IMG/VR virus record: IMGVR_UViG_3300042451_000642 | Reading direction: 5' to 3' (one strand) | DNA: 20,000 bases | Origin: an uncultured virus (IMG/VR IMGVR_UViG_3300042451_000642) | Lineage: Duplodnaviria; Heunggongvirae; Uroviricota; Caudoviricetes | Part shown: positions 1 to 20,000 of the stretch, piece after piece | Layout of the letters: each line of letters starts with the position of its first letter | How positions within the stretch are numbered: the stretch's first letter is position 1 | Translations under genes and position numbers: made by a program | The notes under the pieces: generated by a model | Database searches by the model: none | Told to the model about the DNA's origin: nothing | The model's input: only the letters and a program-made list of their open reading frames with translations

Positions 1-2
1 AG

Positions 3-128
3 TGTGAAACTTTAGAACAGGCCGAAAAAAAGATGAAGAATTTAAGATCTTCTGAATCTGAATTTTATCTTTATCGCACAGAATTAAAAGGTAAATCAAT
101 TAAAGAAATCTATTTAATCGGTAACTAA
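3..128 (+). CDS. 3' end of a hypothetical protein (truncated by window start)
   Basis: Open frame CETLEQAEKKMKNLRSSESEFYLYRTELKGKSIKEIYLIGN* ending in TAA at 126-128, 5 nt before the next ATG. Confidence 0.6.
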   Translation, partial: CETLEQAEKKMKNLRSSESEFYLYRTELKGKSIKEIYLIGN

Positions 129-133
129 CTCAT

Positions 134-469
134 ATGATTAAAGCGTTTAAATTTTTTACTGGTAATGAAGAGGACGAAGATTATCCAATCGAAGATATGG
201 ATATCGAAACCTTAGATGATGATAGTCCTTCTTGGTCATGGACATGTATGTTACCATTAGATGGTTACACATACGATATTGTCGAAACCCAAAGCAATGG
301 GATACATGAATTCTTAAGTAGATTCCCAAACAGATTTTGTGTTCCTGTGTTATCGATAACCGGACCAAACGGAAGATTTCATGATACTAACACACAATAT
401 GATGATGGTTGGGGATTTGATATCACATCCGATTTACTTACAATAAGATTTTTAAGATTTGAATCTTAG
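134..469 (+). CDS. Hypothetical acidic protein with FKFFxG N-terminal leader
   Basis: 111-aa ORF starting MIKAFKFFTG; tight operon packing. Confidence 0.8.
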   Translation: MIKAFKFFTGNEEDEDYPIEDMDIETLDDDSPSWSWTCMLPLDGYTYDIVETQSNGIHEFLSRFPNRFCVPVLSITGPNGRFHDTNTQYDDGWGFDITSDLLTIRFLRFES

Positions 470-493
470 TTTCTTAAAAATAATAGTAATATT

Positions 494-525
494 TTTGGAT
501 ATTCAAAATATAATTCGTATATTTG
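494..525 (+). promoter_or_regulatory. Bacteroidota-type housekeeping promoter (-33 TTTG / -7 TAnnTTTG), probably giving a leaderless mRNA
   Basis: TTTG 494-497, 20-nt spacer, TATATTTG 518-525, ATG 4 nt downstream. Confidence 0.75.
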
Positions 526-529
526 TGGT

Positions 530-955
530 ATGAATACATCAATATTGACCTTTTTATTATCAATGTCACCATTGGTTATAAAAACTGCAGAAGCTCCAAG
601 TAGATTTAATTATCCGATAAAGATAACTAAATCAATTAGTTATGAGACAGTTACCCTTACAACCTATTCTGCAAGCGTAGGAGAAACTGACTCAACTCCT
701 CACATAACAGCATCGGGATTTAAGATTGATACTGCTAATCCAAAAAAACACAGAATCATTGCGGTTTCAAGGGATTTAAAAAAGAAATGGCCGTTTGGTA
801 CTAAGGTTAGAATTAAAAGTGCGGGAAAATATAACGGAGTTTATACCGTTAAAGATGTAATGAACAAAAGGTATAAGAATAGAGTAGATATATTAATTGG
901 TGAGGATGATAGACAAACCACCATGAACAACGTAAGAATTACTAAAATTAAATAA
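530..955 (+). CDS. 3D (Asp-Asp-Asp) domain / RlpA-MltA-like double-psi barrel protein, putative peptidoglycan-acting
   Basis: Motifs TTYS..ETDSTPHITASG, IAVSRDL, FGTKVRI, YTVKDVMNKRYKNRVDIL; hydrophobic N-terminus. Confidence 0.8.
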   Translation: MNTSILTFLLSMSPLVIKTAEAPSRFNYPIKITKSISYETVTLTTYSASVGETDSTPHITASGFKIDTANPKKHRIIAVSRDLKKKWPFGTKVRIKSAGKYNGVYTVKDVMNKRYKNRVDILIGEDDRQTTMNNVRITKIK

Positions 956-956
956 A

Positions 957-1403
957 ATGACTCCTGATTTCACAGTTAGACCATCCCAATTAATAAACAT
1001 TCTTTGGGTATTTATTGGTGGATTTGCAGTATCTGCCGCAGTATCAACAGAATTTTATTGGATTGCACTTGTTGCACTAATACCAATCTATAAGATTTTA
1101 GATTATGCATGTTGGACCTACGATATCTATGACGACCGTATTGTAGAAAGTCGTGGTGTATTTTCTGTTACCACAAGAGAAGTGTATTTCCATAGAATTA
1201 AATCTGTAATGATGGAAAGACCTTTTTGGATGAGAATTCTTGGTGTTGGTAGTATCATGGTTAGAAGTTCTGACCAGTTTACCAGTTACTTTGTAATCTA
1301 TGGTATCGATGACGTTGAGGAATTTGAAGAAGATTTCCAAGATGTTATTCAAGATAAAAGAAAGGAAAATGGAATGAAAGAACATGAAATATTTCAAATG
1401 TAA
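957..1403 (+). CDS. Membrane protein with bacterial PH (bPH_2, YdbS-like) domain
   Basis: Two N-terminal TM segments, then YDIYDDRIVESRGVFSVTTREVYFHRIKSV...RILGVGSI. Confidence 0.8.
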   Translation: MTPDFTVRPSQLINILWVFIGGFAVSAAVSTEFYWIALVALIPIYKILDYACWTYDIYDDRIVESRGVFSVTTREVYFHRIKSVMMERPFWMRILGVGSIMVRSSDQFTSYFVIYGIDDVEEFEEDFQDVIQDKRKENGMKEHEIFQM

Positions 1404-1420
1404 AATATAAAACAATTAAT

Positions 1421-1525
1421 ATGAACAAGTTAATAATTAAATTTAAAAAAATCCTACAAGAAATATTGTTGGGGTTTAAAATTGCTGAAGAGAATAAACA
1501 TAAATCCCAATGGGGTAAGTTTTAA
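1421..1525 (+). CDS. Small hypothetical protein (34 aa, not in ORF track)
   Basis: MNKLIIKFKKILQEILLGFKIAEENKHKSQWGKF*; fills the gap between neighbours and has an A-rich upstream region. Confidence 0.55.
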   Translation: MNKLIIKFKKILQEILLGFKIAEENKHKSQWGKF

Positions 1526-1538
1526 ATTAAAAAAATGT

Positions 1539-1880
1539 ATGCGAGAATTTAAATTTTTCAGAGGGTATGAAATAAACCCATTTGTTTTTGATGGAGAACA
1601 AATAAATAATAATTTAATACAACCATTAACATGGCCAGGAACAACCACTAATACACCAACATGGATTACTAATCCAGGTTATATTGTTCCACAACCATAT
1701 ACTATAACAACAACACCAGGTACTGGCACATATACGATTCCATTTAGCGGGACAATCAATACCGCAACAGGATTTAGTTTGACGACATCAAATCCAAATG
1801 GAACAACATATACCACAACCGGTATGGGTGGAACTTTAACAACATCGGCAAACACATTTTATAATCAAACGATTAAGTAA
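1539..1880 (+). CDS. Thr/Gly/Pro-rich low-complexity protein with FKFFRGY leader
   Basis: Start revised from 1482 to ATG 1539 (MREFKFFRGY), which matches the neighbours' leader and avoids overlap with the 1421-1525 ORF. Confidence 0.7.
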   Translation: MREFKFFRGYEINPFVFDGEQINNNLIQPLTWPGTTTNTPTWITNPGYIVPQPYTITTTPGTGTYTIPFSGTINTATGFSLTTSNPNGTTYTTTGMGGTLTTSANTFYNQTIK

Positions 1881-2317
1881 TGATTGAGTTCAAATTTTTA
1901 AGGGGTTATGTTGGAACATTAAATGTAATGGATGGAGAAACTTATGCCACCGCATCACTCAATGACGATACACCAGAAGGTCATATGAATAGAAGAATGT
2001 TATATCACACAAATCATAATCTTCTTGATAATGTTAGAAGGGAAATACCAAGAGGTCGGTTTGGCACGCCCGAGAGACATCAAGATATCCTAAGAAGATT
2101 ACAAATGACTAACGATTCAAGAGATTTAAATGATAACCCTATAAGATTATTCCAAACAACATCAGTAACAACAGTTAACCCGAAGTGGTGGATGAAGATA
2201 AAGATGTTTTTTCAAGAGGCTAATTTTAATGGTGAAATCTTAGGTATTATTTTTATTGCTGGTTCATTAACTATTGGTGTAATTCTCGGAATTGCTAAAT
2301 TATTAAATGCATGGTAA
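1880..2317 (+). CDS. Hypothetical protein with FKFLRGY leader and C-terminal TM helix
   Basis: 145 aa; TAATG stop/start overlap; hydrophobic C-terminus ILGIIFIAGSLTIGVILGIA. Confidence 0.8.
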   Translation: MIEFKFLRGYVGTLNVMDGETYATASLNDDTPEGHMNRRMLYHTNHNLLDNVRREIPRGRFGTPERHQDILRRLQMTNDSRDLNDNPIRLFQTTSVTTVNPKWWMKIKMFFQEANFNGEILGIIFIAGSLTIGVILGIAKLLNAW

Positions 2318-2535
2318 GCGAGTTTAAGTTCTTTCAGAAGAACAAGTATAAAGATAGATGTCGATTACAGATTGGTTCCTCATTTATTTTACGTGGATAT
2401 TATTGTACCGTAACAAGAATGTTTGCAAACCATTTTGAATATTGGGTACAAGAAACGGAATTTACCATTGCTATGAGTTATAAAGATTATCTAGCCACAC
2501 CATCGGCTGCAGGTAGACAATTAAATAGTATATGA
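2311..2535 (+). CDS. Hypothetical protein with FKFF leader
   Basis: 74 aa starting MVSEFKFFQK; overlaps both neighbours. Confidence 0.7.
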   Translation: MVSEFKFFQKNKYKDRCRLQIGSSFILRGYYCTVTRMFANHFEYWVQETEFTIAMSYKDYLATPSAAGRQLNSI

Positions 2536-3026
2536 TAAAACCTTTTAAACTACTTAAAGGATACACATATAGTGATGAGTATACATTACCAACACAACAA
2601 AATCCACCATTCAATTTATCACATCGTCATTGGAATTTGTTACCTCAAGATTTGAGAGGTGCGACATTACAAGAAATGGAATGTTATATTCGTGGATGGG
2701 AAGATGCTCGTAGTAATGTTGCTGTAAATCCATATATTGATAGAATAAGACGTAGTTTGTGGAATAGGGGGTTTCTAAGGTGGAGGGGTAGAGTAGGAAT
2801 GAATTATCGTAATGTAAATCCTAACCTACCAATAGACGAAAGTTACCCTGAATATTATAACACAGATGATTTTGTCTTCTCTGACGTGTCCTCAATTATG
2901 TTTGATCCAGTTAGTTCTCAACCATACAAACATATGATGTTTAGACATATTGAGGATGGAGATACGGTGGAAGGTAATAGAATATTTCCCGACCACCCAA
3001 TGTGGAACTTCCCTGATATAATATAA
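2532..3026 (+). CDS. Hypothetical protein with FKLLKGY leader
   Basis: 164 aa; ATGA overlap with the upstream stop. Confidence 0.75.
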   Translation: MIKPFKLLKGYTYSDEYTLPTQQNPPFNLSHRHWNLLPQDLRGATLQEMECYIRGWEDARSNVAVNPYIDRIRRSLWNRGFLRWRGRVGMNYRNVNPNLPIDESYPEYYNTDDFVFSDVSSIMFDPVSSQPYKHMMFRHIEDGDTVEGNRIFPDHPMWNFPDII

Positions 3027-3027
3027 A

Positions 3028-3070
3028 TGACAAAGTCGGAAGTAAAAACGTGACAATCTCGGAAGTTAAA
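3028..3070 (+). repeat. Imperfect tandem direct repeat (23-nt period)
   Basis: TGACAAAGTCGGAAGTAAAA at 3028 and TGACAATCTCGGAAGTTAAA at 3051. Confidence 0.7.
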
Positions 3071-3084
3071 GATAATTATTATTT

Positions 3085-3273
3085 ATGAGAGAAAGAATTA
3101 TAGGACCTTATTTGGTTCAACAACAAATTGTATTAGATCCTGAGGGAGAAGTCATTTTTTATAAAATTGACTCACCATTATTTAATGGGGTAAAATTAAC
3201 GGTTATGTCTGAAAGTGATTTAACTGAGGAAGTAATTGAACAACACTTACGGGTTCTGAATATAATGGTTTGA
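3085..3273 (+). CDS. Hypothetical protein
   Basis: 62-aa ORF; start embedded in TATTTATG. Confidence 0.65.
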   Translation: MRERIIGPYLVQQQIVLDPEGEVIFYKIDSPLFNGVKLTVMSESDLTEEVIEQHLRVLNIMV

Positions 3274-3318
3274 TAATCAAAGTTATGGTTAAAGAGAACT
3301 ATATATTAAAAATTCAAT

Positions 3319-3996
3319 ATGAAAATTCTTTTAATTGCAAAAGGTAGATGTGGATCACATTCATTAATGGATTGGTTAAGTAATGATTTTAATTTGGTAA
3401 AAATATATGAAAATGGGGATGTAGATACTTCAATCTTAAATGACTATATTCTTAAAAGACATCCGTCATTAGATTTGATTACTGATGGATATGATTATGT
3501 TATAAGATTAATTAGAGAAAATACGATACTAACTTCTGAAAGTAATGTGTGGGCACAAGAAAAACAAAAATATCATCCGGTTGACAACGAGAAATATATT
3601 ATAGATGAGGACTTTTTAATAAATAACCATGAAGAAATATGGAATAAAAAAATAGGATATGATGAGTTCAATAATATGATAACTAATATTAATGCGGGTC
3701 TATTGGTTACATATGAAGAAATCTTTATACATGGAACAGGTCAGGAAAAGATAGAGAACTATATGGGATTTAAATCTAATTCAAAATTAAACACTGACGA
3801 TAAAAAAGGTAGATTACATGTAATGGATAAAACATTACACACCACATATGATATTGAATACAAAAAATTCACTGATAAGTTAAAAGAAATGGAAAATTTT
3901 ATTAAAATTAGAAATTTAACGATTGATAAATTAATAAAAGAAAAAGACAAGGTGATTAAAGATTTAGTCTCTTATATACCAAAAAAAATGATTTAG
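3319..3996 (+). CDS. Sulfotransferase-fold (Stf0-like) protein, paralog 1
   Basis: N-terminal strand plus GRCGSHSLMDWL resembling the PAPS 5'-PSB loop; IRLIREN; VTYEEIF; coiled-coil tail. Confidence 0.6.
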   Translation: MKILLIAKGRCGSHSLMDWLSNDFNLVKIYENGDVDTSILNDYILKRHPSLDLITDGYDYVIRLIRENTILTSESNVWAQEKQKYHPVDNEKYIIDEDFLINNHEEIWNKKIGYDEFNNMITNINAGLLVTYEEIFIHGTGQEKIENYMGFKSNSKLNTDDKKGRLHVMDKTLHTTYDIEYKKFTDKLKEMENFIKIRNLTIDKLIKEKDKVIKDLVSYIPKKMI

Positions 3997-4054
3997 ATAA
4001 TTGGGACAATGTTAAGAAATTATTAACGTCCGTCCCGGTTTCGGAGAACTATTT

Positions 4055-4744
4055 ATGAGGATGAAAATACAAGCATTATTTATCTCAGATGTTCATCTGG
4101 GTTCAAAAGGTTCCAACGCAAATGAGGTCCTAAACATTCTCAAACAATACCAACCCGAATATCTATTCTTAGTTGGGGATATAATTGACGGATGGTTACT
4201 GAAAAGGAAGTTCCGTTGGCCCCAATCACATACCAATGTGTTAAGAAAGATATTATCACATTCAAAGAATGGGACAAAGGTAATATACATACCGGGGAAT
4301 CATGATGAATTTCTAAGGGAATATGGTGAATTTTCTTTTGGAAACATTGAAATTCATAATGAGTATATATGGAAAAATACTTTTATTACTCATGGTGATT
4401 TTTATGATGGTGTGGTTAAATTAAAATGGTTAGGTGTTCTTGGTTCAATTGGATATGATATGGCAATATCAATTGATAGAAGACTTAAGAAATTGGGGAT
4501 GAAGAGATCATTATCCAAGTTTTTAAAGGATAAAGTTAAAGAGGCGGTGAAGTTTATAACACAATATGAGGTGGAGTTAACCAGACAAGCCAAGAAACAT
4601 CGATGCACAACCGTGATATCTGGACACATTCATCATCCTGAGGATAGAATGATTGATGGTATAAGATACATGAACTGCGGGGATTGGATTGAAAACAATA
4701 GTTATATAATATACAACAACGATGAATATAAGGTCATTAAATAA
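4055..4744 (+). CDS. Calcineurin-like metallophosphoesterase, UDP-2,3-diacylglucosamine diphosphatase (LpxH-like) family
   Basis: Complete motif set SDVHLG, GDIID, GNHD, HGD, GHIH, NCGDW. Confidence 0.9.
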   Translation: MRMKIQALFISDVHLGSKGSNANEVLNILKQYQPEYLFLVGDIIDGWLLKRKFRWPQSHTNVLRKILSHSKNGTKVIYIPGNHDEFLREYGEFSFGNIEIHNEYIWKNTFITHGDFYDGVVKLKWLGVLGSIGYDMAISIDRRLKKLGMKRSLSKFLKDKVKEAVKFITQYEVELTRQAKKHRCTTVISGHIHHPEDRMIDGIRYMNCGDWIENNSYIIYNNDEYKVIK

Positions 4745-5438
4745 GAGATTAACAATAGTAATCCCGTCAAAGAACGAGGGAGTAATCTTATACAATTGCA
4801 TTCAGTACATATCAAGACAAAACCATATCGATGGGGTAAGAGTAATCATTGCTGATGTATCAGATGATAATGACTCCATACTATGGATTAAGAAAGCGCA
4901 ATTAGAGTTCAAACACTTATTAAAGATTACGGTAATCAAAGGGGGATATCCGGCAGAAGGAAGATTAAATGGAAGTATGTTGGTAACGACTCCGTATATG
5001 TTATTCTTGGATGCGGACATTTTATTAACCAATCCAAAGATTATTGAGGAGTGTTTATCTCATAAGAAGGATTTGGTAACGGTACCATTCCACACAGATT
5101 ATCCTTATAGATGGGTGTTCAGGGTATTTGATACCTTACAATCAATATCTACTTTAATCGGTTCACCATTTGCCATAGGGGGATTTCAACTATGGAAGAC
5201 GGAATCCTATTGGGAAGTTGGGGGATATAACCCACAAGAACTATTCGCCGAGGATTATTCAATATCACAGAAGGTAAAATCGAATAACTTTAAGGTGGTA
5301 AACATAGAAGGAACATATACGTCATCCAGAAGATTTAAATCTAAAGGGGTATTATGGATGTTCAAGATAATGATTAAGAGTTACATAAACAGAAAGAACC
5401 CTGAGTTCTTCAAACATCATCATAACTATTGGAATTAA
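4722..5438 (+). CDS. Glycosyltransferase family 2
   Basis: LTIVIPSKNE, IIADVSDD, LFLDAD (DxD), GGYN..FAEDY, TSSRRF. Confidence 0.9.
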   Translation: MNIRSLNKRLTIVIPSKNEGVILYNCIQYISRQNHIDGVRVIIADVSDDNDSILWIKKAQLEFKHLLKITVIKGGYPAEGRLNGSMLVTTPYMLFLDADILLTNPKIIEECLSHKKDLVTVPFHTDYPYRWVFRVFDTLQSISTLIGSPFAIGGFQLWKTESYWEVGGYNPQELFAEDYSISQKVKSNNFKVVNIEGTYTSSRRFKSKGVLWMFKIMIKSYINRKNPEFFKHHHNYWN

Positions 5439-5439
5439 T

Positions 5440-5535
5440 ATGGGAACAATATTTCCGGTCATAATATCATTTACAATTGTAATAGGATTGACTATATTTT
5501 TAATGATAATTGACTACATCACAAAAAAAAGATAA
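5440..5535 (+). CDS. Single-pass membrane micro-protein (31 aa, not in ORF track)
   Basis: MGTIFPVIISFTIVIGLTIFLMIIDYITKKR*; TM segment plus basic tail; fills the intergenic gap. Confidence 0.6.
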   Translation: MGTIFPVIISFTIVIGLTIFLMIIDYITKKR

Positions 5536-5545
5536 AAAAAATTAT

Positions 5546-6283
5546 ATGAAAATTTTAGTAATTGCAAGGGGAAGATGTGGTTCACATTCATTAATAGATT
5601 GGTTAGGAGAGGAATTTGACTTAAAAACCATCTACGAAAATGAAGATACGGACACTTCCAATCTTAAAAACTATTGTATTAAAAGATTTCCGACACCAGA
5701 TTTAGTCACTGAGGGATACGATTACATTATAAGATTGATTAGGGAAAATACAATACTAACCGCTGAGAGTGATGTGTGGGCACGAGAAAAACAAAAATAT
5801 CACCCGATGGGTCGGGAAAAATATATCATAGATGAATCCTTTTTGAGAAAAAATCACAATGAAATATGGAATAAAAAAATTGGTTACGATGAATCCAATG
5901 ATTTAATAACGAATATGCCTGTGGGTATATTAGTTACTTATGAAGAATTATTTTTACGTGGAACGGGTCAGGAAAAGATAGAGAAGTATATAGGTTTTAA
6001 ATCTATCACAAAATTAGATACCGACCTTAAGAAAGGTAGATTTCACATAATGGATAAAACGGCATTTATCACATATGATTTAGCATATAATAAAACCACC
6101 ATTTTAGAAAAAATTGTTAAAGAAAAAGATTTAATTATTGATAATCTAAACGAAAAGATTAAAAATTTGTCAAATCCTCAAGAAATATCTAAAGAAAAAG
6201 ATTTAATTATTGATAATCTAAACGAAAAGATTAAAAATCTTAACGAAACAATTGTAGATTTGGTATCATCAAAAAAGAGATAA
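5546..6283 (+). CDS. Sulfotransferase-fold protein, paralog 2 (close copy of 3319-3996)
   Basis: Start revised to ATG 5546 (MKILVIARGRCGSHSLIDWL) by alignment with paralog 1. Confidence 0.65.
   Translation: MKILVIARGRCGSHSLIDWLGEEFDLKTIYENEDTDTSNLKNYCIKRFPTPDLVTEGYDYIIRLIRENTILTAESDVWAREKQKYHPMGREKYIIDESFLRKNHNEIWNKKIGYDESNDLITNMPVGILVTYEELFLRGTGQEKIEKYIGFKSITKLDTDLKKGRFHIMDKTAFITYDLAYNKTTILEKIVKEKDLIIDNLNEKIKNLSNPQEISKEKDLIIDNLNEKIKNLNETIVDLVSSKKR
6118..6238 (+). repeat. Exact 49-bp intragenic direct repeat (72-nt period)
   Basis: 6118-6166 equals 6190-6238; KEKDLIIDNLNEKIKNL appears twice in the protein. Confidence 0.9.
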
Positions 6284-6606
6284 TGATTAAAAGAAAGAAA
6301 CCCTTTGCAAAGATTGTAAAGGAATGGAATGAGGCATCCACCATGGAAGTATGGGAAGGTGTAAGGGATAACTTTATATTTGGATTCCTTGGTGCAACGA
6401 TTGTTGTATTCATTGCCACCCGAGCGGACCTTATGGTTCTATTCGGGTATCTGACTTACTACTTTTTCATGGGAAGGATTGTTAATAGACCCAAATACGT
6501 TACAGACTTAGGTAAACTAATTGTATTCCCCATCCCATCAGCTTTGGGAGCCTTTGCTGGGTATAAGTTCTCATATATTATTCAAGAGTTAATCCAACGT
6601 GTATGA
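6283..6606 (+). CDS. Hypothetical membrane protein
   Basis: 107 aa with about three hydrophobic segments. Confidence 0.8.
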   Translation: MIKRKKPFAKIVKEWNEASTMEVWEGVRDNFIFGFLGATIVVFIATRADLMVLFGYLTYYFFMGRIVNRPKYVTDLGKLIVFPIPSALGAFAGYKFSYIIQELIQRV

Positions 6607-7184
6607 AGATATGTATAATATCATCCATAGGTAGATCTGGAACAACCTCACTATTTGATATGATGAGTTTGTGTCTACCAAGATACTACACATGTTTAAA
6701 TGAACCATTCGGTCGATTTCAAAAAGGGCATGAGATGAATCTTATTGAAAACGCCCCCAATGTTCTTGTAAAGGAGTTATTAAATAATACGGTTAACCAT
6801 AAGGTTTTCCCATATGATTGGATGTACCAGACCTTTGATAAGGTTATTGTGATGGATAGAAGGAATAAGTGGGAACAGGCGGAGAGTCACGCAGCACATT
6901 CATATAAAGGGGATAACTATAAAAGTTGGCACAATAGAAGGGAATACGACTTAACAAACATACCCACGGAGTATATTAAGGCATTAGCAGACCAATCGGA
7001 GGATTTAATGCAATATCATAGGGGTATGATTTACTATTACGAGGATGTGTTTATGGAACATAACTTGGATTTGTTGATGGAGATTATGAATTCCGTGGGA
7101 ATAACAGAGATACCCAATCAAATACTAAAGGATTATTTCTATAGTCCCAAGAAGAAGGTAAGGATAGTAAAGACCCTAATTTAA
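6603..7184 (+). CDS. Sulfotransferase-fold protein, distant paralog 3
   Basis: GRSGTTSL PSB-like loop, LNEPF, VIVMDRRN..EQAES, YYEDVF. Confidence 0.65.
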   Translation: MKICIISSIGRSGTTSLFDMMSLCLPRYYTCLNEPFGRFQKGHEMNLIENAPNVLVKELLNNTVNHKVFPYDWMYQTFDKVIVMDRRNKWEQAESHAAHSYKGDNYKSWHNRREYDLTNIPTEYIKALADQSEDLMQYHRGMIYYYEDVFMEHNLDLLMEIMNSVGITEIPNQILKDYFYSPKKKVRIVKTLI

Positions 7185-7240
7185 GAGTGTCCAATTTAAA
7201 ATATAACTGCGAACGGGGATTCCGGAGAACAGAAAATATA

Positions 7241-7272
7241 TTTGGAATATACTAGAATATCTTATATCTTTG
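7241..7272 (+). promoter_or_regulatory. Bacteroidota-type promoter, probably leaderless
   Basis: TTTG 7241-7244, 20 nt, TATCTTTG 7265-7272, ATG at 7277. Confidence 0.75.
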
Positions 7273-7276
7273 TGGT

Positions 7277-7537
7277 ATGAGAAGAAAGAAACCATATATG
7301 GATGATATCCATAAGACCACGCCCGTAACCATCACCTATAAGTTCTATAATGATACGGTGATAATGAAGAGAGATGTATATGATTTAACAATCAGGGACC
7401 TAATGGAACTAAATCGGTCCATGGTGGTGAATGTCTTTGATGAACAACTCTATCAGGAGTATATTATCCAATTAGCAGGGGAGTTAACAAAGAAAAAGAA
7501 TCCAATTAAGAACTTTATAGATAGAATACTAAGATAA
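7277..7537 (+). CDS. Hypothetical protein
   Basis: 86-aa ORF directly behind a promoter. Confidence 0.75.
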   Translation: MRRKKPYMDDIHKTTPVTITYKFYNDTVIMKRDVYDLTIRDLMELNRSMVVNVFDEQLYQEYIIQLAGELTKKKNPIKNFIDRILR

Positions 7538-7538
7538 A

Positions 7539-7570
7539 TTTGGAATATACGGAATAATATGTTATATTTG
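7539..7570 (+). promoter_or_regulatory. Bacteroidota-type promoter, probably leaderless
   Basis: TTTG 7539-7542, 20 nt, TATATTTG 7563-7570, ATG at 7575. Confidence 0.75.
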
Positions 7571-7574
7571 TGTT

Positions 7575-8963
7575 ATGGGAAATAAATTAAAGGCAATACC
7601 AGGAACAAGATTCAATATAATAACCATCATAAAGGAAACCGAGGGTAAAAGATATAAGGATGGAACCCTTGCAAGGATGGTTACAATTCAATGTGATTGT
7701 GGTAACATAAGGGATAAGAATTTGGCACTTGTATTAAGAGGTGAGGTAAAGAGTTGTGGGTGTTTATCAGGTAAAGGTGATTTAACCAAAGATCAAGTAG
7801 GGAAGAAATATAATATGTTAACTATTACGGGGGAAGCACCTAAGAGACGTTCAAAAGGAGGTCATAGTCAAAGGTTCGTTAAGGTTAAGTGTGATTGTGG
7901 TAGTAAAGAGTACGAGGTCCAACTAAGTGCTATTGTCAGTGAAAATACAAAATCCTGTGGATGTTCCAAATTAAATGGTGGTATAAAAAATAAGATAGAT
8001 TATATAGGAAAGAGATATGGTAGATTAACTATTATAAAGGAATTACCTGGAGTAAGAAAACCTGGAGGATCCATTCAAAGAATTATGGAATGTAGATGTG
8101 ATTGTGGTGTAGTTAAACCACTAAGAATATCTGACATAAGAAGTGGAAGGACAACATCGTGCGGATGTTATATGAGACAGGTGTCAAGTGAATCAAATGC
8201 CATGAATGTGGAAATTGGTACAAAGAGAGGATTCATGACATTACTAAAAGAAACTGACAAGGTAACAAAATACAAGAAAGATGGTGGAATGTCAAGTAGT
8301 ATAAGGTATGTAATGGTTAAATGTGACTCTTGTGGTGATATTGAGGAGATGACCCTTCATAGGTTCATAACGGAATCACAACCAATCCATTGTGGATGTT
8401 TGACATCCAAAACAACCATGGGGAGATTAAATAGTAAAGAGATGATTATTGAGCGGTATAATAGTCTTGAGATTCTTAAGGAACTTGATGAGGTTGAATA
8501 TTATACACATGATGGGGTAATATATAAACAAAGGATGGTAGAATGTAGATGTGAATGTGGTAGTGTTGATTCTTACAAATATAAAGATTTATTATTAAGT
8601 AATATAAAGTCTTGTGGATGTAAGAGTCATTTTGATAGTCATGGGTTATGTAAGAATGAAAATACTCGACGAATGTATCAAAGATGGAAAAACATGTTGA
8701 GTAGATGTTATAATCAAAGAGATGTACATTATCATCATTATGGAGGTAGAGGAATTGGAGTATGTGAAAGATGGAGAGAGTCATGTGAGAACTGGATTGA
8801 GGATATGGGATTTCCACCTACATGGGAAGACACTAACGATAGAATCGATGTGAATGGTGACTATGGACCAGATAACTGTAGATGGGCAGACCATAAAACT
8901 CAGAGTATTAATAAGAGAAGTAGTAAGTGGTATAGGAATGGAGAAAAAAATCCCACCATATAA
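7575..8963 (+). CDS. Phage HNH-type (homing) endonuclease-like protein with five CxCG...CGC repeats
   Basis: Five GxxYxxLTI...CxCG...(S/H)CGC modules, then YGGRGIGVCERW...DMG...DRIDVNGDYGPDNCRWA. Confidence 0.8.
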   Translation: MGNKLKAIPGTRFNIITIIKETEGKRYKDGTLARMVTIQCDCGNIRDKNLALVLRGEVKSCGCLSGKGDLTKDQVGKKYNMLTITGEAPKRRSKGGHSQRFVKVKCDCGSKEYEVQLSAIVSENTKSCGCSKLNGGIKNKIDYIGKRYGRLTIIKELPGVRKPGGSIQRIMECRCDCGVVKPLRISDIRSGRTTSCGCYMRQVSSESNAMNVEIGTKRGFMTLLKETDKVTKYKKDGGMSSSIRYVMVKCDSCGDIEEMTLHRFITESQPIHCGCLTSKTTMGRLNSKEMIIERYNSLEILKELDEVEYYTHDGVIYKQRMVECRCECGSVDSYKYKDLLLSNIKSCGCKSHFDSHGLCKNENTRRMYQRWKNMLSRCYNQRDVHYHHYGGRGIGVCERWRESCENWIEDMGFPPTWEDTNDRIDVNGDYGPDNCRWADHKTQSINKRSSKWYRNGEKNPTI

Positions 8964-8972
8964 TCTTCACCT

Positions 8973-9024
8973 GTTCACGTTTACGTGAACGTTCACTGTC
9001 CGTGAACATAGGTATTTTGTGAAC
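8973..9024. repeat. Cluster of GTTCAC/GTGAAC inverted repeats
   Basis: GTTCACGT-TT-ACGTGAAC, GTTCAC-TGTCC-GTGAAC, and a further GTGAAC at 9019. Confidence 0.75.
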
Positions 9025-9096
9025 ACCTTTACTATCCTGAAGGGAGGAGACGAGAGTCTCCGACCGACAATTACACCCTATAAAATTACCCCTCAG

Positions 9097-9121
9097 AACC
9101 CCTCCATAGGGGTTTTATTTT
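9097..9121 (+). terminator. Possible intrinsic terminator for left-arm transcription
   Basis: AACCCC-TCCATA-GGGGTT followed by TTATTTT. Confidence 0.45.
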
Positions 9122-9242
9122 ACCCCGAATTTTTTCCTGTTTATACCACTAAAAACCCTACTTTTTCCTGTCTGTTTTATCGTGATCAATTAATATATCT
9201 AAAACTATCTTTTTCTATCCCATATTTGGGTTCTAGTATAAT

Positions 9243-9270
9243 TTATCCACAATTCCCCACTTTCTCCCAC
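9243..9270. promoter_or_regulatory. DnaA box overlapping an MraZ-like (GTGG-N6)x3 array
   Basis: TTATCCACA at 9243-9251; CCAC at 9247, 9257 and 9267 (10-nt period). Confidence 0.4.
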
Positions 9271-9453
9271 TTACTAGGAATGTTCACTGGGATTGACCCG
9301 TGAGCGAATCACAGACCATTTTATTTTTTCTACCAGAATATACCCCTAATATCATTATATTATTACGGTCGGACTCTTCGAGTCCTCCCTTCAGGATGTC
9401 ATACAACGTCTTAGTATAACCCTTTATATATTATATTAATCTGTCATACATTA

Positions 9454-9469
9454 GGTTCCACGTGGAACC
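9454..9469. promoter_or_regulatory. parS-like perfect 16-bp palindrome
   Basis: GGTTCCACGTGGAACC; the inner 14 bp match the parS-type TGTTCCACGTGGAACA. Confidence 0.55.
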
Positions 9470-9748
9470 CTGAAGGGGGACCGAAGGTCCCCCGTATAAT
9501 AGAATATTCGTAATACAGGATGAAGGGGACCGAAGGTCCCCGAGTATACTTATAATACTTTTATACGGTCCTGATGTGATACGTCTATAATCCCTGAACC
9601 GTAATACAAACATTACTGGGGAAACCCACCCATGGGAAATAGTTTGCCAAACAACATTAAGATTACTGGGGAGACCAATATTGTTTGGCAGATTATACGG
9701 GGACCTTCGGTCCCCTTCAGGAGAATCTCGGAATAATCCTATGGAAAT

Positions 9749-9780
9749 TAAAAAAACCCTTAGGGATTTTCCGAAGGGTT
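9749..9780 (-). terminator. Intrinsic terminator downstream of the 294-aa ORF
   Basis: On the - strand: AACCCTTCGG-AAAATC-CCTAAGGGTT followed by a T run. Confidence 0.6.
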
Positions 9781-9852
9781 CTTAGTATAGTACAATATAT
9801 GTCTTACAAGGAAAGGATGAAGGGGGACCGAAGGTCCCCCGTAAGTAATACG

Positions 9853-10737
9853 TTATATCCATTTATAAATAAAGTTGAACTTATCTAAATTACTTGAAAA
9901 ACGAACAGGAACTAAATCATTTGATTTAAGTATGTATTTTATTCTTTCTGTTAATAGTGTTTCTAATAGTTCTTTTTTAGGTACTGCATAATCTTCAGAA
10001 AGTTTTGGGTACTCTATATAGATTGGCATGAAATCGAAGTCTACTTCCCCAGTAATCTTGTTGTGGCTTCTTGCATCACATTTGAACTTAAGTTTAACAT
10101 TTTTGGGGAATTTATAATATACCTTGATTTGTTTTAATTCACCATCATCTCCCATACTCGTATTGATTTCATCTGGTATTGTAAAGGTTCCCTCCTCGAC
10201 GAAGTCAAGATGAACCTGAAGGTTATGTGGAGTATTCTTTTGGGATTGGAGTTGTCTCAGACCTCTATTAATTCTTTCCAAGGTGGTGTCGTCGAGTTCC
10301 ATTACAGATCTGAATCCCACGGGATCTTTAAGAAAAGTCATCAGAGTCTTTACTTTACGAACTTCTTTTGTCCATTGAAGTATCTCCACGGGTAATACAG
10401 TGTCCATTGCACTGTTTAAGTTAAATCCAATGAATTCATTCATTCCCCCAGTAAATAATAGGTCACTGATCCTCACCATGGTTTCACCCATCTCATTACC
10501 ATCTTTATCCATGTACTCGTCATACATGGGCTTGAACTTCTCCGCAATCTCGGTCATCAACTTGAATATTATATCTGGTTGGACCTGAGTCTCACGTATT
10601 ACGATGTTCAAGTAAGATCCAAATGTACCAAAAGTTTCAGGTAGTGTATAATAAATCTCACCGTTTATTGAGTTCAGCGGACCCCTCAGAGATTTTACGA
10701 ATCTCTCGAAATCTGATTTGTCTAAAATTTTTCCCAT
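9853..10737 (-). CDS. Hypothetical protein (294 aa)
   Basis: Long ORF with no recognised motif; TATATTTATA just upstream on the - strand. Confidence 0.85.
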   Translation of the reverse strand: MGKILDKSDFERFVKSLRGPLNSINGEIYYTLPETFGTFGSYLNIVIRETQVQPDIIFKLMTEIAEKFKPMYDEYMDKDGNEMGETMVRISDLLFTGGMNEFIGFNLNSAMDTVLPVEILQWTKEVRKVKTLMTFLKDPVGFRSVMELDDTTLERINRGLRQLQSQKNTPHNLQVHLDFVEEGTFTIPDEINTSMGDDGELKQIKVYYKFPKNVKLKFKCDARSHNKITGEVDFDFMPIYIEYPKLSEDYAVPKKELLETLLTERIKYILKSNDLVPVRFSSNLDKFNFIYKWI

Positions 10738-10749
10738 AGATATAAATAT

Positions 10750-10779
10750 AAAAAAAAAGGTTCCATTGTGGTGGAACCT
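10750..10779 (-). terminator. Intrinsic terminator after the AP2-like gene
   Basis: AGGTTCCA-CCACAA-TGGAACCT plus T8 on the - strand. Confidence 0.75.
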
Positions 10780-10805
10780 CTTAGTAATACATGTGTGTAA
10801 TAAGA

Positions 10806-10985
10806 CTATCGTCCCATTAACTCGTTACGGAACTGTACGGCCTTTCTCTTGCTTGAGAAATTCTTAGAGTACTTAGTACCATTAACACTTACACGTACAC
10901 GGTAAGATGAACCATCATGATAGATGTTGTCGGCAACAGGAACATATGTAGTAACTGTGGTGCGACGGGATGTTGTTTTTTTCAT
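10806..10985 (-). CDS. Stand-alone AP2/integrase-arm-like DNA-binding mini-protein (59 aa, not in ORF track)
   Basis: MKKTTSRRTTVTTYVPVADNIYHDGSSYRVRVSVNGTKYSKNFSSKRKAVQFRNELMGR*; basic; three-strand plus helix pattern; followed by its own terminator. Confidence 0.7.
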   Translation of the reverse strand: MKKTTSRRTTVTTYVPVADNIYHDGSSYRVRVSVNGTKYSKNFSSKRKAVQFRNELMGR

Positions 10986-11131
10986 TTGTGACTATTTTAA
11001 GTTTATATATAAAATATAACAAATAATATCCAAATAAAAAAATCCTGCCAAAAAATATTTTACCCCAGTAAACTTAGACCATCTTGCTGTTGGTCAGAGG
11101 TGAATTCCCCAGTAATGTTCCGAGTCCCTGA

Positions 11132-11272
11132 TCAGGTCCCACTGTTGAGATATCTATCTCCCCACTTCTTGGTCATATAGGCATCATACCTATGTACCTT
11201 GTTCGGGTTGAACAGGAATATCACGAAGTAGTAATCCCACTTCCACTCTAAATCTTTTAAAAACTTCTTCAT
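11132..11272 (-). CDS. Small aromatic-rich hypothetical protein (46 aa, not in ORF track)
   Basis: MKKFLKDLEWKWDYYFVIFLFNPNKVHRYDAYMTKKWGDRYLNSGT*. Confidence 0.6.
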   Translation of the reverse strand: MKKFLKDLEWKWDYYFVIFLFNPNKVHRYDAYMTKKWGDRYLNSGT

Positions 11273-11298
11273 ATGATGTTGTTTATTCCCCAGTAATG

Positions 11299-11499
11299 TT
11301 ATCCCATCTTCTCCTTCCTGAGGATGTCGGTCAGAAGATTTTTGTGATTTTGAACGATTACACCGTGCTGTTTCTTAAGAGCTTCCTCTAAGGACATTCG
11401 TTTGTGTGTAATCTTCCAATTGATTCTGTCGGTCGACTCCCATCGTTCCCAATGCTTACCACTAGGTGAGAGCTGAATTCTACTGTGAATCTTTTTCAT
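11299..11499 (-). CDS. Hypothetical protein (66 aa)
   Basis: Start revised to MKKIHSRIQ at 11499 because a promoter lies at 11523-11554. Confidence 0.65.
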   Translation of the reverse strand: MKKIHSRIQLSPSGKHWERWESTDRINWKITHKRMSLEEALKKQHGVIVQNHKNLLTDILRKEKMG

Positions 11500-11522
11500 T
11501 TGTTTTTTATTTGATAATTCCG

Positions 11523-11554
11523 CAAAGGTACGGTGTTTAAGGGTTAATACCAAA
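11523..11554 (-). promoter_or_regulatory. Bacteroidota-type promoter
   Basis: TTTG-N20-TACCTTTG on the - strand. Confidence 0.7.
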
Positions 11555-11557
11555 CCC

Positions 11558-12124
11558 TTAAACAAATTCTTCAGTTTTAATCATATTGAAATCAATTGAC
11601 TTCAGTTTGAATACTAAGTAGTCGATTGCTATTCCCACAATCTTTCCATTGTGCTTGGCTACAAGAAGTCGGTAGGAACCATCCCCATAACCTGAAGACG
11701 ATACTACCCCAGTATTATATGATCCCCACTGTTGGCTTGACAAGGTTAATCTACACATCTTCTCATACCACTTATCTCCCTCACCCTCACACGGTAACAT
11801 AAAGTCCATCTTAGGTGCTGTTATCTCGTCAGCAATGGAATCATTCCTATAGGACTCCATATCAAATATCCCACACTGACCTGAGTCAACACCGATATCT
11901 GCTGCGGTAACTGTTCTCCAAGACAAATCGTCCTCCACATAATCCTTGTGGACAGCAACAAGTGCTGCACATCTTGTACCCCAACCACCGGTCTCATCCG
12001 ATTTGAATGCTGTGGAGGAGTACTCACCAGGTAATACATCTGTCAACTTATGCTGACACCAGGTAGGGACAGTGTAACAAGGGTCCGATACCATAACTTC
12101 CGAGCCTAAATAAATTTTTTCCAT
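11558..12124 (-). CDS. DUF4241-like protein
   Basis: VSDPCY, IGVDSGQCGIFD, SSGYGDGSY...GKIVGIAIDY. Confidence 0.65.
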   Translation of the reverse strand: MEKIYLGSEVMVSDPCYTVPTWCQHKLTDVLPGEYSSTAFKSDETGGWGTRCAALVAVHKDYVEDDLSWRTVTAADIGVDSGQCGIFDMESYRNDSIADEITAPKMDFMLPCEGEGDKWYEKMCRLTLSSQQWGSYNTGVVSSSGYGDGSYRLLVAKHNGKIVGIAIDYLVFKLKSIDFNMIKTEEFV

Positions 12125-12125
12125 T

Positions 12126-12449
12126 TTAAATTACATTTATTGTGAATGATTCTGTTTCGATTTGTCTGTGTAAATAAACTAAGTGTTCCATTGTAAGGTC
12201 GTTATAACCTAAGTCGTGGTAACCATCTCCTGTAATACCTTTGGTGATTAACTGACCTGTGCTTCCACATATCCCTATAACAACTACTTTAACTTGGTAG
12301 TCGTCGTCGAAGTTTTGGGTAAACCACACTGAGAATGGATTGATTAATTCTAATTCAAATTCGTCCCCTCCGTTAAGTTTAACGGTTCTGTGGACAATAT
12401 CTCGGTGAATGGAATCACGGAGCTTTAGTAACTCTTGAGAGTAATTCAT
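12126..12449 (-). CDS. Hypothetical protein
   Basis: 107-aa ORF abutting the downstream gene. Confidence 0.75.
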   Translation of the reverse strand: MNYSQELLKLRDSIHRDIVHRTVKLNGGDEFELELINPFSVWFTQNFDDDYQVKVVVIGICGSTGQLITKGITGDGYHDLGYNDLTMEHLVYLHRQIETESFTINVI

Positions 12450-12473
12450 ATGATTAATAGTTTAAGTGTAATA

Positions 12474-12505
12474 CGAAATTAAGTATTCTTTTCGAATATT
12501 CCAAA
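12474..12505 (-). promoter_or_regulatory. Bacteroidota-type promoter (variant -7)
   Basis: TTTG-N20-TAATTTCG. Confidence 0.55.
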
Positions 12506-12988
12506 TTATGCTAGAATATTTTTTAGAACTTTAATATTCTCGTCAATCTCAAGGTCCATCACTTTAAGTAACTTCTCCTTGGCTAACTCCATAAACTCTA
12601 CACTGTTACCCAGTAAATCTATGTCCGTCCCGTGCACATCCGTCTTCCCGACGATAACCCTGATGTCCTTAGTACCTTTACCCTCTCTATAGAATAGAGC
12701 TCGAGCATAGATGTACTCACGAACCAAAGACAGTTTGATTTCATCTGCCACAGATTCCTTAGAACGGAGTTGCATAATGATTTCTTCTAACTTGGCTAAC
12801 ATCTCGAAGTTGGTCTTCATCATACGGATGCTGTTCTTATACTGATTACAGTACTTCACCAGCTCATCAGTGTGAGGAATACTTAAGTCGATGTCCACAT
12901 TAAGGAAACGATCGTATGAACTAATTCTATCTCGGGTACCCACTATCTCAGTGAATACTCCTCCCGTTAAACGATTTTCTCTACCCAT
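12506..12988 (-). CDS. Hypothetical protein
   Basis: 160-aa ORF. Confidence 0.8.
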   Translation of the reverse strand: MGRENRLTGGVFTEIVGTRDRISSYDRFLNVDIDLSIPHTDELVKYCNQYKNSIRMMKTNFEMLAKLEEIIMQLRSKESVADEIKLSLVREYIYARALFYREGKGTKDIRVIVGKTDVHGTDIDLLGNSVEFMELAKEKLLKVMDLEIDENIKVLKNILA

Positions 12989-13188
12989 TTTATTTTTGTT
13001 TTTAATTTGTTTAAAATCCCAGTAAACTTGTCCCCATCCTGGCTCACCTCAGGTGCGAACTCATATCTCGTGTTCATTGTACCCCCCAAATAACCAGTAA
13101 AGTATTTGGTTGGTTCAACATATTGACTCGATACTCTATATCTTTCCACCCACTCATTAAATGATAATGGGGTTTGGAATGTGCTCAT
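12967..13188 (-). CDS. Hypothetical protein
   Basis: Probable start MSTFQT at 13188, directly after the upstream stop. Confidence 0.65.
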   Translation of the reverse strand: MSTFQTPLSFNEWVERYRVSSQYVEPTKYFTGYLGGTMNTRYEFAPEVSQDGDKFTGILNKLKTKIKWVEKIV

Positions 13189-13189
13189 C

Positions 13190-13825
13190 TTACATTTCAG
13201 TTTCTTTTCCATATATCTCTTTTAATTCGTTAAAAATTTCTTCTAATTTTTTAAGGTCTTCGTCCCCAGTAATAAAATGGAACATTTCCTTCACCGACTC
13301 GAAGGTTACATCTTCATCACTCTCGAACAAATAGTCAATGTCCCCGTCGATAGATTCAAAGAAGTTCTCCTTGTCGAAAAGATATCTACCCTCATTGTAT
13401 GAATAATCTTCTTCGGTTAATCCATTCTCATTGTCAAAATAAGATTTACCACAGAAGTCACAACCTGGTTCTTCATAATATAACTCACACTTCACATTGA
13501 ATAACCTACCCAAGTGTTGAATGAAGTTTATTGGTGGTGACCAAGCTGAATCGAACGACATTGTTATTGATTCGTCATCATAAGTGATATTAGCTTCGTT
13601 GTATGACACATCCCACTTACAACCCCAGTAATTAATGTTGGCATCGTACCATCCTCCGTGTTCGTATTCATTTAACTCAATAGATTTGTCACGACCAACA
13701 AGAGCCATAAAAATACCAGGGGATGTGTTATCCTTACTCTCGATATCTTCGAGATAAAATTTAATTCTGTCCAAGTTTTCGTTATCACCTGTAATAGTAA
13801 GGTGATTGTTGCACCAATTTGGCAT
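13190..13825 (-). CDS. YubB/DUF1281-like ferredoxin-fold phage/plasmid protein
   Basis: MPNWCNNHLTITG, WYDANINYWGCKWD, FDSAWSPP, YEEPGCDFCG. Confidence 0.8.
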   Translation of the reverse strand: MPNWCNNHLTITGDNENLDRIKFYLEDIESKDNTSPGIFMALVGRDKSIELNEYEHGGWYDANINYWGCKWDVSYNEANITYDDESITMSFDSAWSPPINFIQHLGRLFNVKCELYYEEPGCDFCGKSYFDNENGLTEEDYSYNEGRYLFDKENFFESIDGDIDYLFESDEDVTFESVKEMFHFITGDEDLKKLEEIFNELKEIYGKETEM

Positions 13826-13846
13826 AGTTGTATGATTTATGTTTAA

Positions 13847-13878
13847 CAAAGATATAACAGGGATATCATTATTCCAAA
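13847..13878 (-). promoter_or_regulatory. Bacteroidota-type promoter
   Basis: TTTG-N20-TATCTTTG. Confidence 0.75.
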
Positions 13879-13899
13879 TAATATCCCCGTTATTTTATT

Positions 13900-14382
13900 T
13901 TACCAAGAAGCTCTGTATTCAAAGTCACCAGAGTACAATCCGTGTTCTTTGGATTGTTCGTGTTCTTCTAACAACTCCTCAATGATTTTGATAGTTGAGT
14001 TTACATCTTCTTTGTAATACTCATCAATTTCATCACCACCGAAAAAGAAACCCTGTACTGGTGGAAGAAGTTCTTTAGCCTTATCAAAGTTGGAACTAAC
14101 TTCTTTTAGTGTTTCAAATAACTCTTTCAGCTTGTCCTCATCAACATTGATGTTTTGACATTCATCAATACCACCACCACAATTCTCAACGAACCATCCG
14201 TGAAGTGCATTGAACTTTCTCCAATACGCCACCTGTTCGGTGATGTAACAAATACGATTTGGTTTAATGTCGTTACGAACTACACCATTCTTTTTAACTT
14301 CGATTTGGTGTTGTTGTTCAGGTGGGTTGTGTTCCCAATTTTGTACATAAGTTCTTTTGTACAGATACATGTCTAGTCCCAT
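13900..14382 (-). CDS. Conserved phage protein of unknown function (MGLDMY...YWRKxN family)
   Basis: MGLDMYL, VAYWRKFNALHGWF, LLP..GFFFG, YRASW. Confidence 0.8.
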   Translation of the reverse strand: MGLDMYLYKRTYVQNWEHNPPEQQHQIEVKKNGVVRNDIKPNRICYITEQVAYWRKFNALHGWFVENCGGGIDECQNINVDEDKLKELFETLKEVSSNFDKAKELLPPVQGFFFGGDEIDEYYKEDVNSTIKIIEELLEEHEQSKEHGLYSGDFEYRASW

Positions 14383-14413
14383 GATTTTTTAGTTTAAGTG
14401 TTAATTAATAATG

Positions 14414-14445
14414 TAAAGGTATTACAATAATTTTATTATACCAAA
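14414..14445 (-). promoter_or_regulatory. Bacteroidota-type promoter (variant -7)
   Basis: TTTG-N20-TACCTTTA. Confidence 0.55.
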
Positions 14446-14817
14446 TTATTTTATGAAAAGTTTACTATCGATTGTAAATAATTCTTTGTACTCACTTCCG
14501 TCAGCATTCTGTCCGTTTAAATTCCAGAATGGCAACACTCTTGGATTGTATTTTAAATGTGCGGTAGTTTCAGGAATAAAATCTTCGGTAAGAATTTCTA
14601 TTTCTTTACAAAGAACATAAGCACAAACGACTTTGGTGGTTTCCCCAGTAAATATTTTCTGCGCTGCTGTCCTGTTGTTTTTCAGAACGCAATCAGTTAG
14701 TATTAACTGAACTTCAGCTGGGTGATAATATTTCACCCAGCCGTTGTTATATTCAATTTTCCATTTCATATAGTTCTCTCCCTTTCCGAGATTGAACCTA
14801 ACTTTATGCTTTTTCAA
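14446..14817 (-). CDS. Hypothetical protein
   Basis: Likely TTG start near 14817 (KKHKVRFNLGKGENYMKWKI); the longer ORF-track start would overlap the upstream gene by about 200 nt. Confidence 0.65.
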   Translation of the reverse strand: MKKHKVRFNLGKGENYMKWKIEYNNGWVKYYHPAEVQLILTDCVLKNNRTAAQKIFTGETTKVVCAYVLCKEIEILTEDFIPETTAHLKYNPRVLPFWNLNGQNADGSEYKELFTIDSKLFIK

Positions 14818-15256
14818 CTTCTTCCTTTTTATATTTTTTAACAAATTGGGATGGAGTACCACGAAACAATTCAGTTTTATTTCCGTCGTTCTCATAACAA
14901 ACAAACTCAATGGAGTAATCTTCTTTAACGATAACATCATAAAGATAATCTTCCCAAGAATTTCCACGACTTGACAAAGATTGTACATAGGTGTTTCCTG
15001 TTTCGCCACCTTTTAATTTCCAAATGAGTTGAGCAGCTAAGCAACCAGCGCCGTTGAATACTAATTTCTTTTCATTAGCACCATACCCATTAACGACTTT
15101 TCCTGTTGATAACCATTCAGCGGTTTCAAGTGGATGACCTGTTGGGTATCCGTCGTACTGACGATAGATTAAACAGATTTCATTCTGTTTTACTTTTTTT
15201 ACTTTTTTACCTGTTGAGTATTCCTCAATGATGCGGTAAGTTGAACGAGTTCCCAT
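14804..15256 (-). CDS. Conserved phage protein (MGTRS...YDGYP family)
   Basis: MGTRST, IYRQYDGYP, FNGAGCLAAQL, EDYLY; start revised to 15256, downstream of the promoter. Confidence 0.8.
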   Translation of the reverse strand: MGTRSTYRIIEEYSTGKKVKKVKQNEICLIYRQYDGYPTGHPLETAEWLSTGKVVNGYGANEKKLVFNGAGCLAAQLIWKLKGGETGNTYVQSLSSRGNSWEDYLYDVIVKEDYSIEFVCYENDGNKTELFRGTPSQFVKKYKKEEVEKA

Positions 15257-15289
15257 AATAAATTTTTTTTTGTGATTAATATTATGATA

Positions 15290-15320
15290 CAAAGATAATA
15301 CTTTTTTATTACCTGCCAAA
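15290..15320 (-). promoter_or_regulatory. Bacteroidota-type promoter
   Basis: TTTG-N19-TATCTTTG with AT-rich upstream tract. Confidence 0.75.
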
Positions 15321-15350
15321 TTTATTTTCAACTTTTTTAAAAAAATATTT

Positions 15351-15490
15351 GCCGGCGTCATGCATAATCCTAAACATTACTGGGGTGTAATACGGATCTG
15401 ATCGGCGCACGATCTGCAAAACTGGCTAAACATTACTGGGATGTACCCCAGTAAACTTTCGCCTCAGGCCTGTGCAGATACAGTGCACAG
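15351..15490. repeat. TTACTGGG cassette 1
   Basis: TTACTGGG at 15377 and 15433, CCCAGTAA at 15447; GC-rich palindromic spacers. Confidence 0.85.
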
Positions 15491-15491
15491 C

Positions 15492-15519
15492 AAAAAAAAT
15501 CCCCACCTTTCGGTGAGGA
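15492..15519 (-). terminator. Intrinsic terminator
   Basis: TCCTCACC-GAAA-GGTGGGGA plus T8. Confidence 0.85.
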
Positions 15520-15526
15520 CATTAAA

Positions 15527-16285
15527 TTAAAGTTGTATGACAAACTTATTCTTTGTTAACTTATTTCGAACTCGTTTATATTTTAGTCCGACAATTACAT
15601 TCTTTTTATCTTTATACCTCATATCGTATAAATCCCCATCGATTACTTTCCTATCCCAAAATGTTTTAGGTACTTTATTAAAAACAACCGCCACCCTTAC
15701 ATTCTTATTTAACATTGAGTGACACTCATTTAAATTGTGACCGCTATAAGAGAAAGTTAAATCGTAGTTCTTATATTTTTTAAGTAGTTCGATTCTTTTA
15801 GGAACCTTCGTATAATCGTAGAATTGAATATGTTGAAAGTATTGTAAAATATTAACGGGTTTATCATTTACATGAAGATAAAACGATTCGGGTGTTATAT
15901 CTGATGTGTTATTCAAACGAACTGAAAATTTATAACCTAACTTCTTAGCCTTCAATTCAGTTGCTTTAATTTCATCGAATAACCAACTGACAAAAAATTC
16001 TCTGTGTTCAAAAAACAATTTAGTTTTTGCAATTCGTGAACGATTAATTTTATCGTCCTCCATGTTCATCGTGTTCATCCCTGATTCATTCAAACATAAC
16101 TTTGTACATTCTTTTGTTCTCATAGGGCAAACCTCGTAACCGCTCATTTTTGCAGGAGCTAAGTACAAACTATATGTTAATTCATCGTACTTGAATGCCT
16201 TCTGATGTTTGGTTGTCATATTAACGGAGCCTAAATAAGATATCCCTGTTAATCTTTTTGCTTGAGCTTTAGTAGTGTAAATCAT
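15527..16285 (-). CDS. GP88-like (gene product 88) phage protein with CxxxxxxCxxxC cluster
   Basis: LYLAPA..SGYEVCP....CTKLCL, VRLNNTSDI, QFYDYTK, YDLTFSYS, IDGDLYDMR; start revised to 16285. Confidence 0.75.
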   Translation of the reverse strand: MIYTTKAQAKRLTGISYLGSVNMTTKHQKAFKYDELTYSLYLAPAKMSGYEVCPMRTKECTKLCLNESGMNTMNMEDDKINRSRIAKTKLFFEHREFFVSWLFDEIKATELKAKKLGYKFSVRLNNTSDITPESFYLHVNDKPVNILQYFQHIQFYDYTKVPKRIELLKKYKNYDLTFSYSGHNLNECHSMLNKNVRVAVVFNKVPKTFWDRKVIDGDLYDMRYKDKKNVIVGLKYKRVRNKLTKNKFVIQL

Positions 16286-16306
16286 TTGTTTATTTTTTAG
16301 TGTACA

Positions 16307-16338
16307 CAAATATACAACTAATACTTTTATATTCCAAA
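16307..16338 (-). promoter_or_regulatory. Bacteroidota-type promoter
   Basis: TTTG-N20-TATATTTG. Confidence 0.75.
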
Positions 16339-16360
16339 TTTATTTTTAAATATTTTTTTG

Positions 16361-16508
16361 AGTCAGCGCATGCGCGCAGCACTGGCCTAACTTTACTGGG
16401 GTAATACGACACAGATTTTGCATGCAGATTACAGGTGAATAATTACTGGGATGTACCCCAGTAAACTTGTGCGCTGGTCCGAGCTGCGTTTGCGCTGAGG
16501 GTAATACG
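16361..16508. repeat. TTACTGGG cassette 2
   Basis: TTACTGGG at 16393 and 16443, CCCAGTAA at 16457; core ATTACTGGGATGTACCCCAGTAAACTT identical to cassette 1. Confidence 0.85.
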
Positions 16509-16509
16509 C

Positions 16510-16539
16510 AAAAAAAAGGGTGAACATTTCTGTCCACCC
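16510..16539 (-). terminator. Intrinsic terminator
   Basis: GGGTGGACA-GAAA-TGTTCACCC plus T8. Confidence 0.85.
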
Positions 16540-16560
16540 AATCGTTCACACTAATAAACA

Positions 16561-16875
16561 CTAATCACTAATTCGTTTTTCTGTTCTAATACACTCAGCT
16601 TCCCACTGCTCACATAGAAGTAATACATCTTCCAACACATTCTCATTCAACTCCCAATAACTTTCTTCGTAGGTGTCGATAGCGTCAGAACTACTTGAAC
16701 GAGGTTCGTACACATTTACTTCGATATAATCTTCTGTGAAATATTCACCCAACCCAACATAGTTACCTAGTGTACCAACGAGAATACTATTCTCACCTTC
16801 TAATTCTCCAATACTAAAACATCCGTTGACTTTTAGTATGTCTGTAATACGATTAATGATTTCTGAATTTTCCAT
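16561..16875 (-). CDS. Acidic hypothetical protein
   Basis: 104-aa ORF. Confidence 0.75.
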   Translation of the reverse strand: MENSEIINRITDILKVNGCFSIGELEGENSILVGTLGNYVGLGEYFTEDYIEVNVYEPRSSSSDAIDTYEESYWELNENVLEDVLLLCEQWEAECIRTEKRISD

Positions 16876-16877
16876 TT

Positions 16878-17150
16878 TTAAATTGATTTAGTATTATCCC
16901 AAATTATATTACCTTCCTCGTCATACAACTCCTCCGTAGGTTCTCCACCATTTTCGTCAGGCATTATACGCTCAAGAGTTTCGTCAATATGTTCCCACGG
17001 CAGTTCAGTGGTTCCCATTTCTAAATGAAATCCAATTGCTAATTGTTTAGCCTCCTCCATTGAGTTAGCCTCGATTTCAAATTCGGTACGATACCAGGTC
17101 GTAACCTTTGTGTCCAAATGAAAGTTAAATGTTGTTAGGGTCTGTTCCAT
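16878..17150 (-). CDS. Acidic hypothetical protein
   Basis: 90-aa ORF with EFEIEANSMEEAKQLA, a pattern common in small phage proteins. Confidence 0.75.
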   Translation of the reverse strand: MEQTLTTFNFHLDTKVTTWYRTEFEIEANSMEEAKQLAIGFHLEMGTTELPWEHIDETLERIMPDENGGEPTEELYDEEGNIIWDNTKSI

Positions 17151-17250
17151 TTTCTATTGATTTTTTAATTGATATAATAAGTAATACAACCATTACCGAA
17201 AACAATACAATAACTCCGAATCCTAAAAGTAGACAATATAAGACATTCAT
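17125..17250 (-). CDS. Single-pass membrane micro-protein (41 aa, not in ORF track)
   Basis: MNVLYCLLLGFGVIVLFSVMVVLLIISIKKSIENGTDPNNI*. Confidence 0.55.
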   Translation of the reverse strand: MNVLYCLLLGFGVIVLFSVMVVLLIISIKKSIENGTDPNNI

Positions 17251-17261
17251 AGTTTTAATTT

Positions 17262-17459
17262 TTAAAGTTCACGAATATACATATAATCTTCTAATTCTTC
17301 CAAAGGAATTCTTCCGTTATTAGAACTATAATATCCTTGTCTTCGATATCGTTCTTTCCACTTGTCAAATGCCTCAAATGCTTTTTCCTTTGATGTGTAA
17401 TAAGGTCTATCGAATTCAATCGTAAACCCGTCGGGGGATAATACTTCGTACTTTGTCAT
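17262..17459 (-). CDS. Hypothetical protein
   Basis: 65-aa ORF; ATGA overlap with the upstream gene. Confidence 0.75.
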   Translation of the reverse strand: MTKYEVLSPDGFTIEFDRPYYTSKEKAFEAFDKWKERYRRQGYYSSNNGRIPLEELEDYMYIREL

Positions 17460-17806
17460 AGTCCTGCATTTTTAATGATACAATCTAATTTATATTCAAA
17501 TTCTTCCCTCATACCTTCAATGTCATATACCTTTCTATTTTCATCCACTTCATTATCTTCATTAATGTAAGGATGATAAAAAGCAACATCCACTTCAATT
17601 ACATTCGGTTTAAATTCCTTAACCATACTAATTGAATATTCGTGTTTAATTAAGGTATCTTGGTGTTGTGAACCACTATACCTATTTTGTCTATGTTGTT
17701 CCACAACTTGGTGTGAACCCATAGGTTTCCAACCATTTTTAATTAGGTTGTTAATTTTCTCCGTCAATCCTTCGGGGGATGAACTTGTTAATACTTTGTA
17801 CTCCAT
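17456..17806 (-). CDS. DUF1737-like N-terminal domain protein
   Basis: MEYKVLTSSSPEGLTEKINNLIKNGWKPMGS...YSISMVK; start revised to 17806. Confidence 0.65.
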   Translation of the reverse strand: MEYKVLTSSSPEGLTEKINNLIKNGWKPMGSHQVVEQHRQNRYSGSQHQDTLIKHEYSISMVKEFKPNVIEVDVAFYHPYINEDNEVDENRKVYDIEGMREEFEYKLDCIIKNAGL

Positions 17807-17828
17807 AATATTTTTGTTTAGTGTAAGA

Positions 17829-17860
17829 CAAAGATAAAACAATAATATTATTTTACCAAA
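17829..17860 (-). promoter_or_regulatory. Bacteroidota-type promoter
   Basis: TTTG-N20-TATCTTTG. Confidence 0.75.
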
Positions 17861-17881
17861 TTTATTTTGAAGAATTTTTTT

Positions 17882-18070
17882 TCAGCCCGATCATCCTAAA
17901 CATTACTGGGTTGAATTGTTAGCCAGCGCAAATTTCCTGATCAGCGCGCGCAAATCTGGCTAATGTTTACTGGGGTGTCCCAGTAATAATCACTTGCGCA
18001 CAATGCCTGGTCCATGAGTTATTTGTAATACCCCAGTAAACTTCATGATCAGCGCACAGTGTGACGGGTT
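17882..18070. repeat. TTACTGGG cassette 3
   Basis: TTACTGGG at 17903 and 17967, CCCAGTAA at 17979 and 18032. Confidence 0.85.
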
Positions 18071-18079
18071 CTTCTAAAC

Positions 18080-18111
18080 AAAAAACCCCCGAACCAAAAG
18101 TCCGAGGGTTT
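18080..18111 (-). terminator. Intrinsic terminator
   Basis: AACCCTCGGAC-TTTTG-GTTCGGGGGTT plus T run. Confidence 0.8.
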
Positions 18112-18137
18112 CACCAATCTAATCTTTAACCTTTGTC

Positions 18138-18416
18138 TTATCTTAGTCTTTCATCAACAACTAAGTTATAATATCCGTTTAAGAAATTAATTATTTCTGT
18201 AATACTTTCTTTTGACACTTTATGTTCTAATAACAATGATTCGATAAATCGTTTATTATCCGTCAAACCTAAACAATAAATAAAACCATTATCATCGTTT
18301 TTAGTATTAAAAAAAGTAAAATCAATTTCAATCGGTTTTAATTTAATTCTTACTTTCTGATAATTCTCAGAATCAATTTTCAAAGTTTTAGTTTTAATAA
18401 CTTTACTTGTGTCCAT
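18138..18416 (-). CDS. Hypothetical protein (very AT-rich)
   Basis: 92-aa ORF between the DUF932 gene and a terminator. Confidence 0.65.
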   Translation of the reverse strand: MDTSKVIKTKTLKIDSENYQKVRIKLKPIEIDFTFFNTKNDDNGFIYCLGLTDNKRFIESLLLEHKVSKESITEIINFLNGYYNLVVDERLR

Positions 18417-18443
18417 ACTTTTATTTTTTTAATTATTAATGTC

Positions 18444-19304
18444 TTACACTAAATGTACAAGTTCCTTAAAGATTTGTCTCTCACGATTTCCGTAAGTTCC
18501 GAACATCTTATTTTCAGAATTGTCACCTTTACCCATACTATGAGTTGTGTATTTTGTTACACCACTAAATAAACCCCAAATGTTATCACCCTTTTCGTTA
18601 ATCTCACCATTAAGGTCGACATAGAATCTACTTAATTTGTTTCGTGTTACGATATGTAACGAATCAACATCCTTAATATCAACATTCTTTTCGATATTGA
18701 ATAATGATTTGATTACTCTATCCTTGATAATATCATCGAAACGAGTTTCACTCATTTTAACGATAGAACCGAACACATTCTTTTCTTCTTGTACTACACC
18801 CTCAATTTGTCGACAGATATCTTCTATCTTTAATTCCATATTCTTTGTATGACGTACCTTTGAATCTAAATCCTTGTACACACCAAAGAATGTGTTTTGA
18901 CAACTGATAGTTTTAGAACTAGGTCCGAACGATAATGAAGTCGAACCATCAAAAGAATTAATCCCAGTAACATAACCCTCGATTCTATCCGTCCCCAAGG
19001 TTAAGTCGTTTGATTTTAATTGAACGAATACTTTTCGTCCACCACCGAACAAACCACCTCTGTGAACATCAAGTCCAGTTTGTTGTGATACTTTGAATAA
19101 TAGTTCCATCATTTGGTCATTCTGATATGGTACATAACCATTCGAGTGAATACCCAAGATTGTACTATCATCCTCACGAACGATACCAATTTTATCAGGG
19201 ATAATAATTCCTGACGAAGTTTGAAGTCCTTCGGTACGGACTTTCCAATTTAAACCAGTTCTATCCAAGAACTGATTAACCCGATTGTTTTCTACGATTT
19301 CCAT
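18444..19304 (-). CDS. DUF932/DUF945 phage/plasmid-like protein (TIGR03299-like)
   Basis: GLNWKV, VREDDSTILG...YVPYQN, GGLFGGGRKVFV, NSFDGS, SCQNT, RHT, WGLFSGVTKYTTH. Confidence 0.85.
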   Translation of the reverse strand: MEIVENNRVNQFLDRTGLNWKVRTEGLQTSSGIIIPDKIGIVREDDSTILGIHSNGYVPYQNDQMMELLFKVSQQTGLDVHRGGLFGGGRKVFVQLKSNDLTLGTDRIEGYVTGINSFDGSTSLSFGPSSKTISCQNTFFGVYKDLDSKVRHTKNMELKIEDICRQIEGVVQEEKNVFGSIVKMSETRFDDIIKDRVIKSLFNIEKNVDIKDVDSLHIVTRNKLSRFYVDLNGEINEKGDNIWGLFSGVTKYTTHSMGKGDNSENKMFGTYGNRERQIFKELVHLV

Positions 19305-19341
19305 CTGTTTAATTTTTATGGTTTAATAAATGATTGTATGA

Positions 19342-19373
19342 CAAAGATAAATCAATTTGGCATATAATCCAAA
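19342..19373 (-). promoter_or_regulatory. Bacteroidota-type promoter
   Basis: TTTG-N20-TATCTTTG. Confidence 0.75.
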
Positions 19374-19404
19374 TTTATTTTTAAGAAATATTAATTAATT
19401 TTTT

Positions 19405-19500
19405 CTCCTGATCCACCTGTGATCAGAGCTCCCAATATTACTGGGTAATACTTGATGATACCCCAGTAATTTTATGGGATGATCAGGGACGAGAAATCTG
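19405..19500. repeat. TTACTGGG cassette 4
   Basis: TTACTGGG at 19438, CCCAGTAA at 19462; flanked by TGATCA twice and GAGCTC. Confidence 0.8.
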
Positions 19501-19507
19501 TGGACAT

Positions 19508-19535
19508 AAAAAAACCCCCGACAGAATCGGAGGTC
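19508..19535 (-). terminator. Intrinsic terminator
   Basis: ACCTCCGA-TTCTG-TCGGGGGT plus T run. Confidence 0.8.
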
Positions 19536-19554
19536 TTTAATATAATAAGGGATT

Positions 19555-19878
19555 TTACTCCCCTAATAAATTTAGTACAAGGTGTTCGGAAGTTTCCTCC
19601 TCCCACACATCATCATTCCAATCCTCACCGACTTGTGTACAAGTCTTGTAGTCAAGGTAGACAATACCCATTTTAATTGTGACAATTCCTTCGGTTCTTT
19701 CGTTGATGGGAACCAACTCTTTTTCCACAAGGAATAAAAGTACGGTTTCGTAGACAAAAAATTGGTCGGTATTTTCCGACTCAACATATTCAACTTGACC
19801 TTGGAAGTCAAGGGAGAATTCGAATTCCATGTCAGAACTCAAAATCTTTTTAATCTCGGATAAGTATGTAGTATCCAT
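19555..19878 (-). CDS. Acidic hypothetical protein
   Basis: 107-aa ORF between a promoter and a terminator. Confidence 0.75.
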   Translation of the reverse strand: MDTTYLSEIKKILSSDMEFEFSLDFQGQVEYVESENTDQFFVYETVLLFLVEKELVPINERTEGIVTIKMGIVYLDYKTCTQVGEDWNDDVWEEETSEHLVLNLLGE

Positions 19879-19909
19879 AGTGTGTAGGTCTATTGGTTAG
19901 TAGACAATA

Positions 19910-19940
19910 CAAATATAAAAAAGAAATTCCGTTTTACAAT
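19910..19940 (-). promoter_or_regulatory. Bacteroidota-type promoter (imperfect -33)
   Basis: ATTG-N19-TATATTTG. Confidence 0.6.
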
Positions 19941-19969
19941 ACATTTATGAAAAATTATTTTACTTTTTT

Positions 19970-20000
19970 TCTGACCCTGGTAATCCAAATATATTACTGG
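19970..20000. repeat. Start of a probable fifth TTACTGGG cassette (truncated by window end)
   Basis: TTACTGG at 19994-20000, in the same position relative to a promoter as in cassettes 1-4. Confidence 0.6.

Follow-up and report, generated by a model that had tools for sequence, protein, structure and literature searches.

The window, by which we mean the whole stretch of DNA analysed (20,000 nt), has a non-coding gap of 890 bp between an HNH endonuclease gene and the gene of a 294-aa protein, and this gap contains six hairpins. The hairpins are real: the full grammar, TGAA-GG(stem)CC-G, is matched six times in 8960-9900 as compared with no match in 500 dinucleotide shuffles, and the 11-mer at the hairpin centre occurs four times where 0.08 occurrences are expected. 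All six lie where a sequence-only reading of this DNA had placed them, at 9036-9066 (+), 9395-9366 (-), 9471-9494 (+), 9521-9542 (+), 9719-9698 (-) and 9818-9841 (+), but they are not dispersed, as it had described them: the cluster spans 806 bp, and there are no further copies in the 54.8-kb contig. Copies are found on both strands of the locus. The TGAAGGG flank proposed in that reading is correct for the unpaired TGAA, while the G's are in fact the first pairs of the stem, and the 3′ flank is a single G. Four copies that had been taken as identical do share the GAA-loop form, though not their full sequence, two of them having 8-bp stems. The two other copies, hairpins 1 and 2, had been called variants with paired stems; the stems are paired, but the hairpins are longer and extend to a GG-GA/GA-CC base with a tandem mismatch, so that the stem foot is the same in all six. 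Five of the six have a C-GNA-G triloop. As also claimed, a poly-T tail is absent: no T run follows any of the six on either strand, and none of them qualifies as an intrinsic terminator. To the left of hairpin 1 there are repeated GTTCAC/GTGAAC arms (window 8973-9025; 2472 in locus L001 and 2458 in L007), which in L001 and L007 form an extra GAA-loop hairpin without the TGAA flank.

The genes that flank the locus are convergent in 23 of the 27 loci in which both were called. The slot to the left of the cluster often holds different nucleases (HNH types, a Cas12f/TnpB-like protein, a treble-clef zinc-finger protein), examples being L001 1084-2451, L004 1927-2481, L039, L059 and L086. Farther left, at 134-3026, five unrelated small genes of the window share an FKF(F/L) motif within their first ten residues, and similar starts occur in the related phage record G004. 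On the right, we considered the 294-aa protein as a universal partner of the hairpins and rejected it, because it is absent in G004; its Atlas leads are either unnamed or DUF2303 only. The 59-aa protein beyond it is also encoded at hairpin-less loci. No Pfam or PHROG family matches it at cut-off, and Foldseek returned nothing at E ≤ 0.001 (best Z 5.2); its structure model, three strands and a helix with a pLDDT of 83.5, weakly resembles AP2 and integrase arm-binding domains, which is a lead only. It may be regarded as a candidate reader of the block words described below. When the 59-aa protein was used as an independent query, 51 loci were recovered, 33 of them distinct. The hairpin elements lie downstream of its gene in 20 of the 33 (with at least two elements in 18) and upstream in none, and canonical hairpins are missing from the other 13, most of which retain the core.

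Table 1. Features of the hairpin locus and its surroundings, in window coordinates.
Feature	Position	Strand	Description
HNH endonuclease	7575..8963	+	phrog_374; variable gene slot left of the cluster
Hairpin 1	9036..9066	+	CC-TGAA, GG, tandem GA/GA, 6-bp stem, GAGA loop, G; some 250 bp to the left of the core
Predicted intrinsic terminator, left-hand genes	9093..9121	+	GC hairpin and T run, RNA fold -11.7 kcal/mol; not in every relative
Conserved core region	9160..9345		TTRTCG word (9177-9187), purine/pyrimidine tract, core word, AT-rich tract
DnaA-box-like 9-mer	9243..9251	+	single; not conserved family-wide
Core word GGGATTGACCC (11 bp)	9289..9299	+	inverted copy at the far block end in G003, G004, G008, G010
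Early-type gene block	9289..20000	-	runs past the window end; small genes, Bacteroidota-type promoters, specific octamer, roughly doubled contig depth
Hairpin 2	9366..9395	-	tandem GA/GA type, GAA loop; inverted partner of hairpin 1 around the core
Two TGTCATACA words	9397-9405, 9442-9450	+	word enriched within the early block
Perfect 16-bp palindrome	9454..9469		found in some relatives
Hairpin 3	9469..9494	+	CC-TGAA, 8-bp stem, GAA loop, G
Hairpin 4	9518..9542	+	GGA-TGAA, 7-bp stem, GAA loop, G
Early-block word TTACTGGG, first two copies (9613, 9663); inverted TGCCAAACA pair (9645, 9690)	9613..9690		
Hairpin 5	9698..9721	-	CC-TGAA, 7-bp stem, GAA loop, G; missing from some close strains
Predicted intrinsic terminator, early block	9747..9783	-	RNA fold -13.7 kcal/mol; sequence recurs in 9 viral contigs
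Hairpin 6	9815..9841	+	GGA-TGAA, 8-bp stem, GAA loop, G
294-aa protein	9853..10737	-	no assigned function; missing from G004
59-aa protein	10806..10985	-	conserved, basic; near the downstream end of the early block

Besides the hairpins, the locus has a conserved core (Table 1), which is present in 24 of the 29 loci tested, including seven without a canonical hairpin. Hairpins 1 and 2, inverted with respect to each other, flank a stretch of 330 bp; relative to GGGATTGACCC they lie near -250 and +100 in most loci, and in most full-length homologous loci the counterpart of hairpin 1 lies at -208 to -351 from the core. The core is thus the wider and probably the older signal, and the hairpins are optional, presumably an accessory layer in part of the family. 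Twelve of the 13 hairpin-less loci were inspected; L379 and L401, which are among these, carry GA-type hairpins with different flanks. These two loci belong to divergent clades, and their hairpins lie 3′ of the 59-aa gene and have GA/GA mismatches and GNA or GNNA loops, but different stem feet as well as flanks, which may reflect an altered reader. A DnaA box as a conserved feature of the locus was rejected, there being only one box and that one not kept across the family. The purine/pyrimidine tract of the core (window 9252-9270 and its homologues) varies among relatives between a C-rich and a G-rich form, as though it had been flipped in place.

Homologous loci were collected by pattern scans of viral and metagenome contigs. 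They lie in AT-rich contigs, and their source contigs, where placeable, are those of large phages. A metagenome pattern that fixed only the flanks gave at least 119 matches, of which the 74 with less than 45% GC were analysed and the 45 GC-rich ones were kept as background; in two other pattern scans the grammar was lacking from about two thirds of 38 matches and, among the matches listed, from 72 of 80. Although the pattern left the interiors free, 85 of 88 of them among the matches listed (18 of 21 distinct) are fully Watson-Crick paired, compared with 3 of 45 in the GC-rich background, and the remaining three consist of one with a G-T pair, one with a bulge and one unpaired. The conserved pairing and compensatory stem changes seen by the sequence-only reading are thereby borne out. 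In 13 copies of equal length, 21 cells were changed on both sides of the stem and none on one side only, but the test is biased, as the copies had been picked for pairing. A 5′ flank of TGAA or CGAA is found in 52 of 61 distinct GC-rich hairpins within -400/+700 of the core, a count that is partly selected, the loci having been found by their hairpins; the other nine flanks comprise five that are the same elements read from the opposite strand, three TGCA and one further variant. All 55 of 55 contexts have a G as the base 3′ of the hairpin, and the stem begins with GG/CC pairs in 51 of 52. Among 52 distinct members there are 23 C-GNA-G triloops, 23 GNNA tetraloops (14 of them non-GNRA) and 6 other loops, with 46 of the 52 being of the G..A type. 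Stems of 7-11 bp or with branched tops, and both triloops and tetraloops, stand on one common flank, which means that the distance from loop to flank varies.

The copy number is 1-6 per locus. Copies decay, entire stem interiors are exchanged between close strains, and a few loops of the family appear inverted; clean excision or target duplication at the hairpins was not seen in the comparison of close strains. In G000, G002, G003 and G004 the element is found at one locus per genome. In sum, these hairpins make up a strand-specific family whose structure is conserved; its members cluster around the conserved core, where a block of early-type genes has its downstream edge. Cultured phages gave no genuine DNA match to the locus; Flavobacterium phage immuto 2-6A had 10 pattern matches, as did the control, and none was a hairpin. 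One exact pattern was run against 185,579 prokaryote genomes and matched once, at a 52% GC locus without the grammar that appears unrelated. A literature search of partial coverage, in which the motif itself is not searchable, yielded no published description of the hairpin element, and the accessible parts of PMC12484599 and PMC7162821 do not describe it. The family is apparently undescribed so far.

DNA hairpins gain stability from loops of the cGNAg and cGNNAg types and from tandem GA pairs, and on the opposite strand GA/GA turns into TC/TC; the element therefore suits one DNA strand. The GNA and non-GNRA GNNA loops, the GA mismatches and the rarity of G-T pairs all point to a role as single-stranded DNA, and make a role as RNA appear less likely. 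Template-switch correction can give covarying palindromes without selection, but the mismatches and flanks that were retained would argue for selection over this process. The suggestion that these are structured DNA recognition sites accordingly looks sound, with covariation, strand-specific GA mismatches and DNA-type loops in its favour.

The gene set of G004 (324 kb, 97% complete) includes a T4-like portal, terminase, capsid and sheath, gp32, RecA, DnaB, PolB and a sigma-70 factor, as well as a weak match to DnaG and a NusG-family protein. The closest cultured terminases, with the query taken from G001, are about 28% identical and belong to Microcystis phage Mel-JY01 and Flavobacterium phage immuto. 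The promoters follow the pattern TTTG..TAnnTTTG, which we take to be the Bacteroidota consensus, and this pattern suggests Bacteroidota as the host phylum. Judged by its sequence, the phage appears to be a T4-like huge phage of Bacteroidota with a genome above 300 kb. The DNA of the window is present in lake and freshwater metagenomes; no RNA dataset was listed as containing it, which carries no information about expression, and run X24 had only a diverged relative.

The hairpin locus lies where a block of 15-20 kb ends on its downstream side, and the dense host-type promoters of the block are aimed at the locus. The block has a word of its own: 63 of 64 copies of the octamer TTACTGGG are inside the block in G003 (60.4-79.4 kb), 36 of 36 in G000 and 27 of 28 in G002, beginning at the cluster, and G004 has a variant, TTACTGGA, with 45 of 48 copies inside its block (156-174 kb). 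G006, which is more distant, is laid out in the same way, with TTCTGTGG as its block word and a single hairpin 0.9 kb inside the block. In the window (9613-20000) and in the blocks of G003 and G004 the octamers are often inverted pairs located 50-200 bp upstream of early promoters. The GC skew flips at the locus, but since it tracks the gene strand along G002-G004 this is not a replichore switch; the skew at four-fold sites likewise has no switch at the locus and gives no replication signal. The block also differs in short palindromes: G004 has 14 GATC sites in the 305 kb outside the block and 29 inside (155.8-174.4 kb), and GCGC is about 10-fold denser within the block of G000, G002 and G003, in intergenic clusters (window 15395-15411, 16366-16492 and 17889-18052). 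The GATC and GCGC copies are possibly decoy or methylase sites; there was no sign that restriction sites are more strongly avoided inside the block.

The far end of the block has a counterpart of the core. An inverted twin of the core word lies 18-19 kb away in G003, G004 and G008 and 15.3 kb away in G010, which has a third copy as well, and G001 has the word once forward and once reverse. The twin was not found in G009 or G012, only the far copy is found in G011 (by the exact pattern), and G006 and G007 have no match to the core word; 3 of the 10 matches of the far-end search were unrelated. Beside the inverted core word the far block end (L229/L231 at about 900-1100; G003 at about 79.4-79.6 kb) has a conserved cluster of G/C tracts, a GC hairpin with a T run, and A-tracts.

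Contig depth changes at the same place. In all three lake DNA runs contig depth, which is a sum over organisms and not a copy number, climbs across 9.07-9.75 kb and then stays high. The median depths on the left are 11.2, 33.9 and 6.2, and the first six bins on the right are 2.13, 2.52 and 1.99 times higher, respectively, though the three runs are possibly from one campaign and depth covers the inner boundary only. Single contigs with 0-8 differences have the same step, from 8.5-12.6 to 23-28 in X4, from 19.5-37.3 to 78-89 in X7 and from 4.4-8.2 to 11.3-12 in X8; relative to the best-covered bin on the left, however, the right side of X8 is only 1.37 times deeper. The left end of the window is 99% identical in G002 and yet stays at low depth, which speaks against simple sharing between strains. 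Contig ends are not concentrated around the core. We consider it probable, from the depth step and the word pair, that the early block is a long direct terminal repeat and that the core word and its inverted twin mark the boundaries at which genome ends form. Against a terminal repeat, the far twin is missing or ill-fitting in G009, G012 and G011, and IMG/VR lists these records as being without end repeats. Against fixed ends, the terminase is T4-like, and T4 packs headfuls.

The closest parallel in position is T5. According to the accessible text of 10.1101/866236, the non-coding region at the inner boundary of the long terminal repeat of T5 is rich in repeats and palindromes and extends 270 bp beyond the boundary. 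As far as that text and the available part of PMC10644984 describe it, repeat region 3 with the injection-stop signal (iss) of T5 and BF23, whose repeat is about 10 kb, resembles our locus in being a palindrome-rich non-coding region of about 1 kb at the inner edge of small, first-expressed genes. Both are also conserved while the neighbouring genes vary, and both have HNH genes nearby. In contrast to T5 and BF23, there is no array of eight DnaA boxes here but a family of GA-capped single-stranded DNA hairpins on both strands, in a phage above 300 kb with T4-like myovirus genes and Bacteroidota-type promoters, whose terminal repeat is a putative one. The repeats of SPO1 and 0305phi8-36, which carry host-takeover modules, are similar in their small, separately promoted genes and in needing a step of their own to be made from concatemers (PMC2147016, in its accessible portion); that portion mentions no such hairpin family, and the block here is bracketed by an inverted 11-bp word.

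Most likely, the hairpins serve in forming or delivering genome ends and are neither promoters nor RNA. Our specific proposal, which we put forward tentatively as something that could well be wrong, is that they are accessory single-stranded DNA landing sites used when the terminal repeat is duplicated or processed, in a position like that of repeat region 3 of T5. Concatemers would hold a single copy of the repeat, and a separate duplication would therefore be required, which could take place at the boundary by nicking and strand-displacement synthesis; synthesis of the terminal repeat as a separate step during packaging is argued in the available part of PMC2147016. Strand displacement would expose single strands at the boundary, on which the hairpins could fold, with sheared G-A pairs at loop, stem and base adding stability. 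A folded hairpin would then offer TGAA and the GG/CC stem foot to a phage protein, such as a primase-helicase loader, a gp32-type SSB complex or a partner of the terminase, and so prime, pause or protect the displaced strand. G004 encodes a primase, DnaB, gp32 and a terminase, in line with such a role, and a function as primase sites is possible. The 13 of 33 related loci without canonical hairpins, and the decay of single copies in close strains, speak against an essential role.

Several other explanations must be weighed against these landing sites, some of which share the location. The early block could enter the cell first, with transfer halting at the structured region until an early protein restarts it, as in T5. 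The position equals that of repeat region 3 and the iss, where a block of small, host-takeover-type genes has its inner edge, the early genes and promoters are aimed at the locus, the block has its own word usage, and the window has one DnaA-like box. However, a T5-like iss keeps eight ordered DnaA boxes where we find a single unconserved one, DNA leaving the capsid is double-stranded whereas the hairpins fit single strands, and the block shows no stronger avoidance of restriction-type palindromes, GATC and GCGC even being enriched in it. Such a stop is therefore unlikely; according to the accessible text of PMC10644984, experimental studies of the injection-stop sites of T5 are themselves lacking. 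At a general origin of replication, the core would be unwound, and hairpins 1 and 2, being inverted, would recruit primase or helicase to either strand to set up divergent forks. An origin would agree with the single locus, the AT-rich core, the repeated 9-mers, the inverted pair around the core in most hairpin-bearing loci, and a phage that has a primase and DnaB; plasmid ssi sites are a model for such loading by hairpins, and initiation could raise the depth. But the skew tracks gene strand without a switch at four-fold sites, the genes converge on the site, the depth has a step and a plateau and no peak, and an origin does not account for the inverted twin at the other end of the block, which makes this reading improbable. 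The hairpins could also be non-essential and amplified locally by duplication, template switching or gene conversion in a tolerant gap; they would have no dedicated reader and do no more than slow down exonucleases close to a genome end. The absence of canonical hairpins from 13 of 33 loci, the variable copy number, the decay and interior swaps between close strains and the few loops that look inverted would all fit. We nevertheless give this only a small chance: the TGAA/CGAA flank and the 3′ G are kept as described above, the GA/GA mismatches are retained rather than corrected, the positions near -250 and +100 are held across divergent phages, other spacers of the block have not been invaded, and excision or target duplication was not seen.

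The remaining alternatives had in part been raised by the sequence-only reading. As RNA, the hairpins could be factor-dependent terminators, 3′-end stabilisers or a ncRNA for two convergent units; the neighbouring genes do converge in most loci, G004 has a NusG-family protein, and tandem GA pairs are stable in RNA too. Ordinary terminators, however, are predicted for both units and leave four hairpins between them, outside both transcripts, with hairpin 6 on the untranscribed strand, although a crude scan finds terminators in only about half of 16 loci. Both strands are used, 14 of 23 tetraloops are non-GNRA, and a single G-T pair occurs among 88 interiors. An Rfam scan of the locus gave matches at chance level only (the best at 22.3 bits against a gathering cut-off of 85), and a tRNA/tmRNA search found none; a multi-hairpin ncRNA, as had been suggested, or any other RNA-level role is very unlikely. 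The promoter-terminator repeats inside the early block do fit the PeSL cassettes of T4-type phages (PMC2839356, in its accessible text), but the six hairpins have no T tail, lie outside the cassette array and are unpaired with promoters. A site for a phage RNA polymerase had also been proposed. The promoters of the N4 virion enzyme share with our elements the C-GNA-G DNA hairpin, the sheared G-A pair and the tolerance of changes in the inner stem pairs, as far as the accessible part of PMC4496689 describes them, and the same part places the centre of the N4 loop at -11, at a fixed distance from the start site. Here, by contrast, conservation is at the stem foot and not on the loop side, stems of 7-11 bp or with branched tops make the distance from loop to flank variable, the neighbouring genes point into the locus with no gene start downstream, and no element lies upstream of the 59-aa gene in 33 loci. 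The early genes have host-type promoters, G004 has a sigma factor, and no RNA polymerase was found among 207 of the 211 ORFs of G004 of at least 170 aa (the largest ORF having 1939 aa). The PF00562 profile of multisubunit RNA polymerases matched in none of four records with a positive control, while the control of a PF00940 search was silent. This reading is largely refuted, and hairpin promoters of the N4 type are extremely unlikely. REP/RAYT elements and the ends of IS200/IS605 have a tetranucleotide and an imperfect single-stranded DNA hairpin. Our elements are similar in the tetranucleotide at the 5′ foot (TGAA), in the strand-specific hairpin and in the GA/GA mismatch that is kept, but they are confined to one locus per genome and not dispersed, and the Y1/HUH transposase profile PF01797 matched in none of four phage records (its control being positive in 6 of 14), so the proposal of an HUH/RAYT site is not supported as regards a phage-encoded enzyme.

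Returning to the landing sites and the terminal repeat, the locus bears on two open questions, namely how phages such as T5 and SPO1 duplicate their long terminal repeats and what role the palindromes in the T5 iss play. Natural variation over dozens of phages separates the letters that matter (TGAA, the stem foot and the G-A pairs) from those that are free, and also the universal core from the optional hairpins. For a common clade of uncultured lake phages that is listed as being without end repeats, the locus predicts the genome ends to within a few hundred bases. It is conceivable, although we would sooner doubt it, that a large clade of 300-kb Bacteroidota phages, whose head, portal and terminase are of the T4 type, has fixed ends and terminal repeats of 15-20 kb, with the ends set by one inverted 11-bp word, and in addition a dedicated phage factor that reads a single-stranded DNA code (TGAA and a G-A-capped GG/CC foot, whatever the loop and the length of the stem) so as to duplicate the repeat or gate a two-step injection. 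If a dedicated reader of this kind does exist, the hairpins would provide a sequence handle on the copying of terminal repeats and on injection stops.

What the first reader, a model, noticed from the sequence alone, without database searches (positions are those of the whole stretch)
9613..20000. TTACTGGG: a sharply bounded, polarised octamer marking only the right arm
Seen (manual count): + strand copies at 9613, 9663, 15377, 15433, 16393, 16443, 17903, 17967, 19438 (plus a truncated one at 19994); - strand copies at 10048, 10447, 11064, 11108, 11289, 12609, 13018, 13265, 13624, 14644, 15447, 16457, 17979, 18032, 18963, 19462. That is 25 copies in 10.4 kb and none noticed in 1-9600; chance expectation at about one-third GC is well under one per 10 kb. 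All eight in-gene copies lie on the coding strand but in three reading frames (ITG/FTG/VTG, LLG, YWG), so selection is on the DNA rather than the peptide. Extended forms are AACATTACTGGGG and AAGTTTACTGGG. Inference: a region-specific protein-binding mark on the early (possibly first-injected) DNA, such as a protective coat, a translocation or injection guide (KOPS/Chi-like polarity) or a global early regulator. I do not recognise this motif from any described system.
Basis: partly seen in the sequence, partly recalled or inferred. Interest (0 to 1): 0.9.

Follow-up and report, generated by a model that had tools for sequence, protein, structure and literature searches.

The report
Octamer boxes marking phage early island
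An exact eight-letter DNA word repeated about sixty times marks one 18-kb block of small early-type genes in a giant lake-water phage, most likely as docking sites for a phage-specific factor, and related phages use different words in the same layout.

Summary
TTACTGGG occurs 25 times in the window (0.65 expected). All 36 copies in the 54.8-kb contig lie in its last 13.6 kb. In longer relatives the motif fills a block of about 18 kb bounded on both sides, inside a phage genome of about 310-340 kb. The copies are under selection: 33 of 33 aligned copies are intact in a relative 88% identical (53% background), and 23 of 23 third-codon positions inside in-gene copies are unchanged (80% background). 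"Polarised" does not hold. Strand counts are near even (15:21; 28:33), and codon usage largely explains the 8:0 in-gene bias (p about 0.12).

The boxes sit in a fixed inter-cassette module: terminator, about 40 nt, nested inverted boxes, about 55 nt, next promoter. A 10-box AT-rich array closes the upstream end. Related lineages keep this layout but use other words (TTACCGGG, TGATTGGC, TGTGTGGC and others).

Best reading (about 0.4): docking boxes for an unidentified, lineage-specific DNA-binding factor that controls or insulates this early cassette block. The modules also serve as cassette-exchange junctions. The block shows about twice the read depth of its flank, so it may be a long terminal repeat.

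The parts
8964..9850 (.). Non-coding left boundary of the block, where the two arms converge. It holds a GTGAAC/GTTCAC cluster (8973-9034), a perfect DnaA-box sequence (9243-9251) and four copies of the hairpin GGGGACCGAAGGTCCCC (about 9476-9496, 9525-9545, 9699-9719, 9823-9843).
   Evidence: Sequence read. Repeat families D8 and I9. Motif map. DnaA box and GTGAAC cluster. Contig depth steps from 5.3 to 12.6 at 9001-9030.
9613..9670 (+). Two boxes on the + strand (9613, 9663; 'A' orientation relative to the leftward genes), 50 nt apart, between the boundary hairpins.
10048..14651 (-). Eleven single boxes, all on the - strand. Eight are inside genes (10048, 10447, 12609, 13018, 13265, 13624, 14644; 18963 lies further right). 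Three are in short spacers (11064, 11108, 11289). This half of the block has the same gene order in all strains compared.
   Evidence: frames; gene order; conservation.
15362..15520 (-). Inter-cassette module. It comprises terminator 15520-15499, sense box 15447, tight inverted partner 15433 (loop 6 nt), GTATTAC, and outer partner 15377. The next promoter is at 15290-15320.
16340..16545 (-). Inter-cassette module. It comprises terminator 16539-16518, GTATTAC, sense box 16457, partner 16443, and GTATTAC plus outer partner 16393. The next promoter is at 16307-16338.
17865..18115 (-). Inter-cassette module. It comprises terminator 18112-18082, sense boxes 18032 and 17979, and partners 17967 and 17903 (order S S A A). 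The next promoter is at 17829-17860.
19380..19530 (-). Inter-cassette module with sense box 19462 and partner 19438 (loop 16 nt, containing GTATTAC). The next promoter is at 19342-19373.
19994..20000 (+). Start of a further box, cut by the window end. The block continues for at least 2.7 kb in the contig (11 more copies, to G000 54,296) and for about 7 kb in relatives.
9845..19451 (-). Second, polar motif GTATTAC (written on the gene strand). The contig's block has 26 copies in this orientation and 3 in the other, and there are none on either strand in the first 41 kb. It often abuts a box.
   Evidence: It is conserved in relatives whose boxes differ.

Best explanation
TTACTGGG(G) is the exact 8-9-bp core of a cis-acting box. 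I propose that an unidentified, phage-lineage-specific sequence-specific factor, most likely a protein, reads it on double-stranded DNA. The boxes mark one block of about 18 kb holding roughly 30-35 small leftward genes. In the upstream half, each gene is a cassette: promoter, gene, intrinsic terminator, about 40 nt, boxes in nested inverted order (S..S-loop-A..A, with same-orientation spacing around 53 bp), about 55 nt, next promoter. Ten boxes separated by A/T tracts form an array at the block's upstream end. I infer that the factor binds co-operatively and bridges sense and antisense boxes. This would build a compact complex in each inter-cassette spacer and a larger one at the array. The block's promoters would then be controlled or insulated as one unit, most likely by timed shut-off of early or host-takeover genes. 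Promoters of the same type elsewhere in the genome lack boxes. As a side effect the modules act as portable junctions at which whole cassettes are gained, lost or swapped. Shown here: the restriction to the block, the conservation, the architecture and spacing, the change of word between lineages, and cassette differences bounded by modules. Inferred: that a protein binds, that binding is co-operative, and that the effect is on transcription.
For: Restriction to the block: 36 of 36 copies in the contig, 63 of 64 in G001, 27 of 28 in G002 and 61 of 61 in G003. Selection on the word itself: 33 of 33 aligned copies are intact against 53% of background 8-mers. Inside genes, 23 of 23 third-codon positions are intact against 80.4%. 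Loops and spacers differ between strains while the boxes stay exact. One-mismatch variants are rare: only ATACTGGG (4) and TTCCTGGG (3) reach 3 or more copies, against 62 exact copies found by that script. Architecture: of 56 terminator-like T-runs with a box within 80 nt, in 7 lineages, 49 have a sense box first, and 43 of those 49 lie 33-50 nt after the T-run. Same-orientation neighbours are 44-64 nt apart in 20 of 23 (G003), 18 of 20 (G001) and 10 of 13 (L165) cases. The outer partner box lies 43-65 nt upstream of the -33 element in the four window modules. Bacteroidota-type promoters (TTTG..TAnnTTTG) occur in both arms (24 matches against 3.4 in shuffles), but boxes occur only in the block. 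The word changes between lineages while the layout stays: TTACCGGG, TGATTGGC, TGGTTGGC, GTTTGGC, TGTGTGGC, TTTTGTCTAG. In G005, 20 of 20 TTACCGGGAT copies lie in the homologous block. In the DUF932 gene, the G000-type and L165 boxes sit at the same alignment column and differ by a synonymous ACT to ACC change. Placement after terminators and before promoters, and an array in an A/T-rich non-coding stretch, favour DNA-level rather than RNA-level reading.
Against: No reader protein was found. The standalone DnaA-domain-IV protein and both phage sigma factors keep their DNA-reading segments across lineages with different boxes. ParB_N occurs in only 1 of 5 records. Near-perfect exactness across about 60 sites is unusual for transcription-factor sites. 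Most boxes lie 40-200 bp upstream of the core promoter, not over it. The loop of the tight inverted pairs varies from 4 to 17 nt in G003 and reaches about 34 nt in one strain, which fits poorly with a rigid dimer. Single in-gene copies have no obvious regulatory target. The two in the last gene have only terminators downstream.
Confidence: 0.4

Rival explanations
1. PeSL-like mobile regulatory cassettes. On this view the modules matter mainly as terminator/promoter junctions for recombination that shuffles cassettes. The boxes would be structural hairpin arms kept alike by gene conversion, with no dedicated reader.
For: Strain differences are whole cassettes flanked by S..A modules: f36 between f4 and f5, and f37/f38 or f32 between f5 and f6. 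Several homology breakpoints between G000 and G001 fall inside modules, for example G000 49,592 inside the 49,583-49,602 hairpin and 51,062 at a box edge. The block is a run of monocistronic units with their own promoters and terminators. The PeSL precedent comes from the abstract of PMC4122927.
Against: Eight base pairs are too short for homologous exchange. Gene conversion should homogenise spacers as well, yet only the boxes are exact. Isolated in-gene copies are conserved at synonymous sites. The conserved spacing to terminators across lineages with unrelated words suggests a reader.
Confidence: 0.2
2. A terminal-repeat or DNA-entry function. The block would be a long direct terminal repeat that enters first, as in T5. 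The boxes and the array would be cis sites for halting injection, capturing or coating the entering DNA, protecting its ends, or defining the repeat during packaging.
For: Exactly matching contigs of a lake DNA run have depth 5.28 and 5.35 in the left arm (1442-2329, 7711-9030) and 10.6-12.6 in the block (six contigs, 9001-19903). The step falls at 9001-9030. Between-strain divergence is similar in the block and the left arm (87.0 against 83.7%; 95.4 against 95.0%), so shared-strain inflation is unlikely. Both boundaries are large non-coding regions full of repeats and palindromes. A G-rich element at the upstream boundary is conserved between lineages. T5's terminal repeat holds pre-early genes and a repeat-rich untranslated injection-stop region (passages of 10.1101/866236).
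Against: The depth comes from one run, which may be the source sample, and from contig k-mer depth rather than read ends. Contig ends of eight assemblies map to scattered places in the block, not to one terminus. The fixed placement of boxes relative to each terminator and promoter is not needed for an entry or packaging signal. T5's paired DnaA boxes are not present.
Confidence: 0.15
3. An RNA-level element. Sense boxes in transcripts would pair with downstream antisense boxes, or with a small RNA, to control processing, stability or read-through of the many terminators.
For: Modules fold better than shuffles as RNA (z -3.95, -4.46, -3.09). In L165 the sense arm TTACCGGG pairs with CCTGGTAA, giving a G-U pair that works only in the sense transcript. 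The exactness of an 8-9-nt word resembles a base-pairing seed. In-gene copies are all in the sense orientation.
Against: Modules lie after intrinsic terminators and before the next promoter, so they should be little transcribed. The fold scores include the terminator hairpins. Flanks next to the core are systematically non-complementary (AAGT against AACA). Spacers change freely without compensating changes. There is no Rfam match. No conserved copy outside the block could encode a guide.
Confidence: 0.12
4. A promoter element read by a phage-encoded sigma factor. The boxes would work like the 8-bp T4 late promoter (recalled).
For: Sigma-70-family genes are present in 4 of 5 related records. 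No Rpb2-type RNA polymerase was found in any of the 5. The box is a short exact word and aligns loosely with TAnnTTTG (T at positions 1 and 5, G at 8).
Against: Sigma regions 2 and 4.2 are nearly identical in records whose boxes are TTACTGGG, TTACCGGG and GCCAATCA. No second promoter element or fixed downstream feature appears in logos of 33 sense and 28 antisense copies. Antisense copies would fire into upstream genes. Boxes are absent from the rest of the genome, where middle and late genes must lie.
Confidence: 0.05
5. A polar guide sequence of the Chi or KOPS kind, read by a translocating enzyme in one direction only.
For: The eleven copies in the conserved left half of the block (window 10048-14651) are all on one strand. 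The word is G-rich at its 3' end, like Chi and KOPS (recalled).
Against: Overall strand counts are 15:21 and 28:33. The upstream half alternates orientation within each module. Codon usage largely explains the in-gene bias. A guide would not need fixed distances to terminators. A scan of representative prokaryote genomes with the extended hairpin pattern found 13 stretches, close to my own estimate of about 19 chance hits (my arithmetic, not a tool figure). The only multi-hit records were small, phage-like contigs of one Bacteroidetes bin.
Confidence: 0.03

Closest known systems
PeSLs (promoter-early stem-loops) of T4-type phages (PMC4122927 abstract read; PMC2839356 seen in the search listing only)
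   Same: These are repeated composite terminator/promoter units between small variable genes in a hyperplastic region. Insertions, deletions and replacements between close relatives are bounded by the units.
   Different: Here terminator and promoter are 150-250 bp apart. The gap holds exact octamer boxes in nested inverted order, plus GCGC/GATC-rich short palindromes. The word differs between lineages. Copies also occur inside genes and in a 10-box array. The promoters are of the Bacteroidota -33/-7 type.
Left terminal repeat, first-step-transfer region and injection stop signal of phage T5 (10.1101/866236, abstract and passages read)
   Same: Both have a block of early genes bordered by large untranslated regions crowded with direct repeats, inverted repeats and palindromes, with an HNH endonuclease gene at the edge. 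Here the block's roughly doubled depth hints at a long terminal repeat.
   Different: The terminal-repeat status here rests on one depth step. T5's conserved feature is eight DnaA boxes in pairs 3 bp apart, which are not seen here. T5 has no exact octamer spread through its whole repeat.
Dispersed asymmetric operators of the phage P1 C1 repressor, and plasmid iterons (recalled, not checked in a paper)
   Same: In both, an asymmetric site occurs many times, singly and as inverted pairs, is read by one phage-encoded protein, and is scattered over many transcription units. Iterons also form arrays next to A/T-rich DNA.
   Different: No reader protein is known here. The sites are shorter and more exact, mostly lie upstream of rather than over promoters, and are confined to one block.
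Chi, KOPS and DNA-uptake sequences (recalled)
   Same: These are exact, short, over-represented words selected at the DNA level. Uptake sequences often occur as inverted pairs after genes.
   Different: Those motifs are genome-wide and, for Chi and KOPS, strongly strand-skewed. This one is confined to 18 kb and is not skewed.

Membership tests
PeSL-type mobile regulatory cassettes | A composite intrinsic terminator plus early promoter lies between genes of a variable region. | tested here: met
   Terminator-like hairpins on the gene strand at 18112-18082, 16539-16518, 15520-15499 and 10782-10755. Promoter matches follow each module.
PeSL-type mobile regulatory cassettes | Indels and replacements between close relatives are bounded by the elements. 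| tested here: met
   The cassette map of five strains shows f36, f37/f38 and f32 present or absent between S..A modules.
PeSL-type mobile regulatory cassettes | The element is a small unit made of just the stem-loop and the promoter. | tested here: not met
   The spacer of 150-250 bp holds 2-4 exact boxes and short GC-rich palindromes. PeSLs are described as small composite terminator/promoter sequences (abstract).
T5-like terminal repeat with injection stop region | A long direct terminal repeat carries the first-expressed genes. | tested here: inconclusive
   Contig depth is 10.6-12.6 in the block against 5.3 in the flank, in one run. No read-end data are available. Contig ends are scattered.
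T5-like terminal repeat with injection stop region | [quoted passage not shown] | tested here: met
   Ten boxes lie within 616 bp of A/T-rich non-coding DNA. A G-rich palindromic element and 2.7 copies of a 23-bp tandem repeat follow. The left boundary is about 900 bp of non-coding DNA with four hairpins.
T5-like terminal repeat with injection stop region | Eight DnaA boxes occur in pairs 3 bp apart. | tested here: not met
   The contig has 4 perfect TTATCCACA sites. None lies 3 bp from another; the closest two are an inverted pair 35 bp apart.
Chi/KOPS-type polar guide octamers | The motif shows a strong strand skew along the direction of travel. | tested here: not met
   Strand counts are 15:21 (contig) and 28:33 (G003). 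The in-gene 8:0 has p about 0.12 under a codon null.
Chi/KOPS-type polar guide octamers | The motif is spread over the whole replicon. | tested here: not met
   One copy lies outside the block in G001 (about 112 kb outside) and one in G002 (about 166 kb outside).
Operator or iteron set of a phage-encoded DNA-binding protein | A repeated specific site occurs singly, in inverted pairs and in arrays. | tested here: met
Operator or iteron set of a phage-encoded DNA-binding protein | A cognate binding protein exists whose specificity changes with the site. | tested here: inconclusive
   None of the three candidates tested co-varies with the box: DnaA domain IV and two sigma factors. The family next to the array (P0002) gave a low-confidence model with pLDDT 56. 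Most proteins were not tested.
DnaA boxes | The sequence fits TT(A/T)TNCACA. | tested here: not met
   TTACTGGGG shares only its first three bases with this consensus (as quoted in 10.1101/866236).
REP/RAYT or IS200/IS605-type hairpin elements | A single-copy HUH tyrosine transposase gene co-occurs with the repeats. | tested here: inconclusive
   No such Pfam or PHROG hit appeared among the 105 ORFs of the contig and the 17 ORFs beside G003's block that were scanned. About 280 kb of the genome was not scanned.

The most novel reading that the evidence does not exclude
The block is a T5-like, first-entering long terminal repeat of a Bacteroidota giant phage. The boxes would be loading sites for a lineage-specific protein that seizes the entering DNA, either halting injection at the 10-box array or coating the exposed early DNA. 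The change of word between lineages would then be an arms-race or mutual-exclusion code that decides which co-infecting relative's early DNA is recognised.
Probability: 0.12. Interest if true: 0.8.

Novelty: new variant of a known kind. Interest (0 to 1): 0.55.

Why it matters
The result gives a clean, testable cis-code for one functional compartment of an uncultured giant phage genome. An exact word, a fixed module layout and a natural series of specificity switches (TTACTGGG, TTACCGGG, TG-NN-TGGC) are all available for study. The box series would supply matched site/protein pairs for specificity studies. The modules also show how small accessory genes are swapped as cassettes, which is where new anti-defence genes tend to appear. 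If the doubled depth reflects a terminal repeat, this would extend T5/SPO1-style genome ends to freshwater Bacteroidota giant phages.

Tried and rejected
1. Megablast of both halves of the window against the phage collection gave no match.

3. A full-text search for TTACTGGGG returned 131 papers. The 10 listed were unrelated (antibody, fungal and other sequences), and I opened none of them.

4. DnaA-domain-IV protein P0001 as reader: it matches E. coli DnaA domain IV (1J1V, E 4e-5), but its RDHTTIIH helix is kept in G004 and G006, whose boxes differ. Rejected.

5. Phage sigma factors as reader: regions 2 and 4.2 are conserved across box types. Rejected.

6. ParB_N was found in 1 of 5 records only.

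7. P0002 is the family next to the array. It is present in 5 of 7 box-bearing loci and 0 of 8 box-less loci, and has 44 homologues, none with a Pfam domain. The AlphaFold model had pLDDT 56, too poor for a fold search.

8. Positional conservation of in-gene boxes between the TTACTGGG and TTACCGGG lineages: only 1 of 5 and 1 of 7 boxes in aligned orthologues are shared.

9. Rfam gave no meaningful hit (one SECIS_4 match at E 0.45).

10. No -33-like or other second element appears around the boxes.

11. Contig ends as physical termini: eight ends map to scattered positions. Two contigs end at the same place, G003 53,727.

12. The scan for the G-rich boundary element gave 5 contigs. One ends 23 nt after the element and one starts about 510 nt before it, which is not decisive.

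13. RNA-library contigs (X22-X24) cover parts of block genes but no module. Contigs cannot show absence, starts or ends.

14. AAGTTTAC in L172-L175 turned out to be the spacer of a very uniform promoter, not a box.

15. A general relaxation of palindrome avoidance in the block is not seen. Only GCGC and GATC differ, and those copies lie in the modules.

Full report
**1. Checking the observation**

TTACTGGG occurs 25 times in the window, at exactly the listed positions and strands. Dinucleotide shuffles give 0.65 on average and never more than 4.

- The window is bases 31,617-51,616 of a 54,812-base virus contig. All 36 copies in that contig lie at 41,229-54,296, and the first 41 kb has none. 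The reversed control word occurs 0 and 2 times.
- CheckV rates the contig 16% complete. A relative of 310,691 bases is rated 93% complete. The genome is therefore about 310-340 kb.
- The truncated copy at 19994 is real.
- The eight in-gene copies are on the coding strand in three frames: six as xTT-ACT-GGG, one as LLG and one as YWG.

**2. The region is a bounded block, not an arm**

A pattern scan of viral contigs found several long relatives.

| Record | Length | Copies in block | Block position | Copies elsewhere |
|---|---|---|---|---|
| G001 | 131 kb | 63 of 64 | 60,489 to about 78,700 | 1 |
| G003 | 69 kb | 61 of 61 | 40,334-57,942 | none in 57,943-69,202 |
| G002 | 176 kb | 27 of 28 | last 10 kb | 1 |

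The motif therefore fills a block of about 18 kb, and the window holds its left 60%.

- The left edge (window about 8,960-9,850) is a non-coding convergence zone with four copies of a GGGGACCGAAGGTCCCC hairpin.
- The right edge, seen in G003, is a 616-bp A/T-rich non-coding stretch with ten boxes. After it come a small gene, a G-rich palindromic element and 2.7 copies of a 23-bp tandem repeat. Rightward genes start beyond that.

**3. Selection acts on the word itself**

- Against G001 (88% identical over the block), 33 of 33 aligned copies are intact, compared with 53% of background 8-mers.
- Inside the eight in-gene copies, 23 of 23 third-codon positions are unchanged, against 80.4% elsewhere (P about 0.007).
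- In alignments of the same module from different strains, loops and spacers differ or are replaced while the boxes stay exact.
- One-mismatch variants are rare: only ATACTGGG (4) and TTCCTGGG (3) reach three copies, against 62 exact copies found by that script.
- The flanks add little: W-W at positions -4 and -3, never C at position 9, and no second element within 45 nt.

**4. Polarity does not hold**

- Strand counts are 9:16 (window), 15:21 (contig) and 28:33 (G003).
- Under the block's own codon usage, the word is expected 0.20 times on the coding strand and its complement 0.06 times.
- The 8:0 split therefore has p about 0.12, while the roughly 40-fold enrichment is real.
- The eleven copies in the conserved left half are all on one strand, which is only mildly unexpected.
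- A second motif is truly polar. GTATTAC, written on the gene strand, occurs 26:3 in the block and is absent from the first 41 kb on both strands. It is 8:1 in genes, which leaves about 18:2 between genes.

**5. Anatomy of the block**

Genes in the block run leftward.

- Promoter matches of the Bacteroidota type (TTTG, 17-23 nt, TAnnTTTG; consensus recalled) number 24 against 3.4 in shuffles. They occur in both arms: 11 on the + strand in the left arm, and 10 of the 13 on the - strand in the block.
- Gene-strand terminator hairpins follow many block genes.
- Between a terminator and the next promoter lies a module, described here in the gene sense.
  - About 40 nt after the T-run comes a sense box (S), sometimes two.
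  - Next is a tight inverted partner (A) after a loop of 4-17 nt.
  - About 50 nt further on there is another A, often abutted by GTATTAC.
  - The -33 element follows after a further 43-65 nt.
- Across seven lineages, 56 terminator-like T-runs have a box within 80 nt. A sense box comes first in 49 of them, and 43 of those 49 lie 33-50 nt after the T-run.
- Same-orientation neighbours are 44-64 nt apart in 20 of 23 (G003), 18 of 20 (G001) and 10 of 13 (L165) cases.
- The modules are also where GCGC and GATC sit. In the window, 12 of 14 GCGC copies in the block are intergenic and 13 lie within 60 nt of a box, while the 9.3-kb left arm has one. The rest of the genome strongly avoids GATC, GCGC, AGCT and CTAG.
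- As single strands the modules fold better than shuffles (z -3.1 to -4.5). Those scores include the terminators.

**6. Relatives keep the layout and change the word**

I fetched loci around homologues of the block's DUF932 gene.

- Close relatives carry TTACTGGG.
- At 44-65% protein identity the homologous blocks are enriched instead for TTACCGGG with partner TTACCAGG (L165/G005), TGATTGGC (L164/G004), TGGTTGGC (L161, L163), GTTTGGC (L162), TGTGTGGC (L169) and TTTTGTCTAGTTTT (L170/G006). Each has the same terminator, box, box, promoter order.
- In G005, 20 of 20 TTACCGGGAT copies lie in the last 14 kb of a 269-kb contig.
- GTATTAC, in the gene sense, is kept across these lineages.
- In the DUF932 gene, the G000-type and L165 boxes sit at the same alignment column and differ by a synonymous ACT to ACC change.
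- Otherwise the in-gene positions are not shared: 1 of 5 and 1 of 7.
- More distant relatives (L166-L168, L171-L178) show no box. An apparent one in L172-L175 is a promoter spacer.

**7. Gene content and plasticity**

- The block's genes are small. Those with a family hit belong to families of unknown function: DUF932, GP88, DUF1281_C, DUF4314 and DUF1737.
- The left arm carries DNA methyltransferases, a thymidylate synthase, glycosyltransferases, sugar-nucleotide enzymes and an HNH endonuclease.
- A cassette map of five strains shows a conserved left half and a variable upstream half. In the variable half, whole cassettes (f36; f37 and f38; f32) are present or absent between S..A modules.
- Several G000/G001 homology breakpoints fall inside modules.

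**8. A possible terminal repeat**

- The phage is found in many lake-water metagenomes.
- In one DNA run, which may be the source sample, exactly matching contigs have depth 5.28 and 5.35 in the left arm and 10.6-12.6 in six block contigs. The step falls at 9001-9030, where five GTGAAC/GTTCAC copies cluster.
- Between-strain divergence is similar inside and outside the block. Several strains sharing an identical block is therefore an unlikely cause.
- A twofold step suggests two copies per genome, that is, a long terminal repeat collapsed by assembly.
- This rests on one run and on contig depth. Contig ends of other assemblies are scattered.

**9.

- *DnaA-domain-IV protein.* It is standalone, 125 aa, at G000 27,925-28,302. 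It was attractive because DnaA boxes are asymmetric 9-mers. However, its recognition helix RDHTTIIH is kept in G004 and G006, whose boxes differ.
- *Sigma-70-family factors.* The family encodes them and has no Rpb2-type polymerase. Sigma regions 2 and 4.2 are nearly identical across box types.
- *ParB_N.* It is present in 1 of 5 records.
- *The 112-aa family next to the array.* It occurs in 5 of 7 box-bearing loci and 0 of 8 box-less loci, but it gave a poor model with pLDDT 56.
- No reader is identified.

**10. Interpretation**

The boxes are exact, and they are independent of their spacers. Their geometry is fixed relative to terminators and to one another. Whole lineages switch word while the layout stays. 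Together these point to a trans-acting, lineage-specific reader of the word.

- Placement after terminators and before promoters, and the array in non-coding A/T-rich DNA, favour reading on DNA.
- The block has the same promoter type as the rest of the genome but is the only part with boxes. The simplest role is therefore block-specific control or insulation of these promoters, with cassette exchange as a by-product.
- I put this at about 0.4.
- The rivals are a reader-less PeSL-like recombination element (0.2), a terminal-repeat or entry function (0.15), an RNA-level element (0.12), a phage-sigma promoter (0.05) and a polar guide (0.03).

**11. Comparison with known systems**

- The layout works like the PeSLs of T4-type phages (abstract of PMC4122927). 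It is not a member of that class, because the spacer with exact boxes is foreign to it.
- It resembles the T5 terminal repeat with its repeat-rich untranslated injection-stop region (10.1101/866236). It lacks the paired DnaA boxes of that region.
- It recalls the dispersed asymmetric operators of P1 C1, and plasmid iterons (both recalled).
- No Rfam family matches.
- A scan of representative prokaryote genomes found no cellular genome rich in the hairpin form. The only multi-hit records were small phage-like contigs in one Bacteroidetes bin.
- One full-text search found no paper linking this word to a phage system. Supplements were not searched.

**Verdict**

This is a real, conserved and previously undescribed box system in a family of uncultured freshwater giant phages. 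It is a new variant of a known kind, namely repeated regulatory modules in a phage early or hyperplastic region.

Noticed in passing
window 9845-19451 and onward (29 copies at G000 41,126-54,347): A second block-specific motif, GTATTAC on the gene strand, occurs 26:3 by strand and is absent from the first 41 kb on both strands. It is kept in relatives whose boxes differ. It often abuts a box or follows a terminator. It also resembles the sequence just after the -7 promoter element (GTCATACA, GTGTACAC).
   Followed up: partly
L010:9925-10299 (G000 27,925-28,302, left of the window): A standalone 125-aa protein made of a DnaA domain IV helix-turn-helix (Pfam E 3.6e-15; matches PDB 1J1V). Its DnaA recognition helix is conserved. 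It is present in G001, G002, G004 and G006.
   Followed up: yes
window 9243-9251; L011 about 17288 and 17323: Perfect DnaA-box sequences (TTATCCACA) occur at the block's left boundary and as an inverted pair 35 bp apart inside the block. Both are conserved in G001. The contig has 4, where I estimate about 0.7 by composition.
   Followed up: partly
window 8973-9034: Five GTGAAC/GTTCAC copies lie within about 60 bp, exactly where contig depth steps from 5.3 to 12.6. The cluster is present at the same place in G002 but was not detected there in G001.
   Followed up: partly
window 9476-9843: Four copies of the strong hairpin GGGGACCGAAGGTCCCC sit in the convergence zone between the arms. They are probably two-way terminators.
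   Followed up: no
G001, whole record outside 60,300-79,300: Four-base palindromes are strongly avoided: GATC 80 against 334 expected, GCGC 10 against 78, AGCT 86 against 334, CTAG 96 against 334. Within the block, GCGC and GATC cluster in the box modules.
   Followed up: partly
L218, L219, L220 (about 270 aa) and L222, L223 (232 aa): The phage family encodes two sigma-70-family factors and no Rpb2-type RNA polymerase subunit, so it probably redirects the host polymerase.
   Followed up: partly
L153:1935-2150 and L164:3701-3820: A G-rich element with the palindrome CCCCTATATAAGGGG is conserved between lineages at the block's upstream boundary. In G003 it is followed by 2.7 copies of a 23-bp tandem repeat. 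It may be a packaging or end site.
   Followed up: partly
window 7575-8963 and L153:2215-10355: HNH and homing endonuclease genes flank the block on both sides: one on the left, and at least four on the right in G003.
   Followed up: no
L009 and L010 (G000 1-37,000): The left arm carries at least four DNA methyltransferases, a thymidylate-synthase-like enzyme, glycosyltransferases, a sugar epimerase and a dTDP-sugar epimerase. Together these suggest modified DNA.
   Followed up: no
L233-L235: Small contigs (1.7 and 2.3 kb) binned into an uncultured Bacteroidetes genome carry two box hairpins each. They look like fragments of this phage family. This is a weak hint about the host phylum, in line with the promoter type.
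   Followed up: no
L224 (G005 250,564-250,785): A ParB_N-domain gene lies just outside the block in the TTACCGGG lineage only.
   Followed up: no

What the first reader, a model, noticed from the sequence alone, without database searches (positions are those of the whole stretch)
15351..19490. Cassette spacers are packed with restriction-type palindromes that are scarce elsewhere
Seen: GCGC occurs 12 times in cassettes 1-3 (15405, 16366, 16372, 16374, 16471, 16492, 17926, 17944, 17946, 17948, 17996, 18052), against only three I could find in the rest of the window (4896, 14661, 15048); 14661 lies 10 nt from an in-gene motif copy. The spacers also string together GCCGGC, GATC, TGCA, CCTCAGG, AGGCCT, GTGCAC, GCATGC, GCGCGC, TGCGCA, TGATCA, TCATGA, GAGCTC, GGTCC and CCTGG. 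Known: phages generally lose such Type II R-M sites. Inference: either a protein bound at TTACTGGG shields the neighbouring DNA, or these are deliberate decoy or methyltransferase-recruiting patches. Either would be an undescribed anti-restriction or modification-sensing device.
Basis: partly seen in the sequence, partly recalled or inferred. Interest (0 to 1): 0.8.

Follow-up and report, generated by a model that had tools for sequence, protein, structure and literature searches.

The report
Conserved GATC/GCGC elements in phage promoter cassettes
The spacers between the early genes of this lake-water giant phage keep two short DNA words (GATC and GCGC) that the rest of its genome has purged, and the evidence suggests these are conserved parts of gene-control modules, not decoys against bacterial restriction enzymes.

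Summary
All 15 GCGC positions are exact. The general claim does not hold. Against dinucleotide shuffles of cassettes 1-4 (588 nt), only GATC (9 vs 1.8) and GCGC (12 vs 2.9) are in excess. The other 13 palindromic tetramers are not (24 vs 33.5), nor are hexamers lacking those cores (11 vs 8.4).

The contrast with the rest of the 54.8-kb contig is real. It is purged of GATC (O/E 0.19) and of the GpC step (O/E 0.48).

The "spacers" are the probably untranscribed cores of terminator / repeat array / Bacteroidetes-type promoter cassettes. They separate single early genes of a roughly 330-kb phage.

GATC and GCGC sit at fixed offsets from the TTACTGGG core (23 of 38 upstream GATC at -18..-14). They are kept between relatives (18 of 22 sites vs 51% of all tetramers). 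They recur in a sister clade whose core is TTACTGGA.

Best reading (0.55): selected cis-regulatory sub-elements of shuffling, PeSL-like regulatory cassettes. A methylation-sensing role is not excluded (0.15). A decoy role is unlikely.

The GCGC richness also follows a mosaic pattern. Cassettes inside a GpC-free, alanine-free gene block have none.

The parts
15351..15490 (-). Cassette 1 core, between terminator and promoter. Holds TTACTGGG/CCCAGTAA copies at 15377, 15433 and 15447; GATC at 15395, 15400 and 15411; GCGC at 15405; and the hairpin CTGTGCA..TGCACAG.
   Evidence: alignment with relatives
15499..15520 (-). Intrinsic terminator of the upstream GP88-family gene (15527-16285).
15290..15324 (-). 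Promoter of the next gene: TTTG inside TAAATTTGG (15316-15324), 19 nt, then TATCTTTG (15290-15297). This is the Bacteroidetes -33/-7 pattern; that consensus is recalled, not taken from a call.
16350..16510 (-). Cassette 2 core. Motif copies at 16393, 16443 and 16457; GCGC at 16366, 16372, 16374, 16471 and 16492, including the 10-bp palindrome GCGCATGCGC; no GATC in this genome, though relatives have GATCTGC repeats here.
16518..16539 (-). Intrinsic terminator upstream of cassette 2.
16307..16342 (-). Promoter: TAAATTTGG (16334-16342) plus TATATTTG (16307-16314).
17885..18075 (-). Cassette 3 core, the longest. It corresponds to two cassettes flanking an extra gene in relative G002. Motif copies at 17903, 17967, 17979 and 18032; GCGC at 17926, 17944-17948, 17996 and 18052; GATC at 17889, 17939 and 18047.
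18082..18112 (-). Intrinsic terminator upstream of cassette 3.
17829..17864 (-). Promoter: TAAATTTGG (17856-17864) plus TATCTTTG (17829-17836).
19405..19500 (-). Cassette 4 core, inside the GpC-free zone. Motif copies at 19438 and 19462; GATC at 19410, 19421 and 19481; no GCGC. The position aligned with the GCGC dyad of cassettes 1-3 is occupied by CTGATCACAGGTGGATCAG.
19342..19377 (-). Promoter: TAAATTTGG (19369-19377) plus TATCTTTG (19342-19349).
19508..19534 (-). Terminator-like hairpin plus T-run upstream of cassette 4. Read by eye; the scan tool did not list it.
9613..9689 (.). Left-most cassette of the early region. Two TTACTGGG copies (9613, 9663) lie between GCCAAACAA (9646-9654) and TTGTTTGGC (9681-9689). 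That second pair is the core repeat used by sister clades.
10048..18970 (-). Motif copies outside cassettes 1-4, all TTACTGGG on the sense strand (CCCAGTAA on + at 10048, 10447, 11064, 11108, 11289, 12609, 13018, 13265, 13624, 14644, 18963). Eight of them lie inside genes (counting 14644, which falls in the ORF 14449-14769 that my crude caller missed); 11064, 11108 and 11289 are intergenic and form a small cluster of their own. No GATC or GCGC excess beside the nine copies that classed as solitary.

Best explanation
What the spacers are. They are the probably untranscribed cores of composite regulatory cassettes. Read in the direction of transcription (minus strand), each cassette runs: stop codon, intrinsic terminator, a 100-190-bp array of a roughly 30-45-nt repeat unit in both orientations (core TTACTGGG), a Bacteroidetes-type -33/-7 promoter, then the next small early gene. 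The host is a roughly 330-kb lake-water phage.

Where the palindrome excess comes from. It consists of GATC and GCGC only. Both words are parts of conserved sub-elements of the repeat unit:
- CTGATCRT, about 15 nt upstream of the core.
- GATCTGC repeats.
- The dyads GCGCATGCGC and CAGCGC..GCGCTG.

Proposed mechanism. I infer that these are recognition or dyad elements for DNA-binding factors that control or insulate the early promoters. The core motif is probably read by a phage-encoded factor, because it changes in concert between clades. Purifying selection keeps these words in place while GATC and GpC are purged from the rest of the genome, presumably under restriction-type pressure.

A second role. 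The cassettes also act as recombination points at which whole gene units are gained, lost and swapped. This spreads the GCGC-rich version among neighbouring cassettes.

Shown: the anatomy, the enrichment, the fixed spacing, the conservation, the recurrence across clades, and breakpoints at cassette edges.

Inferred: protein binding, the regulatory role, and lack of transcription across the core.
For: Anatomy.
- Terminators at 15499-15520, 16518-16539 and 18082-18112.
- Exact TAAATTTGG on the minus strand beside each of the 4 cassettes, which is 4 of the 5 exact copies in the window.
- A second box TAnnTTTG lies 19-20 nt further on.
- The same layout is seen in 9 G000 and 16 G002 cassettes.

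Specific excess. Only GATC and GCGC exceed dinucleotide shuffles.

Fixed position. 23 of 38 GATC upstream of non-redundant TTACTGGG copies start at -18..-14. The rotation control gave a mean of 4.25 and a maximum of 13 in 5000 trials. GCGC peaks at -21..-19, -13 and -10.

Homologous positions. Cassettes 1-4 and four G002 cassettes align over CCCAGTAA-TTAGCCAG-TGCGC..GCGCTGATCA (alignment A3).

Conservation, G000 vs G002.
- Coding DNA is 88.8% identical; other cassette positions are 80.6% identical.
- Motif positions: 184/184 identical. GCGC positions: 34/34. GATC positions: 43/44.
- By site: GATC 8/10 and GCGC 10/12 are kept, against 617 of 1218 for all cassette tetramers and 27 of 59 for other palindromic tetramers.

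Independent clade. In L098 the flanking protein is 67% identical and the core is TTACTGGA. All 7 GATC and all 4 GCGC of 5750 nt lie in 3 cassettes (shuffles 0.95 and 0.89). It shares GCGCATGCGC, GATCTGC repeats and the GTGCACTGTATCTGCAC hairpin with our cassettes 2 and 1. In 6 GpC-depleted clades, GCGC is 15 non-coding vs 2 coding.

Co-evolving core. The core is TTACTGGG here, TTACTGGA in L098, TTCTGTGGC in L058 and TTGTTTGGC in L063/68/75/78/79.

Shuffling.
- Indels of whole genes are bounded by cassettes in relatives.
- Joints in metagenome contigs fall at cassette edges: 17884|15350, 19503|15491 and 15328|17828.
Against: - No binding protein was identified. No HTH or other DNA-binding family was found among the early genes.
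- Neither word is universal. GATC is in 5 of the 10 G000 arrays that hold two or more motif copies (the 9 cassettes plus a looser cluster at 42.6-43.0 kb) and in 12 of 16 G002 cassettes; GCGC is in 3 of 10 and 6 of 16 (counted by eye on the printout).
- Cassettes in the GpC-free zone work, presumably, without any GCGC. GCGC as such is therefore not required by the architecture.
- The site-conservation test is modest. It rests on 22 sites, some of them overlapping, and 3 of them are unaligned.
- Long-range pairing predicted inside cassettes is not kept by compensatory changes. Dyad structure is therefore not proven to matter.
- Lack of transcription across the core is inferred from terminator and promoter positions only.
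Confidence: 0.55

Rival explanations
1. Methylation-sensing switch. The conserved GATC and GCGC are targets of the phage's own N6/N4 and C5 DNA methyltransferases (or of host enzymes). Their methylation state (fully methylated injected DNA vs newly replicated DNA, or self vs foreign) would gate factor binding and early-promoter activity.
For: - The two enriched words are among the four most strongly purged palindromic tetramers of this genome: GCGC 0.16 and GATC 0.21 by mononucleotide expectation.
- The contig encodes one N6/N4 methylase (PF01555), one full C5 methylase (PF00145, TIGR00675) and a second C5-like protein.
- The sites lie directly upstream of promoters at fixed offsets.
- Phage C5 methylases that act on GpC-containing sites are in print (PMC8256090, passages read).
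Against: - Specificities are unknown. The C5 enzyme matches M.HhaI and M.HaeIII only over the catalytic half (query residues 6-183). The N6/N4 enzyme has no solved relative.
- Many cassettes lack one or both words.
- Sister clades run the same architecture with no GATC at all.
- No methylation data exist.
Confidence: 0.15
2. Mosaic history. Cassettes 1-3 belong to a segment imported from, or exchanged with, a lineage under weaker GpC avoidance. Their GCGC richness would then be inherited composition spread by duplication and gene conversion among cassettes, without a function of its own.
For: - The two genes around cassettes 1 and 2 have near-normal GpC (13 vs 14.7 and 13 vs 17.8), while neighbouring blocks are depleted or GpC-free.
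- The same zone pattern is present in G002.
- Cassettes in the GpC-free zone have 0-2 GpC and no GCGC.
- Cassettes 1-3 are paralogous.
- One G002 cassette has had its hairpin replaced by the CAGCGC..GCGCTG version found in its neighbour.
Against: - Given the GpC count, GCGC is still 4-fold over dinucleotide shuffles.
- Cassette 3 is flanked by GpC-depleted genes (2 vs 8.4 and 0 vs 3.2).
- The GCGC elements are kept in the L098 clade at 67% protein identity and are conserved above the cassette background.
- This rival says nothing about GATC.
Confidence: 0.13
3. Tolerance without function. The sites persist because selection against them does not reach this DNA. Either a protein array on TTACTGGG occludes it, or the purge acts on transcripts and the cassette cores are not transcribed.
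For: - In the four cassettes of the window, every GpC of the intergenic regions lies between the terminator T-run and the -7 box, and UTRs and terminator stems have none; further on, the terminator-like hairpin of the 54.1-kb cassette does hold one.
- The only 4 GpC in 50-54 kb are in cassettes.
- In 6 GpC-depleted clades, non-coding GpC O/E is 0.8-1.45 against 0.34-0.59 in coding DNA.
Against: - Tolerance predicts shuffle-level counts and neutral turnover. It does not predict 4-5-fold excess, fixed offsets or conservation.
- Cassettes of the GpC-free zone are themselves GpC-poor (4 vs about 34 expected).
- Four clades purge GATC from cassettes too.
- In-gene motif copies have no such neighbours.
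Confidence: 0.12
4. Decoy patches that titrate host restriction enzymes away from the rest of the genome.
For: Only the co-location of two avoided words.
Against: - A cut at a decoy still breaks the genome.
- Only two words are present, not a spectrum.
- The words are absent from many cassettes.
- No known precedent (from my own knowledge; no search was run for this).
Confidence: 0.03

Closest known systems
PeSL (promoter-early stem-loop) composite terminator/promoter motifs of T4-type phages (PMC2839356 seen in a search listing; PMC4122927 abstract read)
   Same: A small composite terminator plus early promoter lies between small, variable early genes. Indels and swaps between close relatives have their breakpoints in the motif.
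   Different: Here a 100-190-bp array lies between terminator and promoter. It holds a clade-specific 8-9-mer in both orientations plus conserved GATC and GCGC sub-elements. The promoter is of the Bacteroidetes -33/-7 type. There is no sequence relationship to PeSLs.
Restriction-site (palindrome) avoidance in phage genomes (general knowledge, recalled)
   Same: Genome-wide loss of GATC, of GpC-containing tetramers and of hexamer palindromes. The degree varies by clade, as expected if the pressure comes from the host.
   Different: The purge reaches a whole dinucleotide (GpC), to the point of alanine-free proteins. It spares a defined class of regulatory DNA.
Dam-controlled phage promoters, such as the GATC cluster upstream of Mu mom, and the TGATCA/G hexamers of the P1 pac site
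   Same: GATC or TGATCA clusters in a short control region of a phage.
   Different: No evidence here for a GATC methylase, for a methylation-sensitive binder or for a packaging role.
Phage C5-methyltransferase / TET / glycosyltransferase hypermodification acting on GpC sites (PMC8256090, passages read)
   Same: The phage encodes C5 methylases and several glycosyltransferases. GpC is the dinucleotide at issue.
   Different: No TET/JBP domain was found on this contig. The methylase specificity is unknown. The paper does not report GpC avoidance in the passages I read.
Integron attC sites
   Same: A one-directional array of small gene units separated by imperfect inverted repeats of variable length.
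   Different: Every unit here has its own promoter and terminator. No integrase was seen on the contig. The attC core sites were not examined.

Membership tests
PeSL-type mobile regulatory cassette | Composite of a terminator stem-loop and an early promoter between small genes | tested here: met
   Terminators; promoter boxes; layout in 9 G000 and 16 G002 cassettes.
PeSL-type mobile regulatory cassette | Indel and replacement breakpoints between close relatives fall in the motif | tested here: met
   Breaks in the BLAST matches at cassettes and an extra gene splitting cassette 3 in G002. Small-ORF indel beside cassette 2. Contig joints 17884|15350, 19503|15491 and 15328|17828 (metagenome contigs, so some may come from relatives).
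PeSL-type mobile regulatory cassette | T4-type sigma-70 early promoter and descent from T4-like phages | tested here: not met
   The promoter boxes are TTTG / TAnnTTTG. No match to known phages by megablast. So it works like a PeSL but is not a member by descent.
Generic restriction-site patch (decoy or shielded DNA) | Excess of many different Type II palindromes over local composition | tested here: not met
   Only GATC and GCGC are in excess. The other 13 tetramers are 24 vs 33.5; other hexamers are 11 vs 8.4.
Generic restriction-site patch (decoy or shielded DNA) | Sites free to turn over (no positional or sequence constraint) | tested here: not met
   Fixed offsets. 18 of 22 sites are kept vs 51% background. 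Shared with the L098 clade.
Methylation-regulated promoter (Dam/Dcm-type switch) | Cluster of methylase target sites in the control region | tested here: met
   3 GATC each in cassettes 1, 3 and 4; up to 5 GCGC in cassettes 2 and 3.
Methylation-regulated promoter (Dam/Dcm-type switch) | Cognate methyltransferase of matching specificity | tested here: inconclusive
   One N6/N4 and two C5 methylase-like genes are on the contig. Their specificity is not readable from sequence.
Methylation-regulated promoter (Dam/Dcm-type switch) | Binding or expression changes with methylation state | not testable with these tools
   Needs a methylome and binding or reporter assays.
Integron attC | Integron integrase and promoterless cassettes | tested here: not met
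   No integrase among 92 ORFs (PHROGs; Pfam on subsets only). Every unit has its own promoter and terminator. The contig is a fragment, so absence of an integrase is weak evidence.
Structured RNA family | Match to a described RNA family, or pairs kept by compensatory change | tested here: not met
   No Rfam match in 8900-20000 at E <= 1 except one chance-level hit. Outer stems of cassette 2 are broken, not compensated, in relatives.

The most novel reading that the evidence does not exclude
The cassettes are epigenetic sensors. The phage purges GATC and GCGC/GpC everywhere except at fixed positions beside the core repeats of its early-promoter cassettes. There, its own N6/N4 and C5 methyltransferases (or the host's) write marks that decide whether the clade-specific factor binds. 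Early genes would then be switched according to whether the DNA is freshly injected, newly replicated or foreign. This would be a modification-sensing promoter array, not described for phages as far as I know (no search was run on this point).
Probability: 0.15. Interest if true: 0.75.

Novelty: new variant of a known kind. Interest (0 to 1): 0.45.

Why it matters
These giant freshwater phages organise their early, probably anti-defence genes (the block includes DUF932 and DUF1281_C family proteins) as exchangeable single-gene units. The units are separated by elaborate control cassettes whose core repeat changes in concert from clade to clade.

The avoided words GATC and GCGC survive only at fixed, conserved places in these cassettes. 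This marks them as functional DNA. It gives concrete targets for finding the factor or factors that run early transcription in an uncultured phage group.

It also sharpens a larger puzzle seen here. A selective force removes the GpC step so thoroughly that eight consecutive genes encode no alanine.

For the question as posed, the result is sobering. There is no general restriction-site patch and no evidence for a decoy.

Tried and rejected
- Known phages: megablast of 14000-20000 found nothing. tblastn of the DUF932 protein found only <30%-identical actinophage genes. The 633-aa protein found nothing.
- RNA: no Rfam family and no tRNA or tmRNA in the window or in L001-L003, L050 and L051. Cassettes fold better than shuffles on both strands (z -1.7 to -3.9), as any dyad-rich DNA does. 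Relatives break the long stems without compensation, so I dropped an RNA reading.
- Binder: no DNA-binding family among the small early proteins, even at E <= 10. The PHROG 'DNA binding protein' is a pyrimidine-dimer glycosylase homologue.
- Phage RNA polymerase as reader of the core motif: no Rpb1 or Rpb2 domains in G000-G004. All five records are fragments, so this says little.
- TET/JBP: none on the contig.
- Methylase specificity: not obtainable.
- Transcription of the cores: contigs of one metatranscriptome run (X23) lie only inside genes and none crosses a cassette. Cover is too thin to count as evidence.
- RNA-level GpC avoidance as the sole explanation: rejected as sole cause, because cassettes in the GpC-free zone are also GpC-poor and four clades purge GATC from cassettes.
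- Literature: two searches for GpC avoidance in phages gave only the TET paper. I found no paper on GpC-free or alanine-free phage genes in those two searches.
- Our own index: nothing for this genome, for the cassette sequence or for TTACTGGG.

Full report
**1. What the window is**

The window is bases 31617-51616 of a 54,812-bp viral contig with 32.9% G+C.

Size and habitat:
- Relatives are fragments of very large phages. One is 176 kb and is estimated at 53% complete, and contigs of the wider group reach 323 kb.
- The DNA recurs in lake-water metagenomes. 21 of 24 listed runs hold half or more of the sampled words.

Gene content of the contig:
- three DNA methyltransferase-like proteins (one N6/N4, two C5)
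- a 365-aa thymidylate-synthase homologue
- several glycosyltransferases and sugar-nucleotide enzymes
- an HNH endonuclease
- no structural genes

From 41.0 kb to the contig end, all genes run on the minus strand and are small. They include DUF932, DUF1281_C and GP88 family members.

**2. The observation**

I tested the four cassette cores (588 nt) against dinucleotide-preserving shuffles.

| Word class | Observed | Shuffle mean | Note |
|---|---|---|---|
| GCGC | 12 | 2.9 | reached by no shuffle |
| GATC | 9 | 1.8-1.9 | reached by no shuffle |
| Other 13 palindromic tetramers | 24 | 33.5 | below expectation |
| Hexamer palindromes without these cores | 11 | 8.4 | p 0.22 |
| All tetramer palindromes | 48 | 39.5 | p 0.07 |

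The hexamer excess (20 vs 10 overall) is due to TGATCA, GCGCGC, CGCGCG and TGCGCA.

The observation therefore stands for two words and fails as a general statement.

**3. The background**

Scarcity elsewhere is real:
- GATC is 35 vs 185.6 expected (O/E 0.19).
- GpC has O/E 0.48 over the contig.
- GCGC is 6 vs 38.6 by base composition.
- Hexamer palindromes far from cassettes are 90 vs 147.
- Ordinary non-coding DNA in 1-41 kb is purged too (GATC 3 vs 7.4; GpC 11 vs 54). The purge is therefore not a codon effect, and the cassettes are true exceptions.

The excess of GATC and GCGC lies within about 20 nt of clustered motif copies. It is absent around the nine solitary copies, eight of which lie inside genes.

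**4. Anatomy of a cassette**

Read in the direction of transcription, each cassette has this order:
1. Stop codon.
2. Intrinsic terminator.
3. After 25-40 nt, a sense copy of TTACTGGG.
4. An antisense copy 4-44 nt further on.
5. Usually another antisense copy about 40-50 nt beyond that.
6. An A/T run.
7. TTTG (inside TAAATTTGG; 4 of the 5 exact copies in the window sit here), 19-20 nt, then TAnnTTTG. I recognise this as the Bacteroidetes -33/-7 promoter pattern; that consensus is recalled, not taken from a call.
8. A 30-50-nt leader and the next ATG.

The long ORF extensions into cassettes listed are artefacts of upstream start codons.

The motif is highly specific to this region:
- It has 36 copies in the contig, all between 41.2 and 54.3 kb.
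- In relative G002, 63 of 64 copies lie in a 19-kb block. A reversed-pattern control gave 6 matches in that record.

**5. GATC and GCGC are parts of the repeat unit**

Position:
- Over 112 non-redundant contexts from five sources, 23 of 38 upstream GATC start 14-18 nt before TTACTGGG, typically as CTGATC(A/G)T.
- Rotating each upstream segment gave a mean of 4.25 and never more than 13 in 5000 trials.
- GCGC clusters at -21..-19, -13 and -10.

Paralogy:
- Cassettes 1-4 and four G002 cassettes align over CCCAGTAA-TTAGCCAG-TGCGC..GCGCTGATCA.
- Much of the GCGC count therefore comes from a shared, duplicated sub-element.
- In cassette 4, which lies in a GpC-free zone, that position reads CTGATCACAGGTGGATCAG. 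The dyad and the GATC are kept, and the GpC is gone.

Hairpins:
- Directly after several terminators there is a short hairpin.
- Its sequence can be swapped for another (CTGTGCA..TGCACAG vs CAGCGC..GCGCTG) between orthologous cassettes.

**6. Selection**

Between G000 and G002:

| Class | Conservation |
|---|---|
| Coding DNA | 88.8% identical |
| Other cassette positions | 80.6% identical |
| Motif positions in cassettes | 184/184 identical |
| Solitary motif positions | 72/72 identical |
| GCGC positions | 34/34 identical |
| GATC positions | 43/44 identical |
| GATC sites kept | 8 of 10 |
| GCGC sites kept | 10 of 12 |
| All cassette tetramers kept | 617 of 1218 |
| Other palindromic tetramers kept | 27 of 59 |

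Three of the 22 GATC and GCGC sites were unaligned and are counted as not kept. Some GCGC sites overlap, so this evidence is moderate.

The cross-clade comparison is stronger. A scan with the GP88-family protein (window 15530-16285) returned 49 loci at 53-100% identity. The same terminator-array-promoter design appears with other cores:
- TTACTGGA in L098
- TTCTGTGGC in L058
- TTGTTTGGC in L063/68/75/78/79. That pair also brackets the left-most cassette of our window (9646-9654 and 9681-9689).

In L098:
- All 7 GATC and all 4 GCGC of 5750 nt lie in three cassettes (shuffles 0.95 and 0.89).
- The cassettes flanking the orthologous gene share three elements with ours: GCGCATGCGC, GATCTGC repeats and the GTGCACTGTATCTGCAC hairpin.

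At 67% protein identity, unconstrained intergenic DNA should no longer be recognisable. These elements are therefore conserved.

In six GpC-depleted clades, GCGC is 15 non-coding vs 2 coding.

**7. Limits and contrary facts**

- Neither word is universal among cassettes.
- Four clades have no GATC at all in about 5.7 kb, cassettes included. Two clades do not avoid GATC (33 and 30 vs 19 expected). The purge therefore varies as a host-dependent, DNA-level pressure would. GATC in cassettes is a trait of our clade, of L098 and of L058.
- GCGC richness follows a mosaic pattern. The genes around cassettes 1 and 2 have normal GpC, whereas 49.75-54.1 kb is GpC-free and its cassettes have 0-2 GpC. G002 shows the same zones.
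- No binder was found.

**8. Shuffling**

- Relatives differ by whole gene units bounded by cassettes. G002 has an extra gene that splits our cassette 3 into two, and another unit after cassette 4.
- G001 and G002 carry a small extra ORF in the leader behind cassette 2.
- Metagenome contigs join cassette edge to cassette edge: 17884|15350, 19503|15491 and 15328|17828. These are contigs of mixed populations, so they may belong to relatives.
- This is the behaviour described for PeSLs of T4-type phages (abstract of PMC4122927).

**9. Reading**

The data fit conserved cis-elements inside shuffling regulatory cassettes (0.55).

The concerted change of the core between clades points to a phage-encoded reader. 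No polymerase domains were found, but all records are fragments.

The other readings:
- A methylation-sensing role remains open (0.15).
- Inherited composition from mosaic exchange contributes to the GCGC count (0.13 as sole cause).
- Pure tolerance (0.12) and decoy (0.03) fit poorly.

**10. Verdict**

The sites are kept on purpose, but nothing shows an anti-restriction device.

This is a new variant of a known kind. Interest is moderate. The GpC-free, alanine-free gene block noticed in passing is the more surprising feature.

Noticed in passing
window 18138-20000, continuing to contig 54106: Eight consecutive minus-strand genes (1040 aa) contain no GpC dinucleotide and no alanine. The only 4 GpC in contig 50-54 kb are in cassettes (about 112 expected). 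The whole contig has 2.9% Ala and GpC O/E 0.48. The same zones occur in relative G002 (70-74 and 77-78 kb). ORFs are intact under table 11 and no tRNA was found, so I saw no sign of stop-codon recoding here.
   Followed up: partly
contig 1-46000: GpC depletion depends on context. CGCG is at 0.18; CGCT, AGCT and AGCC at 0.25-0.26; AGCG at 0.33; TGCA at 0.77; TGCC at 0.90. GCGC is the rarest NCGN word (0.12).
   Followed up: no
window 10048-18963: The nine TTACTGGG copies that stand alone (eight of them inside genes) all lie on the sense strand. They fall in different reading frames (T-G, L-L-G, Y-W) and are identical in G002 at 72 of 72 positions, while coding DNA is 88.8% identical. L098 shows the same sense-only rule for TTACTGGA. 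Function unknown.
   Followed up: partly
window 9500-20000 and contig up to 54347: A second oriented word: GTAATAC occurs 26 times on the + strand against 3 for its complement, all within 41.1-54.3 kb. It often abuts the core motif, giving the quasi-palindrome TATTAC-CCCA-GTAATA.
   Followed up: no
window 8964-9852: An ORF-poor stretch where the two gene blocks converge. It has three copies of the hairpin GGACCGAAGGTCC (9478, 9527, 9825) and almost no GpC (3 vs about 34 expected). There was no Rfam match from 8900 onward, which is where that scan started.
   Followed up: no
contig 53288-53331 (window coordinate 21672-21715, outside the window): Two perfect, inverted DnaA-box-like nonamers (consensus recalled) plus a one-mismatch copy lie within 45 nt, next to a cassette. 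This could be a DnaA-binding or origin-like site.
   Followed up: no
window 16287-16304 vs L008:3872-4046 and L021: Relatives carry an extra ORF of roughly 60 aa between the cassette-2 promoter and the GP88-family gene. It is bounded by short direct repeats (CACTAAAAAA).
   Followed up: no
contig 349-19150 (L001): A cluster of a ThyA-like protein (365 aa), three methylase-like genes, four glycosyltransferases and sugar-nucleotide enzymes, one of them 'GT4-conflict'. This suggests DNA hypermodification. No TET/JBP domain was found.
   Followed up: partly
L051:1320-1500 (G002 about 79.3-79.5 kb): The early block starts at a divergent junction made of G-runs and C-runs with a single GpC. Just inside it lies a 600-nt cassette with 7 motif copies.
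   Followed up: no
loci L063, L068, L075, L078 vs L065, L088: GATC is absent from about 5.7 kb in four sister clades (17-19 expected). In two others it is at or above expectation (33 and 30 vs 19). This is a clade-by-clade switch in GATC avoidance.
   Followed up: no
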